Assembly: GCA_946645685.1 (NCBI GenBank) | Contig: CAMPCJ010000002.1 | Coordinates: forward strand, 1 to 63,666 | DNA: 63,666 nt | Direction: 5' to 3' | From: an uncultured Clostridia bacterium | Lineage (GTDB): Bacteria; Bacillota; Clostridia; Oscillospirales; SIG627 | Part shown: in pieces, positions 1 through 63,666 of the stretch | Numbering within the stretch: the first letter of the stretch is position 1 | Layout of the letters: each line of letters begins with the position of its first letter | Notes under the pieces: model-generated | Database searches by the model: none | What the model was told of the DNA's origin: nothing | The model's input: the letters and a program-made list of their open reading frames with translations, nothing else | Program-made: the position numbers and the translations under genes

Positions 1-649
1 CGTCCAAAATCCCCGTTCTTGCATGGGGGTGATCGATGAATTTGGAGCAGTGATTGCCCATCACCGTAACGGCGTCGGCAATGCCGGGCAGGACGCTTTT
101 TCGTCCGCCGGAAAATCCCGCGAAAAAGTGAGGCTCGATGAATCCCTCTGCAACCAGCAAGGACGCATCGGCAGCCACTTTGTCGATGATGCAATCCGGT
201 CCGCTGGGAAGAGTCCCGATCTTCACGTTTTTGGATGGATCGTGGGCGTCGTGGACGACGATACGGTCTTGAAATTCGGCGTACAGATCATCGCCTAATT
301 TTTCCCGCAGTTCTTTTACGCTTGTGGGACGGTGAAAACCGGTCGCCACGAGAAGCGTGATCGCAATGTCCGGGCTGCCCTCTCTCAACTCTTCGATCAT
401 AGGCGGTAAAATGTCCTTGCTGGGCACGGGGCGCGTGTGATCGCTGATGATGATCACACAATCCTTTTTTCCGACAGCTAACTGAGCCAAGCGGGGAGAA
501 GCGATGGGACGCGCCATGGCTTCCCGAACGATTTTGATCCCGCTCCGTTTTTCTTCACTTATTTCAAGGGAAGGTTTCAGGATCGGCGTATCATCCGGTA
601 CAAACAGATCCTGGGTCGTTTTTCCGTAAAAGAAAGATACTTTTTTCAT
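1..649 (-). CDS. larA: LarA-like nickel-dependent lactate racemase, N-terminal part (C-terminus runs off the left window edge)
   Basis: Own reverse translation from ATG 649-647 gives MKKVSFFYGKTTQDLFVPDDTPILKP...KKDCVIIISDHTRPVP...LLVATGFHRP...EPHFFAGFSGGRKSVLPG. This is the typical LarA N-terminal (DUF2088) pattern. It is absent from the ORF track because no stop lies in the window. Confidence 0.7.
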   Translation of the reverse strand, partial: MKKVSFFYGKTTQDLFVPDDTPILKPSLEISEEKRSGIKIVREAMARPIASPRLAQLAVGKKDCVIIISDHTRPVPSKDILPPMIEELREGSPDIAITLLVATGFHRPTSVKELREKLGDDLYAEFQDRIVVHDAHDPSKNVKIGTLPSGPDCIIDKVAADASLLVAEGFIEPHFFAGFSGGRKSVLPGIADAVTVMGNHCSKFIDHPHARTGILD

Positions 650-766
650 AGCGTGTTCCTTTCTCAATCTTAACTCATTTTATCCAAAATGAACTAAAAA
701 AGCAATCTGTTTTCTTCGGATGAATCATCCCATTTTTGCTTATACTAAGAAAAAAGGAGGGATATC

Positions 767-1201
767 ATGATTGAAGAAGATACGATCAAATTGCTCAGAG
801 AATGTGACGCGGGCACAAAAATGGGCATTAAAAGCATCGAAGACGTTTGGGACCACGTTAAAAACGAAAAATTAAAAGAGGCTTTACAAAATACCCGACG
901 GGAGCATATCGACCTGGAAAAGGAGATCCATACAGCTCTGAATCGTTTTTCCGATCAGGGAAAGGATCCGAATCCCATGGCGGAAACCATGTCCTGGCTG
1001 AAAAGTAACGTTAAACTCGCCATGGACGGAGCGGACAGTACTGTGGCGGATCTGATGACGGAGGGGTGCAATATGGGCATCAAATCCCTCAGGAGATATA
1101 TGAATCAGTATACGGCGGCGGATGAAGACAGCAAGAGGATCGCTAACACCCTCATTTCTTCCGAGAAACGGCTGGTTGAAGCGGTCGCCGCTTATCTGTA
1201 A
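767..1201 (+). CDS. Hypothetical helical protein (four-helix-bundle / ferritin-like-looking)
   Basis: 144-aa ORF with RBS AAGGAGG 6 nt upstream. Helical, charged composition with no firm family motif. Followed directly by a hairpin terminator. Confidence 0.5.
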   Translation: MIEEDTIKLLRECDAGTKMGIKSIEDVWDHVKNEKLKEALQNTRREHIDLEKEIHTALNRFSDQGKDPNPMAETMSWLKSNVKLAMDGADSTVADLMTEGCNMGIKSLRRYMNQYTAADEDSKRIANTLISSEKRLVEAVAAYL

Positions 1202-1232
1202 AATGCGAGGCTTTTGCCTCGCATTATTCTTG
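1202..1232 (+). terminator. Hairpin terminator after the 767-1201 gene
   Basis: AATGCGAGGC-TTTT-GCCTCGCATT is a perfect 10-bp stem (1202-1225) right after the TAA stop. The T-tract is weak. Confidence 0.6.
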
Positions 1233-1258
1233 CATTCTTTTCAAGAAAGGAATATAAT
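1230..1258 (+). promoter_or_regulatory. Sigma-A type promoter for the FAD-dependent protein gene
   Basis: TTGCAT (1230-1235), 17-nt spacer, TATAAT (1253-1258), 25 nt upstream of the ATG at 1283. Confidence 0.6.
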
Positions 1259-1282
1259 TGAAAAAAACGATACGGAGTCGGC

Positions 1283-2884
1283 ATGAAACATTTTCGGATC
1301 AGCGGCATTCCTCTCGAATTGGATGAACCGGAAGCCGCGCTGTTAGATAAAGCCGCGAAAAAACTAAACACTTCCAAAGCTCAGATCCACTCTGTTTCTT
1401 TGTTTCGCAAAAGCGTTGACGCAAGAAAAGGGAGGGTGCGTTTTTCCTGCACGGTCGACGTTGCCGTCGATGGTTTTGTCTCAACGTCACCGCAGATCCG
1501 CGTGATCGATCCTGAGGAGAAGCTTGTCGTTCCGTTTCACGGTCCTGCTTCCAAAAGACCCGTCGTTGTCGGTTTTGGACCCGCCGGTATGTTTTGCGCC
1601 CTGGTTTTAGCAAGGGCGGGACTTTGCCCCCTGGTGCTGGAACGGGGAAAAAAGACGGAGGATCGCGTGAAGGACGTTGACCGTTTTTTCCGGACGGGCG
1701 ATCTTGACCCGGAATCCAACGTGCAATTCGGAGAAGGCGGCGCCGGCACGTTTTCCGACGGAAAGTTAAATACCCTTGTCCGTGATCGGGACGGTCTGGG
1801 GCGGTTTGTGCTGGAGACCTTTGTTTCTCACGGCGCGCCCGAGGAGATCCTTTGGCAAAACAAACCCCACGTGGGAACGGATTATCTTCGCAAAATCGTC
1901 ATGAACCTCAGACGGGAGATCGAAAAACTCGGCGGGGAAGTGGCGTTTGAAACTCGTTTTGTTAAGCCGATCATAGAGGGGGAAAGGCTTACCGGAGCGT
2001 TGATCCATTGTCCCGAAGGAGAACGTGTGATCGATTGCGACTCTGTTTTTCTGGCGCCCGGTCACAGCGCGAGAGACCTGTTCGTCAATTTGAGAGAAGC
2101 CGGCGTTCCTCTCGAGAAAAAGGTTTTCTCCGTAGGCGTTCGCATCGAACATAAACAGTCCTGGCTGGATCAAAAACAGTATGGGTCATTCGCAGGCCAT
2201 CCAAAGCTTCCGGCGGCGGATTATAAACTTGCCGTCCCTACAAAAACAGGGAAGACTCTTTATACCTTTTGTATGTGCCCGGGAGGCGTTGTGGTGCCTT
2301 CCACCGGGAACAGAAACGCCGTCGTTACCAACGGTATGAGCGCCTTCGCCAGAAACGAAGAAAATGCGAATGCCGCTTTGCTCGTCAGCCTTACGCCGGA
2401 AGAGATGCCGGGAGATCTGTTTGAGGGATTTTCCTTTCAGAAAAGGCTGGAGGAAGCGGCGTTTCAAATGGGAGGCGCCACCTACGCCGCTCCCGGACAA
2501 ACCGTTGGGGATTTTTTGAAAAATCAATCCTCCCGCTCTTTCTGTTCCGTCCGTCCCAGCTACGCCCTCGGCGTTGTCCCCGGAAATCTTTCGCCCTTGT
2601 TTCCTCCTTTGATCCATGAATCCATTCGCGACGGCATTTTATTGATGGATGAAAAACTTGCCGGGTTTGCCGATCCGGAGGCTGTCTTGACCGGACCCGA
2701 AACAAGATCCACCTGTCCGGTGAGGATCATAAGAGACGAGGGAAGACAAAGTGCCGTCGCCGGGATTTACCCCGTGGGAGAAGGCGCCGGATACGCCGGC
2801 GGTATCATGTCCGCCGCTATGGATGGGATCAAAAGCGCCTTTGCCTTTCTGAACGCTTTGAACGGACAGGATCAGAACGTGTGA
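1283..2884 (+). CDS. FAD-dependent dehydrogenase of the COG2509-like family (uncharacterised NAD(FAD)-utilising dehydrogenase)
   Basis: 533 aa. Dinucleotide fold VVVGFGPAGMFCALVLARAG. C-terminal GEGAGYAGGIMSAAMDG motif typical of this family. Confidence 0.75.
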   Translation: MKHFRISGIPLELDEPEAALLDKAAKKLNTSKAQIHSVSLFRKSVDARKGRVRFSCTVDVAVDGFVSTSPQIRVIDPEEKLVVPFHGPASKRPVVVGFGPAGMFCALVLARAGLCPLVLERGKKTEDRVKDVDRFFRTGDLDPESNVQFGEGGAGTFSDGKLNTLVRDRDGLGRFVLETFVSHGAPEEILWQNKPHVGTDYLRKIVMNLRREIEKLGGEVAFETRFVKPIIEGERLTGALIHCPEGERVIDCDSVFLAPGHSARDLFVNLREAGVPLEKKVFSVGVRIEHKQSWLDQKQYGSFAGHPKLPAADYKLAVPTKTGKTLYTFCMCPGGVVVPSTGNRNAVVTNGMSAFARNEENANAALLVSLTPEEMPGDLFEGFSFQKRLEEAAFQMGGATYAAPGQTVGDFLKNQSSRSFCSVRPSYALGVVPGNLSPLFPPLIHESIRDGILLMDEKLAGFADPEAVLTGPETRSTCPVRIIRDEGRQSAVAGIYPVGEGAGYAGGIMSAAMDGIKSAFAFLNALNGQDQNV

Positions 2885-2900
2885 CAAAGCGTTGTTTTCC

Positions 2901-2929
2901 TTGACTTGAAATCACCTCTATGATAAAAT
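2901..2929 (+). promoter_or_regulatory. Sigma-A type promoter (extended -10) for the large secreted protein gene
   Basis: TTGACT (2901-2906), 17-nt spacer, TGaTAAAAT (-10 at 2924-2929). This favours the internal ATG at 2982 as the start. Confidence 0.55.
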
Positions 2930-2981
2930 ATCCATATAAATGAATCCTTTGATCCATCTTATCGAAAGGTTTGGTACCGTT

Positions 2982-5900
2982 ATGACCAAGAACCTGAAAA
3001 AGGTCATTTCCATCTTGCTTTTATCATCACTGCTGATCTCGCTGATGCCGCTTTCCGTTTCGGCCGCGGACGTTTCAAGAGTCAGCGTGGATTTGTTTGC
3101 GCCGAACGGAAGCGACGTTGCTGAAGGGGAGTCGTTCACCATCGAAGTGAGCGTTTCTTCCAATATGGGCTTTAGCGCCTTGACGCTTTTGGTTGATTTT
3201 GATGACAGAGCGTTTGAGCTTACCGAAAAGCAAAACGGGGATCTTGTGCCGGATGAATACTTCGTCCCCAACGCATCGCTGGACAGCGGCGACGCCACTC
3301 TTGCTTTTCAGGATTTTCTTGCCCTTTCTGACTGGACCGGCGTTGGTACGCTGGCACGTTTGACCTTTTCGGTAAGACCCGGCGCATCTATCGGCGACCA
3401 CTATATTCGGGTCACGCCGGTTTTGAATACCGCGCTTTCTGTTTCGGGAAATTCCGTTATGGATGTCGACGCAAATAGAGCGTCGCTTTATATGTCCGTC
3501 ACATCCGCTCCGGCGTCCGAGGCTTCTTTGGATTTGTACGTATCCTCCGTCGGATCCTCCGACAACGACGGATTGAGCGTCGCCGCCCCCTTGAAATATC
3601 TCGATGAAGCGTTTTCGTATGTAAAAGAAAACAAGGACGTCTTGAACGGCAGGGACGTCGTCATTCATCTCTCGGGAAGAGTTTATACCAACGATCCAAG
3701 TCAGGATAACGGTATTTCCGCCATCGGTGACCCCGCGCTATCCAATCGCTTTACCATTACCAGCACGAATCTTTCATTGCCGGGCACTTTGATTCATTCC
3801 TACAATTACGGAAACACCGGCTTGACGGAAAACGGCATCATTCTTGAGAATGATTTTACGTTCCGGCACATCCGTTTCGCGTCATATCCCGTTTCCGATC
3901 CTCAAAACAGCGGCAAAATGAACGAAGAGCGGGCGTTTTATTGCAACGGGCACGATTTTACCATCGGTGAAAATTGCGATTTTACAAACGCGAACAACCT
4001 GCCGGTCTCCGCATCCGATTTTGTTTATGACGAATATGAATTGTACCCTGTTTTTTTCGACGATAACGAGGGCTCCACGGATCCGTCTTCTACGGAATAT
4101 GCCTTCCGCTATTCCGTTTACGGCGGAGGAGTTGATCCGGATACCGATATTACCGATGATTATAAAGTGTCCGTTTCTTCCGGCACGTTTTATCGAATCG
4201 CTCCGTTGATGACCTACGGGGGAAAAATCAGCGCGAAAAACGTGTCTTGCACCGTTTCGGGAAATACCGTCGTAACAGAGCGCCTGTATGCCGGCCCCTG
4301 CGCGGCGGGTGATCCTGCCGGCAACGCTTTCTCTCATCATTTGCCCCTTGCTTCAAACGTTGATATGACCATTTCCGGGAACTGCGTGATCGACACGTAT
4401 ATCGGCGGCGCGGGAGAATTTGCGGATAAAGATATGATCCTCACCGGAAACGTTGTGACAACGGTGAAGGATGATCCGACAATGAACCGTTACCTTGGCG
4501 GCGGGGATCTCGGCACCAGAACGGGATCTGTCACCAATATCATCCGGGGCGGTACCTTCCTTGATTTCTTTGCGGGCGGCGCCTGGGGAGATACAAAGGC
4601 GGCAAATAACGGCACCGTCGGAAACATCACTACGACGATCTTTGCCGGAGAATTCCATAACACCATTTACGGTGCCGGCTGCTACACGCCAACCGTCGGG
4701 AACGTAGAGCTTACCGTTACCGGTAACGGCGTCAACGGTTTGGACAACTGCACCAAGCTTTATAACCCCAATTCCGATGGAGGAAGAGCCCTTTACGGCG
4801 GCAGCCAAAAGACAGGCGGCACGATAACGGGTAATATCACCCTAACGCTCAGCGGGTGTTATCTGGACGCTTCCGTATATGCCGCCGGTGCAGCCCCGGT
4901 TCACGGAAACATTTACGTGAATAACTACGGCGCCTTGTTCAAATCCGGCAGAAGTATGTGGATGGGCAATACCAATACCGGATCCAGCGTCTACGGCGAC
5001 GTTCATTACAAGCAGACGGGCGGCACCGTTCCCGGTTCCTTCGGGTGTTCCGGCTTCAGCACCGTTGCGGGCGGCGGTAACGTTTTCGGCAATGCTTATA
5101 TGGATCTTTCCGGTGGTACCATCGGATCCTTTAAGCTCAATCCGTCCGGCACGTATCAGGATAAACCGCTTGTGGGCAAACTCAGCGGAAACAGCGTTCT
5201 GAACGTCGATATTTCTAAAAAGGACGTGAGCATAAACGGAATGCCCGCTTTTGACGGTCTTTTGATCGATCATTTTACAGGCGGAAGCGGTACCTTGACC
5301 GTGCCCGGCAACAAGTACGTGGTAGTCAATCATTTTTCCGGAAGCAAAGCGACGGTAAAAACCGGATCGTTTACCAACAGCGGTGCTTTTCTGACGATGC
5401 CGCAGGAGGATGTGAAAAAATACGTCGGCGGGATCAAAGTGCTGGTCGCAAACGCCTCTATCAACGACGCCGTTTCTGAATCCGGCAAAGAGCATATCTG
5501 GTATAAATCCGTTCCCGATAATCCCATTTTCGGTTTTACACTGCTGCCGGACGACAAAATCGCCATGCGCGTCATTTTCGACTCGAACGCTCCCACGTCA
5601 GACGGGCAGTATCAGTATTCCGTTGACGGCGGCAACACCTTTGAAACGGTCAGTTACGAGAAGAACGGGACTTTTGAGGGGATCAGCGGAAAAGCGGCAA
5701 GTTTTGTGATCCCCGCCATCGAGCCGACGCGTTTTAATGATACGATTTTGCTTCGCCCCAACAAATCTACCGCTCCGGTGCCGTACAGTATTGCCCGCGC
5801 CTGCGTGGACGTGGTTGACACAAGAAGCGGCGGCGCCTTTGTTTACGACGATGGTTTTCGTGATCTTGCTCAGTCCATTTTGAATTACGGAAACTGCGCT

Positions 5901-6413
5901 CGAAAATTCTTTGATTATAACGTTCGATCCCTCGCCTCTGCCGAATACGCCGTTCAGCTGGAAAGCTTTGATACTTGGGATGACGTCACTGCGGCAGGAA
6001 ACGCGGTTTCTGATCCTGTCTTCGTCCCCGTCGGCATTTCGCTTACTTTGGTCGATTCTATCCGGCTTAACGTGTGGTATCAAGTTGATAAGAACGTGGA
6101 TTTGTCAGCGTTTTCCGTCAAAGTGAACGGTACGGACGTATCGGCGACTCTCACCCGTCGGGACGATACATTCTGCACCATTGGCATCGAAGTCAGCGGT
6201 AAGGATATCACGGCGCCGTATACCGTTCAGGTCTTCAAAGGCAACGCGGCAAGTTCCAATACGCTTTTGTCCTCTGTCGGCTCCTATTGCCATATGATCC
6301 GGTCTATTTTAGATAACGGGCAGTCGCTCTCGGATCATGATCTTGCGCTTCTGGAGCTTTGCGGCAGCATCAGTACCATGTTCCATTATCGCAGCGCATA
6401 TTTTTCCATTTGA
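2982..6413 (+). CDS. Large secreted protein with N-terminal cohesin-like domain followed by Gly-rich beta-helix-like repeats
   Basis: Signal peptide MTKNLKKVISILLLSSLLISLMPLSVSAAD. Cohesin-like block VSVDLFAPNGSDVAEGESFTIEVSVSSNMGFSALTLLVDFDDRAFEL...GTLARLTFSVRPGASIGDHYIRV. Then many YGGG/FAGGAWGD/IYGAGCY/LYGGSQKTGG repeats. The ORF track starts at 2940, but the RBS and promoter favour 2982. Confidence 0.6.
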   Translation: MTKNLKKVISILLLSSLLISLMPLSVSAADVSRVSVDLFAPNGSDVAEGESFTIEVSVSSNMGFSALTLLVDFDDRAFELTEKQNGDLVPDEYFVPNASLDSGDATLAFQDFLALSDWTGVGTLARLTFSVRPGASIGDHYIRVTPVLNTALSVSGNSVMDVDANRASLYMSVTSAPASEASLDLYVSSVGSSDNDGLSVAAPLKYLDEAFSYVKENKDVLNGRDVVIHLSGRVYTNDPSQDNGISAIGDPALSNRFTITSTNLSLPGTLIHSYNYGNTGLTENGIILENDFTFRHIRFASYPVSDPQNSGKMNEERAFYCNGHDFTIGENCDFTNANNLPVSASDFVYDEYELYPVFFDDNEGSTDPSSTEYAFRYSVYGGGVDPDTDITDDYKVSVSSGTFYRIAPLMTYGGKISAKNVSCTVSGNTVVTERLYAGPCAAGDPAGNAFSHHLPLASNVDMTISGNCVIDTYIGGAGEFADKDMILTGNVVTTVKDDPTMNRYLGGGDLGTRTGSVTNIIRGGTFLDFFAGGAWGDTKAANNGTVGNITTTIFAGEFHNTIYGAGCYTPTVGNVELTVTGNGVNGLDNCTKLYNPNSDGGRALYGGSQKTGGTITGNITLTLSGCYLDASVYAAGAAPVHGNIYVNNYGALFKSGRSMWMGNTNTGSSVYGDVHYKQTGGTVPGSFGCSGFSTVAGGGNVFGNAYMDLSGGTIGSFKLNPSGTYQDKPLVGKLSGNSVLNVDISKKDVSINGMPAFDGLLIDHFTGGSGTLTVPGNKYVVVNHFSGSKATVKTGSFTNSGAFLTMPQEDVKKYVGGIKVLVANASINDAVSESGKEHIWYKSVPDNPIFGFTLLPDDKIAMRVIFDSNAPTSDGQYQYSVDGGNTFETVSYEKNGTFEGISGKAASFVIPAIEPTRFNDTILLRPNKSTAPVPYSIARACVDVVDTRSGGAFVYDDGFRDLAQSILNYGNCARKFFDYNVRSLASAEYAVQLESFDTWDDVTAAGNAVSDPVFVPVGISLTLVDSIRLNVWYQVDKNVDLSAFSVKVNGTDVSATLTRRDDTFCTIGIEVSGKDITAPYTVQVFKGNAASSNTLLSSVGSYCHMIRSILDNGQSLSDHDLALLELCGSISTMFHYRSAYFSI

Positions 6414-6424
6414 TATGATTTTGA

Positions 6425-6460
6425 CAGATCCTGCGGCAATTTTGCCGCAGGATCTGCTTT
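6425..6460 (+). terminator. Hairpin terminator after the large secreted protein gene
   Basis: CAGATCCTGCGGCA / TGCCGCAGGATCTG is a perfect 14-15-bp stem (6425-6456) followed by CTTT. Confidence 0.7.
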
Positions 6461-6494
6461 CATGTTACCATTTTCATAAAATTATGGGAAAGCC

Positions 6495-6523
6495 TTTACA
6501 AAACTCATTTTTTTCAGTAAAAT
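6495..6523 (+). promoter_or_regulatory. Sigma-A type promoter upstream of pyrH
   Basis: TTTACA (6495-6500), 17-nt spacer, TAAAAT (6518-6523). Confidence 0.5.
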
Positions 6524-6580
6524 AATGGATGATAAATCACTTGTATATGATTTGATTTTATACTGTTTGCGGAGGTTCTT

Positions 6581-7294
6581 ATGCCCATTGCTTATCGACG
6601 TATCTTATTGAAATTATCCGGTGAAGCGCTCTGTCAGGGAGCGAAGGACGGAGCTATTTACAACTATGAATTACTGAATGAGATTTGCGGTAAAGTTGCT
6701 CAATTGAACAAGCTCGGCGTGCAGATCGCCATCGTCGTCGGCGCCGGAAATATCTGGCGCGGTAAGCAGGGAACCGATTTCGAGCGGGTTCGCGCCGATC
6801 ACATGGGCATGCTCGCCACGACCATTAATGCCCTTGCCATTCAGGATGACCTGATCCGCCAGAACGTAGACGCCAGAGTGATGACCGCTGTTAAAATGGA
6901 AACCTTTGCCGAGCCCTATAACCACGATCGAGCCATGGAGCATCTGAATGCCGGGCGCGTGCTTGTTTTTGCTTGCGGAACGGGCAGTCCTTATTTTTCC
7001 ACCGATACGGGAGCCGCTCTCCGCGCGAGGGAGATCGACGCTGACGCCGTTTTGCTTGCCAAAAACATTGACGGGGTTTATACCGCCGATCCACGGAAGG
7101 ATCCCGCGGCAAAACTGATCCCTTCCATCACTTACACCGAAGTGATCGAAAAGAAATTGGCAGTTATGGACTTTACCGCCGTCAGCTTTTGTATGGAAAA
7201 CAAATTGCCCGTTTTGGTATTCGGGCTCAATGATCCGGAAAACATAATTCGGATCTGCAGCGGCGAAAAGATCGGCACTGTTGTCAGTGATTGA
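6581..7294 (+). CDS. pyrH: UMP kinase
   Basis: 237 aa. RILLKLSGEAL, VVGAGNIWRG, GTGSPYFSTDTGAALRA. Conserved pyrH-frr synteny. Confidence 0.92.
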   Translation: MPIAYRRILLKLSGEALCQGAKDGAIYNYELLNEICGKVAQLNKLGVQIAIVVGAGNIWRGKQGTDFERVRADHMGMLATTINALAIQDDLIRQNVDARVMTAVKMETFAEPYNHDRAMEHLNAGRVLVFACGTGSPYFSTDTGAALRAREIDADAVLLAKNIDGVYTADPRKDPAAKLIPSITYTEVIEKKLAVMDFTAVSFCMENKLPVLVFGLNDPENIIRICSGEKIGTVVSD

Positions 7295-7331
7295 TCCTTC
7301 CATAAATAACATTGAGAAAGGAACAGATAGT

Positions 7332-7886
7332 ATGAAACTGGACGTCTCTCTTTATGAAGAAAAAATGAAAAAATGCATCGCTGCCGTAGAGCGCGAATTC
7401 GGCACCGTTCGTGCCGGGAGAGCAAGCCCGACGGTTTTAGACCGGATCACGGTGGATTATTACGGCGCGCAGACCCCCATTCAGCAGCTTGCCCAGATCT
7501 CCACCCCGGAGCCCCGATTGCTGGTGGTTTCCCCCTGGGATCCCAAGTGCGTCAAGGAAATCGAAAAAGCCATTTTGGCTTCCGATTTAGGCATTACCCC
7601 TCAAAACGACGGTAAGACCATTCGCTTATCCTTCCCGCAGCCTACGGAGGAACGGCGCAAAGAATTGACCAAGCAGGTGTCCAAGATCGCCGAAGAGGGA
7701 AAGGTCGCCGTCCGCAACGTTCGCAGAGACGCGATGGATAAAATCAAGGCTATGAAAAAGAACGGCGAAATGACGGAAGATGAGCAGAAGATCTCAGAAG
7801 ATGAGGTGCAGGGTCTCGTCAACGATTACGTGAAAAAAATGGACGCCATTGCCGCCGATAAAAACAAGGAGATCATGTCCTTTTGA
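7332..7886 (+). CDS. frr: Ribosome recycling factor
   Basis: MKLDVSLYEEKMKK...RITVDYYG...IRLSFPQPTEERRKEL...VRNVRRDAMDK. The internal ATG at 7332 is preferred over the ORF-track start 7281, which overlaps pyrH. Confidence 0.92.
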   Translation: MKLDVSLYEEKMKKCIAAVEREFGTVRAGRASPTVLDRITVDYYGAQTPIQQLAQISTPEPRLLVVSPWDPKCVKEIEKAILASDLGITPQNDGKTIRLSFPQPTEERRKELTKQVSKIAEEGKVAVRNVRRDAMDKIKAMKKNGEMTEDEQKISEDEVQGLVNDYVKKMDAIAADKNKEIMSF

Positions 7887-8605
7887 TGAGTGAAAAGAAT
7901 ACCATACTGAAAGGCGGGGCTATGCCCCGCCATATCGGTATCATTATGGACGGAAACGGCCGCTGGGCAAAAAAGCGCGGACTGCCTCGCGTGGCGGGAC
8001 ATAAGGAAGGTGCCGAGAATTTTAAACGGATCGCGGAGCATCTTGTCGATCTGAACATTGAAGTGTCCACGTTTTACGCTTTTTCCACGGAAAATTGGAA
8101 AAGACCTGCCGCGGAGGTCAATAACATTATGTCACTGTTGGTGGATTACCTGGTAGAATGGCAGGGGATGCGCAAGGATAAAAATATGCGCTTCCGTTTC
8201 ATTGGCGACAGAAGCGCTTTTTCCGATCGCATCCAAAAGCTGATGGCTGACGTGGAAGAAAAGTCAAGCGTGTATTCAAATCAACTGAACCTTGCGTTGA
8301 ATTACGGTGCGCGTGATGAATTGGCACGCGCATTCAATCTGCTTTACGAGGAACATAAAAGCCCGATCACGCCGGATGATATTTCCCGGGCGCTCTACAC
8401 GAAAGATCAGCCGGATGTGGATCTGATCATTCGTACCGGCGGTGAAAAACGTTTATCCAATTTTTTGTTGTTTCAGTCCGCATACGCTGAACTGTTTTTT
8501 ACCGATAAGTATTGGCCTGATATCAAGAACGAAGATATTGATGAAGCGATCCTGTTTTTTCAAAACAAAGATCGCAGATTCGGAGGACTGACACAGGGGA
8601 GGTGA
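7886..8605 (+). CDS. uppS: Isoprenyl transferase (undecaprenyl-diphosphate synthase)
   Basis: HIGIIMDGNGRWAKKRG, RTGGEKRLSNFLLFQSAYAELFF. Its ATG overlaps the frr stop (TGATG). Confidence 0.92.
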   Translation: MSEKNTILKGGAMPRHIGIIMDGNGRWAKKRGLPRVAGHKEGAENFKRIAEHLVDLNIEVSTFYAFSTENWKRPAAEVNNIMSLLVDYLVEWQGMRKDKNMRFRFIGDRSAFSDRIQKLMADVEEKSSVYSNQLNLALNYGARDELARAFNLLYEEHKSPITPDDISRALYTKDQPDVDLIIRTGGEKRLSNFLLFQSAYAELFFTDKYWPDIKNEDIDEAILFFQNKDRRFGGLTQGR

Positions 8606-8611
8606 TTGATT

Positions 8612-9448
8612 ATGAAGCGAGTTATAACGGCATTGGTTGGCATTCTGATCCTTATTCCGGTTTGTATTTATTCTCATACATTGGTCTGGCCTCTGGTTAT
8701 GACCCTTTTGACGGAGATCGCAACCTTTGAGATCCTCCGATGCACCGGTGTATATAATAAGCCGTTATTTGCGATTCCGTTTTACGGGTTTGCGCTGTTG
8801 CCCACGGCAGTATGGATCTTTTCCGATCTGCATATCGCCATGACCCGTGTGATCGTTTCAGCGGTTTTTCTTCTGTTCCTGTGTGAGTTCATGTCCATTA
8901 TCTTCACCAGAGATACACTTAGCGGTGACATAGTCTACAGCTCCATCGCTCTGGTGATCTACGTTGTATTGGCCTTTACCGCGCTGATCATGTCTCGCAG
9001 GTTTTCGTATGGCGGATACATTTTCATTCTGGTTTTCCTCGGCGCCTGGGGCAGCGATACGTTTGCATTCCTCACCGGGAAACTCATCGGTAAACACAAG
9101 TTATGCCCGGAGATATCTCCGAAAAAAACCATTGAAGGCGCCATAGGCGGTATTATCGGTAACGCTTTGCTGTTCGCGTGCTATGCGCTTCTTTTGAACA
9201 ACGTGATCAAAACGGAAGTACATGCCGGTGTTTGGCAATTCGCCGTTTTAGGCTCTGTACTTTCCGTCATGGGGCAATTGGGGGATATGTTTGCCTCTTC
9301 CGTCAAGCGTAATTACGGCATCAAGGATTTTGGAAATGTTTTCCCGGGACATGGGGGCGTTCTGGATCGTTTTGATTCCAATCTCGGGATCTCCTGCGCT
9401 TTATTTTTGGTCTACAACGTATTTGGCAGCAGTTTTCTGATGGGATGA
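8612..9448 (+). CDS. cdsA: Phosphatidate cytidylyltransferase
   Basis: Polytopic membrane protein. SPKKTIEGAIGG and GDMFASSVKRNYGIKDFGNVFPGHGGVLDRFDS. RBS GGGAGGTG sits 7 nt before the ATG at 8612. Confidence 0.9.
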   Translation: MKRVITALVGILILIPVCIYSHTLVWPLVMTLLTEIATFEILRCTGVYNKPLFAIPFYGFALLPTAVWIFSDLHIAMTRVIVSAVFLLFLCEFMSIIFTRDTLSGDIVYSSIALVIYVVLAFTALIMSRRFSYGGYIFILVFLGAWGSDTFAFLTGKLIGKHKLCPEISPKKTIEGAIGGIIGNALLFACYALLLNNVIKTEVHAGVWQFAVLGSVLSVMGQLGDMFASSVKRNYGIKDFGNVFPGHGGVLDRFDSNLGISCALFLVYNVFGSSFLMG

Positions 9449-10593
9449 AAAAGCGAGTTTTGGTTTTGGGATCCACCGGATCCGTCGGCCGTCAGGCGCT
9501 GGAAGTCATTGCGGAAAGAGGCTTTGTACTGACCGGCATATCCGCAGATCATAATATTAAAATCCTGGAAGAGCAGATCCGCGCGTTTCACCCGGCATTT
9601 TGCGCCGTTCGTGATGAAAACGCGGCGAAGCTGTTAAAAATTGCCGTCGGTGATACGAATACCACCGTTCTTGCCGGTGAAAGCGGAATTTTAGAAATGT
9701 GCGCGAACTGCCCGGCTGACATTGCCGAGAATTCCATTCTCGGCTCCGCCGGCATCATGCCGACGCTGTATTTGATCCGCCGCGGCGTTGATATTGCCAT
9801 GGCGAACAAAGAACCGATCGTTGCCGCCGGCGAAATCATTTTGGAAGAAGCGCGTAAAAACAACGTTCACATCCTGCCGGTCGACAGCGAACATTCCGCC
9901 GTTTTTCAATGCTTGTCCGGCTCCTTTAATGATAGGCGGTACGTGAAAGAACTGGTACTTACCGCTTCCGGCGGTCCCTTTTTCGGAAAGGACAGAAGCT
10001 TCCTTTCCGGCGTTACACCGGAAATGGCGATCGCCCACCCGGTATGGCATATGGGCAAAAAAATCAGCGTAGATTCTGCGACTTTGATGAATAAGGGTTT
10101 GGAGCTGATCGAAGCTGTGCGCCTGTTTTCCGTCGCGCCGGACAACGTAAAGATCACCGTTCACCGGCAATCGATCGTGCATTCCATGGTTACCTTTGTG
10201 GACGGATCGACGATGGCACAAATGGGTCATCCGGATATGCGCCATTGCGTTCAGTTTGCGCTGACTTGGCCGGAAAGGACTGAAGGAGTGTGCGCTCCCC
10301 TCGACTTTACCGAAGCGCTGAATTTAACGTTTGAGCCCGTCGATGAAGAAACGTTTTCTTTGATCGGCGTCGCCAGGGACGCCGTTCGCCGCGGCGGCAC
10401 TTATACAACTGTTCTGAATGCAGCCAACGAAGCCGCAGTCTCCTTGTTTCTGGATAAAAAAATCGGTTTTTTGGATATATTTGATCTTGTCACAGACGCA
10501 GTCGAAAAACACAACGGTGAACCGGCAGGATCCGTTGAAGATATTTTATCGATTGATTTTGAAACGAAAAGACATATTTTCAGCCGTTTTTGA
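9445..10593 (+). CDS. dxr: 1-deoxy-D-xylulose 5-phosphate reductoisomerase
   Basis: LGSTGSVGRQAL, MANKEPIV, PVDSEHSAVFQC, HPVWHMGKKISVDSATLMNKGLE. Confidence 0.93.
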   Translation: MKKRVLVLGSTGSVGRQALEVIAERGFVLTGISADHNIKILEEQIRAFHPAFCAVRDENAAKLLKIAVGDTNTTVLAGESGILEMCANCPADIAENSILGSAGIMPTLYLIRRGVDIAMANKEPIVAAGEIILEEARKNNVHILPVDSEHSAVFQCLSGSFNDRRYVKELVLTASGGPFFGKDRSFLSGVTPEMAIAHPVWHMGKKISVDSATLMNKGLELIEAVRLFSVAPDNVKITVHRQSIVHSMVTFVDGSTMAQMGHPDMRHCVQFALTWPERTEGVCAPLDFTEALNLTFEPVDEETFSLIGVARDAVRRGGTYTTVLNAANEAAVSLFLDKKIGFLDIFDLVTDAVEKHNGEPAGSVEDILSIDFETKRHIFSRF

Positions 10594-10656
10594 ATGTACT
10601 TTTTTCGGGATGGCAACAATAGTAGTATGGATTAAGTCGGAAAGGCGAACCCTTTT

Positions 10657-11688
10657 ATGCAAACCGTTATTGGCATTTTAGTCGCTGTTTTGGTGTTCGG
10701 GGTCATGATCTTCATTCATGAGTCTGGTCATTATATTGCCGCGCGTCTCTGTAAGGTGAAGGTACTGGAATTCGCAGTCGGTATGGGACCGAAACTGTTT
10801 TCTCGCACCTCCAAAAAAACAGGGATCGTTTATTCTTTGCGCTTATTCCCCATTGGCGGATTTACCTCCATGGAAGGGGAAGACGGTGAAAACCAGGATC
10901 CGCACGCTCTGGTGAACCGTCCGAAGTGGCAGCGGTTTATCGTCTTGTTTGCCGGATCCTTTGCCAATATTCTGACCGGCGTGATCGCCATGTTCGTTTA
11001 TTTGTCCTTGACGATGAACGTTGGCTCCAACATCGTGGCACAATTTAATGAAAACGCCGTTTCCGAACAATACGGCCTTCAGGTCGGAGACGAGATCGTA
11101 CGAATCAACGGTGAAAAAATGATCTCCTATATGGACGTTATGAATAAGATAACGTTGGACGGGACGGAACCTTTGGATCTGACGGTCGTCCGTGGGGGAG
11201 AAACGATCACGCTGGACGACGTTCAGTTTGCCGTAACGGAAGAGGACGGCATTCCTTATGCACAAGTCGATTTTCTGTTTCTCGGTGTCAAGCCGGGATT
11301 CGGCACCTTGATCAAGCAAACGTTTACTCATTCTGTCGCCACTGTCAAGGTGATCTATAAAACCCTTGTTGATTTGATCCGAGGCAGATACGGCATCAAA
11401 GGCGTCAGCGGGCCGGTGGGAACGGTTTCCGTGATTACGGAATCTACGAAATACGGCTTTTCCTCCGTTTTATTTTTGTTTGTGTTCATTTCTCTGAATC
11501 TCGGTGTGATGAACCTGCTTCCCTTGCCCGCGCTGGACGGAGGCCGCATTCTGTTCCTGCTGATCGAAGCAATCCGCCGCAAACCGATCAAGCCGGAAGC
11601 GGAAGGGTACATTCACCTTGCGGGGATGGTCGTTCTGCTTTTGTTTATGGCGGTCATCACCGTTTTCGACGTGATCAAATTGTTTTGA
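10657..11688 (+). CDS. rseP: RIP metalloprotease RseP/YluC (site-2 protease)
   Basis: HESGHY (HExxH) in the first TM segment, central PDZ-like segment, NLLPLPALDGGR motif. Confidence 0.9.
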   Translation: MQTVIGILVAVLVFGVMIFIHESGHYIAARLCKVKVLEFAVGMGPKLFSRTSKKTGIVYSLRLFPIGGFTSMEGEDGENQDPHALVNRPKWQRFIVLFAGSFANILTGVIAMFVYLSLTMNVGSNIVAQFNENAVSEQYGLQVGDEIVRINGEKMISYMDVMNKITLDGTEPLDLTVVRGGETITLDDVQFAVTEEDGIPYAQVDFLFLGVKPGFGTLIKQTFTHSVATVKVIYKTLVDLIRGRYGIKGVSGPVGTVSVITESTKYGFSSVLFLFVFISLNLGVMNLLPLPALDGGRILFLLIEAIRRKPIKPEAEGYIHLAGMVVLLLFMAVITVFDVIKLF

Positions 11689-11701
11689 GAGGAACTCTTT
11701 T

Positions 11702-12781
11702 ATGCGTAAAATGACGAAAAAAGTCAGGATCGGCGATCGCGCGATCGGAGGCGATTCTCCCATTCTGATCCAGTCTATGACCTGCACGCCGACTTCTGAT
11801 TTTGAGGGGACGCTGGGTCAGATCCTGGAGCTGGAAAAAGCGGGGTGCGACATTGCCCGTGTGACGGTGAACAATATGGACGCCGTTAGAAACGTGTATC
11901 GTCTGAAAGAGAATTCTCATATTCCGCTTGTGGCTGACGTTCATTTTGATTATCGCTTTGCCGTGGAGGCGGCGCACGCGGGCATTGATAAGATCCGCAT
12001 AAATCCCGGCAACATCGGAAACAAGAACAACGTAAAAAAAGTCGTTGACGCCTGCAGGGAAAAGAACATACCCATACGGATCGGCGTCAATTCCGGCTCG
12101 GTTGAGCGCAACATCTTATTTGAGTGCAAAGGACCTACCGCCCAAGCCTTGTATTTGAGCGCCATGGCGGAGGTCCGCATTCTTGAGGAGCTGGATTTTA
12201 ATGACATCGTTATCTCTGTCAAATCCAGCGACGTACATACCATGATCGAAGCCAACCGACTGATCTCTCAAGCCTGCGATTATCCGCTGCATCTCGGCGT
12301 AACGGAAGCGGGTTTGCCGGAAAGCGGGATCGTAAAATCCGCCATTGGGATCGGCTCTTTGCTGACCGACGGGATCGGTGATACCATTCGTGTTTCTTTG
12401 ACGACCAGGGATCTGAAACAGGAAGTTATTGCCGCGAAAAAGATTTTGGCTGCCTGCAATTTGCTGGAGCATCACATTGACGTGATCTCTTGTCCTACCT
12501 GCGGCCGCACCCAGGTGGATCTTGTTTCGCTGGCTTCAAAAGTGGAAGAAGAGATCGAAAAGCGTCAGATCCGCCCGAAACGGAATCTGAAGGTAGCCGT
12601 TATGGGCTGCGTTGTCAACGGGCCCGGAGAAGCCACATGGGCGGACGTTGGTATAGCAGGCGGCACGAAGGACGTGCTTCTTTTTACGCACGAGGGCGCT
12701 TCCTTCAAAAAAATTCCCGAAGAAAACGCAGTCGAACGCTTGATGGAAGAGATCGTTCGTCTGTCTGAGGAAGAATCATGA
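11702..12781 (+). CDS. ispG: 4-hydroxy-3-methylbut-2-enyl-diphosphate synthase (flavodoxin)
   Basis: ILIQSMT, RINPGNIG, SCPTCGR, GCVVNGPGE cluster ligands. Confidence 0.93.
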   Translation: MRKMTKKVRIGDRAIGGDSPILIQSMTCTPTSDFEGTLGQILELEKAGCDIARVTVNNMDAVRNVYRLKENSHIPLVADVHFDYRFAVEAAHAGIDKIRINPGNIGNKNNVKKVVDACREKNIPIRIGVNSGSVERNILFECKGPTAQALYLSAMAEVRILEELDFNDIVISVKSSDVHTMIEANRLISQACDYPLHLGVTEAGLPESGIVKSAIGIGSLLTDGIGDTIRVSLTTRDLKQEVIAAKKILAACNLLEHHIDVISCPTCGRTQVDLVSLASKVEEEIEKRQIRPKRNLKVAVMGCVVNGPGEATWADVGIAGGTKDVLLFTHEGASFKKIPEENAVERLMEEIVRLSEEES

Positions 12782-15700
12782 GCGAGAAAGCAAAACGACC
12801 GTTTCTTGAACTGTTTTCCAAATATCATCCGGATGAAGCCACCCGGCAGATCCTTGACGAGCTGACAGATTACAGTTACGGGATCAACAAAGAAACGCGG
12901 GACATCCGGATCCGGCTGGATTTTGATAAGCTTGTCCCGAAATATCGCCTTTACGCCATAGAAAAAGGGATCAAAGAAGACTATGAATTGAATTCCTGCT
13001 TTATTTTTCCTCATTATCCTTCCAATCTGTTTAGTGAGGGATACAAGGACGAGCTGCTTTTAGAGTTGTCCCGTTCCACCAGCCTTGCCAAAGGCTTTTT
13101 TGACGATTGCAAGATGACGGTTAGCGAGCGGGAAGTTGTCTTTGATATGAAAGACGGATATGCAAAGCTACCCAGCGCAGCCGAATGTGAACGGATCCTG
13201 GAAGAGATCATTTGTAAAGAATTCGATCTGAGACTGAATGTAAAACTGCAAGCCGGAGAATTCGATCTGAGAAACTATACCGAGCAGTATAACTACACCA
13301 TGCTCTTTGAATCCGCTTCTACAAGGGCATCCGACGGGAAGGATGGCGATAAAGCCCCGTTTAGAAATGTTCAGCGGGATGATGGCTCCGTTATCCCCAA
13401 TTCTATCTGCGAAGGCGGCGCGTTTACTTTTGATAGGGAGAAAAAAATAGTTCAAGCGGGTTTTATGACGTTTGATCTGTCAGAACCTGTCCCCGTGTAC
13501 GGAAGAAAATGGAAGGACGCGGATTTTGAACTTCTGCATCCGCTGCAAGATCTGAGCAGTAATTTAGGGAACGTTTGCTTTTGCGGATATGTCATTCCTA
13601 CGGAAAAACCGGACGTTACGCCCATGCGGGGAACGGACGGCGAGAGATTTAAGTTTTACGTTTCGGACGGCGCGTCATCCGTTACGGTCAAGGTGAGCGG
13701 CGCGACGGATAAGATCGCACCGCTGGAGAGCCTTATGCCCAATACCCCCGTCCTGATCCAGGGATCCATGCGCTTTGATGCCTATGAGAATGACTACATC
13801 ATTAAGCCGAATTCCGTTTCTACCGTCAAAACACTCGGGAGAGAAGATAACGCGCCCGAAAAAAGGGTCGAATTGCATCTGCATACCAAAATGAGTACCA
13901 TGGACGGCACCATGGATCCCAACGATGCCGTAAAACAAGCTGCCGCCTGGGGTCATAAAGCTGTCGCGATCACAGACCACGGAAATCTGCAAGGGTTTCC
14001 GGAGGCCATGCTGGAAGCAAAAAAACGCGGTATCAAGGTTATATACGGCATAGAAGGATATTTTGTCGATGATACCTCCCGCGCCATCTACGGAGAAGCG
14101 CACGGATCCTTTCAGGATACGGAATTTGTTATATTTGACATAGAGACCACCGGACTTTCTCCTTTGACTTGTCAGATCACGGAGATCGGCGCCGTCCTGT
14201 ATAAGAACGGGGAAGTGTTGTCTACTTTTTCCACGTTTGTCGATCCCGGAATGCCAATTCCCGGCGAGATCACGGAATTGACTGGCATCACGGATGAAAT
14301 GGTCAAAGGAGCGCCCAAACCGGGACAGGCAGTCAAAGAATTTCTCGCGTTCGCCGGGGATCGGCTCCTGATCGCTCATAACGCCAATTTTGATATGGGC
14401 TTTATCAAAAAAGCGGCGGAAGATAACGGCTTTTCTGTTCCCAACGCGTATTTGGATACCCTTGCGCTTTCCCGTTCCATCAACCCGGAATTAAAAAAAC
14501 ATAAGCTCGATACCCTTCAGGAGTATTTCGGTTTAGAAGATTTCAATCATCATCGCGCCTTTGAGGACGCGGAAATGCTTGGAAAGATCTTTGACGCCAT
14601 GATCGCCAAAATGGGCAAAAGCGGTATTATCGATCTGGACGGTATGATCGCCAGTATGGCATCCTCCAGCGACCCCAGAAAGATCCGCGAAGTGTATCAC
14701 ATCATCATTTTGGTGAAGAACCTCGTCGGCTTGAAGAATCTTTATAAGATCGTTTCCAGGTCATATCTGGATTATTATGCGAGAAGGCCCCGCATCCCGA
14801 AAACCCTGCTTCAGGAGTACAGGGAAGGATTGATCGTCGGATCGGCTTGTTCCGAAGGAGAATTGTATCAAGCCATCCTTGCCGGCAAAAGCTTCGGAGA
14901 TCTCCTGCGGATCACGGAGTTTTATGATTATCTGGAAGTCCAACCGGTGGGAAATAACGGCTATTTGCTTCGCAGCGGTCAAGTGGACAGTGTTGAAAAA
15001 CTACAGGAAATCAATAAGACCATATTGAAGCTTGCCGAAAAGAAAGAGAAACTCGTTGTTGCAACCGGAGACGTCCATTTTCTGAATCCCAACGACCAGA
15101 TCGGTCGTCAGATTTTGCTTGCGGGAATGAAAATGAAGGGCGCCGACGAGGATGTTCCGTTGTACTTCCGTACCACGGACGAAATGCTGTCGGAATTTGC
15201 CTATCTGGGTGAAGATAAAGCGAAAGAGCTTGTCATTACCAACCCCAACAAGATCGCCGATATGATCGAAGAGATCCGACCCATTCCCGAAGGGCAATAT
15301 CCTCCCTCCATTGAAGGCGCCGTGGAAGAACTGAACAAGGCCTGCTACGAAAAAGCTCATCAAATGTACGGCGACCCTTTGCCGGATCCTGTGGAAGATC
15401 GCTTGAAGCGGGAATTGAACGCCATTGAGACCCACGGCTTTTCCGTTTTGTACGTAATTGCCCGAAGACTGGTGCAAAACAGCGAAAGCAAGGGGTATTT
15501 GGTCGGATCCCGCGGATCCGTCGGATCATCCTTTGTAGCGACTATGGGCGGCATTTCCGAAGTAAATCCGCTTGTTCCGCACTATCTGTGTCCGAATCCG
15601 GATTGTAAGCACAGCGAATTCATCACGGACGGATCCGTCGGTTCCGGATTTGATCTGGATCCGAAAGAATGTCCTTTGTGCGGCACGCAGATGAAGACGG

Positions 15701-17175
15701 ACGGTCACGATATCCCGTTTGAAACGTTCCTTGGCTTCTTTGGAGATAAGTCCCCTGATATCGATTTGAACTTTTCCGGGGACGTCCAGGCGGACGCGCA
15801 CGCGTATACGGAAGAATTGTTCGGCGAAGGAAACGTGTTTCGAGCCGGAACGCTGGGGACCCTCGCCGACAAAAACGCTTTCGGGTATGTAAAAAAATAC
15901 TTGGAAGAAAAAAATCTTCACGTGAACACCGCCACGGAAAAGCTTTTGATCTCCAAATGCTCCGGCGTCAAAAAAACCACCGGGCAGCACCCTGGCGGCA
16001 TCATCGTTATTCCCCGTGACAAAGACGTGTATGATTTTACGCCTGTTCAGCACCCGGCGGACGGAGAAGGAACGAAGACCATCACGACGCATTTTGCTTT
16101 CAAGTATCTGCACGATACGGTGTTAAAGCTTGACATTTTAGGTCATGATGTTCCTACAAAGTATAAAATGCTTGAAAAATACACCGGCATCAACGTTCTT
16201 TCCGTTCCCATGAAGGACGATAAGGTGATGAGTCTCTTTGCGTCTCCCTCCGCTTTGAATTGTGATCTAAGTGCGATCGGAGTGGAAACCGGGACTCTTT
16301 GTCTGCCTGAATTCGGAACGAAGTTCGTTCGTCAGATGTTGATGGATACCCGCCCGAAAACCTTTGCCGACCTATTGCAGATATCCGGTCTTTCCCACGG
16401 TACAAACGTTTGGCTCGGGAATGCCCAGGATCTGATCAAAGAGAATATTTGCACCATTTCCGACGTGATCGGGACCCGCGACGATATCATGACGTATTTG
16501 ATCTATCACGGCATGGATAAGAAAATGAGTTTTGATATCATGGAGAAGGTCAGGAAGGGGAAAGGCTTGATCCCGGAGTGGGAAGAAGAAATGAAAAAGC
16601 ATGACGTGCCGGATTGGTACATTTCTTCTTGCAAAAAGATCAAGTATATGTTCCCGAAAGCGCACGCCGCGGCATACGTGATATCCGCCATTCGCCTTGC
16701 CTGGTTCAAGGTGTATCACCCCGTTGAGTTTTATTGCGCTTACTTTTCCGCCGCTCCGGAAGGGATGGATCAAACCTTGATCATGCAGGGAAAAGAGGGC
16801 ATTCTCTCTATCCTTCACAATCTCGAAGGGATCGGCAAATTATCGCAAAAAGAAAAGGCGACCAGCGACGCGATGCAGATCACCTATGAGATCCTGAGTC
16901 GGGGAATAGAGATCCTGCCTGTTAATCTTTTCAAATCCGACGCGAAATTCTTCCTTCCGGAAGACGGAAAGATCCGTTTGCCGTTTATCTCCATTCCGGG
17001 TCTGGGGCTTTCCGCGGCTGAGATCATTGCGCAGACCGTAAAGGATAACAACATTTATTCCATCGAGGAATTCAAGGAAAAGAGCGGGATGGGAAAAGGC
17101 GTGATGGAGACGCTTCGTCAGAACGGCGCGTTTGAAGGGATGCCTGAAACGAATCAGCTTTCACTCTTCGACTGA
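12778..17175 (+). CDS. polC: DNA polymerase III PolC-type
   Basis: 1465 aa. PHP VELHLHTKMSTMDG. Inserted 3'-5' exonuclease FVIFDIETTGL / HNANFDMGF / HRAFEDAEM. Zn-finger CPNPDCKH...CPLCG. ATGA overlap with ispG. Confidence 0.96.
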   Translation: MSEKAKRPFLELFSKYHPDEATRQILDELTDYSYGINKETRDIRIRLDFDKLVPKYRLYAIEKGIKEDYELNSCFIFPHYPSNLFSEGYKDELLLELSRSTSLAKGFFDDCKMTVSEREVVFDMKDGYAKLPSAAECERILEEIICKEFDLRLNVKLQAGEFDLRNYTEQYNYTMLFESASTRASDGKDGDKAPFRNVQRDDGSVIPNSICEGGAFTFDREKKIVQAGFMTFDLSEPVPVYGRKWKDADFELLHPLQDLSSNLGNVCFCGYVIPTEKPDVTPMRGTDGERFKFYVSDGASSVTVKVSGATDKIAPLESLMPNTPVLIQGSMRFDAYENDYIIKPNSVSTVKTLGREDNAPEKRVELHLHTKMSTMDGTMDPNDAVKQAAAWGHKAVAITDHGNLQGFPEAMLEAKKRGIKVIYGIEGYFVDDTSRAIYGEAHGSFQDTEFVIFDIETTGLSPLTCQITEIGAVLYKNGEVLSTFSTFVDPGMPIPGEITELTGITDEMVKGAPKPGQAVKEFLAFAGDRLLIAHNANFDMGFIKKAAEDNGFSVPNAYLDTLALSRSINPELKKHKLDTLQEYFGLEDFNHHRAFEDAEMLGKIFDAMIAKMGKSGIIDLDGMIASMASSSDPRKIREVYHIIILVKNLVGLKNLYKIVSRSYLDYYARRPRIPKTLLQEYREGLIVGSACSEGELYQAILAGKSFGDLLRITEFYDYLEVQPVGNNGYLLRSGQVDSVEKLQEINKTILKLAEKKEKLVVATGDVHFLNPNDQIGRQILLAGMKMKGADEDVPLYFRTTDEMLSEFAYLGEDKAKELVITNPNKIADMIEEIRPIPEGQYPPSIEGAVEELNKACYEKAHQMYGDPLPDPVEDRLKRELNAIETHGFSVLYVIARRLVQNSESKGYLVGSRGSVGSSFVATMGGISEVNPLVPHYLCPNPDCKHSEFITDGSVGSGFDLDPKECPLCGTQMKTDGHDIPFETFLGFFGDKSPDIDLNFSGDVQADAHAYTEELFGEGNVFRAGTLGTLADKNAFGYVKKYLEEKNLHVNTATEKLLISKCSGVKKTTGQHPGGIIVIPRDKDVYDFTPVQHPADGEGTKTITTHFAFKYLHDTVLKLDILGHDVPTKYKMLEKYTGINVLSVPMKDDKVMSLFASPSALNCDLSAIGVETGTLCLPEFGTKFVRQMLMDTRPKTFADLLQISGLSHGTNVWLGNAQDLIKENICTISDVIGTRDDIMTYLIYHGMDKKMSFDIMEKVRKGKGLIPEWEEEMKKHDVPDWYISSCKKIKYMFPKAHAAAYVISAIRLAWFKVYHPVEFYCAYFSAAPEGMDQTLIMQGKEGILSILHNLEGIGKLSQKEKATSDAMQITYEILSRGIEILPVNLFKSDAKFFLPEDGKIRLPFISIPGLGLSAAEIIAQTVKDNNIYSIEEFKEKSGMGKGVMETLRQNGAFEGMPETNQLSLFD

Positions 17176-17205
17176 AGTTTTTTGTGTAAAAAATGTCGTT
17201 TTACC

Positions 17206-17233
17206 TTGCATTCTTGTTTAAATATGATATAAT
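17206..17233 (+). promoter_or_regulatory. Sigma-A type promoter (extended -10) upstream of the phosphofructokinase gene
   Basis: TTGCAT (17206-17211), 16-nt spacer, TGaTATAAT (-10 at 17228-17233). Confidence 0.6.
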
Positions 17234-17274
17234 TTGCAAGGCTTATATTACTTATTACAGAAAGGACGAGTAAC

Positions 17275-18519
17275 ATGAAAGAATTAGTCGGTGCCGCAAT
17301 TATCGGCCAGTCCGGAGGCCCCTCCTCTGTGATCAACGCTTCCGCGTACGGTGCGATCAAAGCAGGGCTTGACAGCAAGTGCATTACCAGAGTGCTCGGC
17401 GCTCTGAATGGTATTCGCGGCGTGCTCGATGACAATCTCATTGACATGGGCAAGGAGGATCCGGAAGAGCTGGCTCTTATGAAGTACACGCCTTCTTCCG
17501 CGCTCGGCTCCTGCCGCCATAAACTGGCGGATCCCGACGTAGATGATACCGAATATAAGCGGATCCTTGAGATCTTTAAAAAGTATGACGTCCGCTATTT
17601 CTTCTATAACGGCGGCAACGACTCCATGGATACCTGCAATAAGATCTCAAAATTCTGCTTGAAGAACGGATATGAGTGCCGCGTCATGGGTATTCCCAAA
17701 ACGATCGATAACGATCTTGCCGGCACAGATCATTGTCCCGGTTTTGCTTCCGCGGCAAAATACATCGCCACCGCCACGATGGAGATCTTCCGCGACGCCA
17801 ACGTATATGATACCGGTATGGTGACGGTTCTTGAAATTATGGGGCGTAACGCCGGTTGGCTTACGGCGGCTGCGTCTCTTGCCAATTTGAAAGGGCAGGG
17901 ACCTGATTTTATTTATCTGCCGGAAGTGGATTTTGATATCGACCGTTTTCTGGATAAAGCGGTGGAAGTTTATAATAAGAAAAAGAAGGTCTTCATCGCC
18001 GTTTCCGAGGGGATCCATGATAAGAACGGCAAGCTGATCTCCGAATACGGCTCTGATACCGCTCAGACCAAGGACAGCTTCGGACACGCACAGCTCGGCG
18101 GCGTCGGCGCATATCTGGCGCAGCTTTTGAAGGCTCGCACGGGCAGTAAGACCCGCGCGGTGGAATTCTCCCTGCTGCAGCGCTGCGCCGCGCATTGCGC
18201 GTCTCAAACGGATATTGAGGAATCCTTCCTTGCCGGTCAGACCGCGTGTATGGAGGCTATCAAGGGCACCACCGATAAGATGGTCGGCTTTGAGAGGATC
18301 ATGGAAAATGGCAAATATACGTGTAAGATCAAGTTGTTCGATCTGAACGTTGTCGCCAACGCCGAAAAGAAAGTTCCCCTGGACTGGATCACACCTTCTA
18401 TGGACAACGTCAACGAAAAGTTTGCCGAGTACGCTTTGCCGCTCATTCAGGGTCAGACGCAAATGAAGACAGAAGACGGCTTGCCCCGCTTCGTGAACCT
18501 GAAGAAGATAAAGGCGTAA
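17275..18519 (+). CDS. pfp: 6-phosphofructokinase, probably diphosphate (PPi)-dependent
   Basis: IGQSGGPSSVINAS, GGNDSM (Asp at the GGDGS Gly position), IPKTIDNDL (Lys where ATP-PFKs have Gly), MGRNAGW. Confidence 0.8.
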   Translation: MKELVGAAIIGQSGGPSSVINASAYGAIKAGLDSKCITRVLGALNGIRGVLDDNLIDMGKEDPEELALMKYTPSSALGSCRHKLADPDVDDTEYKRILEIFKKYDVRYFFYNGGNDSMDTCNKISKFCLKNGYECRVMGIPKTIDNDLAGTDHCPGFASAAKYIATATMEIFRDANVYDTGMVTVLEIMGRNAGWLTAAASLANLKGQGPDFIYLPEVDFDIDRFLDKAVEVYNKKKKVFIAVSEGIHDKNGKLISEYGSDTAQTKDSFGHAQLGGVGAYLAQLLKARTGSKTRAVEFSLLQRCAAHCASQTDIEESFLAGQTACMEAIKGTTDKMVGFERIMENGKYTCKIKLFDLNVVANAEKKVPLDWITPSMDNVNEKFAEYALPLIQGQTQMKTEDGLPRFVNLKKIKA

Positions 18520-20023
18520 CGAGTTTTTTCGCCCACCGAACGTCTTCTTTGGAAATGCACCCGGTCATTCTTAACAATAGCATATAGATCATACACCCGA
18601 TCCCGCAGGCTGCGATCAGCCACGGGATCGGTTTATTTATGCCGTTTAGTATCGGTAACGGCATTTGAAAACTAACAATGGCAAGCATCAGCGGAAGCAG
18701 GATCGAACGAACGGGTTTGATGGCGAACGGTACTTCCGTCGAGAGTTTTCTGAAGCTCAGGATAAAATTGATGATCTCCGCTGCGTATATTGTGACGATA
18801 TAACCGTTTACCGCTGCTTTCGGTACCAGATAATAGACGAGAATGACGCAAAGGATAGAGTCAAGCACGTTGATATGCATCAAAGACAGCTGTTTATCCA
18901 ATCCTTTCAGCATCCCATCCGTCGTCATATCCATATACATGACCGGGACGAGAGGGGAGAGACTCTTGAGAAATGGGGCAGCCTCGTAACTGTGAAATAC
19001 GGCATAACCCAATTGTTCCGCATACATAAATAAAACAACGGCGGTCGCAATTGAAAAAACGGTCGTTACCTGCAAAACGCGATTGATCATATATCGGATC
19101 TCAATTTGATTGTTTTTTGCCTTGCACTCCGCGATTTCCGGAACAAGCAGGGAAGAGATCACCCCCAATATGGCGGATGGATACAGTACGACGGGAAGCG
19201 CCATCCCCTGCACGATCCCGTAAGCGGAAAACGCTTCGGTAGTCGCTACGCCGTTTTTTCGTATTCCCCAGGGAATCAATAAATGCTCAACGGTATTTAA
19301 TCCGGATCGAACGTATGCACCGACAGCATCCGGAATAAAGATCCTGAAAAACCGTTTTAAAAAGCCTTTTTTCCCTTGCTTTGCCATGTGATCGCGACGA
19401 ATATCCCGCAGGTACGTGATAAGACTGAGGGAGAATGAAAAGACCTCACTGATCGTGATACCGATGCCGACAAGGGTCAAAGAGTGCTCCTGTGTTTGAG
19501 CGCCAAGGATCCCGATCAAAGCAACCGTTGCCCCGATCCGGCAAATTTGTTCCGAGAGCTGGATGACGGAATACCGCCCCATTTTCCTGGCAGCCGTCAT
19601 ATATCCGTTCAAGCCTGCTGACAGGGAAACAAAAGGCAGAGAAAACGACAAAGCACGAAGAGAGTTTGCCGCCTCCATCGTGTGGATAAATTTCAGCGAG
19701 ATGAGATTGGATCCAAAGTATAAGACCAAAAAGGAAACCGACCCCGTAACGCATGCACAGATTAAAATTCGGCGCATACTGTGCCGCGCCGCTTGAAAAT
19801 CATCGATGCATAATCTGGTGGCGGCAAGATTCATGCCGGCGTAAGACAGCGTTTTTGCCATGGCATAAACGCTCAGGATCAGTTGAAAGATCCCGATTCC
19901 CGCGGTACCTATGAGGCCGTTCAAATATACGTTGAACCAGACAGCCACCGTTCTCATGATAAGTCCGGTCAAGGTTAACGCAAGCGTTGTATAAAACAAT
20001 TTCTTTGCGCTTCTCATAGGCAC
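18443..20023 (-). CDS. MOP-superfamily polysaccharide/lipid-II flippase, SpoVB-like
   Basis: 526 aa, about 14 TM segments. The N-terminus KKLFYTTLALTLTGLIMRTVAVWFNVYL is typical of SpoVB/MurJ-like proteins. Its 3' end overlaps the 3' end of the PFK gene by 77 nt. Confidence 0.65.
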   Translation of the reverse strand: MPMRSAKKLFYTTLALTLTGLIMRTVAVWFNVYLNGLIGTAGIGIFQLILSVYAMAKTLSYAGMNLAATRLCIDDFQAARHSMRRILICACVTGSVSFLVLYFGSNLISLKFIHTMEAANSLRALSFSLPFVSLSAGLNGYMTAARKMGRYSVIQLSEQICRIGATVALIGILGAQTQEHSLTLVGIGITISEVFSFSLSLITYLRDIRRDHMAKQGKKGFLKRFFRIFIPDAVGAYVRSGLNTVEHLLIPWGIRKNGVATTEAFSAYGIVQGMALPVVLYPSAILGVISSLLVPEIAECKAKNNQIEIRYMINRVLQVTTVFSIATAVVLFMYAEQLGYAVFHSYEAAPFLKSLSPLVPVMYMDMTTDGMLKGLDKQLSLMHINVLDSILCVILVYYLVPKAAVNGYIVTIYAAEIINFILSFRKLSTEVPFAIKPVRSILLPLMLAIVSFQMPLPILNGINKPIPWLIAACGIGCMIYMLLLRMTGCISKEDVRWAKKLVTPLSSSGSRSGASRLLSSFASDPE

Positions 20024-20049
20024 TCCTTTTCATAAATCTTATTCAATAT

Positions 20050-20083
20050 ATGAAAAGAAGCCTCTGCTTATGCAAAGGCTTCT
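20050..20083 (-). terminator. Putative terminator after the NUDIX gene
   Basis: On the minus strand, AGAAGCCT...AGGCTTCT is an 8-bp stem (20056-20083) followed by TTTT. Confidence 0.4.
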
Positions 20084-20097
20084 CGGAACGATCCTGT

Positions 20098-20568
20098 TCA
20101 AAGTGTTATCTTTTTGCCGTTGAGATATGCTTCCAATAGATCCTTTCCGTGATAGACAAGCTTCATGGAAAAGAAAGGATGTCCTTCCTCCATCAGATCC
20201 AAAAAGAGATGATCGCCAGCCCAAAGATCTTTTTTTCTCAGTTCTTTTTTATCGATCCAGGCAAGCTCCCCTTCATCGCATTCGGTAATTTCGCCCTCGT
20301 ATCCGTCAGCGTGAAACAAAACCATATGTTCCGTGTAGGTATCGTCCGCAACAAATGATATGATCCCGCAGAGCCGTAAGTCTTTTATCTGAAGACCGGT
20401 TTCTTCGCGAAATTCTCTGGTGATACAGTCTTCCGGGCTTTCGCCTTCCTCAAATTTCCCGCCGATCCCGATCCATTTTTCACGGTTGATATCATTTTCT
20501 TTTTTGATCCGGTGAAGCATCAAATACTTCCCGTCCTGCTCCAGGTAGCATACAGTAGATAAGATCAA
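20098..20568 (-). CDS. NUDIX hydrolase (MutT-like)
   Basis: Nudix box GGKFEEGESPEDCITREFREETGL. Confidence 0.85.
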   Translation of the reverse strand: MILSTVCYLEQDGKYLMLHRIKKENDINREKWIGIGGKFEEGESPEDCITREFREETGLQIKDLRLCGIISFVADDTYTEHMVLFHADGYEGEITECDEGELAWIDKKELRKKDLWAGDHLFLDLMEEGHPFFSMKLVYHGKDLLEAYLNGKKITL

Positions 20569-21386
20569 AAACGTACCTCCCGACGATAGCGATATAAAAA
20601 CGCGTTGATGTGAGACCCGATCAATAGTAAAAAACTGAACAAAAACAGCCAGGATAAAAGGACGATCACGCTGCCCAGGGAGCCGTAAAGGTTGGAAAAA
20701 CCGTTCAATCGATCGACATAAATAGAAAACAGGCGTGACGAGATCAGCATGGCAAATCCGGAAAAAAGGGAACCGGGTATCGTTTCCCGGAGCCGCAGCG
20801 CGGTTGCCGGTAAAACGTAATTGATGCCCATAATGACAAACAAAACAAATATACCGAAAATAATAAGGCGAAAATGCTCCAATAAAACCGAAAAAGCTTG
20901 AAAATGAGGAAAAGCAGATAAAACGTAAGCGATCACTTTTTCACCCGTAACGATCAACAGGAGTGAAGCGATCAGGGAAAACAGAATTAAAATGACGAAC
21001 AAAAGCGATACGCCGAATTCTGAAATGATATTTCCTTTATATTCGGAACGAAAGGCCAAGCGAACTCTCCGCTTTATGACTTCAACCGCCTTTCTGAGGG
21101 ATATGATGGTCAAAAACAGTCCGAAAACGAGCCAAGTGGGGTGAAGGGACATGTCGTTCATATACCCCTCGATCAAGGAAACGGAACGCTCGGGGATCAA
21201 GTAAGATAAAAAGCTTTCTCGGATTATAAACGTTACGGGAAGGGAGGAAAGCAGGGAACTTAAAAACATCAAAAAGGGAAAGAGGGAAAACAGAAGATAA
21301 TAAGAAATGGTAGCGGCGCCTTCAAACAAATGAGCTGCCGCTACCTCTTTGAGCAGCATGAACAACAAATTCTTTTTTTCCTTCAT
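20565..21386 (-). CDS. YihY/BrkB-family membrane protein
   Basis: 273 aa, 6 TM segments, YYLLFSLFPFLMFL N-terminal pattern. 4-nt overlap with the NUDIX gene. Confidence 0.6.
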   Translation of the reverse strand: MKEKKNLLFMLLKEVAAAHLFEGAATISYYLLFSLFPFLMFLSSLLSSLPVTFIIRESFLSYLIPERSVSLIEGYMNDMSLHPTWLVFGLFLTIISLRKAVEVIKRRVRLAFRSEYKGNIISEFGVSLLFVILILFSLIASLLLIVTGEKVIAYVLSAFPHFQAFSVLLEHFRLIIFGIFVLFVIMGINYVLPATALRLRETIPGSLFSGFAMLISSRLFSIYVDRLNGFSNLYGSLGSVIVLLSWLFLFSFLLLIGSHINAFLYRYRREVRF

Positions 21387-21422
21387 CTCTTGAAACTGTC
21401 GAAGTGTTCCGACTCTCCCCGA

Positions 21423-21902
21423 TCACGTTTTGAATAGTTTATGTAAGATCAAGGAAAAATATCGTTTCAAACGAAGAAAAAACCTGCGGCAAGGCAGAAA
21501 AAAGCAATAAACCTTCCCGGAAAAAGAAAAAGGATCGATCGATCTCCCGTCTCTTTCCAAACTGCTGACAATGCCGATCATCAAGTCCCGTGTGACGTTT
21601 CTCTCCAAAATGAATTGGTTATCGCCGCACATGACAAAAGCGGAACCTTTACAGGCAACGACGCGATGCAATACAAACTGCCCGTTCTTTCTGCGATAAA
21701 ACACGATGTCGTGCTTTCGGATCCTTTCGGGCAGGGAATGAAGGACAACCTTGTCTGTTCCGCCGCGAATAAACGGATGCATACTGCTGCCGTTGGCTGT
21801 GAAAGAAACGGTCCCGTCTCGCGCAAGCGTTTCCGATATAACGCCGTAAAGCTCTTGAAATGAAACCGGCGTTTCCGGGTTATTCATCGAGCAAGCCTGC
21901 AT
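21423..21902 (-). CDS. S24/S26-like serine peptidase without N-terminal membrane anchor
   Basis: GSSMHP (the GxSMxP nucleophile motif of the signal-peptidase/LexA clan). VLHRVV resembles the HRV motif of SipW/Sec11-type S26B enzymes. Overlaps the upstream PqqD-like gene by 23 nt. Confidence 0.6.
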   Translation of the reverse strand: MQACSMNNPETPVSFQELYGVISETLARDGTVSFTANGSSMHPFIRGGTDKVVLHSLPERIRKHDIVFYRRKNGQFVLHRVVACKGSAFVMCGDNQFILERNVTRDLMIGIVSSLERDGRSIDPFSFSGKVYCFFLPCRRFFLRLKRYFSLILHKLFKT

Positions 21903-22140
21903 CCTTGAGCTTTGTCAGAAATGCAAAAACGTCTGTTTCGGCAACGTTGGCGTCAACTTGATATTCCCGCAACAACGCTTGTACAAGTTCTTTTTGGTCG
22001 GTGCCTTTCTCAAGTTTTTTCCAAAGCAAAACGCCTGTTTCGTTCAGCGTGATCATTCCGTCGAAATCCACCGCTCCCACGGGCACGACAACGTGATTGG
22101 CTCCGACGTCTCGCAGTAAAAATCCGGATTTGATCTTCAT
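21880..22140 (-). CDS. PqqD-family protein (RiPP recognition element-like)
   Basis: 86 aa. FLLRDVGANHVVVP...ITLNETGVLLWKKLEKGTDQKELVQALLREYQVD...DVFAFLTKLKDAGLL matches the PqqD/RRE winged-helix pattern. Confidence 0.75.
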   Translation of the reverse strand: MKIKSGFLLRDVGANHVVVPVGAVDFDGMITLNETGVLLWKKLEKGTDQKELVQALLREYQVDANVAETDVFAFLTKLKDAGLLDE

Positions 22141-22151
22141 TCAAACACCTC

Positions 22152-23504
22152 TTATTTGGTAAAATCGATCCTGCCGTATTCCCGGATCGAAAGAAAAACG
22201 GCTAAAGCAAGAGAGAGAAGCAGCGTTATGACCGTATAGGTTATGATCGATTTCCACTGGCTTCTTGTGGCGGATGCGGACGGGGCGCTTACGGTGCCGC
22301 TCGCTTCCTGAGCCTTTTTAGCGGTATCCTCGATCAAACTGATCGATTCCTCGACCTTTTGGGAATCATAATCGTTATTCTCAAGTAATTCGACGCCTTT
22401 TTTAACCGCTTTGACCAGCGCGGATTCGTAGTTGGAATGAGGCGTGATATTTTTGTATTTCTCGATCAAGGATTTCAGATATTCGACCCGCTGCACGGTG
22501 ACGAAAGAAGAAAACTTAAGCATCAAATCGTTATTGATCGATCCGATCAGATCCTGCACGTATTCCTTGTATGAAGCAGATGTAACGGATGTAGGAACAT
22601 AAAACAGAATAGGATGGGTTTCCGTCAAATCGTATTTCATCCGTGCTTTACGGATCTTTTCAAACGCTTCCTCGGTATAATCCGTTTCACGCATGTTTTT
22701 GAAGGTAGATACGGTAAGATCCAGTTCGGAAAAGTTAAAATTGGATCGCATAAAATCGTGGTAACTTTTCAAAAGAGCGCTGCCGCTCTTTTGAATGTCC
22801 TCATTCGTTGAATCCGGATCATCCAGAACCGCCCCCGCAGCATTCAGCGCGTTGTAAAAATCTTCACTCCCGACAACATTTGGAATGGAATCCGGGCGAA
22901 TGGAATGCGCTATGATCAAATAAAAAAATGCCAGATCGTCTCTTGTCAGGTTTTCCGGTACCTGAAGGATAAACAGATCCTTAAAAGCGTTTGCCGTCTC
23001 AAGTTCAAGGGCATCGATTTTGGATTGAATGTAAGAAATGTATTCCTCGCGACTCATATTATTGATCAAGTACACCTGGGGATGTTCATACAGATCGACG
23101 CATTTATCAACTTCTGTCAGAAACACGCTTAGATCCTCTTCTTCATATAGTCCGCTCTTCAAATAGGGAACGAGGGAAGCCAGAAAAGAAATTCCGCTGT
23201 AATCGTAGGTATTTCGCAGCAAAAACAAATAAGAAGCCCGCAGTTCATTATAGGCGTTTTCCAACTGGATATCCGATGCGTTAGGATCTGCACAAACCGC
23301 TTTTGTCTTCAAGAGATTACGAACGTAGTCTGCGTATCCGGTCACGTTTTGATACACGGACGGATAAATAACGGTTTCAAGGCTATCGCACTTATCCTTC
23401 ACAAAGCTGCGCGTGATCTTCTCTTCGGCACAAACGGGGAGCAAGGCCATAAAGACAAAAGCCAACGCTAAAAAAATGCTGCATAAGCGGCGTAAAACGT
23501 TCAT
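22152..23504 (-). CDS. Hypothetical bitopic surface protein with helical FIVAR-like repeats
   Basis: N-terminal signal/anchor MNVLRRLCSIFLALAFVFMALLPVCAEE and C-terminal TM ITYTVITLLLSLALAVFLSI. Repeated helical segments such as DYTEEAFEKIRKA. The ATG at 23504 overlaps the rsmA stop (ATGA). Confidence 0.5.
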   Translation of the reverse strand: MNVLRRLCSIFLALAFVFMALLPVCAEEKITRSFVKDKCDSLETVIYPSVYQNVTGYADYVRNLLKTKAVCADPNASDIQLENAYNELRASYLFLLRNTYDYSGISFLASLVPYLKSGLYEEEDLSVFLTEVDKCVDLYEHPQVYLINNMSREEYISYIQSKIDALELETANAFKDLFILQVPENLTRDDLAFFYLIIAHSIRPDSIPNVVGSEDFYNALNAAGAVLDDPDSTNEDIQKSGSALLKSYHDFMRSNFNFSELDLTVSTFKNMRETDYTEEAFEKIRKARMKYDLTETHPILFYVPTSVTSASYKEYVQDLIGSINNDLMLKFSSFVTVQRVEYLKSLIEKYKNITPHSNYESALVKAVKKGVELLENNDYDSQKVEESISLIEDTAKKAQEASGTVSAPSASATRSQWKSIITYTVITLLLSLALAVFLSIREYGRIDFTK

Positions 23505-24385
23505 AGGATACCTCCCAATGAATGAATATGATCGGATAAAGTGCAAAACTCTTGAAGGGAAAGGGTTTCCCCTCTGCGATTCGGCTCAATACCGCTATTC
23601 TCAAGAACGAACAAGATCTGCTCCTTTGACAAAGAGGGGAATGATATAGAAAGAGCATTGGAAAGCGTCTTGCGCCTTGCGGAAAAAGCCGCTTTAATAA
23701 CTGAAAAGAACAAAGGAACTGATTTTGGCTGAACAGGTCTCTTTTCGCGGATGAACATTCTTAAAACGGCGGAATCCACCTTCGGCCGGGGAATAAAGTT
23801 TCCCGGACCGACCCGAAACAGCTTTTCCGTTTCGGCGTAAAAGGATACCGCCGCCGTTATGGATCCATATTGCGGCGTCCCGGGAAGCGCTGTCAGACGA
23901 TCAGCCGCCTCCTGCTGGATCAAAACCGTTACGCTCCGCAGATCAATTTTGCTTTCCAGCAGCGTCATAAGCATTTCACTGGTAAGATAATAGGGAAGAT
24001 TAGCGCAAACGGCAACAGCGTAAGACGGATAAGTTTCACGTATGGCGGAAAAGGGATACTTCAAAGCGTCACAGCACTCCACAGTCACGTTTTTTGCATC
24101 AGCAAGGGAAACAGACAGAACGGGGATGAGATGAGGATCGATCTCAAGCGCTAAAACGTGATCAAAGAGTTTAGAGAGCTGCAGGGTGAGCGATCCCGCT
24201 CCCGGACCGATCTCAATGGCGAGGGTAGGCACGTCCTGGGGTAAGGTATCACGCGAGGCTTGCGCGATCCGGCGGGAAACGGACTCGTTCATCAAAAAAT
24301 TCTGACCGAGCTTCTTTTTGAAATAAAACCCGTTCTCCTCCAGTAAACGCGCCATATCGGAGCTTTTGTATATATTGATCGCCAT
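23501..24385 (-). CDS. rsmA: 16S rRNA (adenine1518/1519-N6)-dimethyltransferase
   Basis: KKLGQNFL, EIGPGAGSLT, ANLPYY. GAGG sits 6 nt before the ATG at 24385. The ORF-track start 24397 is a TTG. Confidence 0.9.
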   Translation of the reverse strand: MAINIYKSSDMARLLEENGFYFKKKLGQNFLMNESVSRRIAQASRDTLPQDVPTLAIEIGPGAGSLTLQLSKLFDHVLALEIDPHLIPVLSVSLADAKNVTVECCDALKYPFSAIRETYPSYAVAVCANLPYYLTSEMLMTLLESKIDLRSVTVLIQQEAADRLTALPGTPQYGSITAAVSFYAETEKLFRVGPGNFIPRPKVDSAVLRMFIREKRPVQPKSVPLFFSVIKAAFSARRKTLSNALSISFPSLSKEQILFVLENSGIEPNRRGETLSLQEFCTLSDHIHSLGGIL

Positions 24386-24425
24386 GCCCTGCCTCAACCG
24401 CCTTTTTTACAATACACCTCTTCTT

Positions 24426-24453
24426 ATTATACAACAACCTGCGAAAATTTCAA
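24426..24453 (-). promoter_or_regulatory. Sigma-A type promoter for the rsmA operon
   Basis: On the minus strand: TTGAAA (24453-24448), 16-nt spacer, TATAAT (24431-24426). Confidence 0.55.
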
Positions 24454-24461
24454 TCCCTCAT

Positions 24462-24491
24462 AAAAAGAAAACGGGGAAAATCCCCGTTTTC
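24462..24491 (-). terminator. Rho-independent terminator after spoIVA
   Basis: GAAAACGGGG / CCCCGTTTTC is a 10-bp stem. On the minus strand it is followed by TTTTT and begins 3 nt after the TGA stop. Confidence 0.8.
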
Positions 24492-24493
24492 TT

Positions 24494-25975
24494 TCATAGA
24501 ATAATGCAAATCATTCCGCCGCTTCCGTCGTTGATGATCTTTTCAAGAGTTTCAATGAATTTGCTTCTTGTCTGATCCTGCAAATGCTCCAGTTTGGCGG
24601 AGATCCCTTCGTTTACTAATTCGTAGAGTTTTTTACCGAACATATTGGAATTCCAGATCTCATTCGGTTTCGTTTCATACTCCTTCAATAGATATTTGAC
24701 AATATCCTCCGATTGCCTCTCGCTTCCGACGATGGGGAAAATCTCAGCTTTTACTTTGGTGCGGATCAAATGCAGAGAGGGAGCGCTCGCTTTAAATTTA
24801 ACGCCGTACCCCCCGGGTTGACGAACGATCTCCGGTTCTTCCAGCTCCATATCCTCTATGGCGGGAAGAACGATCCCGTAACCGGACTCTTCCGAGTCTT
24901 TCAGCGCGGCCTCGATCTTATCGAAACGAGTACGGATCGCGGAAAGCGCCTTGAGTTCATGGAGCAGATCCTCTTCATTTTGGATCGGTAAACCGCTGGT
25001 CTCACTCAGAACAGAGTAATAGGAATCATCTGAAATCTCCGCGCAAAAAGAGAGATTTCCCGTACCGAGATCGCACCTGTCTATTTTTACATTCCGGATC
25101 GTCTTATTTTGATCGATCGTCTTGATCCCTTCCAGGATCGCCCCGGTCTTTCGGACTTGACTCAATATATCTCGAAACGGCTTGAAAACCTCTTCACGGA
25201 TGGGATGATCGCTTTCCAGACCCATGATCCATCCGGGAATGGATACGAAAGCAGACCGAACCGGAAATTCCAAAACGATCTTTTCCAGAATGGAAGTGAT
25301 GTCTTCCGCTTTCAGTTGAAAACAGTTTTCCGGAATAACGCTTACGTTCCACCGCTGAGACATAGACCTGGAAAGCGCAAGCGTATCAGGGTGATCGGGG
25401 TGTTTTGAATTCAACAAAACAACAAAAGGCTTTCCCGTTTCTTTCAGTTCATGGACAGCTTTTTCTTCGGCGTCGATATAAGAATCCCGATCGATCTCCC
25501 CAATGCTCCCGTCCGTTGTAATAAGAATGCCTACCGTTGAATGGTCACGGATCACTTTTTTCGTGCCCAGGGAAGCCGCTTCATCAAACGGGACCGGATC
25601 AGACGACCAAGGCGTATTGACAAGTCGAGGGCCGTTTTCATCCGCCATCCCTTCGGCGCCTTCCACGGGAAAGCCGACGCAGTCGATGAGTTTCACCCGG
25701 AAGTTGACGCCTTGTTCCAATTCGATCCTTACAGATTCCTCCGGAACAAATTTCGGTTCCGTGGTCATAACGATCTTTCCCCCGGCGCTCTGCGGGATCT
25801 CGTCTGTAGCGCGCTCCTTCTTGGCGCCCTCTTCCATTTTGGGAAGGACCACGTTTTCCATAAAACGTTTGATAAAAGTAGATTTTCCGGAACGAACCGG
25901 CCCTACAACGCCAATGTAAATATCTCCGCCCGTTCTTTCAGCGATATCTCGATAAATCTGCACCTTGTTTCCCAT
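24494..25975 (-). CDS. spoIVA: Stage IV sporulation protein A (spore coat basement-layer ATPase)
   Basis: MGNKVQIYRDIAERTGGDIYIGVVGPVRSGKSTFIKRFME (Walker A). 493 aa. GGAGG sits 5 nt before the ATG at 25975. Confidence 0.92.
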   Translation of the reverse strand: MGNKVQIYRDIAERTGGDIYIGVVGPVRSGKSTFIKRFMENVVLPKMEEGAKKERATDEIPQSAGGKIVMTTEPKFVPEESVRIELEQGVNFRVKLIDCVGFPVEGAEGMADENGPRLVNTPWSSDPVPFDEAASLGTKKVIRDHSTVGILITTDGSIGEIDRDSYIDAEEKAVHELKETGKPFVVLLNSKHPDHPDTLALSRSMSQRWNVSVIPENCFQLKAEDITSILEKIVLEFPVRSAFVSIPGWIMGLESDHPIREEVFKPFRDILSQVRKTGAILEGIKTIDQNKTIRNVKIDRCDLGTGNLSFCAEISDDSYYSVLSETSGLPIQNEEDLLHELKALSAIRTRFDKIEAALKDSEESGYGIVLPAIEDMELEEPEIVRQPGGYGVKFKASAPSLHLIRTKVKAEIFPIVGSERQSEDIVKYLLKEYETKPNEIWNSNMFGKKLYELVNEGISAKLEHLQDQTRSKFIETLEKIINDGSGGMICIIL

Positions 25976-26045
25976 ATTATCCTCCACGCCAAACTTGTTG
26001 GTAAAGCATATTCAAAGCGGCGATAAATATGACACCAAGGTCGTA

Positions 26046-26073
26046 TTTACATTTTTCTTGAATGGAGTATAAT
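26046..26073 (+). promoter_or_regulatory. Sigma-A type promoter upstream of the radical-SAM-like gene
   Basis: TTTACA (26046-26051), 16-nt spacer, TATAAT (26068-26073). Confidence 0.5.
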
Positions 26074-26093
26074 GGAAAAGAAAGGAAAAAGCA

Positions 26094-26795
26094 ATGAAGA
26101 AGATCAAAGATGGAAGAACACATATCCACGGTTTTCACCATTATTATGATGACTTTGGAGACGGCTCGCAGACGTATGTCTATTTAGGCTCTTGCAAGTA
26201 TAAATGTAATTCGTTCTGCCAAGGGCACTTTATCAAAGAGCATCCGTTTTATCTGGATGAAACGGAAAAGGATCGATATGATCCGGATGAACTGGTGGAG
26301 TATCTGATGCAAGAGCAAAGGCTTTGCGTCAATAAAAAACTCACCATCGTTTTTGCCGGGAGGGAACCGCTCACCCATCCTTGGTTTTGCGTCCACGTTG
26401 CCAGGAAGATCAAGCAAGCCGGTATGGGCGTTATGTTCCGCACCTGCGGAGCCATTGATAAAGAGTGGTATTTGATCGTCGGGCCTTACACCGATCTTTT
26501 TCTCTTTGATATGATCACCGTCATTCCTTCGTCCCATAAACACCTGTGCGGGTTTCCTCTGCAAAGAACTTTGGATTGTCTTTCACTTTTAGATGGATAC
26601 CATATGCCGTATCGGCTTCGTTTCCGGATCATTCAAGGTGTAAATGATGAGGGAGCGGTTGCTCTTGCGGCGTTTTGCAGTCGCTTGAAAAGTGTAAAGA
26701 GCGTGATGCTGGATTTCAGCGCTTCACAGTTGAACGATGAAGAGATCCGCTCTTTTCGACGCGAATTTTTGGATCGAGGCGTGGTTTTGTATTAA
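26094..26795 (+). CDS. Radical-SAM activase-like protein with non-canonical CX3CX3C motif
   Basis: 233 aa. The layout resembles glycyl-radical-enzyme activases. YLGSCKYKCNSFCQG (C34/C38/C42) sits where CxxxCxxC is expected. VFAGREPLTHP sits where the GGEPL SAM motif is expected. Confidence 0.5.
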   Translation: MKKIKDGRTHIHGFHHYYDDFGDGSQTYVYLGSCKYKCNSFCQGHFIKEHPFYLDETEKDRYDPDELVEYLMQEQRLCVNKKLTIVFAGREPLTHPWFCVHVARKIKQAGMGVMFRTCGAIDKEWYLIVGPYTDLFLFDMITVIPSSHKHLCGFPLQRTLDCLSLLDGYHMPYRLRFRIIQGVNDEGAVALAAFCSRLKSVKSVMLDFSASQLNDEEIRSFRREFLDRGVVLY

Positions 26796-26808
26796 AAACG
26801 CGACCGGC

Positions 26809-27174
26809 TTACACCGATCGCGTTTTCTCATTGTTTAACCCTAAACTGATCACAATGGCGGAATTGATCCGATCCATGATGCCCGCATCAAAATGCCCCA
26901 TCTTTTCCCGAAGGCGTTTCTTATCAATGGTGCGTACCTGCTCCAGCAATACAACGGAGTTCCGATTTAATCCGCTTTCGTCGGCAATGACTTCAATGTG
27001 CGTCGGTAGGCGCGCCTTATTCATTTTGCTGGTGATCGCCGCGGCAATAACGGTCGGACTATGTTTATTGCCTACGTCGTTTTGTACGATCACCACAGGT
27101 CGTAAGCCGCCTTGCTCCGATCCCACGACCGGACTCAGATCCGCATAAAAAATGTCTCCTCGTTTGATCGTCAC
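26809..27174 (-). CDS. mazF: Type II toxin MazF/EndoA (PemK family mRNA interferase)
   Basis: [60 protein letters not shown]...[13 protein letters not shown] is collinear with B. subtilis EndoA. A GTG start at 27174 has AAGAGGGG 6 nt upstream. The ORF-track ATG at 27204 has no RBS. Confidence 0.88.
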
Positions 27175-27211
27175 ATATAACCCCTCTTTACACGATTTAT
27201 ACATTTATTCT

Positions 27212-27270
27212 TGACGGATACGAGCGACCTTATTCCTCTTTCATCCGTACACTTTACTATATGACGGATA
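27212..27270. repeat. Direct repeat TGACGGATA x2 (50-nt spacing) plus further CGGAT copies in the mazF upstream region
   Basis: TGACGGATA occurs at 27212-27220 and 27262-27270. An inverted ATCCGTA lies at 27243-27249. CGGATcacCGGAT lies at about 27286-27298. Confidence 0.5.
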
Positions 27271-27289
27271 TGCGGGATCTGTTCTCGGA

Positions 27290-27784
27290 TCACCGGATCG
27301 TTATGGACAGATCGTCTTTTGTTACAACGATGGAATCGATCCTTTTATCTTCGTTTAATCTGAATTTCATTTCAATTCCGTGATCGGACGCGACCCATTC
27401 TTCCGAATCTTTGTTTTCTTTTCGACGGGTCGCGGCTTTGAATACGTCGTTTTGTTCCATCCAAAGAAATGTATTCCTTAGAAGTGACATTGGATTTGTT
27501 AAACCGTTTTGCGCAAATTTTATTCCGCTAAATTCGCTTTCATACCCTTCCTCCGAAACCGATTCTTTCAGACCATAGAGCGGTGTGTTTTCATCTGTAC
27601 ACGCTAAACTGAACGCTGTCGGAGAAGAGTAGAGCAGCGTTTCCGTAAAGGTGTTTCCGCCCATGCAGATCACAACCTTGTGTTCCCCTATCATTTGTTC
27701 TGAGGATAAGCGGGCATTCGCTTTTCCGCAGGAAAACAAACTGAAAACAGTCAAAAAAATCAGGACTCTCGCAACGATTTTCAT
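27290..27784 (-). CDS. Hypothetical lipoprotein
   Basis: MKIVARVLIFLTVFSLFSCGK (lipobox LFSC). GAGGTGA RBS before the ATG at 27784. The upstream part of the 220-aa track ORF was rejected. Confidence 0.6.
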   Translation of the reverse strand: MKIVARVLIFLTVFSLFSCGKANARLSSEQMIGEHKVVICMGGNTFTETLLYSSPTAFSLACTDENTPLYGLKESVSEEGYESEFSGIKFAQNGLTNPMSLLRNTFLWMEQNDVFKAATRRKENKDSEEWVASDHGIEMKFRLNEDKRIDSIVVTKDDLSITIR

Positions 27785-27797
27785 TTCTTCACCTCGG

Positions 27798-27826
27798 TTG
27801 ACAAAACAATGTGTTTTTGCTAAAAT
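27798..27826 (+). promoter_or_regulatory. Sigma-A type promoter (extended -10) for the VTC/DUF4956 pair
   Basis: TTGACA (27798-27803), 17-nt spacer, TGcTAAAAT (-10 at 27821-27826). Confidence 0.55.
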
Positions 27827-27848
27827 CCGTTTGTTAGTATATGCTGCG

Positions 27849-28550
27849 ATGAAGATCTGTATGAAGGGGGCGGCACGCACGGGCAGAGCAGAGATCAAAT
27901 ATCTGATTCCGAGGGAGGTGTCCCGTCTGGTATACGCCAGGCTATCTGCCATTCTTCCTTTTGATAAACACGCCTCCTCCGACGGCTCTTATCATATCCG
28001 AAGTCTGTATTTTGACGATGGATTGTATCGCGCCTATTTTGACAAAGAAGCGGGACTGAATGAACGTAAAAAATTCAGGATCCGTTATTATAATCAAGAT
28101 CCATCTTATATACGTTTGGAAGAAAAGGGAAAAACTGGTTCAATCTGTTATAAAAAAGGGACGGTCATTTCCAAAGCTCAAGCCGATGGGATCGTGATGC
28201 AAAGAGATCTGCTTCCGCCTTATCGGAATGAATTGGAGGAGGATTTTTCCCGCAAGATCCGAACTTTTGCTCTATTTCCCGTTCTCTTTACGGAATATAC
28301 CCGTACCACGTTTTGCCATCCCGTCGGCGATCTCAGGATCACCTTGGATCAGCGCGTTTCCTGCGCACGCTTTCAAAACGACCTTTGGCAAACCGGCGGG
28401 ATGATCCCCGTTATCCCTTTGGATCAAGAAGTATTGGAGATCAAATACAGCGCTTATTTCCCCCATCATATCATGCGCCTTCTGGATGATATACCGAAAG
28501 TCCCTTGCGCCGTTTCGAAGTATTGTTTGAGCTGCAAAGCGCTGTTTTAA
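27849..28550 (+). CDS. VTC-domain (polyphosphate-polymerase-like) protein
   Basis: RAEIKYLIPREV...YHIRSLYFDD...KFRIRYY...IRLEEKGK...EIKY follows the VTC/CYTH-like tunnel pattern. The start is 27849 or 27861. The 27651 start lies antisense to the lipoprotein gene and was rejected. Confidence 0.7.
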   Translation: MKICMKGAARTGRAEIKYLIPREVSRLVYARLSAILPFDKHASSDGSYHIRSLYFDDGLYRAYFDKEAGLNERKKFRIRYYNQDPSYIRLEEKGKTGSICYKKGTVISKAQADGIVMQRDLLPPYRNELEEDFSRKIRTFALFPVLFTEYTRTTFCHPVGDLRITLDQRVSCARFQNDLWQTGGMIPVIPLDQEVLEIKYSAYFPHHIMRLLDDIPKVPCAVSKYCLSCKALF

Positions 28551-28562
28551 GGAGTAAAGAAT

Positions 28563-29240
28563 ATGCAGAATGTATTGGATTTCTTTCGGACAACGTTTTT
28601 GACGGAGTTTGAATCCGCGATGACCGGGGATCGGATCGCCTCCGGCTTGTTGGTGTCTTTTTTTCTGACTCTGTTTGCGATCCTGGTCTATCGGGTCACC
28701 TATCAAGGCACGTCGTTCAGCAAGAGTTTTTGTTTTTCCTTGATCCTTCTTTCGATGGTGACGAGTGTTGTGATCATGACGGTCACAAGCAACCTGGCTC
28801 TTTCCCTGGGTATGGTCGGCGCGCTGTCCATCATCCGCTTCAGAACTGCCGTAAAAGATCCGTCGGATACGATTTTTATGTTTTGGTCGATCACAATCGG
28901 TATTATGGCGGGCGCGGGGCTGATCTATATTTCCTTGATCACCAATATCGCACTCGGAGCATTGTATATGCTCGTGTTTCTGATCGCCAAAAAAATCCAT
29001 TCCACGCCTTATCTTCTTGTGATTCGTTATAAAAAAAGTGCATCCGAAGCCGTGGAAGACGCTCTTCGTACCATGAAAAAGGTGACAGTTCGATCCCGCA
29101 CGATCCGGAATGATGAGATCGAATTGTGCGTGGAAATAACCATGAAGCCCGAAAATCTTTCGCAAATCGATGAGTTCGCAAAAATCGAAGGTGTGACAGA
29201 CGTTTCAGCCGTCAGCTATCGTGGCGACACGGTTATGTGA
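28563..29240 (+). CDS. DUF4956-family membrane protein (usual partner of bacterial VTC proteins)
   Basis: 225 aa, 4 TM segments, LSIIRFRTAVKDPSDTIFMFWSITIG motif, soluble C-terminal domain. Confidence 0.65.
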   Translation: MQNVLDFFRTTFLTEFESAMTGDRIASGLLVSFFLTLFAILVYRVTYQGTSFSKSFCFSLILLSMVTSVVIMTVTSNLALSLGMVGALSIIRFRTAVKDPSDTIFMFWSITIGIMAGAGLIYISLITNIALGALYMLVFLIAKKIHSTPYLLVIRYKKSASEAVEDALRTMKKVTVRSRTIRNDEIELCVEITMKPENLSQIDEFAKIEGVTDVSAVSYRGDTVM

Positions 29241-29287
29241 AAGAATACCCGCACTTAAGCCTGCCATTTAAATAATAAGATAACGAG

Positions 29288-29331
29288 AAAAAAGGGCTCG
29301 TCAAAATAACACTTTGACGAGTCCCTTTTTT
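29288..29331. terminator. Bidirectional terminator between the DUF4956 gene and the helicase gene
   Basis: AAAAAAGGGCTCGTCAAA...TTTGACGAGTCCCTTTTTT has a 13-bp stem with one bulge, flanked by A and T tracts. Confidence 0.8.
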
Positions 29332-29347
29332 ACGGATCCAAATAGTC

Positions 29348-31537
29348 TTACGTTAAAAGGGCGATGCGCCGCATGGCGTCCGCCGTATCCAGGTTATTAA
29401 GAGCATAGGCGCGAACAAGGAGATCCTGCGGAAGCATGGCGTCAAATTTATCGATGATCGGATATTCCGTTTTGCCGACCAGATCGATCCCATTCAAGAG
29501 TTTCAATTCACCGAATGCCTTCAAAACGCTTTTCGCGTCGGCTTTGTCCGACCGGAATGTGATATAATAACAACCACCGCTCTGAATATCCCGAAGGGAA
29601 AGGGCAGGGGCTAATTTGTGCTGAACGACCCGCTTGATCGCATCAAATCCGCGCGTTCCAAGCCACGGAAAGAATACGAAGCTGGACCCGCCGAGTGACA
29701 GGATACTCGTTTGGGTCATACCGGTATTCGCCGCTAAACGACGCGCTTTGACAAGCCGTTCTTTTGCCTTGGGAAGCAAATATGGATACTCTTCTTCGCT
29801 ATCAAGGACCTCTCTCATTTTTTCAAGGATGCGTGTATGAATGGCGCCTTGAGATCCCGGCCAGGAGATCTTCATCTTTCCATCCACACTTTTCGCATAG
29901 ACCAGCCTTCGCGGAACGTCGATCTCTTCCACTTCCCATACTCTGCCTGCAAGGGCAAAGCGTTCCCCGACGGGAGGCGTCGCGGATATGGTTCCGATCT
30001 CCTCGGAGCCGCTTCTTACCGTAAAATCCTCGCTGTCTTTGAAAACGGCGTAAAACTTGAAGCTGGAGAGAAGACGTTCTCCTTTGACGCCGATCATCAC
30101 TTCGTTTCGGTCGGTCTTTTCCAGATATTCCCGGCGGATCATATGGATCAGCAATTCTTTATAATCTGTGCTTTCCACATAGCGAAAGGGCGGGAACGAC
30201 AAAATCTCACGAGCAAGAGCAGCGGGGGAAAGACTTCCGTGAGAAGCGACGAGGGAAAGCGTTTGGTGAAACAATAAACTGGCGGGCAGAGCTTTGATAT
30301 TGGCAGGCTCGATCCATCGTTCTTTTCGATATAATTCAATAATGGCGATCGCCTGAACGAGTTCCCAGGGGATCACTTGATATAAGGGCGCGTTAGGAAG
30401 CGCTTCTTCTTCCCGGAACACCATAACCATTTCCGGACTTTCGCCGCGCCTGCCGCTTCTTCCGATCCTTTGCAGAAACCCCGAAACGGAAGTCGGACTG
30501 CCTTGATTGATGATGCGTTTCAATCTGCCCACGTCGATCCCAAGCTCTAAGGTGACCGTGGCGCAGGTGGTGACCGGGCGTGAATCATTTTTCAATTTAT
30601 CTTCCGCATCCTCCCGAATGGAAGCGGAAAGATTTCCGTGATGGATCAGAAAGCGGTCGTCTTCATGCAAACGTTTGGCGAGAAGACGCAGGGAAGCGGT
30701 GACCTCCTCTGTTTCCTCCCGTGAATTGGAGAACACGATGCATTTGTCGCCTTTGGTCGCACGGTAAATGAATTCCGTTGCCGGATCGATCCCTTTCACA
30801 CCGGAAGGCTCGGTGGTATAAAAATGCGCAACGCCTAATTTCCAGCCTACATTGCCCGCGGGAAGCTGAATAGGATCCGTAACGCGCTCCGATCCCGCTC
30901 CAAACCATTCGGACGCGCTTTTACAATCGCCGATGGTCGCGGACAGGGCGATCCGCCTCGGCTGCCTGCCGATCAAGCGCGCAATTCTCTGCAGCTGACA
31001 TAATACCTGCGACCCGCGATCGGATCCCATCAAAGCGTGGATCTCGTCGACGATGACGAATTGTAACTGTCCAAATAAGCGGGGGATATCGTTGGAACGG
31101 CGCACCAGCATACTTTCCAAAGATTCCGGCGTGATTTGCAGCAATCCGGCCGGATTTTTTAAAAAAGCGTTTTTATGGCTTTGAGACGCGTCTCCATGCC
31201 ATTTCGTCACCGGGATGCCGGATTCCGCCAATAATTCTTCCATACGCGTAAATTGATCGTTGATCAGCGCTTTCAAGGGAGAAATGTAAAGCGTCAGACA
31301 GTTTTCAGCGCCCATTTCATCGGTAATGGATAGAATGGGAAACATTGCCGCCTCAGTTTTCCCGGAAGCAGTTTCAGAGGATATGAGAAGATTATGATCC
31401 GTGTGAAACAAAATATCGGCGGCTTCCACCTGGACGCGTCGCAATTCGTTCCAACCGGATCGATAGATATAATCGCGGATAAAGGGGGAAAAACGAGAAA
31501 ATGTCCTCTTCGCGCGTTCAGTCAGGTCATCCATCAT
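29348..31537 (-). CDS. Lhr-like DExH-box helicase, third gene of the TerB/ATPase/helicase operon (Shango SngC-like)
   Basis: 729 aa. Motif I SETASGKTEAA, motif II VIVDEIHAL, motif III LSATIGD, HHGNLS, motif VI QRIGRSGRR. The C-terminal half resembles Lhr-core WH/beta-barrel (GERFALAGRVWEVEEID). ATGA overlap with the upstream ATPase gene. Confidence 0.8.
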   Translation of the reverse strand: MMDDLTERAKRTFSRFSPFIRDYIYRSGWNELRRVQVEAADILFHTDHNLLISSETASGKTEAAMFPILSITDEMGAENCLTLYISPLKALINDQFTRMEELLAESGIPVTKWHGDASQSHKNAFLKNPAGLLQITPESLESMLVRRSNDIPRLFGQLQFVIVDEIHALMGSDRGSQVLCQLQRIARLIGRQPRRIALSATIGDCKSASEWFGAGSERVTDPIQLPAGNVGWKLGVAHFYTTEPSGVKGIDPATEFIYRATKGDKCIVFSNSREETEEVTASLRLLAKRLHEDDRFLIHHGNLSASIREDAEDKLKNDSRPVTTCATVTLELGIDVGRLKRIINQGSPTSVSGFLQRIGRSGRRGESPEMVMVFREEEALPNAPLYQVIPWELVQAIAIIELYRKERWIEPANIKALPASLLFHQTLSLVASHGSLSPAALAREILSFPPFRYVESTDYKELLIHMIRREYLEKTDRNEVMIGVKGERLLSSFKFYAVFKDSEDFTVRSGSEEIGTISATPPVGERFALAGRVWEVEEIDVPRRLVYAKSVDGKMKISWPGSQGAIHTRILEKMREVLDSEEEYPYLLPKAKERLVKARRLAANTGMTQTSILSLGGSSFVFFPWLGTRGFDAIKRVVQHKLAPALSLRDIQSGGCYYITFRSDKADAKSVLKAFGELKLLNGIDLVGKTEYPIIDKFDAMLPQDLLVRAYALNNLDTADAMRRIALLT

Positions 31538-32868
31538 AAATCGATCTCACTTAAATCAAACAATTCATCAAATTCGTCGTCTTTTTGTTGAAGCGGCTTT
31601 TCCTCTGGCTCAGACTCAAGTAATTTCTCAAAGCTCGCTTCCGGATCGGAATAGGTAACGTCCAAAAGATTGATAAAATCTCTGGTGATCTCGCGGGGGG
31701 TGATCATTTCCTGCGCGCCCACTCTCCCCAGCGAAACTTTTAAAAACAGAGCAATCTCATCGTCGGTGACTCGGATCTCATATCGATAGTAGGAACTGTG
31801 CAAAAGAGCGAGGCGTTTGCATAGGGCAAATAATTCGTTATCGGTCAATCGAACAAGGCGGATCAAGGGCGATAACAGATTTTGATTCTCATAAGAAATA
31901 AATCTGCCGGGTGCCAATCTGCTCTTTAAGGCTTCATAACTGAACAAGCCACGGCGCGGATCCTCCACCATCTGTGGGGTCGCTCCCATGATCACGCCGA
32001 GACCTTCCGCTTTCCCCTGCATGGTATCATTAAAGATGGAAAGGATCTTTTCGTAATTATTCTCCCGGGAAACACGGTTCGGGATCTTATACAGGTTGAC
32101 CAATTCATCAAATAGGATCAAGAATCCGCTGTACCCGATGGCACGAAAAAATACGGCGTATAATTTCAAAAATTCAAACCAGTTTTGATCACTGATCACT
32201 GAATTCAGTTTTACTCTGGAATTCCTTGCCTGAACTTTACCTTCAAATTCTCCCCTCAACCAGCGAAGCGCGTCCTCTCGCAGCTCGTCGTCACCGGAAA
32301 CTGTTCCTTCATAAAAGCAGTGAAGCGCTTTTGCAAAATCAAACCCGCCTGCGTAGGAGCGGCACAGGTCAGACACGGCAAAGATTTGCCGCGTCACATA
32401 AGAGGTCAGTTCTTTTGTTTCCGGCGCAATGCCCTCCCGGGTAATTCCCTCGGTTTGTAATCCGTTGAACCAGTTTTCCAGAATAGAAGACAAGGCGTTT
32501 CCGTCCGGCATGGCTTTGGTCGAAAGATGCTGCATCAAATCGCGAAAAGTGCCAAGACCTTGTCCGTGAGTCCCTTGAAATCGTCTTTCGGGAGTCAGAT
32601 CGGTATCCGCCGTGACAAATCCCCGCTCCTGCGCATTTCCTCTGATCAAGCCCATTAAAAAGCTCTTGCCGCTCCCGTATTTACCGACGATCAATCGGAA
32701 AGCGCCCATACCTTCTTTGATGTTATCCAGATCGCGGGTAAGCGCGGCGATCTCCTTTTCTCTGCCGATGGCAATATACTCGAGCCCATGACGGGGAACA
32801 ACGCCGGAGCCGGCGCTGTTGAGCAGATTTCCCAGAATTCGCTTGGGTACCTTTATTGCATCTTTCAT
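31534..32868 (-). CDS. DUF2791 / BrxC-BrxD-like P-loop ATPase (Shango SngB-like)
   Basis: 444 aa. N-terminal GREKEIAALTRDLDNI, then Walker A VGKYGSGKSF, Walker B FLILFDELVNL, acidic tail. GGAAGGAG RBS lies inside the 3' end of the upstream gene. Confidence 0.75.
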   Translation of the reverse strand: MKDAIKVPKRILGNLLNSAGSGVVPRHGLEYIAIGREKEIAALTRDLDNIKEGMGAFRLIVGKYGSGKSFLMGLIRGNAQERGFVTADTDLTPERRFQGTHGQGLGTFRDLMQHLSTKAMPDGNALSSILENWFNGLQTEGITREGIAPETKELTSYVTRQIFAVSDLCRSYAGGFDFAKALHCFYEGTVSGDDELREDALRWLRGEFEGKVQARNSRVKLNSVISDQNWFEFLKLYAVFFRAIGYSGFLILFDELVNLYKIPNRVSRENNYEKILSIFNDTMQGKAEGLGVIMGATPQMVEDPRRGLFSYEALKSRLAPGRFISYENQNLLSPLIRLVRLTDNELFALCKRLALLHSSYYRYEIRVTDDEIALFLKVSLGRVGAQEMITPREITRDFINLLDVTYSDPEASFEKLLESEPEEKPLQQKDDEFDELFDLSEIDL

Positions 32869-32871
32869 CGT

Positions 32872-34458
32872 TTACACTCCTTCCCGAGGCGGAAAGACTT
32901 CCTTTAATTCACTTGTGTAGTCATCGTAAACACTGCCCGCAGCATCCAGCACGGCGTCTCCGGTCGTTTCAACGGCTTTTTCATTTAAAGAGGCAACGAA
33001 GGCGTCAAAAAACTGACCGATCGACCTGACGTATAAACGCGCTTCATCCGCTCCTTGGTAAAGGATGACGGACATGAACAGATCTTCCTGGTCGGACAGG
33101 GAAGCGGCAAACTCCAGGAAGGGGTTCTCTTTGCTCTCGATTTGAGAAGGTTGATTGTCACCGATTGCTTTTTTTATATCAACGTCGTATCGGCGATCAA
33201 AATCCTCATCGACTGTTTCCCCGATGGAGATCCAATCTCCCTTGTCCTGATAGATCTCCGTAAGCTTTTGCGTGATCGCCCAGGAATTCTCTTCGATCTC
33301 TCCGGCTTTCTGAGGATCGAAAACGAGAGCACGCGGCGGATCCGGCTTTTCTTCTCGAACAGGTGCCGCCACGTTTTTGATCGGCTCGAAAGCCTCAAAC
33401 GGCTTTAATACTTCATCCAGAAAAGATTTATGAACGGGCGTGACTGCAACCTGGCTCAGCCGGTTTTTCAAATGCAGAATAGATCGAATGCGATTGTCCA
33501 CGTAACGGACAACGGCGTCCAGCCGATCCCGGATCACGTCATTGCCGAGTAACGGAACGTATACCAAACAAATCTCAACCTGCGGCGCGTACTCACGGGG
33601 TAAATCGGAAAACAAGGGACGTATGGAACGAAGCTGCGCGGGGATCTGCAAATCAAACAAGCAAGCGTTTGTTTCCTTCTTGTTATAAATACCGGCTTTT
33701 ACGGCTTTTTGAAGCGCCTCTTCACACATTGCGGCATATTGCTTGTTCAATTTGTACGCCCGGCTTTTTCGGAAGGATAGGGAAGTGGTATTCCGTAAAA
33801 TAAATTCCGCTTCATCCTTTGTCAAAGGCTTTTCGTCGGCAAATAAATAATCAAACAAATAAGTCTGATACAGGAAAGGATGGACAGGCGACGTACCGCG
33901 GCAAAGGAAAGGAGAGAGTTTTTCATAATCCGGCTTTGTTTTTCGAAGAAAGCACCAATCGCTGTAAACGTCGCAAAAGAGCTTTTCCGCAGCGGGAAAA
34001 TCCGTACGATAAAGATCCCACAGATCAAAAAACAAATCAGGAATGGGATCCTTCCCAGCTTCCGCAAGGATGAAACAAACGGCAAGCTTGATGTATGCAA
34101 AAGATGCCTGCGGCTTCTTGTTTTCTTTTATCTGTTCGAGAAAATAAATGAAATACGAACGCTGATCGGGAGAAAGGGTCAAATAGGTCGGCATATACAG
34201 GTCGCACGGGACGAATTTTGTTTCCCCGGCGGCGGGAAGCGAGGGGAAAACGAAGGATTCTCTTCCCGAATGCAGCGCGTAATGACAGATCACACGGCTG
34301 CAAGTCGGATAATGGATCTCGCCAAAACGGTTTTCTCTCTGATTGGCGCCTTCGGAAAGAAGAGACAATTTGGCGCCTTGATTAGCAGCGGTTTGGAAAG
34401 ATGAAACGCGCACGCGAGGTAAAAGCTTATCTACAGACCAGTATTCATCCTTTTCCAC
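32872..34458 (-). CDS. TerB-N / TerB-C domain protein (Shango SngA-like)
   Basis: TerB-N-like block FVPCDLYMPTYLTLSPDQRSYFIYFLEQIKENKKPQASFAYIKLAVCFILAE. TerB-C-like tail FMSVILYQ...FFDAFVASLNEKAVETTGDAVLD. A GTG start at 34458 has AGGAGG 8 nt upstream. The track start 34467 abuts the RBS. Confidence 0.7.
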   Translation of the reverse strand: MEKDEYWSVDKLLPRVRVSSFQTAANQGAKLSLLSEGANQRENRFGEIHYPTCSRVICHYALHSGRESFVFPSLPAAGETKFVPCDLYMPTYLTLSPDQRSYFIYFLEQIKENKKPQASFAYIKLAVCFILAEAGKDPIPDLFFDLWDLYRTDFPAAEKLFCDVYSDWCFLRKTKPDYEKLSPFLCRGTSPVHPFLYQTYLFDYLFADEKPLTKDEAEFILRNTTSLSFRKSRAYKLNKQYAAMCEEALQKAVKAGIYNKKETNACLFDLQIPAQLRSIRPLFSDLPREYAPQVEICLVYVPLLGNDVIRDRLDAVVRYVDNRIRSILHLKNRLSQVAVTPVHKSFLDEVLKPFEAFEPIKNVAAPVREEKPDPPRALVFDPQKAGEIEENSWAITQKLTEIYQDKGDWISIGETVDEDFDRRYDVDIKKAIGDNQPSQIESKENPFLEFAASLSDQEDLFMSVILYQGADEARLYVRSIGQFFDAFVASLNEKAVETTGDAVLDAAGSVYDDYTSELKEVFPPREGV

Positions 34459-34491
34459 ACGTTTCACCTCCTACTTTTTATCTTTCCCATT

Positions 34492-34521
34492 ATTATATCA
34501 CCTCCAACAGATGATTGGCAA
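34492..34521 (-). promoter_or_regulatory. Sigma-A type promoter (extended -10) for the three-gene operon
   Basis: On the minus strand: TTGCCA (34521-34516), 18-nt spacer, TGaTATAAT (-10 at 34497-34492). Confidence 0.55.
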
Positions 34522-34573
34522 GAAAAACACGGGATTTTATACCGAAAGAATCGTGCTTTTTTGAAAAATGTGC

Positions 34574-34602
34574 TTGACAAACCCATTCATCTATGATAGG
34601 AT
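34574..34602 (+). promoter_or_regulatory. Sigma-A type promoter for the tRNA-Thr/tRNA-Tyr pair
   Basis: TTGACA (34574-34579), 17-nt spacer, TGaTAGGAT (-10 at 34597-34602), 22 nt before the tRNA 5' end. Confidence 0.55.
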
Positions 34603-34624
34603 AAATCCCGCCGCCAGGAGTTAC

Positions 34625-34700
34625 GCTGGTGTAGCTCAATTGGCAGAGCAGCTGATTTGTAATCAGCAGGTTGGGGGTTCGATTCCCTTCACCAGCTCCA
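34625..34700 (+). tRNA. tRNA-Thr (anticodon UGU), CCA encoded
   Basis: Acceptor GCTGGTG/CACCAGC. D arm TAGCTCAATTGGCAGAGCA. Anticodon arm GCTGA-TTTGTAA-TCAGC. T arm GGGGG-TTCGATT-CCCTT. 76 nt. Close to the B. subtilis tRNA-Thr(UGU) layout. Confidence 0.9.
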
Positions 34701-34718
34701 GGCACTGAATACTTATAT

Positions 34719-34803
34719 GGGGGAATTCCCGAGCGGCCAAAGGGGGCAGACTGTAAATCTGTTGTCACTGACTTCGGTGGTCCGAATCCACCTTCCCCCA
34801 CCA
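34719..34803 (+). tRNA. tRNA-Tyr (anticodon GUA), type II long variable arm, CCA encoded
   Basis: Acceptor GGGGGAA/TTCCCCC. CCCGAGCGGCCAAAGGG D arm. GCAGA-CTGTAAA-TCTGT anticodon arm. Variable arm TGTCACTGACTTC. T arm GGTGG-TCCGAAT-CCACC. Collinear with E. coli tRNA-Tyr. Confidence 0.88.
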
Positions 34804-34804
34804 G

Positions 34805-34833
34805 AAAACCCGATGCGCAAGCATCGGGTTTTC
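34805..34833 (+). terminator. Rho-independent terminator after the tRNA pair
   Basis: AAAACCCGATGC-GCAA-GCATCGGGTTTT, a 12-bp stem whose 3' arm ends in the T-tract. Confidence 0.85.
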
Positions 34834-34914
34834 AAATAAGTGTACAGCAAAACGATAAAAGTGGAAAGCGAAGAAGACGCATAAAGGCTTTTGCCATATC
34901 GGGAGATTTTGCAT

Positions 34915-35328
34915 ATGATCATATTAGGAATAGATTTCGGCGACAAACGAATGGGGCTTGCCGTGTGTGATGAAAAACAGACGATGGCTGTCAGCATTCG
35001 CACGGAACAAGTTCGCGGCGCAAAGGATGCTGCTGAAAAAGCGGCGAAATGCGCCGAAGAGCGAAACGCAGCCAAGATCGTCGTGGGAATGCCGGAAAGA
35101 GCGGACGGTTACAAAGGGGAAAGATGTGAGAAAACAGAGTTTTTTCTTTCTTTTCTCAGAGAACTTGTCTCCATTCCCGTGGAAACGTTTGATGAAAGGT
35201 TCACAACCGTTGAAGCCCATGACCTGCTGTATGAAGCAGGTAAGAAAGGGAGGAGCCACGTAAGCATTGTTGACGCGCTTTCCGCTCAGTTGATCCTTCA
35301 GGGATACCTGGATCAGCACAAGCAATAG
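34915..35328 (+). CDS. ruvX: Holliday junction resolvase-like RuvX (YqgF)
   Basis: MIILGIDFGDKRMGLAVCD...VVGMP...DERFTTVEA. Confidence 0.85.
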   Translation: MIILGIDFGDKRMGLAVCDEKQTMAVSIRTEQVRGAKDAAEKAAKCAEERNAAKIVVGMPERADGYKGERCEKTEFFLSFLRELVSIPVETFDERFTTVEAHDLLYEAGKKGRSHVSIVDALSAQLILQGYLDQHKQ

Positions 35329-35383
35329 AGCTTGCACAAAAAAGTATAATCTTTATCTAAAATCGTACATAATTGATAAAAAA

Positions 35384-35428
35384 ACGGATCAAAGCTTGGC
35401 CATTATGCGAATTGAATCCGTTTTTTTG
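35384..35428 (+). terminator. Putative terminator after ruvX
   Basis: The ACGGAT...ATCCGT stem extends with CAA/TTG and is followed by TTTTTTT. The loop is large. It overlaps the -35 of the glmS promoter. Confidence 0.4.
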
Positions 35429-35440
35429 TTTTGCTATAAT
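35412..35440 (+). promoter_or_regulatory. Sigma-A type promoter (extended -10) for glmS
   Basis: TTGAAT (35412-35417), 17-nt spacer, TGcTATAAT (-10 at 35435-35440). Confidence 0.6.
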
Positions 35441-35483
35441 GACAAAGGTAAACAGAAAGACTTGTCTGATCAAAGGAGATATT

Positions 35484-37319
35484 ATGTGCGGAATCATTGG
35501 ATATACCGGCGAGGAGGAAGCCGTCGAGCTTTTATTAAATGGGTTAAAGGCCCTGGAATACCGCGGATATGACTCAGCCGGGATCGCCTTGTCTAAAGGG
35601 AGCGAGATCATTGTTGAAAAATCCCAGGGAAAGATCTCACAATTGGAAAGAAAGATAGAGGGTGAGAATAAGGATCTGTCATCTCACTGCGGGATCGGTC
35701 ATACAAGATGGGCGACCCACGGGAAGCCGAATGACATCAATTCACATCCCCACGCCACGGAAAATCTTGCCCTGGTTCACAACGGTATTATCGAAAACTA
35801 TGCCGAATTGAAGAAATTTTTAGAGAAAAACGAGCATTACACGTTTGAATCCGAAACGGATACGGAAGTTGCCGCAAAACTGATCGACTGCTTTTACCGG
35901 GTCACTCGTGACCCGTTCCGAGCTATTGCGGAAGCTCTTAAGCTTTTGCGGGGATCCTGGGCATTCGGTGTTATCTTCAAAGATGATCCCGGCGTGATCT
36001 ATGCGACGCGGAAAGACAGCCCGCTGATTTGCGCTTTAGATGAAAAAGGAAACTTCATTGCTTCCGATATTCCTGCCGTATTGAAGAGAACAAACCGGTA
36101 TTATACGCTGGAAGAAGGAGAGATCGCCCTGGTTTGCGCCGACAAGGTGAAGATCTTCGATATGGATAAGCGCCCCGTCAAAAAAGAAATCAAAGAAGCG
36201 GACTGGGACGTTGAGGCCGCGGAAAAAGGGAACTACCCTCATTTTATGCTCAAAGAGATCTTCGAGCAGCCCACTGTCATTCGTAAAACCGTATCGCCCC
36301 GCGTAAAGGACGGTTTGCCCCAGCTCGGCATTCCGAAGTTGACGGATGAGACGCTGAAGCGTTTTAAACGCCTGATCATCGTGGGGTGCGGCACCGCGAT
36401 GCACGCCGGTATGGTGGGAAAAACCGTTATTGAAAAACTGGCGCGGATCCCCGTCCAGGTGGAGATCGCTTCGGAGTTTCGCTATAGCGACCCCATTTTG
36501 GAAGAAAACGACTTGATCATCGTCATTTCTCAATCCGGTGAAACGGCGGATACGCTTGCCGCACTGCGATTGGCGAAGGAAAAGGGATGCAAGACGATGG
36601 CGGTCGTAAACGTGGTCGGATCGTCCATTGCACGGGAAGCGGATTTTGTCTTCTATACCTGGGCGGGTCCCGAGATCGCCGTGGCAAGCACAAAGGCGTA
36701 TACCGTGCAGATCTGCGCTATGTATTTGCTGACGCTCCGCTTGTGTCTGATCCACAATTCTTTGCCGCTTGTGCAGGTCAAAAAGCTCACGGAAGAATTG
36801 CTGGATAAAATGCCGGTGCTGGTGCAGGAGACCATAGACAGAAGCGGTGAGATCCGAAAGATCGCAAATCGTTTTCGCAGTGTCGAAGATCTTTTCTTTA
36901 TCGGACGAGGGATCGATTATTCTCTTTCAATGGAGGGCTCATTAAAGCTGAAGGAGATCTCCTACGTTCACAGCGAAGCTTATGCCGCCGGCGAATTGAA
37001 GCACGGTACCATTTCCCTGATAACGCAGGGCGTCCCTGTTATTTCCGTCGCGACCTGGGACAGTTGTTATGAAAAGATGATTTCCAACGTGAAAGAAGTC
37101 CGGGCAAGAGGCGCGAGTGTGATCATGCTTTGCAAAAAAGGCGCCGCAGCCGCGGACGACGTCTCTGATTTCATCATCGATTTCCCGGAATGCTCGGAAA
37201 TGTTCATGCCGATGCTTGCAGTTCCTTCCATGCAGCTTTTCGCTTACCACATGGCGGTATTTCGCGGGTGCGACGTTGACAAGCCCCGTAATCTTGCAAA
37301 ATCAGTCACAGTTGAATAA
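35484..37319 (+). CDS. glmS: Glutamine--fructose-6-phosphate aminotransferase (isomerising)
   Basis: The N-terminal MCGIIGY follows AAAGGAG. Two SIS domains. C-terminal KPRNLAKSVTVE. The track ORF start 35373 was rejected. Confidence 0.95.
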   Translation: MCGIIGYTGEEEAVELLLNGLKALEYRGYDSAGIALSKGSEIIVEKSQGKISQLERKIEGENKDLSSHCGIGHTRWATHGKPNDINSHPHATENLALVHNGIIENYAELKKFLEKNEHYTFESETDTEVAAKLIDCFYRVTRDPFRAIAEALKLLRGSWAFGVIFKDDPGVIYATRKDSPLICALDEKGNFIASDIPAVLKRTNRYYTLEEGEIALVCADKVKIFDMDKRPVKKEIKEADWDVEAAEKGNYPHFMLKEIFEQPTVIRKTVSPRVKDGLPQLGIPKLTDETLKRFKRLIIVGCGTAMHAGMVGKTVIEKLARIPVQVEIASEFRYSDPILEENDLIIVISQSGETADTLAALRLAKEKGCKTMAVVNVVGSSIAREADFVFYTWAGPEIAVASTKAYTVQICAMYLLTLRLCLIHNSLPLVQVKKLTEELLDKMPVLVQETIDRSGEIRKIANRFRSVEDLFFIGRGIDYSLSMEGSLKLKEISYVHSEAYAAGELKHGTISLITQGVPVISVATWDSCYEKMISNVKEVRARGASVIMLCKKGAAAADDVSDFIIDFPECSEMFMPMLAVPSMQLFAYHMAVFRGCDVDKPRNLAKSVTVE

Positions 37320-37320
37320 G

Positions 37321-37356
37321 AACAAGGAAGAGCGCCATAAGGCGCTCTTCCTTGTT
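37321..37356 (+). terminator. Hairpin terminator after glmS
   Basis: AACAAGGAAGAGCGCC-ATAA-GGCGCTCTTCCTTGTT is a perfect 16-bp stem starting 2 nt after the stop. There is no clean T-tract. Confidence 0.6.
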
Positions 37357-37384
37357 GACAAAGAAAAAACCGGTGTGGTATGAT
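37355..37384 (+). promoter_or_regulatory. Sigma-A type promoter (extended -10) for the sirtuin gene
   Basis: TTGACA (37355-37360), 18-nt spacer, TGgTATGAT (-10 at 37379-37384). The -35 overlaps the glmS terminator 3' arm. Confidence 0.55.
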
Positions 37385-37400
37385 CGCAAAAGAACAAAGG

Positions 37401-38168
37401 ATGGTGATAAAGGTGTCTGAATTTAAAGACCGTGAGATCCGACTGTTTCGCTCCTTTCTTGAAACTTCAAAAAACGCCGTCTTTTTCGGCGGTGCAGGCG
37501 TGTCCACGGAAAGCGGCGTACCGGATTTCAGAAGTAAGGACGGTTTGTATAATCAAAGGGACATCCGTTTTGATTCTTATGCGCCGGAATATCTGCTCAG
37601 CCACGAGTGTTTGACGCTTCATCCAAACGTATTCTTTGAATTCTACCGACAAAAGATGGATACCCGCTCCATCGAGCCGAACGAAGCGCATTACGCCCTG
37701 GCGCGATTGGAAAAGGATGGAAAGCTTTCCGCCGTCATCACGCAGAATATCGACGGGCTCCATCAAAAAGCCGGCAGTGAAACCGTTTATGAGATCCACG
37801 GAAGCACAAAAAGAAACTATTGTACCCGATGTCTGAAAGCCTATTCGGCAGATTACATCTTTGAGTCAAAGGAAGAGATCCCACGCTGCACTTGTGGCGG
37901 CTTGATCCGATGCGACGTGACTTTATACGGGGAATCCTTGCCGGAAAAGGCGGTTGAGGGCGCTGTAAACGCGATACAAAAAGCAGATCTTTTGATCATT
38001 GGAGGAACTTCTCTTACCGTCTATCCCGCAGCATCCTTTATCCGATATTTCGGCGGAGACCACCTTGTGGTGATCAACCGCGAACCGCTGAACATCCATC
38101 TCAGAGAGGAACAGGATCTCTTTATTCAAGGTTCGATCGGCGCTTTTTTCAAAGTTGCTTTAAAATAA
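37401..38168 (+). CDS. cobB: NAD-dependent protein deacylase (Sir2 family)
   Basis: FFGGAGVSTESGVPDFRS, TQNIDGLH, IHGS, zinc ribbon CTRC...CTCGG. The start is 37401 (or GTG 37413), because the promoter -10 covers the track start 37380. Confidence 0.85.
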   Translation: MVIKVSEFKDREIRLFRSFLETSKNAVFFGGAGVSTESGVPDFRSKDGLYNQRDIRFDSYAPEYLLSHECLTLHPNVFFEFYRQKMDTRSIEPNEAHYALARLEKDGKLSAVITQNIDGLHQKAGSETVYEIHGSTKRNYCTRCLKAYSADYIFESKEEIPRCTCGGLIRCDVTLYGESLPEKAVEGAVNAIQKADLLIIGGTSLTVYPAASFIRYFGGDHLVVINREPLNIHLREEQDLFIQGSIGAFFKVALK

Positions 38169-38177
38169 GAGTATTGT

Positions 38178-38206
38178 TTGACAAATATCGACTCGGCGTG
38201 TAAAAT
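38178..38206 (+). promoter_or_regulatory. Sigma-A type promoter for the coiled-coil protein gene
   Basis: TTGACA (38178-38183), 17-nt spacer, TAAAAT (38201-38206). Confidence 0.55.
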
Positions 38207-38237
38207 AAGAAAAAAGAGACGGTTTACGGAGGATGGT

Positions 38238-38795
38238 ATGGAAAAGTCCTTTAGAACTTCCATGTTCGGTTTCAACAAAGAAGACGTGGCAAAATATATC
38301 TTTCGGCAGGACAAGGCCTTCGAAAAGAAACTGGAAGAAAAGGAAGCAGCTCTCCAAAAAGCGCAAATAGAAAGAGATGAAGGAGAGAAGGCTTGCGCTG
38401 ATTGGCAGGATAATCTCGCCAAGATCCAAGCGCTTAACGGTCTTTTAGAACAATTCAAAAGCCAAAGCTCCTCTCTCATTTCCGCCATTCAGAGCGAGGA
38501 TACGGACATCAATACCATTGAAAGCAGCTATCACCGTATGGAAAAACGCTGTGAAGAATTAGAAGCCTGCCGGGAAAAAGCGAGTAAATTCGATTCACTC
38601 GCCACAGCCCTTTCCGGTATTTTCGGAAGCGGGATACAAAACGAAGAAAGCAGCCTGTCCGAAAGTGAATGCTCCGATGCAGAACCCGCCTTCCATCAAG
38701 CGAGAATGAGCATTGAAAGCACAAAACATAAAGCAGAAGCTTTGGAAGAAACGGCTCTTGAGATCGAAGCGATCCTTTCCGAACTGAAACTCTGA
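38238..38795 (+). CDS. Hypothetical coiled-coil protein with DivIVA-like N-terminal motif
   Basis: MEKSFRTSMFGFNKEDVAKYI is followed by long heptad-rich acidic sequence. GGAGG sits 5 nt before the ATG at 38238. Confidence 0.45.
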   Translation: MEKSFRTSMFGFNKEDVAKYIFRQDKAFEKKLEEKEAALQKAQIERDEGEKACADWQDNLAKIQALNGLLEQFKSQSSSLISAIQSEDTDINTIESSYHRMEKRCEELEACREKASKFDSLATALSGIFGSGIQNEESSLSESECSDAEPAFHQARMSIESTKHKAEALEETALEIEAILSELKL

Positions 38796-38798
38796 GCC

Positions 38799-39518
38799 AT
38801 GAAGACGGTTTTTATTACGGGAGGAAGCCGTGGGATCGGGAAAGCATCCGTGCATGCTTTTTTGAACGCCGGATGGACGGTAGGATTCAGTTATTGTCAT
38901 TCTGAAAGATCGGCTCTTGAACTGCAAAAAGCCGGAAAAGGGAAGTGCTTTGCGTTCCGATGCGATCTGGCTGAAACAAAAGAAGTGGAACGTCTTGCAA
39001 AGGACGTAAGCGAAACCCTCGGAATTCCGGATGTTTTGGTCAACAACGCCGGCACGTCCGCATACGGCTTGTTTCAGGATCTTTCAGCGGCCGATCTGAT
39101 GGATCTGTTTCAAATCAATTTTCTGAGTATGTACGTACTCGCCGGGAAGCTGGCACCGGGTATGATCTCGCGCAAATCCGGACGTATGATCAATTTAGCG
39201 TCTGTCTGGGGGGAAGTCGGCGCATCCTGTGAAGTGGCTTATTCCGCTTCCAAAGCCGCCGTGATCGGTTTTACAAAGGCTCTTGCGAAAGAGTTGGCGC
39301 CAAGCGGTATATCCGTGAACGCTGTTTCCCCGGGAGTCGTTGATACCGATATGATGGGTCGCTTTTCAAACCAAGAGAAAGAGGAGATCAGCAAGGAGAT
39401 CCCCTTCGGTCGTTTTACGACACCCGACGAGGTTGCGTCGACCATTCTGTATCTCGCTCAAGATGCACCCTCCACACTGACCGGGCAAATCATCGGTGTA
39501 AATGGATGCTATGCATAA
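38799..39518 (+). CDS. SDR-family oxidoreductase (FabG-like)
   Basis: TGGSRGIGKA, NNAG, YSASKAA catalytic motif. Confidence 0.85.
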   Translation: MKTVFITGGSRGIGKASVHAFLNAGWTVGFSYCHSERSALELQKAGKGKCFAFRCDLAETKEVERLAKDVSETLGIPDVLVNNAGTSAYGLFQDLSAADLMDLFQINFLSMYVLAGKLAPGMISRKSGRMINLASVWGEVGASCEVAYSASKAAVIGFTKALAKELAPSGISVNAVSPGVVDTDMMGRFSNQEKEEISKEIPFGRFTTPDEVASTILYLAQDAPSTLTGQIIGVNGCYA

Positions 39519-39546
39519 AAGGGACTGCTGAGCAGTCCCTTTTTTG
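39517..39546. terminator. Bidirectional terminator between the SDR gene and the coat-protein genes
   Basis: AAAAGGGACTGC-TGA-GCAGTCCCTTTTTT. Confidence 0.8.
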
Positions 39547-39816
39547 TCAGCAACAGCTGGCGTCCGATGCAAATTTCTGCTTTGCCTGGGTGATCTTGTT
39601 GTCTTCCGCCGCTTCGGTTTGATACCAGCCGCGTTTGCTCATCTCGGTGAATACTTCGTGCTGAATATCATGCTCTTCCTCCAGAATCCCCATTAAGGTA
39701 TTCTTTACGACCGGATCAGAGGCTTCGTTTGCGAAAGTGTTGTACCCGCTCGTTGCGTTCTTCTGGGTCGTCAGAACATCTGTGATCCGCGTTTGATCCT
39801 GAAACGTACTCTGCAT
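39547..39816 (-). CDS. CotF-like spore coat protein
   Basis: 89 aa. TDVLTTQKNATSGYNTFANEASDPVVKNTL...EEHDIQHEVFTEMSKRGWY is a Coat-F-type helical pattern. Confidence 0.6.
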   Translation of the reverse strand: MQSTFQDQTRITDVLTTQKNATSGYNTFANEASDPVVKNTLMGILEEEHDIQHEVFTEMSKRGWYQTEAAEDNKITQAKQKFASDASCC

Positions 39817-39827
39817 CCCTCTCCTCC

Positions 39828-40013
39828 TTAACCAAGCAAAGCGTAAAGCTTATCGTAATGGGTCTGATGGCGGGCGGCGATCCCCTGGAGCATCCCCTTC
39901 AATTGAGGATCGGTCGTTTCCTCCGCGTAATGAAGGTATTTAGAGATCATTGTTTTTTCCGTAGTCAGCTGATCCTCGATCCCGCCGAGTTCTTTTGTCG
40001 TCAATACTGCCAT
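39828..40013 (-). CDS. Small CotF-associated spore coat protein
   Basis: 61 aa. IEDQLTTEKTMISKYLHYAEETTDPQLKGMLQGIAARHQTHYDKLYALL. Usually paired with the downstream Coat-F gene. Confidence 0.5.
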   Translation of the reverse strand: MAVLTTKELGGIEDQLTTEKTMISKYLHYAEETTDPQLKGMLQGIAARHQTHYDKLYALLG

Positions 40014-40122
40014 GATTTAACCTCGCTCTCTTTTTTGAGGCTGGATCGCCTCACGAGATTAGTATCGGTATTCAAACTTAATACTATTCAGCGTTTTCAA
40101 GGATTTTCTTCCGGTTTTTATG

Positions 40123-40151
40123 TTGACATTTTAACGCCGATATGTTATATT
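40123..40151 (+). promoter_or_regulatory. Sigma-A type promoter for the DeoR/2-oxoacid dehydrogenase operon
   Basis: TTGACA (40123-40128), 17-nt spacer, TATATT (40146-40151). Confidence 0.5.
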
Positions 40152-40208
40152 ATAACAGTAGGTGTTAATTTTAACATTCTATGAAAAGATATTTTATGGG
40201 GTGACGAT

Positions 40209-40976
40209 ATGAATTATTCCAGAAAAATGCTCGTACGCGAGATTCTGGTATCAAAACCGTTTACATCCTTAAAAGAACTGGAAGAGAGATTTCCCGACGT
40301 TTCCAGCATGACGCTTCGCCGGGACATCGAATTCTTTGAAAGCCAGGGCGACGTTATCAAAGTCCGCGGGGGAGCCCGCTCCATGAAGTTTATCACCACC
40401 TCCATGGAGGAAAGCATTACGACCCGCGCAAGTGAGTATACGTTTTCCAAGCAGAAGATCGCGCAAGCCGCTTCGCAGTTTATTGAAACCGGAAGAAGTA
40501 TCTTTTTTGACTCCGGCTCAACTGCCATGCAGCTTGTTTCTTTTTTGCCCACGGCAAGACTTTCCATCAATACTACCGATCCCAATCTTGCTTTGGAGCT
40601 TGTGAAAAAAGAAAATGTGATGGTGAGTCTCGTCGGCGGACTCCTGAGCCGGGATAATCTTTCTCTGTCCGGTATGCAAGCCATCGACTACATCAATAAG
40701 ATCAACATTGACGTGGCGTTTATTTCTCCATCCGGCTTTTCCTTAAAGCACGGATTCACCAGCGGTAATTACAATGAAAGCGAGCTGAAAAGCGCCATTG
40801 TCAGAAAAGCCGCCTGTGTGATCATGCTGGTTCACTCCTCTAAGATCGATAAAGCGCTGCCTTATACATTCTGCGATCTTTCCCAAGTTCAAAAGATCGT
40901 GACAGACCAACCCATTGACGCTGAGATCGCTGAAAAATGCCGTGAAAGCGGTGTAGAAGTGATCGTAGCCAAATAA
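40209..40976 (+). CDS. DeoR/GlpR-family transcriptional regulator
   Basis: N-terminal HTH (LKELEERFPDVSSMTLRRDIEFFESQG) and DeoR C-terminal sensor (IFFDSGSTAMQL, AFISPSG). Confidence 0.85.
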   Translation: MNYSRKMLVREILVSKPFTSLKELEERFPDVSSMTLRRDIEFFESQGDVIKVRGGARSMKFITTSMEESITTRASEYTFSKQKIAQAASQFIETGRSIFFDSGSTAMQLVSFLPTARLSINTTDPNLALELVKKENVMVSLVGGLLSRDNLSLSGMQAIDYINKINIDVAFISPSGFSLKHGFTSGNYNESELKSAIVRKAACVIMLVHSSKIDKALPYTFCDLSQVQKIVTDQPIDAEIAEKCRESGVEVIVAK

Positions 40977-41011
40977 ATTCTCAATTCATTTATTTTTTAG
41001 GAGGTGTTGCA

Positions 41012-42277
41012 ATGGCAACCGCAGTAATCATGCCGCGACAGGGGCAAAGTGTTGAAAGCTGTATCATCACATCCTGGAGCAAAAAAGTCGGCGACGAAGT
41101 CAAGATCGGCGATATTCTGTTCTCCTATGAGACGGATAAGTCCTCGTTCGACGAGGAAGCGCAGGTGGAAGGAACGCTTCTTGCCATTTTCAAAGAAGAA
41201 GGGGAGGACGTACCCTGCCTGGAAAACGTGTGCGTGATCGGTAAACCCGGTGAAGATTTTTCACAATTCGCGCCCAAGGACGAAAGCACGCCCGCTGCCG
41301 CGCCTGCCGCAGCGCCTGCGATGAGCCCGAAAGCGCCGGAAAATACCGCTGCGCCCGTTGCCGCGGAAACCGCTCCCGCCGGCGGAGACAAGATCTCTCC
41401 CCGTGCCAAAAACCTTGCCGCAAAGACCGACGCGGATCTCTCTCGCGTCGTTCCCACCGGTCCCGACGGACGTATCATCGAGCGGGACGTTGAAGCGGCG
41501 CTCGATAAGGGATTTCTCAAAGGCGCTCCCGCCGAGATCGCTCCCGCTGTTGCAGCACCTTCTGCTGCAGCCGCTGTCGAAAACGACTATGAGGACGTTA
41601 AGCTTTCCGGTGTTCGCAAAGTGATTGCCCGCTCCATGCACGATTCTTTGTCCACCATGGCTCAGCTTACGCTGAACGCATCTTTTGACGCTACCAAAAT
41701 CATGGCTTACAGAGCTTCCTTGAAGCAGGGCGCCGAAGGAATGGGGCTTGCCAATATCACCTTGAATGATCTGGTCTTGTTCGCCGTTTCACGTACCATC
41801 CTTGAACATAAGGATCTGAACGCTCATTTCCTGGATGATAAAATGCGTCTGTTCAACCACGTCAATCTCGGCATAGCCGTGGATACCGACAGAGGTCTGC
41901 TCGTTCCCACACTGCCTTGCGCGGAAAAGCTCTCTTTGAACGAGCTTTCCCTTCAGGCTAAAGGGCTCATTACCGAAGCGCAGAGCGGCAAGATCAGCCC
42001 GGACAAGCTTTCAGGCGCGTCCTTTACGGTGACTAATCTGGGCTCCTTGGGCGTTGAAAGCTTTACCCCTGTCATCAACCCGCCTCAGACCGGCATCCTG
42101 GGTGTTTGCACCATTACCCGCCGAGTCAAAACAACGCCCAACGGCGACGTGAGTTATCCTGCAATGGGTCTCTCCCTCACCTTTGATCACAGAGCTGTGG
42201 ACGGCGCTCCTGCCGCTAAGTTTTTGAAAGCTCTTTGCTTCAATTTGGAACACTTTGATCTTTTGCTTGCCAAATAA
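41012..42277 (+). CDS. Dihydrolipoamide acyltransferase (E2) of a 2-oxoacid dehydrogenase complex
   Basis: Lipoyl domain with YETDKSSF. Ala/Pro linker. E3-binding domain SPRAKNLAAKTDADLSRVVPTGPDGRIIERDV. Catalytic LTFDHRAVDGA. Confidence 0.9.
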   Translation: MATAVIMPRQGQSVESCIITSWSKKVGDEVKIGDILFSYETDKSSFDEEAQVEGTLLAIFKEEGEDVPCLENVCVIGKPGEDFSQFAPKDESTPAAAPAAAPAMSPKAPENTAAPVAAETAPAGGDKISPRAKNLAAKTDADLSRVVPTGPDGRIIERDVEAALDKGFLKGAPAEIAPAVAAPSAAAAVENDYEDVKLSGVRKVIARSMHDSLSTMAQLTLNASFDATKIMAYRASLKQGAEGMGLANITLNDLVLFAVSRTILEHKDLNAHFLDDKMRLFNHVNLGIAVDTDRGLLVPTLPCAEKLSLNELSLQAKGLITEAQSGKISPDKLSGASFTVTNLGSLGVESFTPVINPPQTGILGVCTITRRVKTTPNGDVSYPAMGLSLTFDHRAVDGAPAAKFLKALCFNLEHFDLLLAK

Positions 42278-42291
42278 GGAGGAATAAGAGT

Positions 42292-43647
42292 ATGTATGAT
42301 CTGATCGTAATCGGCGGCGGTCCCGGCGGCTACAATGCCGCTGAAAAAGCCGCCGCAAAAGGGTTTAAAACCTGCGTGGTGGAAAATCGTGAGCTGGGTG
42401 GTACCTGCCTGAATGAAGGCTGCATTCCCACGAAGACTTTGCTGTATTCCGCGAAGATCTACGATTATGCCAAACACAGCGCCGAATACGGCGTCACTTT
42501 CTCCGGCGCCGCCATTGACCACGCGAAGATCATTGATCGCAAGAACAAGGTCGTGAAAACGCTTGTGGGCGGGGTTGGAATGACGCTGAAAAAGCTCGGT
42601 GTCGACGTTATTCGCGCCACAGCCGCAATCACCGGAAAAACCGCCGATGGCTTTGCCGTTCAGGCGGGAGAAGAGAAGTTGGAGGGCAAGCGCCTTTTGA
42701 TCTGCACTGGCTCTGTGGCAACTCTTCCTCCCATCGACGGCTTAAAGGATTCCCTTGCCAACGGCTTTGCCGTGACTAACAGAGAAATTCTGGATATGAA
42801 GGAAGTTCCGCAAACGCTTCTGGTTGTCGGCGGCGGCGTTATTGGCCTGGAAATGGTCAGCTACTTCAATTCCATCGGGTCGAAAGTGGTCGTGCTCGAA
42901 ATGATGGATCATATCGCCGGCCCTACTGATCGCGAGATCTCCGATCTTTTGAAAAAAGAGTATGAGAAACGCGGCGTTCAGTTTATTCTGGGCGCGAAAG
43001 TAACTTCCATCAAGGACGGCAAGATCACCTATGAACTCGACGGCAAGATCAATGAGATCAAAGGTGATAAAGCCCTCGTTTCCATCGGCCGCCGTGCCAA
43101 TACCCAGGGGCTTGGTCTGGAGGAGATCGGCGTTACGCTCAATCGCGGCGCCGTCGTAACGGATGAATACTGCAAGACCAGCGTTCCCGGTATCTGGGCT
43201 GCGGGCGACGTCAACGGCAAAATCATGCTCGCCCACACCGCTTACAGAGAAGGCGAAGTCGCCGTTACCAATATGTTCGGCGGCACGGATCGCGTGGATT
43301 ACAACTCCATTCCTTCCGTGATTTATACCAATCCGGAAGTCGCCGCGGTTGGTGAAACCACCGAATCTGCGAAAGCGAAAGGATTGAACGTGGAGATCAA
43401 GAAGATCCCGCTTAGCTATTCCGGCCGCTATCTTGCGGAAAATGAAGGCGGTAAGGGCATTATGAAAGTCATCGTGGACAAAGATCACAACAAGATTCTC
43501 GGCTTCCACATGATCGGCACCTACGCCTCGGAAATGATCTACGGCCTTGCCATTATGGTCGGCAAAGAAATGCGGCTTGCCGAGATCCAGAAATTCGTAT
43601 TTCCCCATCCCACGGTCGGCGAAGCCTTCCGTGAAGGGATCTTTTAA
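42292..43647 (+). CDS. lpdA: Dihydrolipoyl dehydrogenase (E3)
   Basis: VIGGGPGGY, redox disulfide GGTCLNEGCIPTK, second GGGVIGLE fold, C-terminal HPTVGEA. Confidence 0.92.
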   Translation: MYDLIVIGGGPGGYNAAEKAAAKGFKTCVVENRELGGTCLNEGCIPTKTLLYSAKIYDYAKHSAEYGVTFSGAAIDHAKIIDRKNKVVKTLVGGVGMTLKKLGVDVIRATAAITGKTADGFAVQAGEEKLEGKRLLICTGSVATLPPIDGLKDSLANGFAVTNREILDMKEVPQTLLVVGGGVIGLEMVSYFNSIGSKVVVLEMMDHIAGPTDREISDLLKKEYEKRGVQFILGAKVTSIKDGKITYELDGKINEIKGDKALVSIGRRANTQGLGLEEIGVTLNRGAVVTDEYCKTSVPGIWAAGDVNGKIMLAHTAYREGEVAVTNMFGGTDRVDYNSIPSVIYTNPEVAAVGETTESAKAKGLNVEIKKIPLSYSGRYLAENEGGKGIMKVIVDKDHNKILGFHMIGTYASEMIYGLAIMVGKEMRLAEIQKFVFPHPTVGEAFREGIF

Positions 43648-43674
43648 CGATTATTTGAAAGGAGCAAAAACACA

Positions 43675-46152
43675 ATGCCGAAAAGCCAATTTGTAGACCC
43701 CAAAAAAGCCTTTGAAAAAGGTTCCATTCATTTCAAAGACATTCCTGTTTGTCAGTATAACAAGACGCTTGAACAGGAAAAGAAGATTTATACCAAAAAG
43801 GACTTCATGCGCATCTATCGTGATATGGCGATCATTCGTGAGTTCGAAACGATGCTCAACGACGTCAAAACGAAAAGCTGCTACAACGGAGTCGAATATA
43901 ACAACCCCGGACCCGCTCACCTTTCTATCGGTCAAGAAGCCAGCGCTGTTGGCGAAGCCTATTGCCTGGATATTGACGACCTGACCTTCGGTTCTCACAG
44001 AAGCCACGGCGAGATCCTTGCCAAGGGGCTTTCCTCCATTCAGAAGCTGGACGACAAAGAGCTCTATGACATTATGAAGGAGTTCCTGGACGGTACCGTT
44101 CTGAGCGTTGTTGAGAAGCACATGAACGCCGGCGGCGATATCAAGGAACTTGCGATCAATTTCCTTCTTTACGGTGCTTTGGCTGAAATCTTTGCCCGTA
44201 CCACCGGCTTCAACCGTGGCTTGGGCGGCTCCATGCACGCTTTCTTCATTCCTTTCGGCATCATGCCCAACAATGCCATTGTGGGCGCTGCCGCGCCTGT
44301 CGCTCTGGGCGCCGCGCTTTATAAGAGATCCAATCACAAGAAAGGCATCGTGGTCGCCAACTTCGGTGACGGCGCCTGCGGCAGAGGTCCCGTTCTGGAA
44401 TCCTTCAACTTTGCTTCCATGGATCAGATCACCAAGCTCTGGAATGACGGCAAGGGCGAAGGAATGCCTATTCTGTTCAACGTATTTAACAACCACTACG
44501 GTATGGGCGGTCAGACGCGCGGCGAAACGATGGGCTTTGATATGGTCGCTCGTCTCGGCGCCGGCTTCAATCCCACGCAGATGAACGCGGAACGGGTCAA
44601 CGGCTATGATCCCCTGGCGGTCATTGACGCCGTGACACGTCAGAAGAAACTCCTGCTGAAGGGCAAGGGTCCGTCTCTGCTTGACGTTGTCACCTATCGT
44701 GTGTCCGGTCACTCGCCCTCCGACTCTTCTACTTACCGTACGCCCGAAGAGATCCAGGCGTGGAAAGACGCGGATCCCATTCCCGCTTTCAAGAACAAGC
44801 TCATCGCCGGCGGCATTGCAACCGAAGCCGAATTCGATGCGATCCAGGAGCAGGTCACGCGCCGCATGACGGAGATCATGAAGCTTGCGATCAACGACGA
44901 GATCTCTCCCCGTATGGATCTGGAAAAGAATCCCGACGCCATTTCCGGTATGATGTTCTCGAACCTGCACGTTCCGAACATGGATCCCGGCCGAGAGCCT
45001 GAAATGACTCTGCCCAAAGAGGAATGCCCCCGTGTCAAGGAGCTTAAGACCAAGGTACGCACCGCGTTTGACGCCAACGGCAAGCCTGTATCCAAAATGA
45101 AGGTGTTCAATATCCGCGACGGTCTTGCCGAGCCGATCATCGATAAGTTCTATGAAGATCCCACTCTGATCGCCTACGGTGAAGATAACCGCGACTGGGG
45201 CGGCGCTTTCGGCGTATACAAGAAGATGACGGAAGCCATCCCTTATCATCGCTTCTTCAACGCGCCCATTTCCGAATCCGCGATCGTCGGTTCCGCCGTT
45301 GGTTACGCTATGTGCGGCGGGCGTGCTATTGTTGAACTGATGTATGCCGACTTTATCGGCTGCGCCGGTGATGAGATCTTTAACCAGATGGCGAAGTGGC
45401 AATCGATGTCCGCCGGCATTTTGAAGATGCCCATCATCCTCCGTGTTTCCGTCGGTTCAAAGTATGGCGCACAGCATTCTCAGGACTGGACCGCTCTTAC
45501 CGCGCACATTCCCGGACTGAAGGTCGTGTTCCCGTCTACGCCTTACGACGCAAAAGGCTTGATGCAAGCCGCTTTGAACGGCACCGATCCTGTCATCTTC
45601 TTTGAATCCCAGAGGATCTATGATAAAGGTGAAGAATTCCACGAAGGCGGAGTTCCTGCCGAACCTTATGAGATCACCATCGGCGATCCCGACGTGAAAC
45701 GGAAGGGCAAGGACGTTACCATTCTTACCATCGGCGCCGTTTTGTACCGCGCGCTGGAAGCAGCTAAGATCCTGGAAGAGAAGTATGGCGTTTCCGCTGA
45801 AGTCATTGACACCCGCTCGATCGTTCCTTTCGATTACAGCAAAGTGATCGAATCCGTCAAGAAGACCGGCAAGTGCGTGATCGTCGGTGACGCTGTGGAG
45901 CGTAACTCCGTTATGCGTGATATGGCTTCCAACATCACGGAAATGGCGTTCGATTATCTGGATGGTCCCGTTACGGTAGTTGGCTCTCGCAACTGGATCA
46001 CGCCTTGCTTCGAGCTGGATCATATGTTCTTCCCGCAGCCCGAATGGATCATTGACGCGATTCACGAAAAGATCATGCCTCTTCCCGGTCACGTGGCGAA
46101 AAACAACTTCACCACCATCGAAAAGATCGAAAGAGCAAAGAAAGGCATCTGA
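43675..46152 (+). CDS. Fused E1 alpha-beta thiamine-diphosphate-dependent 2-oxoacid dehydrogenase component
   Basis: 825 aa. The N-terminal half carries the E1-alpha pattern (SHRSHGEILAKG, GGSMH, GDGACGRG...NNHYGMGG). The C-terminal half carries the E1-beta/transketolase-like pattern (AYGEDNRDWGGAFGVYK...FNAPISESAIVG...FPSTPYDAKGLM). Confidence 0.85.
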   Translation: MPKSQFVDPKKAFEKGSIHFKDIPVCQYNKTLEQEKKIYTKKDFMRIYRDMAIIREFETMLNDVKTKSCYNGVEYNNPGPAHLSIGQEASAVGEAYCLDIDDLTFGSHRSHGEILAKGLSSIQKLDDKELYDIMKEFLDGTVLSVVEKHMNAGGDIKELAINFLLYGALAEIFARTTGFNRGLGGSMHAFFIPFGIMPNNAIVGAAAPVALGAALYKRSNHKKGIVVANFGDGACGRGPVLESFNFASMDQITKLWNDGKGEGMPILFNVFNNHYGMGGQTRGETMGFDMVARLGAGFNPTQMNAERVNGYDPLAVIDAVTRQKKLLLKGKGPSLLDVVTYRVSGHSPSDSSTYRTPEEIQAWKDADPIPAFKNKLIAGGIATEAEFDAIQEQVTRRMTEIMKLAINDEISPRMDLEKNPDAISGMMFSNLHVPNMDPGREPEMTLPKEECPRVKELKTKVRTAFDANGKPVSKMKVFNIRDGLAEPIIDKFYEDPTLIAYGEDNRDWGGAFGVYKKMTEAIPYHRFFNAPISESAIVGSAVGYAMCGGRAIVELMYADFIGCAGDEIFNQMAKWQSMSAGILKMPIILRVSVGSKYGAQHSQDWTALTAHIPGLKVVFPSTPYDAKGLMQAALNGTDPVIFFESQRIYDKGEEFHEGGVPAEPYEITIGDPDVKRKGKDVTILTIGAVLYRALEAAKILEEKYGVSAEVIDTRSIVPFDYSKVIESVKKTGKCVIVGDAVERNSVMRDMASNITEMAFDYLDGPVTVVGSRNWITPCFELDHMFFPQPEWIIDAIHEKIMPLPGHVAKNNFTTIEKIERAKKGI

Positions 46153-46160
46153 TCTTCAAG

Positions 46161-46200
46161 AAAAAATACGGCAGAACAAATGTTCTGCCGTATTTTTCTT
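46161..46200 (+). terminator. Rho-independent terminator after the dehydrogenase operon
   Basis: ATACGGCAGAAC-AAAT-GTTCTGCCGTAT followed by TTTTTCTT. Confidence 0.85.
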
Positions 46201-46256
46201 GCTAAAAAATCGAATTTGAAGTATAATGAAATACAAAGCAAAGGAGAAAGACGGAT

Positions 46257-46814
46257 ATGATAAGAAAGCTCTCGCTCATTCTATGCGCGGTTATATTCTT
46301 GACACTTGCATCCTGCGGCATAGATCCGATCATACCGGAAAAGTCGGAAAGTGCTTCGAGTTTTCAAGATCAGATCGTTTTATTTGAAAACGCCGTCGCC
46401 GAAATCAGTAAGCTCGACTATGATTGTATGATCTCCAAAACGGAGTATTTCAGGCCGGATGGATCCGGAGACTATGTCGGCGTTTATATTCAGAATATGT
46501 CCGATCAATCCATTTCACCTTATGACGGTGCTGCTGTGAAAGCCATTTTATCCAGCGGCATAAAAATGATCGATCTCATTCGCCGGGATGGTATGACCAT
46601 CGTTTCTTTTTCTCTCTGCATTCCCGGACGCAGTTTAGATTACGGGTACTATTATTGCTCGGAAGGGAAAGCGGTATATCTGGGAGACACAGCCGCCGCG
46701 CTGACACAAACAGAAACGGGATATACCTATACGAAGCGCTCCGCATTCGGCACGGGGGCAACCTATTATACAGAACAGTTAAGCGAATTCTTTTTTTATT
46801 ACGAGATCAATTAA
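46257..46814 (+). CDS. Hypothetical lipoprotein
   Basis: MIRKLSLILCAVIFLTLASCG (lipobox). 185 aa. Confidence 0.6.
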   Translation: MIRKLSLILCAVIFLTLASCGIDPIIPEKSESASSFQDQIVLFENAVAEISKLDYDCMISKTEYFRPDGSGDYVGVYIQNMSDQSISPYDGAAVKAILSSGIKMIDLIRRDGMTIVSFSLCIPGRSLDYGYYYCSEGKAVYLGDTAAALTQTETGYTYTKRSAFGTGATYYTEQLSEFFFYYEIN

Positions 46815-46818
46815 AGTC

Positions 46819-46852
46819 AAGCAGGGATCGAAATGCGATCCCTGCTTCCTTT
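46819..46852. terminator. Bidirectional terminator between convergent genes
   Basis: AAGCAGGGATCG-AAATG-CGATCCCTGCTT followed by CCTTTTT. Confidence 0.75.
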
Positions 46853-47395
46853 TTATGATAAAAATTTCAGATCGCCGCTGAATAGCGCCAAAATGGTACT
46901 GTAGATGTGTTCGGCGCGCTTTTCAAAGCCCTCTTTCATCAAATCAACTTCTTCTTTGTTATCAAGATAGAGCTTTACTTCCATCAGATCGAACTTGTTA
47001 TTCCGAACGTTACAAATGAGATTATACCCGTCGCCGGAGCGCTCGACACGGGAGGCGATGGTGCTGCCGTCCTTTTTAAAAGCAAGTAGCCTTGTGGCGC
47101 TTCTCATGATCCGTTCTTTGATTGGATTTAAAACCGTATCTTCCACAGACTCCACGCTGACCCTGCCAACGTGAGAAATGCGATAAGCTTCCTTTCCGTA
47201 TTCATCTGTAATTTTATCAATAGACCCGTTTTCCACAAGTTTGTTGAAGCAATCGGTGAAAACGAAATAGTTTATGGATCCATCCCAAACGATGATCTCT
47301 GAAATGGTTTGAAAATCCAGATCCTGATCCAACTCTTTGAGCAGATACAGAAGCAGGATCTTGATTTTTTCATCGTTATACATACGATAAGCCAA
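46853..47395 (-). CDS. DUF4364-family protein
   Basis: DEKIKILLLYLLKELDQDLDFQTISEIIVWDGSINYFVFTDCFNKLVENGSI is a typical DUF4364 N-terminal wHTH-like pattern. AAGGAGG sits 8 nt before the TTG at 47395. The alternative ATG is at 47383 and the track start is 47449. Confidence 0.6.
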   Translation of the reverse strand: MAYRMYNDEKIKILLLYLLKELDQDLDFQTISEIIVWDGSINYFVFTDCFNKLVENGSIDKITDEYGKEAYRISHVGRVSVESVEDTVLNPIKERIMRSATRLLAFKKDGSTIASRVERSGDGYNLICNVRNNKFDLMEVKLYLDNKEEVDLMKEGFEKRAEHIYSTILALFSGDLKFLS

Positions 47396-47580
47396 GGCGC
47401 ACACCTCCTTTTTCACCCCCATTGTATCATACTTTTGACTGACACACAATGAAAATTTCCAGGTTTTTACGGGATTAAGTCAAAAAAGACTGCCAAAAAT
47501 AGTAGCGAGCCCAAAAGAATCTGTGCATTCTTCACCGGGCCGTGAGAACAATTCTCAATTCACAATAAGGAGTAACGAAA

Positions 47581-47775
47581 ATGGCTAATAAGTCTCTTGT
47601 TCCTGAGGCTAAGGAAGCTCTTAATCGCTTCAAAATGGAAGCCGCTTCCGAAGTCGGTGTTTCCCTCAAGCAGGGTTACAATGGTGACCTGACCTCTAAG
47701 CAGGCCGGTTCCATTGGCGGTCAGATGGTCAAAAAGCTGATCGAAAACGCCGAGAACCAGATGAAGACCAGATAA
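47581..47775 (+). CDS. Alpha/beta-type small acid-soluble spore protein
   Basis: 64 aa. EAKEALNRFKMEAASEVGV...QAGSIGGQMVKKLIE is the SASP signature. RBS AAGGAG. Confidence 0.9.
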   Translation: MANKSLVPEAKEALNRFKMEAASEVGVSLKQGYNGDLTSKQAGSIGGQMVKKLIENAENQMKTR

Positions 47776-47786
47776 CGACGGTCGAC

Positions 47787-47828
47787 CAAAAAACGGACGG
47801 GATCAATCCCGTCCGTTTTCTATTTTTT
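47787..47828 (+). terminator. Rho-independent terminator after the SASP gene
   Basis: ACGGACGGGA-TCAA-TCCCGTCCGT followed by TTTTCTATTTTTT. Confidence 0.85.
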
Positions 47829-47843
47829 ACCAGATTTGAAAAA

Positions 47844-47873
47844 GAATGACCGCTCCGGATCCCGTCCATAATA
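47844..47873 (+). promoter_or_regulatory. Forespore-type (sigma-F/sigma-G) promoter upstream of sigG
   Basis: GAATG (47844-47848), 18-nt spacer, CATAATA (47867-47873). This fits the published GHATR-17/18-CATnnTA consensus. Confidence 0.55.
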
Positions 47874-47900
47874 AGGGCAAATAGGGAAAGGAGTGATCCA

Positions 47901-48716
47901 TTGGCAAATAAAGTGGAAGTGTCCGGCATAAGCACCGCCACCTTGAAAGTCTTGTCGGAAGAAGAAAAGGCCACGCTTTTACAGCGGGTAAAGGATGGAG
48001 ATCGATGCGCGAGAGATGAGCTGATCACCGGCAACCTTCGTCTTGTTCTGAGTGTTATTCAACGCTTTATGCGGCGTTCCGATAGCCCCGACGATCTGTT
48101 TCAAGTCGGTTGTGTTGGACTGATCAAAGCGGTAGATAACTTTGACGTCAATCAAAATGTAAAATTCAGCACCTATGCCGTTCCCATGATCATCGGCGAG
48201 GTACGACGATATTTAAGAGATAACAATATCATACGCGTGTCCAGATCCATTCGGGATCTTGCATATCGAGCGCTGGGCGAGCGCGAAGCCTTATCCGTCA
48301 AACTTGATCGCGATCCGACGATCGCCGAGATCACTCGCTCTTTAAACGAAAAGAATGCGGACGTTGAAGAGAGTCGGAATGGTGTACCCTTCACGGAAAA
48401 AGAAGTCAGTGACGCGTTGGACGCCGTCTTAGATCCGGTCTCTCTTTATGATCCGGTCTATTCGGACGGAAGCGATACGATCTCCATTATGGATCAGATC
48501 TATGACGTAAAAGGATCATCAGACAAATGGATCGAAAGTATTGCGCTGAATCAAGCCGTTTCCGGTCTTCGCGAACGTGAAAAAAGAATTCTTGAATTGA
48601 GATTCTATCAAGGTAAAACGCAAATGGAAGTTGCAGATGACGTGGGTATCAGTCAAGCACAGGTTAGTCGTTTGGAAAAAAATGCCTTGATGAGGATCAG
48701 AAAGCAGATGATATGA
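47901..48716 (+). CDS. sigG: RNA polymerase sporulation sigma factor SigG
   Basis: NKVEVSGISTATLKVL...GNLRLVLSVIQRF...DDLFQVGCVGLIKAVDNFD...VKFSTYAVPMIIGEVRRYLRDNNIIRVSRS is collinear with B. subtilis SigG. TTG start at 47901, 7 nt after GGAAAGGAG. Confidence 0.85.
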   Translation: MANKVEVSGISTATLKVLSEEEKATLLQRVKDGDRCARDELITGNLRLVLSVIQRFMRRSDSPDDLFQVGCVGLIKAVDNFDVNQNVKFSTYAVPMIIGEVRRYLRDNNIIRVSRSIRDLAYRALGEREALSVKLDRDPTIAEITRSLNEKNADVEESRNGVPFTEKEVSDALDAVLDPVSLYDPVYSDGSDTISIMDQIYDVKGSSDKWIESIALNQAVSGLREREKRILELRFYQGKTQMEVADDVGISQAQVSRLEKNALMRIRKQMI

Positions 48717-50017
48717 AAAGAAAATGGATCTTTATGTCTTTGATCACGGGGCTGATCATGCTCGCAGGCGTTATGTTTTTGGATTTCTTTCGCACTTTAC
48801 AAGGGAATCAGGACGATGTAACGGTCGAACCGGTGATCCAAAAGGAAGAAATAGAAGCGGCGCCCGTCCTGCAAAGCGATCCGCTTGATCTAAACGGCAC
48901 CGCGACAAGCGAAAATGAAAATAAGAATGAAGCTTCTCGGATCCGTATCTCTGTATTTGGAAACGTATTGCTTCACGAAAACGTTTTGAAGCAAGCCAAT
49001 CAAGCGTTAACAGGAACAGAGGAGATCGATTATGCAAAAGGGTTTGACTTCAAACCAATGTTTTCGGAAGTAAAAGATTTGATCGAGTCTACCGACCTAT
49101 CCCTGATTAATCAGGCAAGCCTTGTGGGTGCCAACGACGCACCTTCAGCCTTATGTGGTTATCCGGCTTTTAACGGTCCTTCCTCTATTTTGGACGATTA
49201 TGCCGCATTGGGTTTCGACGGCGTGAATATGGCAACAAATCACGCCCTTGATACAGGCGGAGAAGGGTGGAAGAACGCGGTTTCCGCAGCAAAAGATAAG
49301 TCCATCACAACCTTTGGCACGTATCAAAACAAGGAAGAGATCCACGATATCAAAAACAAAGTAATAAATTTGAATGGGATCCGTCTATCATTCTTGTCTT
49401 ACGTTACGGAAACCAATATGCGCCTGCTGGTAGATGAAGACATCGGGATCCCGTACGGAGCCGTCAAAGGCGGCGCGCTGAACAAGAAGATGATACGCGA
49501 AGATATAGCCGCCTGCAAGGAATGCTCGGACATCGTGATCGTATGGATCAACTGGGCAAATGACGCATCTTTTGAAAGCTCGGATTTTCAGAAAGATACA
49601 GCCATCTTTCTTGCCGATGCAGGTGCTGATGTAATTCTGGGAAACGGACCGAAAGCATTGCAAAAAACCGAATGGATCACGTCAGACAGTGGAAAGAAAA
49701 CACTTTGTTCTTATTCCTTAGGAAATTCTCTTTGTACCATGCAATATATCGAAAATCTTTTAGGAGGCATTTTGATTTTTGACGTGGAAAAAGATGAAAG
49801 CGGGGCCTCGATAAAAAACGTTGTGATAGAACCGACTATGATCGAGTACGATGAAACGATCAGAAACATCAAATTGATTCGGTTAAACACATTTACTGAA
49901 GACAGATTTGATAGCCACGGAAGTAATGTTCTATACGGAAAAGGGAAGTATTCCTGGCTTACAGAAACGATAAACAAGCAGATCGAGCCGCTATTTATGC
50001 CCGCCGCCTACCGATAG
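48713..50017 (+). CDS. CapA-family (PGA_cap metallophosphatase-like) membrane-anchored protein
   Basis: N-terminal TM segment. Then FGNVLLHENV...NMATNHALD...FLSYV...VIVWINWAN, typical of CapA/PGA_cap. Confidence 0.7.
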   Translation: MKRKWIFMSLITGLIMLAGVMFLDFFRTLQGNQDDVTVEPVIQKEEIEAAPVLQSDPLDLNGTATSENENKNEASRIRISVFGNVLLHENVLKQANQALTGTEEIDYAKGFDFKPMFSEVKDLIESTDLSLINQASLVGANDAPSALCGYPAFNGPSSILDDYAALGFDGVNMATNHALDTGGEGWKNAVSAAKDKSITTFGTYQNKEEIHDIKNKVINLNGIRLSFLSYVTETNMRLLVDEDIGIPYGAVKGGALNKKMIREDIAACKECSDIVIVWINWANDASFESSDFQKDTAIFLADAGADVILGNGPKALQKTEWITSDSGKKTLCSYSLGNSLCTMQYIENLLGGILIFDVEKDESGASIKNVVIEPTMIEYDETIRNIKLIRLNTFTEDRFDSHGSNVLYGKGKYSWLTETINKQIEPLFMPAAYR

Positions 50018-50057
50018 AAAAAAGGACTTTGGGAAAACCCCAAAGTCCTTTTTTTAA
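50018..50057. terminator. Bidirectional terminator between capA-like and transketolase genes
   Basis: AAAAAAGGACTTTGGG-AAAA-CCCAAAGTCCTTTTTTT. Confidence 0.85.
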
Positions 50058-50062
50058 GGCTA

Positions 50063-51025
50063 TTATTTGAGCGCAATGGCTTCTTTGGCTTTTGCCACAA
50101 TAAAGGGAGCGGAAAGCCCGAATTCGTCGATCAGTTCAGTCGCCTTGCCGGATTTACCGAAGCAGTCGTTCACACCCACGCGAAGAACAGGAACGGGAGT
50201 CTTTTCGCAAAGAGCCTCACAAACGGCGCTGCCGAGACCGCCGATGATGCTGTGTTCCTCCGCGGTGACCACGCATCCGGTCTTCGCCGCGCTCTTCTGA
50301 AGAAGTTCCTTATCGATAGGCTTGATGGTATGGATATCGATGATCTCGGCGGAAATGCCGTCAGAGGCGAGCGTATCCGCCGCTTTCAACGCTTCCGCAA
50401 CGCTGATACCGGTCGCCACGATTGTGACGTCCTTCCCTTCGCGAAGGGTAATACCTTTTCCGATCTCAAACTCAAACGTATCTTCATCGTTGACGACCGG
50501 TACGGCGAGACGACCGAAACGCAGGTAAACAGGTCCTTCATAATCAATAGCGGCGCGCACAGCGGCTCTGGCTTCCACGGCATCCGCAGGATTGATCACG
50601 ACCATACCGGGGATCGTGCGCATAATGGAAATGTCTTCATTGCATTGATGGGTGGCGCCGTCTTCCCCTACCGTGATACCCGCGTGAGTGGCGCCGATCT
50701 TAACGTTCAGGTGAGGATACCCAACAGAGTTGCGCACCTGCTCGAAGGCACGACCCGCGGCAAACATGGCAAACGAACTGGCAAAGGCGATCTTACCCGT
50801 GGTGGCAAGTCCCGCCGCAACGCTGATCATATTGCCTTCAGCGATACCGCAATTGAAGAAGCGGTCCGGATATACCTTCTTGAAATTTGCGGTTTTGGTG
50901 GACTTAGAAAGGTCAGCGTCCAACACCACGATGCGTTCATCGGCGCCGAATTCTGCGAGAGCATCGCCGTACGCTTCCCGGGTCGCTACTTTCTGCCCGA
51001 TCTCATATTTCTTAGTAAGTTTCAT
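50063..51025 (-). CDS. Transketolase, C-terminal (pyrimidine-binding) subunit
   Basis: 320 aa. ATREAYGDAL, FNCGIAEGNM, THAGITVGEDGATHQ. Confidence 0.9.
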   Translation of the reverse strand: MKLTKKYEIGQKVATREAYGDALAEFGADERIVVLDADLSKSTKTANFKKVYPDRFFNCGIAEGNMISVAAGLATTGKIAFASSFAMFAAGRAFEQVRNSVGYPHLNVKIGATHAGITVGEDGATHQCNEDISIMRTIPGMVVINPADAVEARAAVRAAIDYEGPVYLRFGRLAVPVVNDEDTFEFEIGKGITLREGKDVTIVATGISVAEALKAADTLASDGISAEIIDIHTIKPIDKELLQKSAAKTGCVVTAEEHSIIGGLGSAVCEALCEKTPVPVLRVGVNDCFGKSGKATELIDEFGLSAPFIVAKAKEAIALK

Positions 51026-51041
51026 AATACTGTCCTCCTTC

Positions 51042-51878
51042 TCAATTCAGGGAAGCGAGGTGCGCTTCCAATTCGGCTTTTGCCTGGGCATACTGTTCCG
51101 CGTTGGGAGCGCTGCCATGCCAGCCGGCTTCGTTTTCCATAAAGGATACGCCTTTACCTTTGACGTCTTTGCAGATAATGGCAAAGGGCTTGTCACTCTT
51201 ATCAGCCTGCGCGACCGCTTCCTCGATCTGGTCAAAATCGTGACCATTGATCACGGCAACGTTCCAACCGAAGGCTTTGAATTTCTCGTCAATGGGCGTG
51301 GGATTCATAACTTTCGTAATATCGCCATCGATTTGAAGACCATTGAAATCGATGAAAGCGCACAAGTTATTCAGCCCGTAATGCGCTGCGAACATAGCGG
51401 CTTCCCATACCTGACCTTCTTCCAACTCACCGTCGCCGAGAATGGTATAAACACGCCAGGACGCCTTATCGATCTTGGCGGCTTTCGCCATACCGCAGGC
51501 TGCGGAAACGCCTTGTCCCAAGGAGCCGGACGACATATCTACACCGGGGATGTGCTTCATATCCGGGTGACCCTGCAGAATACTCGTTTTGGAGCGGAAA
51601 GTCTTCAGGATAGCGGTATCAAAGAAACCGCGAAGCGCCAATGCAGCATAGAGAGCGGGGCAGGTATGTCCTTTGGAAAGAACAAAGCGGTCGCGATCAG
51701 CCTTCTTGGGATCCTTAGGATCGATATTCATCTTATCAAAATACAGATAGGCAAGAATATCCGCGATGGAAAGGGATCCGCCGGGATGACCGGAAGACGC
51801 GCTGAACACTTCTTCCAAAGCACCGAGCCGGATCTTTGTCGCGATTTTTTCAAGTTCCAGTTTCTTTTGCTGTTCCAT
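51042..51878 (-). CDS. Transketolase, N-terminal (TPP-binding) subunit
   Basis: SGHPGGSLS, SKGHTCPALYA, GDGELEEGQVWEA. GGAGGA sits 6 nt before the ATG at 51878. Confidence 0.9.
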   Translation of the reverse strand: MEQQKKLELEKIATKIRLGALEEVFSASSGHPGGSLSIADILAYLYFDKMNIDPKDPKKADRDRFVLSKGHTCPALYAALALRGFFDTAILKTFRSKTSILQGHPDMKHIPGVDMSSGSLGQGVSAACGMAKAAKIDKASWRVYTILGDGELEEGQVWEAAMFAAHYGLNNLCAFIDFNGLQIDGDITKVMNPTPIDEKFKAFGWNVAVINGHDFDQIEEAVAQADKSDKPFAIICKDVKGKGVSFMENEAGWHGSAPNAEQYAQAKAELEAHLASLN

Positions 51879-51899
51879 AATGTTTCCTCCGATGTTCAT

Positions 51900-52706
51900 T
51901 TATTGTCTTTGCAATTGGTCTATCAAATCCGCGATACATGCCAGGTTGTGGTCGCGGAGATGGAGCTTGGAAATAGATTTGACTGCCTCGTTGGCATTTG
52001 CAGGGCAGGCTGCGATATCAGATGCGGAAAGCATATCCAAATCATTGTCATAGTCCCCGACGCAAACGATTTTTCTGCCGGGGTAGAGCGCTTTGAGATT
52101 CTCGATCTGACGCCCTTTTGAAGCGTTACCGTTCAAGATCTCCGTCAGGTTCGGGCTGGAGCCGGATACGGTAACCAAAGGCAAATAGGACTCAAGGTGC
52201 GATTGAAGAGCGGGCTTTTCATCAGCCGGAACGTCATAGGTGAGCTTATACCAAATGCGATCCAGATGATGAGAGAGATCGTCCACTACCGTAACGGCTG
52301 AAAAACGCTGCAGCCGTTTCTCCAAATGCGGCGTCATATGATCCGACAAAAAGCCACGGTCGGTGCAAATTCGATATCCGGCATTGGGAAACAAGGCTCT
52401 CGTTTCATCAATAATGCGTTTGGCGATCGATTTGTCCAATTGCCTGTTATCAAGAACTGTTCCGCGATCAAAATCATAAAGGCAAGCGCCGCCGCTTAGA
52501 ATGGCAGGGCCGGAAACGATCTCACCGACAGACGGAAAAATAACGCGCAGGATCGCTTCGCTTCTGCCGGTGGCGATGGTAAACATCCCGCCTTTGTTCT
52601 GAAAAGAGCGGATCGCTTTTATATTCTCGGGCAAGATCGCGCTCCTATCACCGAAAAAGGTACCGTCAAGATCCGAAACGATCAAATACTGTTCTTCAGG
52701 ATTCAT
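51900..52706 (-). CDS. Cof-type HAD-IIB phosphatase
   Basis: LIVSDLDGTFF, ATGR, VGDYDNDLDM. Confidence 0.8.
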   Translation of the reverse strand: MNPEEQYLIVSDLDGTFFGDRSAILPENIKAIRSFQNKGGMFTIATGRSEAILRVIFPSVGEIVSGPAILSGGACLYDFDRGTVLDNRQLDKSIAKRIIDETRALFPNAGYRICTDRGFLSDHMTPHLEKRLQRFSAVTVVDDLSHHLDRIWYKLTYDVPADEKPALQSHLESYLPLVTVSGSSPNLTEILNGNASKGRQIENLKALYPGRKIVCVGDYDNDLDMLSASDIAACPANANEAVKSISKLHLRDHNLACIADLIDQLQRQ

Positions 52707-53628
52707 ACTTAAAACCAAGTTTCCTTAATACGTTGCGAAAATAACAGGGCAGGGGAGCCGAAAAGTTCATTGTCTTTCCGGTCAAAGGATGCTGAAAGCC
52801 CAAGAAACCCGCGTGAAGGATCTGCCCGCCGGATCCGATCTTTTTTCGCCCGCTTGCATACAGGGGATCATCGACGACAGGGCAACCCAATGACTGCATA
52901 TGAACACGGATCTGATGGGTCCTTCCCGTTTCAAGCGTCAACTCAACCAAGGAATACCCGTCGATCTTCTCCAGAGTCTTGTAATAGGTTACCGCGTCCT
53001 TTGTGTGATCTGTCCCCGGAGGATAGGAAGCCATTTTTTTTCGATCTTTCGTACTTCTTCCGATGGCGGAGCGAATGACACCGCAATCCTCCGGCAAAGA
53101 TCCGTAGATCACCGCATAATACTTCCGGGTAAAATCGTGGGTTTTGATCATGGCAGCAAGTCGCGCATGCGCTCGATCGTTTTTTGCAACAACCAATAAT
53201 CCGCTTGTATCCTTATCGATCCGATGAACGATCCCGGGACGCAGTTTACCATTGATACCGGAAAGAGAGGAGCCGCAGTGGAAGAGCAAGGCGTTCACAA
53301 GCGTACCGTCGGGATTGCCGGGAGCGGGATGAACGACCATACCCTGTGCCTTATTTACAACGAGCAGATCATCGTCCTCGTAAACAATATCCAGCGGAAT
53401 ATCTTGAGGTGCCGCGTCGATCATCTGATCGTCGGGAGGAAAGATCTCAACGCGATCATTCTTGTTAACGAGACACTTTTTAGAGCGAACCTCTTTGCCA
53501 TTGAGGAAAACGCATCCGCTATCTATGAGTTCTACTGCGCGGGATCGAGAAAAATTCGTTGCTTTGGCAATGGATTGATCGAGTCTCACGCCGTCGTCAA
53601 CACTTACAAAACGTACTTCTTCCGTCAT
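52696..53628 (-). CDS. rluD: RluA-family 23S rRNA pseudouridine synthase (RluD-like)
   Basis: N-terminal S4 domain and catalytic HRIDKDTSGLLVVAK. Confidence 0.9.
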   Translation of the reverse strand: MTEEVRFVSVDDGVRLDQSIAKATNFSRSRAVELIDSGCVFLNGKEVRSKKCLVNKNDRVEIFPPDDQMIDAAPQDIPLDIVYEDDDLLVVNKAQGMVVHPAPGNPDGTLVNALLFHCGSSLSGINGKLRPGIVHRIDKDTSGLLVVAKNDRAHARLAAMIKTHDFTRKYYAVIYGSLPEDCGVIRSAIGRSTKDRKKMASYPPGTDHTKDAVTYYKTLEKIDGYSLVELTLETGRTHQIRVHMQSLGCPVVDDPLYASGRKKIGSGGQILHAGFLGFQHPLTGKTMNFSAPLPCYFRNVLRKLGFKYES

Positions 53629-54170
53629 AAACGATCTTGCCCTTGCCCGTCAGGCTCAACGGGATCTTCCGTGGTTTGCTCTTTTGCGGAAAGGGAAGCG
53701 TTTTTCTTATTTCGGCCATCCTTGATAAGGTCGATCAATAGATAGATCACAATGGAAAAAGAGCCGACGGTTATAAAGGAATCAGCTACATTAAAAATAG
53801 GAAATTCAAAGAACCCGAATTCGATAAAGTCAACTACGAATCCTCTTGCGATCCGATCGATCATATTGCCGATCCCGCCGGCTGCTATCACAGTCAACCC
53901 ATAGCGGAGAACGGGATGCAGCTGCTTTTTTCGATTTCTGAAAAGAAATATGAGAATGGCAAGGATCGCAACGGAGGATAGCACCATAAAAACCCACGGA
54001 TGATCCTCCAGTATGTTCCAAGCTGCACCGCGATTTTCCGTATAGTGAAAATGAAAGATCGGATCCAGAACAGGCACGATCCCCTGAGAAGGAAGATGGG
54101 TCGAGGCAAGGTGCTTTGTGATCTGATCCAAAAAGACGATGACGGCGATCAAGATAGTGATGATTATCAT
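53625..54170 (-). CDS. lspA: Lipoprotein signal peptidase (signal peptidase II)
   Basis: YTENRGAAWNIL, GNMIDR, FNVADSFITVG. Confidence 0.9.
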   Translation of the reverse strand: MIIITILIAVIVFLDQITKHLASTHLPSQGIVPVLDPIFHFHYTENRGAAWNILEDHPWVFMVLSSVAILAILIFLFRNRKKQLHPVLRYGLTVIAAGGIGNMIDRIARGFVVDFIEFGFFEFPIFNVADSFITVGSFSIVIYLLIDLIKDGRNKKNASLSAKEQTTEDPVEPDGQGQDRL

Positions 54171-54225
54171 AAAAGATACCCGTTACAACAACGAATAGGA
54201 CGCACAAGGCGTCCATATTCATTGC

Positions 54226-54789
54226 TTATTCATTTGAAGATGCGGTAATGACGTCAGGTCCGGAACCTTTTAATACGGTTTCCTCGGCAGACTTCAGATC
54301 AGCCTCGGCGGGTTTTACGACAACACTGTCCCCGTCAAGATCCGGATCAAGATCCATCGCCTGGATCATCCCGACGTGTTCCAAATATTCCCGATAAAGT
54401 TTGCTCTGAAACTCGGAAGCGATCCGTCGCATTTCCTCGATCTTGTTCTTTTCAACAAGCACTTTTGCTCGTGCTTCTTCCACGATCGCATCGCAGCGGG
54501 CTTTCAACTCATTTTCTTTGCCGGCGGCGTCATCCCGTGCTTTCTGAACAATGGACTCACCAAGTTTTTGCGCCTTAATGATAGCGGAACGGATGGTTTC
54601 TTCTTCATGGGAAAGCTCATCGTACTTGGCTTTGATCTCATCGAATTTCTGCTCGGCTTCCGTAAGAGCCTTATAGACTTCCGTATACTTATCGATCAAA
54701 AAATCAAAATACTCATCTACCTCGGCGGCGTTATAACCGCGAACAGCTCTTGAGAAAGTCTTGTTTTTCAATTCATGGGGAGCGATCAT
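54226..54789 (-). CDS. divIVA: DivIVA-domain cell-division protein
   Basis: IAPHELKNKTFSRAVRGYNAAEVDEYFDFL followed by coiled coil. Confidence 0.85.
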   Translation of the reverse strand: MIAPHELKNKTFSRAVRGYNAAEVDEYFDFLIDKYTEVYKALTEAEQKFDEIKAKYDELSHEEETIRSAIIKAQKLGESIVQKARDDAAGKENELKARCDAIVEEARAKVLVEKNKIEEMRRIASEFQSKLYREYLEHVGMIQAMDLDPDLDGDSVVVKPAEADLKSAEETVLKGSGPDVITASSNE

Positions 54790-54802
54790 ATTAAGCCCTT
54801 TC

Positions 54803-55084
54803 TTATAAGCTGACCTTGGGCAAAAGGAACTGCACGATGATCAGAAGAAAATATGTAATTAAAAAGGATAAATCAATTGGAAGAGACGCAATCCTCTCGC
54901 TGCGTTCCAAAAGGGAACGGACGGGAAGAATAACCGGTTCCGTTACGGCGTAAACAAAACGCTCCAATGCGGAATCCTCATCAACGGGGATCCAGGAGAG
55001 GATCGCTCTTATAAGCATTAAGATCTCAAGAGCAGAGAGGAGAAAGGTAACCGCTTTAACAAGAAAGAAAACAACGAAAGTCAA
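54803..55084 (-). CDS. YggT-family membrane protein
   Basis: 93 aa, 2-3 TM segments, IRAILSWIP motif, dcw-distal synteny. Confidence 0.8.
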   Translation of the reverse strand: MTFVVFFLVKAVTFLLSALEILMLIRAILSWIPVDEDSALERFVYAVTEPVILPVRSLLERSERIASLPIDLSFLITYFLLIIVQFLLPKVSL

Positions 55085-55087
55085 GGT

Positions 55088-55537
55088 TTATTTTTCCTCG
55101 AAGCTTGCCTCTTGCTCCGCACGGATCTTTTCGCCGGAAAGCTCCACGTTGCTGGGAGTCACAACGTAGGTGTTGGTCGCGACCTTGCGAAGGTTGCCGT
55201 TAATCGCATAAGCGACGCCGTTAAGAAAGTCGATCAGACGGCGAGCGGTATCCTTATTGGTCTCTTCCAGATTCAAAAGAATGGTCTTACGGTCGACGAG
55301 ATAATCGGCGATCTGCGTAACAGACCCCAGCTTCTCGGGTTTCACAACCACCATTTCGATGGAAGAGCCGCTGGTGACGCTGACGTTGGAACCGCCGCGG
55401 GTCTCAGGAACGGGTTCATCCGCGTAACCGCCATCCGGATAATCGGAAGTAACGTCGGAATCGTACCCGTCGTTGTAACCGGTCGTTTCCTCTTCATTCC
55501 CGAACATCAGTTTGTTGAATGCGTCTTTCAATCCCAT
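55088..55537 (-). CDS. sepF: Cell division protein SepF
   Basis: MGLKDAFNKLMF N-terminal amphipathic helix. The C-terminal domain IADYLVDRKTILLNLE...RLIDFLNGVAYAINGNL. GGAGG sits 8 nt before the ATG at 55537. Confidence 0.88.
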   Translation of the reverse strand: MGLKDAFNKLMFGNEEETTGYNDGYDSDVTSDYPDGGYADEPVPETRGGSNVSVTSGSSIEMVVVKPEKLGSVTQIADYLVDRKTILLNLEETNKDTARRLIDFLNGVAYAINGNLRKVATNTYVVTPSNVELSGEKIRAEQEASFEEK

Positions 55538-55554
55538 GGTATTATCCTCCGAAT

Positions 55555-56298
55555 TCACTTATTGTGATAATTTCTCTGGCCAAAAGCGAGTGTGCCGATA
55601 CGGACTTGCGTCGACCCGCATTGAGTCGCCAATTCAAAATCCGATGACATACCAATTGACAATACAGCCATGTCCTTATTATCCATTTTTTTTGCTGATA
55701 TGTCAATATATAAATCCATAATTTTTTGAAAATATTCAATTTGTACGAGTTCATCCTGTAAAACAGGGGGGATTGCCATCAAGCCGCAAAGTTTGATATG
55801 CGGATACTTGTCCAGAGATTGAAGGAAGGGAAGAGCCTCCTGCGGATCCAAGCCGGATTTGGATTCTTCACCACCGACATTGATCTCACAAAGAACCTTC
55901 ATCACTTTATTGTGCTTTGCAGCCTGTTTTTCGATCTCCTCCGCCAGGGCGATGCGATCCAACGACTCGATCATATCGACTTTATCGATAATGTACTTTA
56001 CTTTGTTCGTCTGCAGAGCGCCGATAAAATGGATCTCAACGTTCTCTTTATCAATGGCGTCGTATTTTTCCAAAAGCTCCTGTACGCGATTTTCCCCGAT
56101 GCGATGAACGCCGCAGCGAATGGCGAAATTGATCTCTTCCGCGGTCCTGGTCTTCGTTGCTAAAAGCAGATGTGTTTTCTGATGATACGGGCTCTTTTTC
56201 TCGGCAGACGCAATTCTTTTCCGAATGTCATAGATCCGTTTCGCGATCTCGCCATAGCTTGGATCGGAAACAAGGTCACTCCAGAATTTTTCCATCAT
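55555..56298 (-). CDS. YggS-family pyridoxal-phosphate homeostasis protein
   Basis: LLLATKTRT (PLP Lys), IGENRVQE, HFIGALQTNK, GMSSDFELA. Confidence 0.88.
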   Translation of the reverse strand: MMEKFWSDLVSDPSYGEIAKRIYDIRKRIASAEKKSPYHQKTHLLLATKTRTAEEINFAIRCGVHRIGENRVQELLEKYDAIDKENVEIHFIGALQTNKVKYIIDKVDMIESLDRIALAEEIEKQAAKHNKVMKVLCEINVGGEESKSGLDPQEALPFLQSLDKYPHIKLCGLMAIPPVLQDELVQIEYFQKIMDLYIDISAKKMDNKDMAVLSIGMSSDFELATQCGSTQVRIGTLAFGQRNYHNK

Positions 56299-57535
56299 AA
56301 AGATCCTTTCCATTTACAATGACCTGCTCGTACCGGGACAGATACTCCGAAGGATCGATCTCACCCTTGCGAACATCCTCGTCGCTGGAGTTGATCTCGC
56401 GGCAAACGTAGTTGGTCTCGGTGTTGTGAAGGATAATCACCTTTTTGAATTTTACGGTATTTCCGTAAATCACATATACGCCGTTGACCTGATCCACGAC
56501 GCGCAGAGCGGCTCTGGGAATGCTGAGCCCGCTCATAGTTTCCTTAATGATGCGGACCGGCTGTTCCCGGCTGAAATCAAAACCCTGGGGAACTTCTTCG
56601 ATTCGGAATTTCAAAACGACCTTGTCCGTATCCGTTTGACGAACGATCTCATCCAGAATTCCGGTAACTTCATCCCCGTACGAATACAAGAAAAACAGCG
56701 AATAAGAGCGACCCTTGATAAAATCATTCGCTTCCTCGGAAGAGACTTCGCAAAGGGTATACCAGTCAAAATCCGTAACGATCTTGCCGATGGCGTTGTC
56801 GGGCAGAGAGGCTGGCTTTTCAGCGATCATATCGTGAAAAGAATCCACCGTGAGCGCATTGACCTTATCAATGGTGAAAATCGATTCATACCCGTCCAAT
56901 AGAGTAGAGAAGTATCCCGGCGATCCGGCGTAAACGGACCCTATGGGATCCTGCAAAGACGCGGTCAGATCGTTCTTCTCCTGCCGGAGGGCGGCAAGAC
57001 GCGCCTGATAATCCGTATCGGAATTCGTGATCAAGCGCCTCTTATTGAAGTTGATCAAAAGCTTATCCTTGTACTGAAAGACCCGGGAAATCTGTCCGTC
57101 CTGAACGGAAGAACGGATTTTGATCAGGTAATCATAGAGCTTTGCGTCAATTTTGGAAACGTCGGAGGTCAGATAACTTGTATCGATGGAAGAGCTCTCC
57201 AGCACGTTGATCTTGTCATCGATCTGACGGATTCGTTCCTGGATCTCCACCCCGCGGGACGACGAATAAACGGTTGCGATGATCTGGCTGGAGCCGACCT
57301 TTTGCCCTTCGGATACGGCATAGGTTATAACGCCGGAATCAGGCGCTTCCAGCACGCTTTCGCTGCGAACCAAATAGCCTGTCTTTTCCAGTGATTCATC
57401 CACGGTAATGGTATTGGCAAGCTGAAAGGAAACGTCCGTAGTCAAGCTATTGATCAACTGAATGATAATATAAGCGATAATAAAGCCGGACAGAATAAAC
57501 ACGAACAATCCGACTAAAATTCGTTTAGCTCTCAT
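56276..57535 (-). CDS. HlyD-family-like membrane-anchored protein (barrel-sandwich/coiled-coil)
   Basis: N-terminal TM segment. GYLVRSESVLEAPDSGVITYAVSEGQKVGSSQIIATVY is a lipoyl-like hybrid motif. No transporter partner is nearby. Confidence 0.5.
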   Translation of the reverse strand: MRAKRILVGLFVFILSGFIIAYIIIQLINSLTTDVSFQLANTITVDESLEKTGYLVRSESVLEAPDSGVITYAVSEGQKVGSSQIIATVYSSSRGVEIQERIRQIDDKINVLESSSIDTSYLTSDVSKIDAKLYDYLIKIRSSVQDGQISRVFQYKDKLLINFNKRRLITNSDTDYQARLAALRQEKNDLTASLQDPIGSVYAGSPGYFSTLLDGYESIFTIDKVNALTVDSFHDMIAEKPASLPDNAIGKIVTDFDWYTLCEVSSEEANDFIKGRSYSLFFLYSYGDEVTGILDEIVRQTDTDKVVLKFRIEEVPQGFDFSREQPVRIIKETMSGLSIPRAALRVVDQVNGVYVIYGNTVKFKKVIILHNTETNYVCREINSSDEDVRKGEIDPSEYLSRYEQVIVNGKDLYDGKILE

Positions 57536-58466
57536 ATTCTTTTAAAAACAAAACGCTCCTTTCTTTTAAGATCGGATATGGATCGACGGGGTCGTCCATA
57601 TACAGCGGCACGGCAAACTGATACCGTTTAAACCAGGTGATCTGGCGTTTGGCGAAATTTCTCGTTTTTTGTTTTAATAAGGCAAGACAATCAGCAAGAG
57701 CCTTTTCACCGGAAAGATAAGGGAGCAATTCCTTGTATCCGATGGCTTGTGAAGCCGTTGTGCCATCCAAAGCGCCTTTATTGAAAAGATCTCTTGTCTC
57801 CTCGATCAAACCTTCCCGTACCATAGAATCGACACGTTTTTCGATCCTGTCATACAAAACGCCGCGATCCCGGAAGCAAAGACAAAAGGGAAGATACTCG
57901 ATCTCGCCCTTGCTGTTGTGAGAAGCCCTCTTAAAGGAGGACAAAGTCTTTCCGGTGGAACGATAAACCGCGAGCGCCCGCACGATCCGCTTGACGTCCT
58001 TGATATGGAGAGATGCGGCGGTTTCCGGATCCGCGCTTTTCAATTCCTCCAGAAGCGCGGCGGTATGGCCTTCTTCCACTTGTTTTTTCAGATCATCCGC
58101 CACAGCGGGGGAGATCTCCACATCCCCGAAATCGGTGTGGAATAGAAGCGCGTCTATGTATAATCCCGTTCCTCCGACTACAACGGGAACGGAACCGCGT
58201 GCCCAGGCGGCACAAATTTCTCTTTCTGCAGCCGCCTGATAATCAAAAACAGAATAACGCGCCCCCGGATCGAGAAAGTCGATCATCTTATGCGCGACAA
58301 GCAAACGTTCCTCTTTGGTAGGTTTGGCGGTACCGATATCCATTCCGCGATAGATCTGCATGGAATCCGCGGATATGATCGTCCCTCCGATGTCCCGGCA
58401 AAGACGGAATGCGAGAGCGCTTTTTCCGGAAGCGGTGGGACCGAAAATGCAGATGCAGGGGATCAT
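57525..58466 (-). CDS. miaA: tRNA dimethylallyltransferase
   Basis: IFGPTASGKSALA, DSMQIYRGMDIGTAKP, VGGTGLY. Confidence 0.92.
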   Translation of the reverse strand: MIPCICIFGPTASGKSALAFRLCRDIGGTIISADSMQIYRGMDIGTAKPTKEERLLVAHKMIDFLDPGARYSVFDYQAAAEREICAAWARGSVPVVVGGTGLYIDALLFHTDFGDVEISPAVADDLKKQVEEGHTAALLEELKSADPETAASLHIKDVKRIVRALAVYRSTGKTLSSFKRASHNSKGEIEYLPFCLCFRDRGVLYDRIEKRVDSMVREGLIEETRDLFNKGALDGTTASQAIGYKELLPYLSGEKALADCLALLKQKTRNFAKRQITWFKRYQFAVPLYMDDPVDPYPILKERSVLFLKEYES

Positions 58467-59506
58467 AGGATCAGCATCGCATCGCCAAACGAGAAGAAGC
58501 GATAAGCGTTCTCCACCGCGTGACGATACGCGTTCATCGTGTTGTTATAACCAAGCAGCGCCGAAACAAGCATGATCAGCGTACTTTCAGGCAAATGAAA
58601 GTTAGTGATCAAACCGTCGATGACCTTAAAAGAATACCCGGGATAAATGAAAATATCCGTGTCGCAGTTGTTCCGGATCAGTTCACCATGCTCATTGAAA
58701 GCGCTTTCAAGCGTACGGCAGGAAGTCGTGCCCACCGCGATGATGCGTCTTCCTTCTTTCTTTGCGGCGGAAACGGCGGCAACCGTCTCATCCGGGACAG
58801 AGAAAAACTCACTGTGCATCGGATGCTTTGTAATATCCTCCTCTTTGACCGGGCGGAACGTTCCAATACCGACGTGAAGAATAACCGACCGGATCTCCAC
58901 ACCCTTGCTTCGTACCTTTTGCAGAAGTTCATCGGTAAAATGCAACCCCGCGGTAGGCGCGGCGGCGGATCCGTCAACCTCCGCGTAAACCGTCTGATAT
59001 CGGGATCGATCCGTCAGTTTTTCCTGAATATAAGGAGGAAGCGGCATCTGACCGATCTCATCCAAAAGCGCCATAAAGGGCCGGGTATGATCATAGTCAA
59101 AACGGATGATGCGGTCACCGTTTTCTTCTATGGATTCAACGGTGGCGTTTAACTTTCCGCCAATTGAAAAAGTCTTTCCCGGCTTTGCTTTTTTACCGGG
59201 ACGGACCATACACCGCCAGGTGTCCAGGGACGCCTGACGAAGCAAAAGGATCTCCAAAGGGGAGCCGGTGTGGATCTCTTCCGCAAAAAGACGCGCCGGA
59301 ATAACTTTTGATTTATTCACGACCAAAAGATCTCCGGGATTAAGAAAAGAGGGCAGATCGAAGAAATGACGATCCGAAAGAGAGCCCTTTTTATCCGCGA
59401 CCAATAAACGGGAAGAATCCCTGGGCGTAACGGGATGCTGCGCGATCAATTCCGAGGGAAGATCGTAGTAGTAGGATGAACGTTTCAACAAATCCAATTC
59501 AGACAT
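58463..59506 (-). CDS. queA: S-adenosylmethionine:tRNA ribosyltransferase-isomerase
   Basis: YYYDLPSELIAQHP, SRLLV, APTAGLHFT, LHVGIGTFRPV, AVGTTSCRTLES. The start at 59506 (MSELD) is preferred over the track start 59557. Confidence 0.92.
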   Translation of the reverse strand: MSELDLLKRSSYYYDLPSELIAQHPVTPRDSSRLLVADKKGSLSDRHFFDLPSFLNPGDLLVVNKSKVIPARLFAEEIHTGSPLEILLLRQASLDTWRCMVRPGKKAKPGKTFSIGGKLNATVESIEENGDRIIRFDYDHTRPFMALLDEIGQMPLPPYIQEKLTDRSRYQTVYAEVDGSAAAPTAGLHFTDELLQKVRSKGVEIRSVILHVGIGTFRPVKEEDITKHPMHSEFFSVPDETVAAVSAAKKEGRRIIAVGTTSCRTLESAFNEHGELIRNNCDTDIFIYPGYSFKVIDGLITNFHLPESTLIMLVSALLGYNNTMNAYRHAVENAYRFFSFGDAMLIL

Positions 59507-59524
59507 AAAAAACCCACATATAAA

Positions 59525-59553
59525 TTGACATTTTAGGCAAAAAATGATATGAT
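59525..59553 (+). promoter_or_regulatory. Sigma-A type promoter (extended -10) for dapA-dapB
   Basis: TTGACA (59525-59530), 17-nt spacer, TGaTATGAT (-10 at 59548-59553). Confidence 0.6.
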
Positions 59554-59589
59554 ACATTGCGTGAGTAATGAGAATTAAAGAGCGCTTTT

Positions 59590-59618
59590 ATTATACATCA
59601 TTCCTCACGACATTTCAA
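59590..59618 (-). promoter_or_regulatory. Sigma-A type promoter for queA-miaA (divergent, overlapping the dapA leader)
   Basis: On the minus strand: TTGAAA (59618-59613), 17-nt spacer, TATAAT (59595-59590). Confidence 0.55.
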
Positions 59619-59644
59619 CTGATTTTTTTCCGGAGGAGCAAAGC

Positions 59645-60529
59645 ATGAAAAAGGTCCTTTTTGAAGGAGCGGCAACCGCACTGATCACCCCTTTCAGGGA
59701 TAACAAAGTTGACTTTGAAGCTCTGGCGCGCTTGATCGACTTTCAGGTGTCCCATGACATTTCTGCACTCGTGATCTGCGGTACCACCGGCGAGTCCGCA
59801 ACCCTTGACGACGACGAACACATCTCCGTGATCGAAAACGCCGTTAAGATGGTAAACGGCCGCGTTCCCGTCATTGCGGGGACAGGAAGCAATAACACCG
59901 CTCACGCCATTATGATGTCCAAGAAGGCTCAGGCGGTCGGCGCCGACGGTCTTCTTCTCGTAACGCCTTATTATAATAAAACCACTCAAATCGGACTCGT
60001 TCGCCACTTCAACGCCATTGCCGATGCGGTCGACCTGCCCGCCATCGTATACAACGTTCCTTCACGAACCGGCGTAAACATTCTCCCGGAAACCTATAAA
60101 CAGCTTTCTCTTCATCCGAATCTCGTTGCCATCAAAGAAGCAAGCGGCGACCTGGAAGCGCTTAAAAGAACCGTCGAGTTGTGCGGTGATGACATGACGG
60201 TGTATTCCGGAAACGATGATCAGATCGTTCCCATCCTAAAACTCGGAGGCAAGGGTGTGATCAGCGTTCTGTCCAACGTATTGCCCGCTGAGACCGACTT
60301 CATTTGCAAAGCCTTTAGGGAAGGGAAGGTCGAGGAAGCCGAAAAACTACAGGAAAAGTATCTGCCGCTGATCAAGGCGCTCTTCTGTGAAGTCAACCCC
60401 ATCCCCGTCAAAGCCGCAATGGCACACCTAGGTTTTTGCACGCCTGAGATCCGGCTGCCTCTGGTCGAGCCGGAAGAAGCGCACATGGAACTGATCCGCG
60501 CCGAATTGAAAAAAGCGGGCGCAAATTAA
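59645..60529 (+). CDS. dapA: 4-hydroxy-tetrahydrodipicolinate synthase
   Basis: TALITPF, CGTTGES, TPYYNK, IKEASGD (Schiff-base Lys). Confidence 0.93.
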   Translation: MKKVLFEGAATALITPFRDNKVDFEALARLIDFQVSHDISALVICGTTGESATLDDDEHISVIENAVKMVNGRVPVIAGTGSNNTAHAIMMSKKAQAVGADGLLLVTPYYNKTTQIGLVRHFNAIADAVDLPAIVYNVPSRTGVNILPETYKQLSLHPNLVAIKEASGDLEALKRTVELCGDDMTVYSGNDDQIVPILKLGGKGVISVLSNVLPAETDFICKAFREGKVEEAEKLQEKYLPLIKALFCEVNPIPVKAAMAHLGFCTPEIRLPLVEPEEAHMELIRAELKKAGAN

Positions 60530-60546
60530 GGGAAGGAAAATAAGAA

Positions 60547-61296
60547 ATGATCAAAATCCTTTTGTCCGGCTGCGGCGGCCGCATGGGCAGAGCCGTACAG
60601 TCATTTTGTAAACAAAGCGATGAATTTGTTGTTGCGGCAGGCGTCGATCCCGCCATGCCGAAAGCTGAATTCCCGGTGTTTGCTTCTTTCGACCTTGTGG
60701 ACGTTGAAGCCGATGTGATCATAGACTTTTCTTTTCACACGGGAATTCCGGATCTGCTCAGATTTGCCATTGACCGTAAAATGCCCGCCGTCATCGCCAC
60801 CACGGGCTTTACGTCGGAAGAATCGGAAGCCATCGGCGCCGCTTCTCAAAAGATCCCGCTGTTCCGCAGCGCCAATATGTCCATCGGGGTCAACCTTCTT
60901 TGCAAGCTTTGCAAGGAGGCAGCCGCTCTACTGCCCGATTTTGATATTGAGATCATTGAAAAACATCACAACCAAAAGGTCGACTCTCCCAGCGGTACCG
61001 CACTGATGATCGCCGATCAAATGCGTTCCGTTTTGCCTCAGGAAATGAAGTACACCTTCGGCAGACAGGGCATCGTCGGCAAAAGGGATCCGAAGGAGAT
61101 CGGGATCCACGCTGTTCGCGGCGGTACCATCGTTGGTGAGCATGAAGTGATGTTTGCCGGTTTTCAGGAAACGTTGACCATCACCCATACGTCACTGTCC
61201 CGTGAGGTTCTGGCGTCCGGCGCGGTGTGCGCCGCCCGCTTCCTTTTGGATCAAAAAGACCCCGGGCTATACGGTATGGACGATATGTTGTCATAA
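60547..61296 (+). CDS. dapB: 4-hydroxy-tetrahydrodipicolinate reductase
   Basis: GCGGRMG, ATTGF, EKHHNQKVDSPSGTA, RGGTIVGEHEVMFAG. Confidence 0.93.
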   Translation: MIKILLSGCGGRMGRAVQSFCKQSDEFVVAAGVDPAMPKAEFPVFASFDLVDVEADVIIDFSFHTGIPDLLRFAIDRKMPAVIATTGFTSEESEAIGAASQKIPLFRSANMSIGVNLLCKLCKEAAALLPDFDIEIIEKHHNQKVDSPSGTALMIADQMRSVLPQEMKYTFGRQGIVGKRDPKEIGIHAVRGGTIVGEHEVMFAGFQETLTITHTSLSREVLASGAVCAARFLLDQKDPGLYGMDDMLS

Positions 61297-61304
61297 AACA
61301 AAAG

Positions 61305-61331
61305 GTGATCAGCCGATCTTCGGCTGATCAC
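61305..61331. terminator. Hairpin between the convergent dapB and TSCPD genes
   Basis: GTGATCAGCCGA-TCT-TCGGCTGATCAC is a 12-bp perfect stem. The T-tracts are poor. Confidence 0.55.
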
Positions 61332-61340
61332 TCATACTAT

Positions 61341-61595
61341 TTACCGTTCCTCCGCAAGGGCTGTTTCTACCGCCCGCGCCAACTGATCGGCGCAGGAGGT
61401 GGGGCGCGCCCCGCAGGTATTTCCCTTCAGAAGGGCAACCAGTTCATCGCCGGGCATTCCGTCCACCAATTTGGAGATCGCCTTCAGATTTCCGTTACAA
61501 CCGCCGTCGAAGGATACGTTTTTGACCTTGCCGTCCTCCAGATCAAAATGGATCTGACGGGAACAGGTCCCTTGCGTCGTATAGTCGTGTCTCAT
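61341..61595 (-). CDS. TSCPD-domain protein (TIGR03905-like)
   Basis: 84 aa. TCSRQIHFDLEDGKVKNVSFDGGCNGN...GNTCGARPTSCADQLA. GAGGTGA sits 4 nt before the ATG at 61595. Confidence 0.7.
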   Translation of the reverse strand: MRHDYTTQGTCSRQIHFDLEDGKVKNVSFDGGCNGNLKAISKLVDGMPGDELVALLKGNTCGARPTSCADQLARAVETALAEER

Positions 61596-61663
61596 TTTGT
61601 CACCTCTTGTCTGTTTCTGTTTCCAGTATAACATTGTCCTAATAAAAATGCAAGGAGAAAGCT

Positions 61664-63058
61664 TTGTTCAAGAAAAATCAGGAAGTTGAGCTTGAGATCC
61701 TTGAATTGAATATGATGGGTCACGGCGTTGCCAAGCGCGACGGCGCCGTCTTCTTTGTGCGGGACGCGCTGCCCGGGGAAGTCTGTCTTTGTCGGATCAT
61801 TAAATGCGCCAAAAACTATTACGTGGCGCATGTTTTGGAACGCCGTTCCGTTTCAGAATACCGGATCGATCCTGTTTGCCGCGTCTGGAGAACTTGCGGC
61901 GGATGCGTATTTCAAAACGCGTCTTATGAATTGGAGCTTCTGACAAAGAAGCGCTATGTGGAGGAGTGCGTCAAAAAAGCCGGTCTTTCACTCCAAACAA
62001 ATCCCGTCCTTTCTTCCAGAAATATCTGTCGTTATCGTAACAAAGGGCAGTATCCCGTGTCGCAAGCGGACAGCGGGATCGTTGCCGGCTTTTATGCGCC
62101 CAGATCTCATCGGGTCGTATCGATTGACGATTGCGCCATTCAGAACGAGGCCTTTTCCGGTATTTTACAAACTGTTATATCCTTTTGCCGGGATCGGGGC
62201 GTTAAACCGTACGATGAAGAGGCAAAGGACGGTCTTTTACGCCACGTAAACCTCCGGATCGGTGAAAAAACCGGGCAGATCATGCTTTGCCTTGTTTTGA
62301 CCAAAGATGAATTTCCCGGGGAAGGGGAGTTTATTGATCAAATTACCTCCCGGGAAAGTAAAATCGCAAGCATTGTGTTTAATATCAACCCGGACGATAC
62401 GAACGTGATCTTGGGAAATAAAGAACGCCTGGTTTGGGGCAGAGAAGCCATCGACGACGTTTTATGCGATAAGCGCTTTTCCCTTTCATCTAAATCTTTC
62501 TATCAAGTCAATCGGGATGGCGCCGAACTTTTATACCAAACGGCGTTTCAAATGGCGCGCGTCACGCCGGATACCGTTTTATTGGATCTGTACTGCGGGG
62601 TCGGCACCATCGGGCAATGCGCCGCTCAAAAGCCGGATCAAAAGATCTATGGCGTGGAGATCATCCCCCAAGCCATTGAAAACGCCAAGTTCAACGCCTC
62701 TCAAAACGGCTTGACGCAAACACGGTATATCTGCGGTGACGCTTCCGCGCTCTTTGATAAGATTAAAGAGGGCGATTGGAAAAGCGCGCTTTTGATCTTA
62801 GATCCGCCCCGCAAAGGACTTTCTGCCGACGTGATCGGTAAAGTGATCGCTTCGCCGGTTGAAAAGATCCTTTATATCTCCTGCAATCCCGTTACACTGA
62901 CGCGAGATATCGCGCTGCTGGAGAAAGGCGGATTCTCAGCAGGTTTTCTACAGCCGGTGGACTTATTTCCACGCACGGGGCACGTGGAGGCAGTTACATT
63001 GATCACTCGAGACGATGTCGAGGCTACGGATTTGATGCTAAGAGCATGGACTAAATAA
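61664..63058 (+). CDS. rlmD: 23S rRNA (uracil-5)-methyltransferase RlmD/RumA family
   Basis: TRAM domain. Fe-S ligands CRVWRTCGGC. SAM fold LDLYCGVGTIG, DPPRKG, YISCNP. TTG start 6 nt after AAGGAG. The C-terminus extends about 15 aa beyond the usual HVE.V.L..R end. Confidence 0.85.
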   Translation: MFKKNQEVELEILELNMMGHGVAKRDGAVFFVRDALPGEVCLCRIIKCAKNYYVAHVLERRSVSEYRIDPVCRVWRTCGGCVFQNASYELELLTKKRYVEECVKKAGLSLQTNPVLSSRNICRYRNKGQYPVSQADSGIVAGFYAPRSHRVVSIDDCAIQNEAFSGILQTVISFCRDRGVKPYDEEAKDGLLRHVNLRIGEKTGQIMLCLVLTKDEFPGEGEFIDQITSRESKIASIVFNINPDDTNVILGNKERLVWGREAIDDVLCDKRFSLSSKSFYQVNRDGAELLYQTAFQMARVTPDTVLLDLYCGVGTIGQCAAQKPDQKIYGVEIIPQAIENAKFNASQNGLTQTRYICGDASALFDKIKEGDWKSALLILDPPRKGLSADVIGKVIASPVEKILYISCNPVTLTRDIALLEKGGFSAGFLQPVDLFPRTGHVEAVTLITRDDVEATDLMLRAWTK

Positions 63059-63115
63059 AGAACATAGTTTTTAATACAATGATAATTAAATCAATTTTTT
63101 ATAAGGAGAATAATC

Positions 63116-63445
63116 ATGGCGACATATTATGTTAATGGGAATCAATTTGAGGTATCTGTTTATGGGTTGCGAATAGAATCTGATTCAGATAAAGAGAACA
63201 TCTTTTTTCTCGCCCCGATTGATAACAACTGGGAAAAATACTTTTCAGCTGACTCGAACTGGATTGCTTCAAAAAACAGAGCAATAATAGTATATGCCAG
63301 CGAAAACAATTTACGGAAAGTCGATAGGTTGGTTTATATCTACTGGGAACAAGTTGGCAATCCGAATAACGTTGAAATCGAAGTTGACATAAATGAGACA
63401 GATCGCGCATATCTAAACGGTTTATTGGTGCAGAGGTTAGGCTAA
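63116..63445 (+). CDS. Hypothetical protein in an AT-rich segment
   Basis: 109-aa ORF with AAGGAG RBS. Composition is visibly more AT-rich than the rest of the window. No recognisable motif. Confidence 0.45.
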   Translation: MATYYVNGNQFEVSVYGLRIESDSDKENIFFLAPIDNNWEKYFSADSNWIASKNRAIIVYASENNLRKVDRLVYIYWEQVGNPNNVEIEVDINETDRAYLNGLLVQRLG

Positions 63446-63666
63446 CATATAGAATCATAGTCGATCGATTATAACGTTCGACAGCATAGGCTTTACGAGG
63501 GCAATTATGTGGGCAGCGTTGATAACGGCATTTTTATTCACGCCATTGTCCCAAGGCACGTCGAGACGGTATGCTGCTTGTACCACCAGAAGAAGGACTT
63601 TATTTCAGTGACGTATGAACCGAAAGATGCGGAGTATCTGAAAAAGTAAAATGAATTATTCAAATC

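Follow-up and report, generated by a model that had tools for sequence, protein, structure and literature searches.

A Shango homologue kept at one chromosomal site in a clade of uncultured Clostridia

Shango is a three-component system, made up of SngA, SngB and SngC, whose anti-phage activity has been shown in Pseudomonas aeruginosa PA14 (Johnson et al. 2023, PMC10250203) and in Escherichia coli (Millman et al. 2022, bioRxiv 10.1101/2022.05.11.491447). The reported protection is modest, 10-100-fold (PMC10250203). Published surveys routinely detect the system in Clostridia, including C. perfringens and rumen MAGs. A well-characterised homologue has some value for working out how this validated anti-phage system acts. 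Here we analyzed a 63,666-nucleotide stretch of DNA from an uncultured Clostridia bacterium (contig CAMPCJ010000002.1, called the window below), in which an initial annotation had proposed a Shango-type triad and had considered a Clostridia version to be unstudied. The first proposal was borne out by the PADLOC models for all three proteins, as detailed below; the second stands for experiments only, given the surveys and a copy already on record on a Clostridium estertheticum plasmid. SngA, SngB and SngC are encoded by adjacent, co-oriented genes, the arrangement by which PADLOC and DefenseFinder define Shango, and these standard tools would already label the operon as such. The window operon is almost certainly a complete and intact Shango homologue. 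It adds a Clostridia copy to an already known system and is ordinary in kind, its fixed clade-wide site being the one unusual trait.

Reading of the sequence placed sngA, sngB and sngC on the minus strand as three tightly packed open reading frames (Table 1). The sngA/sngB junction reads TAA-ACG-ATG, which leaves a 3-nt gap, and sngB and sngC overlap by ATGA; gene coordinates, gap and overlap all agree with the initial annotation. The motifs that it had quoted (FVPCDLYMPTYL..., FVASLNEKAVETTGDAVLD, VGKYGSGKSF, LILFDELVNL, SETASGKTEAA, DEIH, HHGNLS and QRIGRSGRR) were each found once. SAT occurs twice in SngC, the copy at aa 199-201 being helicase motif III. The single promoter proposed for the operon is a strong one and also came out as the best site of a 7-kb scan (28.5-35.5 kb), with 11/12 matches and an upstream TG. 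Its extended -10 element (TGgTATAAT) is unchanged across 7 syntenic relatives, and the promoter looks constitutive. The ORF list started sngA at GTG 34467, a codon that overlaps the AGGAGG Shine-Dalgarno sequence (34472-34467), and this start was rejected. Because GTG 34458 lies 8 nt past the Shine-Dalgarno sequence and matches in alignment the ATG that opens sngA in six syntenic relatives, sngA was assigned to 32872-34458 (528 aa). An AAAGGAG-like element is kept upstream of sngA in relatives. At the other end, the terminator is common to sngC and to a convergent DUF4956 gene. The three genes are transcribed as one operon, from the extended -10 promoter to the intrinsic terminator.

Table 1 Features of the Shango operon and its immediate surroundings in the window.
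Feature	Position	Strand	Basis or remark
Intrinsic terminator, bidirectional hairpin with T-runs, at operon end	29294..29324	-	Stem of 11-12 pairs, 24 nt past the sngC stop
sngC, 729-aa Lhr-like SF2 DExH helicase (RecA1, RecA2, winged helix, domain 4)	29348..31537	-	PADLOC SngC, Pfam, AF2/Foldseek
SngC motif VI QRIGRSGRR, aa 356-364	30446..30472	-	Q356, R357 and G359-R364 invariant in 35 homologues
SngC motif II DEIH, aa 164-167	31037..31048	-	D164, E165 and H167 invariant in 35 homologues
SngC motif I SETASGKTEAA, aa 54-64	31346..31378	-	T56-A63 invariant in 35 homologues
sngB, 444-aa BrxC_BrxD (DUF2791) P-loop ATPase	31534..32868	-	PADLOC SngB, Pfam PF10923
SngB acidic C-terminal tail FDELFDLSEIDL	31537..31572	-	Conserved in Clostridia homologues
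SngB Walker B LILFDELVNL, aa 250-259	32092..32121	-	Homologue alignment
SngB Walker A VGKYGSGKSF, aa 61-70	32659..32688	-	Homologue alignment
sngA, 528-aa soluble TerB_N/TerB_C-family protein	32872..34458	-	PADLOC SngA 5e-19
N-terminal SngA motif EKDEYWSVDKLLP, family consensus D-x-F-W...L-x-P	34417..34455	-	Alignment of 74 family sequences
Shine-Dalgarno AGGAGG of sngA	34467..34472	-	8 nt upstream of GTG 34458
Sigma-70-type operon promoter, TTGCCA, 18-nt spacer, TG-extended TATAAT	34492..34521	-	Promoter scan and sequence read
tRNA-Thr(UGU) and tRNA-Tyr(GUA)	34625..34803	+	Divergently transcribed from the operon, linked to it in relatives

SngA is the least conserved of the three proteins. 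The PADLOC SngA model matched it with 67 bits, residues 82-521 aligning with profile positions 99-526 of 528, and since this model was built from validated SngA proteins, alignment over 428 of its 528 positions indicates a shared architecture. TerB_N and TerB_C, which are Pfam families separate from TerB, had been proposed for this gene. In the window protein itself both matches fall below the gathering threshold (TerB_C, 25.4 bits against a cutoff of 26.3; TerB_N, 21.8 bits against 25, spanning 60 residues), whereas positional homologues carry TerB_N in 22/25 cases and TerB_C in 20/25, with a best E value of 4.9e-30. The assignment is therefore retained on the strength of the SngA model together with the Pfam matches of the relatives. 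A domain review tabulates Shango with PF05099 TerB (PMC10952713); that family gave no match at E <= 0.1 in the window SngA and none at E <= 0.01 in the 25 positional homologues. SngA homologues number 413 at representative level. The AF2 model (mean pLDDT 87) had no structural match among PDB and BFVD structures, so that the fold, as modelled, is one without a solved representative. In the N-terminal motif D4, F6, W7 and P14 are near-invariant, and this segment may serve as a docking peptide. Identity among syntenic relatives is only 37-44% for SngA, compared with 64-71% for SngB and 54-79% for SngC. Divergence about twice as fast as that of its partners points to SngA as a candidate specificity determinant.

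SngB and SngC matched their models from end to end. For SngB the PADLOC SngB model gave 4.3e-157 (522 bits, profile positions 4-433 of 439), and Pfam PF10923 (BrxC_BrxD) also matched over the whole length (3.7e-139), in line with the DUF2791/BrxC-BrxD type first assigned to this gene. Sequence searches returned no solved relative. G62, Y64, G65, G67 and K68 around Walker A are unchanged in 12 homologues, one of them a BREX-type BrxD, and D254 and E255 of Walker B are invariant in the same alignment; the acidic tail, ending D/E-L-x-x-I-x-L, is kept in Clostridia homologues. By these sequence criteria both Walker motifs of SngB are intact and the protein is a P-loop ATPase of the BrxD type. The SngC model scored 1.2e-231 (769 bits, profile positions 4-714 of 720), and Pfam detected DEAD (5e-28) and Helicase_C (5.8e-18). 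The nearest solved proteins by sequence are YprA/MrfA and Lhr. The Lhr-like identity originally given to gene 3 was upheld by the AF2 model (pLDDT 85), whose top Foldseek match was the mycobacterial Lhr core (5v9x) over its full length (TMq 0.71, E 2.6e-28), followed by MrfA (6znp, TMq 0.58). Motifs I, II, III and VI are invariant in an alignment of 35 homologues. On its predicted structure, SngC belongs to the SF2 helicases of the Lhr-core type, and its catalytic motifs are all intact. It is neither a ligase-associated Lhr nor an Lhr-MPE by the searches made, as TIGR04121 gave 209.6 bits against a cutoff of 850 and the neighbouring genes include no ligase or MPE phosphoesterase. Nor did it behave as MrfA/YprA: no DUF1998 Pfam match was found in SngC, no exonuclease gene adjoins it, and its modelled structure is nearer to Lhr than to MrfA.

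Since SngB and SngC are full-length homologues of the BrxD and BrxHI proteins of type 2 BREX/Pgl (8.4e-44, 148 bits, and 4.7e-128, 426 bits), the operon might be read as the orphan remnant of such a system, a BrxD-BrxHI pair left after loss of PglZ, PglX, PglW and PglY and joined by an unrelated upstream gene. One related locus, in a Rickettsiales MAG, does have PglZ directly upstream of the homologous pair (PglZ-BrxD-BrxHI). However, the Sng models score 2-3 times higher than the Brx models, and the window has SngA in place of PglZ, PglX, PglW and PglY, none of which lies nearby; the neighbours are DUF4956, VTC and tRNA genes, and PglZ appeared only at that distant locus. In the window the upstream gene is separated from the next by 3 nt, and the triad is kept together as a unit across dozens of species. 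With an SngA-family gene upstream and the triad conserved in 24/25 related loci, the remnant reading is essentially refuted.

The surroundings of the operon differ from what had been described. The initial annotation placed it in accessory DNA, with other conflict genes as neighbours, but the flanks are core-like. On one side lies a conserved KsgA-SpoIVA-MazF-VTC-DUF4956 block and on the other the tRNA-Thr/tRNA-Tyr pair; RuvX, GlmS and a CobB-type Sir2 are also encoded around the operon. The MazF homologue is the sole conflict-like neighbour and is itself syntenically conserved, and a PADLOC scan of the neighbouring genes revealed no defence system. Among nine syntenic relatives, picked without regard to Shango, seven carry the operon at the same site, so that neither the variable content nor the adjacent systems of a defence island or accessory hotspot were observed there. 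The tRNA pair adjoins sngA in loci L002-L004, L045-L048 and L052, and is missing together with Shango in L049 and L053. Distances between SngB and between SngA proteins follow those of the core flank (r = 0.88 and 0.87, respectively), and the conservation of SngB and SngC equals or exceeds that of SpoIVA and KsgA. Judged from synteny and these distances, the window Shango is chromosomally fixed and vertically inherited in a clade of uncultured gut/rumen Clostridia (Eubacteriales, Oscillospiraceae-like). Elsewhere the flanks of Shango differ in about 25 other Clostridia MAG loci, and SngB homologues occur on 695 plasmids, 542 of them conjugative. Relatives of the window Shango type repeatedly carry a fourth gene, encoding a SAM methyltransferase or a GT4-pyruvyl-transferase fusion.

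Such a setting raises the question of whether the triad is a domesticated genome-maintenance module, in which an Lhr-like repair helicase, an ATPase and an adaptor deal with stalled forks, R-loops or damage of the cell itself instead of phage. The initial annotation had itself held that housekeeping synteny would count against a defence role, and this was found in part, the operon being kept at its site in 7/9 syntenic relatives. Vertical descent beside essential tRNAs and core genes, distances that track the core flank, the conservation of SngB and SngC, a conserved and constitutive-looking promoter, the lack of a surrounding defence island and the DNA-repair function of Lhr and MrfA, the closest homologues with a solved structure, would all suit this reading. 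In contrast, the Shango models beat the repair-helicase equivalogs, with TIGR04121 far below its cutoff, and a ligase, an MPE nuclease or an MrfB-type partner is absent at the locus. Two syntenic relatives do without Shango at the site, and close homologues turn up in a wide range of settings, among them plasmids with transposases alongside. The rapid evolution of SngA is what an arms-race component would show, and for two species experiments have demonstrated anti-phage activity of this architecture. We consider a housekeeping role decidedly unlikely. Defence genes seldom behave like a core locus as this operon does in its clade, a pattern that would also suit a housekeeping role in DNA transactions.

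The best explanation of the data is likely an intact, vertically fixed Shango operon with a three-protein anti-phage action, and the window copy probably works in defence against phages or other mobile genetic elements in its organism. SngA, SngB and SngC would form one cytoplasmic ATP-driven complex acting on invading phage DNA. SngA may be the sensor or specificity subunit, given its roughly twofold faster divergence, SngB a nucleotide-dependent switch or loader, and SngC the effector motor which, by analogy with Lhr, would translocate 3' to 5' on single-stranded DNA and disrupt phage replication or recombination intermediates. This division into sensor, loader and motor is a tentative one and could well be wrong. 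Because no nuclease, toxin or membrane domain was found in SngA, SngB or SngC, DNA remodelling or recruitment of a host nuclease seems likelier than cell suicide. A different target, conjugative plasmids or integrative elements in gut Clostridia instead of lytic phages, is suggested by the ease with which Lhr-like 3'-5' ssDNA translocases would meet incoming conjugative ssDNA, by the modest anti-phage effect reported for Shango (10-100-fold) and by the many SngB homologues on conjugative plasmids, which could reflect plasmid competition. The validated phenotype of Shango is nevertheless anti-phage, and we hold it very improbable that such elements are the main target.

Returning to the vertically fixed Shango operon, a bolder and unlikely extension is that Shango has become a long-term, vertically inherited core function of this gut Clostridia clade, tied to the tRNA-Thr/tRNA-Tyr locus, with SngA diversifying and SngB and SngC under purifying selection as strong as that acting on genes for sporulation and ribosome biogenesis. 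If so, Shango would have been domesticated for host genome maintenance or would provide an unusually durable 'core immunity' with the arms race confined to the sensor subunit, and the clade would offer a natural comparative dataset to locate the Shango sensing surface.

Compared with Shango of E. coli and PA14, the window operon, carried by an uncultured Clostridia bacterium, differs neither in its three components nor in their order, the Sng models being the best matches and SngB and SngC aligning end to end. Its SngA is very divergent: the model leaves out the first ~80 residues, and the Pfam domains score below threshold. Like the PA14 copy, which lies in a hotspot flanked by core genes (PMC10250203), the window operon sits by tRNA and core genes, but its site is not a variable hotspot and holds Shango alone, clade-wide and by vertical descent. 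It shows that a single chromosomal site can keep its Shango across many species. SngC overlays the four domains of the Lhr core of M. smegmatis and shares SF2 DExH motifs with Lhr and with MrfA/YprA of B. subtilis, but sequence identity is about 20%, and its score lies far below the NCBIfam equivalog cutoffs. Unlike these helicases it is coupled to SngA and SngB, and has no Lhr C-terminal extension, DUF1998 zinc domain, ligase, MPE or MrfB partner. Bunzi and Dionysus, other TerB-associated defence systems, have in common with Shango a component labelled as Ter-family. Their partners, however, are membrane or pore-forming proteins with TM segments, whereas the window proteins are all soluble, with no TM segment predicted in SngA, SngB or SngC, and the window SngA is a TerB_N/TerB_C protein without a detectable PF05099 TerB domain. 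The window Shango is a compact, nuclease-free and membrane-free three-gene Clostridia version with confident models of SngA and SngC. Plasmid pCF002-344 of the cultured Clostridium estertheticum (NZ_CP086238.1) has the same gene order, annotated as TerB N-terminal domain protein, ATP-binding protein and DEAD/DEAH helicase, and its SngB is 48.5% identical to that of the window. There the triad has a relaxase gene on one side and IS110 transposases on the other, and an ABC-ATPase gene comes after it; this setting is mobile, in contrast to that of the window Shango, which is chromosomal and fixed.

The initial annotation had described three tightly packed minus-strand genes at the centre of the window, transcribed from one promoter, and had assigned them to the Shango system from their domain composition. 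The ORF list contained the three genes as claimed, and reading of the junctions showed TAA-ACG-ATG (a 3-nt gap) between sngA and sngB and an ATGA stop/start overlap between sngB and sngC, an arrangement that suggests translational coupling of the three genes. The start listed for sngA, GTG 34467, overlaps the AGGAGG Shine-Dalgarno sequence. The start originally proposed, GTG 34458, lies 8 nt 3' of this sequence and aligns with the ATG at which the gene begins in six syntenic relatives, and sngA is therefore taken to encode 528 aa. In a consensus scan the proposed promoter, TTGCCA-18-(TG)TATAAT, was the top promoter-like site in the region with 11/12 matches; its extended -10 element, the Shine-Dalgarno sequence and the start position are kept among the syntenic relatives. 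Starting 24 nt past the sngC stop is a hairpin with an 11-12-pair stem and T-runs. Back to back with the Shango promoter is the divergent promoter of a tRNA-Thr/tRNA-Tyr pair (TTGACA-17-TG-TAGGAT), whose -35 TTGACA is invariant in 7/7 aligned relatives. The positions of these and other features are collected in the table.

Coordinates of features in the window and in compared loci (L numbers are locus handles)
Locus	Feature	Coordinates	Strand
Window	sngA, listed start	32872-34467	-
Window	sngB	31534-32868	-
Window	sngC	29348-31537	-
Window	Shango promoter	34521..34492	
Window	SngA N-terminal motif (aa 2-14)	34417-34455	
Window	SngB acidic C-terminal tail (aa 433-444)	31537-31572	
Window	tRNA-Thr/Tyr promoter	34574-34602	+
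Window	RuvX	34891-35328	
Window	Sir2 gene	37380-38168	
Window	MazF/PemK-family toxin homologue	26809-27204	-
Window	lipoprotein-like ORF	27290-27784	-
Window	cluster upstream of KsgA	20098-23546	-
L049	genes at the place of Shango	12404-20693	
L052	outlier SngC	10834-13014	
L032	PglZ, BrxD-like and BrxHI-like genes	6045-12127	
L006	~250-aa ORF after sngC	12256-13023	
L007	~250-aa ORF after sngC	6220-6975	
L009	~250-aa ORF after sngC	12208-12963	
L018	~250-aa ORF after sngC	2624-3403	
L021	~250-aa ORF after sngC	12229-12978	
L022	~250-aa ORF after sngC	12237-12983	
L010	~730-750-aa ORF after sngC	7996-10239	
L011	~730-750-aa ORF after sngC	12344-14542	
L016	~730-750-aa ORF after sngC	12341-14530	
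L027	~730-750-aa ORF after sngC	9222-11462	
L028	~730-750-aa ORF after sngC	12359-14554	
L011	GNAT acetyltransferase ORF	8633-9271	
L054	848-aa gene	9578-12124	

All the motif strings quoted in the initial annotation were found in the proteins, and the PADLOC profile HMMs for SngB and SngC aligned end to end with genes 2 and 3 (4.3e-157 and 1.2e-231, respectively). SngB is a DUF2791-type ATPase, as proposed (Pfam BrxC_BrxD, formerly DUF2791, 3.7e-139); the homologues compared, a BREX-type BrxD among them, all keep the Walker A (G62-K68) and Walker B (D254, E255) residues, and no solved relative was found by sequence. The identification of SngC as an Lhr-like helicase is borne out by its DEAD and Helicase_C domains (Pfam), and motifs I, II, III and VI do not vary across 35 homologues. 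Its nearest solved relatives by sequence are YprA/MrfA and Lhr. The Pfam WH_Lhr match was insignificant, but the AlphaFold2 model (pLDDT 85, pTM 0.84) overlaid full length on the Lhr core of M. smegmatis (5v9x; TMq 0.71, E 2.6e-28), with MrfA second, so that the Lhr-core-like C-terminal half claimed for this protein is supported by structure.

By sequence, the TerB-N/TerB-C assignment of gene 1 was the least secure of the three. The PADLOC SngA profile matched at 5e-19 over residues 82-521, and among the proteins in the same position of related loci (n=25) 24 matched SngA, 22 TerB_N and 20 TerB_C. The window protein itself, however, scored below the Pfam cutoffs for TerB_C (25.4 against 26.3 bits) and for TerB_N (21.8 against 25 bits, with 60 residues covered only). 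The TerB domain proper (PF05099) was found neither in it nor in the 25 positional homologues, and an NCBIfam search returned no match. An exhaustive phmmer search gave 413 representative-level homologues with a common region at residues ~75-525. SngA was modelled confidently by AF2 (pLDDT 87), and with this model Foldseek gave no significant match in the PDB (best E 0.96) or in the viral structures of BFVD (best E 0.19), nor did a profile search of the PDB with the sequence give any; the TerB_N/TerB_C fold is without a solved representative. SngA has diverged at about double the rate of SngB and SngC, and this asymmetry marks it as the putative variable subunit. Its N-terminal motif D-x-F-W...L-x-P is nearly invariant in 74 family members, and SngB has a conserved acidic C-terminal tail ending in D/E-L-x-x-I-x-L. 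Both are candidate inter-subunit docking peptides.

When a set with a single genome for each GTDB species was scanned with SngC, about 30 loci at 52-68% identity were found, in uncultured Eubacteriales, Clostridia, Oscillospiraceae, Ruminococcus and Lachnospiraceae MAGs from gut or rumen and in one Caldisericota MAG. Wherever the contig is long enough, SngC is directly preceded by genes for a SngB homologue and a SngA-family protein of 510-630 aa. The triad is kept as a unit with a single exception, L032, a Rickettsiales MAG. There PglZ occupies the SngA position, followed by a BrxD-like ATPase and a BrxHI-like helicase, which is the arrangement of BREX type 2, so that the BrxD-BrxHI pair is a module common to BREX and Shango.

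Additional genes follow sngC in some of these loci. Six Clostridia loci carry a same-orientation ORF of ~250 aa that either overlaps sngC or follows it after a few to 30 nt, an arrangement that suggests a four-gene Shango variant; three of the six were scanned (L006, L009, L021) and belong to the class-I SAM methyltransferases (Methyltransf_25/11). The operon of the window has no fourth gene. In another subclade an ORF of ~730-750 aa lies directly 3' of sngC, and in the four scanned (L010, L011, L016, L027) it encodes a GT4 glycosyltransferase fused to a polysaccharide pyruvyl transferase, which could serve sugar or small-molecule modification or merely reflect a capsule-locus neighbourhood. 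In L011, one of these loci, an ORF for a GNAT acetyltransferase separates sngB from sngC.

The operon of the window is flanked past sngC by DUF4956, VTC, a lipoprotein, a MazF homologue, a radical-SAM-activase-like ORF, SpoIVA and KsgA, and past sngA by tRNA-Thr(UGU), tRNA-Tyr(GUA), RuvX, GlmS, a CobB-type Sir2 deacylase and an SDR. An exact-sequence look-up of RuvX gave no match, probably because its start codon was called differently. The Sir2 gene was considered as a defence neighbour and rejected, as it is a CobB-type deacylase (293 bits against a cutoff of 221). The MazF/PemK-family homologue (Pfam 1.3e-34) is 72-87% identical throughout the syntenic clade; no antitoxin was recognised for it, the gene upstream encoding instead a lipoprotein-like protein of ~165-178 aa with a signal peptide and lipobox. 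Upstream of KsgA, genes for NUDIX, BrkB, a signal-peptidase-like 159-aa protein, PqqD and a ~450-aa protein with no Pfam match form a cluster that resembles a peptide-maturation cluster. It is conserved in the L044-L053 equivalents, most relatives having in addition a ScmC-family gene that is absent from the window and from L001, a second metagenome scaffold.

A metagenome scan with SpoIVA returned distant relatives only (42-46% identity), which were unusable for an empty-site test, and DUF4956 homologues were used instead. We compared the contigs of nine such homologues, picked without regard to Shango, and L002. In L044 to L048, L052 and L002 (59-76% DUF4956 identity) SngC-SngB-SngA follow directly after DUF4956 in the same orientation, and in six of these seven the tRNA-Thr/tRNA-Tyr pair is found immediately upstream of sngA, the L044 contig ending inside the operon. 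In L049 (GCA_017507325.1) and L053 (a JGI 3300029305 bin) the whole KsgA-to-DUF4956 block is kept and followed by unrelated genes, with neither Shango nor the tRNA pair within 10 kb; these absences are synteny breaks, not clean deletions, and apply to the site rather than to whole genomes. At the place of Shango L049 has a split GH77 gene and then five tandem ORFs of ~490-510 aa with no Pfam match, possibly a paralogous array. More distant DUF4956 homologues (46-47% identity) showed no synteny. Pairing of records between the DUF4956 and SngC match lists, a heuristic and not a test, suggests at least 20 further co-occurrences.

The operon has diverged in parallel with its core neighbours. Identity to the window is 69% for SpoIVA, 68% for KsgA, 79% for SngC and 77% for SngB in L044, and 56%, 58%, 67% and 68% in L002, where SngA is 39% identical. 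Over all pairs, identity correlated with that of the core flank for SngB (r = 0.88) and SngA (r = 0.87), and more weakly for SngC (r = 0.35) because the L052 SngC is only 54-58% identical to all others. As SngB (67-78%) and the flanking genes of L052 fit the clade, a more distantly related allele has probably replaced its SngC gene alone. L001 carries the operon intact and matches the window at 99.8% identity across 16.2 kb; its 33 substitutions, of which SngC has 7 synonymous and 1 nonsynonymous, are too few for dN/dS. The shared site, the parallel divergence and the conserved start region together indicate that in this clade the operon is a vertically inherited, near-fixed chromosomal locus, not an accessory island. 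The description of the region as an accessory stretch beside other conflict genes thus did not hold: no defence system turned up when ten neighbours were scanned with PADLOC, and GC content shows no discontinuity across the region.

Outside this clade, Shango of the same type is mobile. None of the other ~25 Clostridia loci has flanking genes in common with the window, and SngB homologues occur on 695 plasmid records (542 predicted conjugative), mostly of Klebsiella or Salmonella, with Paenibacillus, Bacillus and Clostridium estertheticum also present. In C. estertheticum the triad is carried by plasmid pCF002-344, with a relaxase gene on one side and IS110 transposases on the other; 17 nt downstream of it (L054) is an 848-aa gene annotated as an ATP-binding cassette domain protein, which may be another fourth-gene variant. 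SngB homologues were not found in phage GenBank records or IMG/VR contigs, and a prophage origin of the operon was therefore dropped.

That the triad is homologous to Shango is virtually certain, and a role in defence in this host is probable. The main rival is that the triad has been domesticated for genome maintenance, a reading that its core-like inheritance supports; we consider this quite improbable, given that repair-helicase equivalogs score far below threshold, repair partners are absent, the site lacks the operon in two relatives, homologues are mobile elsewhere and the validated phenotype of the family is anti-phage. In defence, SngA, SngB and SngC would form one ATP-driven complex in which SngA would confer sensing or specificity, the BrxD-type SngB would act as a switch or loader, and SngC, as an Lhr-like 3'-5' ssDNA translocase/helicase, would disrupt invading-DNA intermediates or pass them to host nucleases. 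We infer this division into sensor, loader and motor tentatively, and with less than even confidence. The three proteins are soluble and their catalytic motifs intact, and no nuclease or toxin domain was detected in them. A role of the TerB-like subunit in membrane surveillance, which Millman et al. proposed, was rejected as a direct reading since no transmembrane segment was found in any of them; a subunit may associate peripherally with the membrane.

Millman et al. (bioRxiv 10.1101/2022.05.11.491447) described Shango in E. coli as a TerB/ATPase/helicase system against phage, and its independent discovery in P. aeruginosa PA14 showed a 10-100-fold reduction of EOP and strong protection in liquid culture (PMC10250203). 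As cited in these two papers, the hypothesis that Ter-associated domains act in defence goes back to Anantharaman et al. 2012. How TerB-domain defence proteins protect was still unclear in a September 2025 preprint. The remark that a Clostridia version had not been studied applies to experiments, as no experiments on a Shango system from Firmicutes were found in the literature, but surveys already detect the system in C. perfringens isolates (<20%) and among the DefenseFinder systems of rumen MAGs. Standard defence-annotation tools would already call the present operon Shango, to which it adds no new component, and its modest interest lies in its fixation across a clade next to two tRNA genes, in the faster divergence of SngA, and in the recurrent fourth genes of its relatives.
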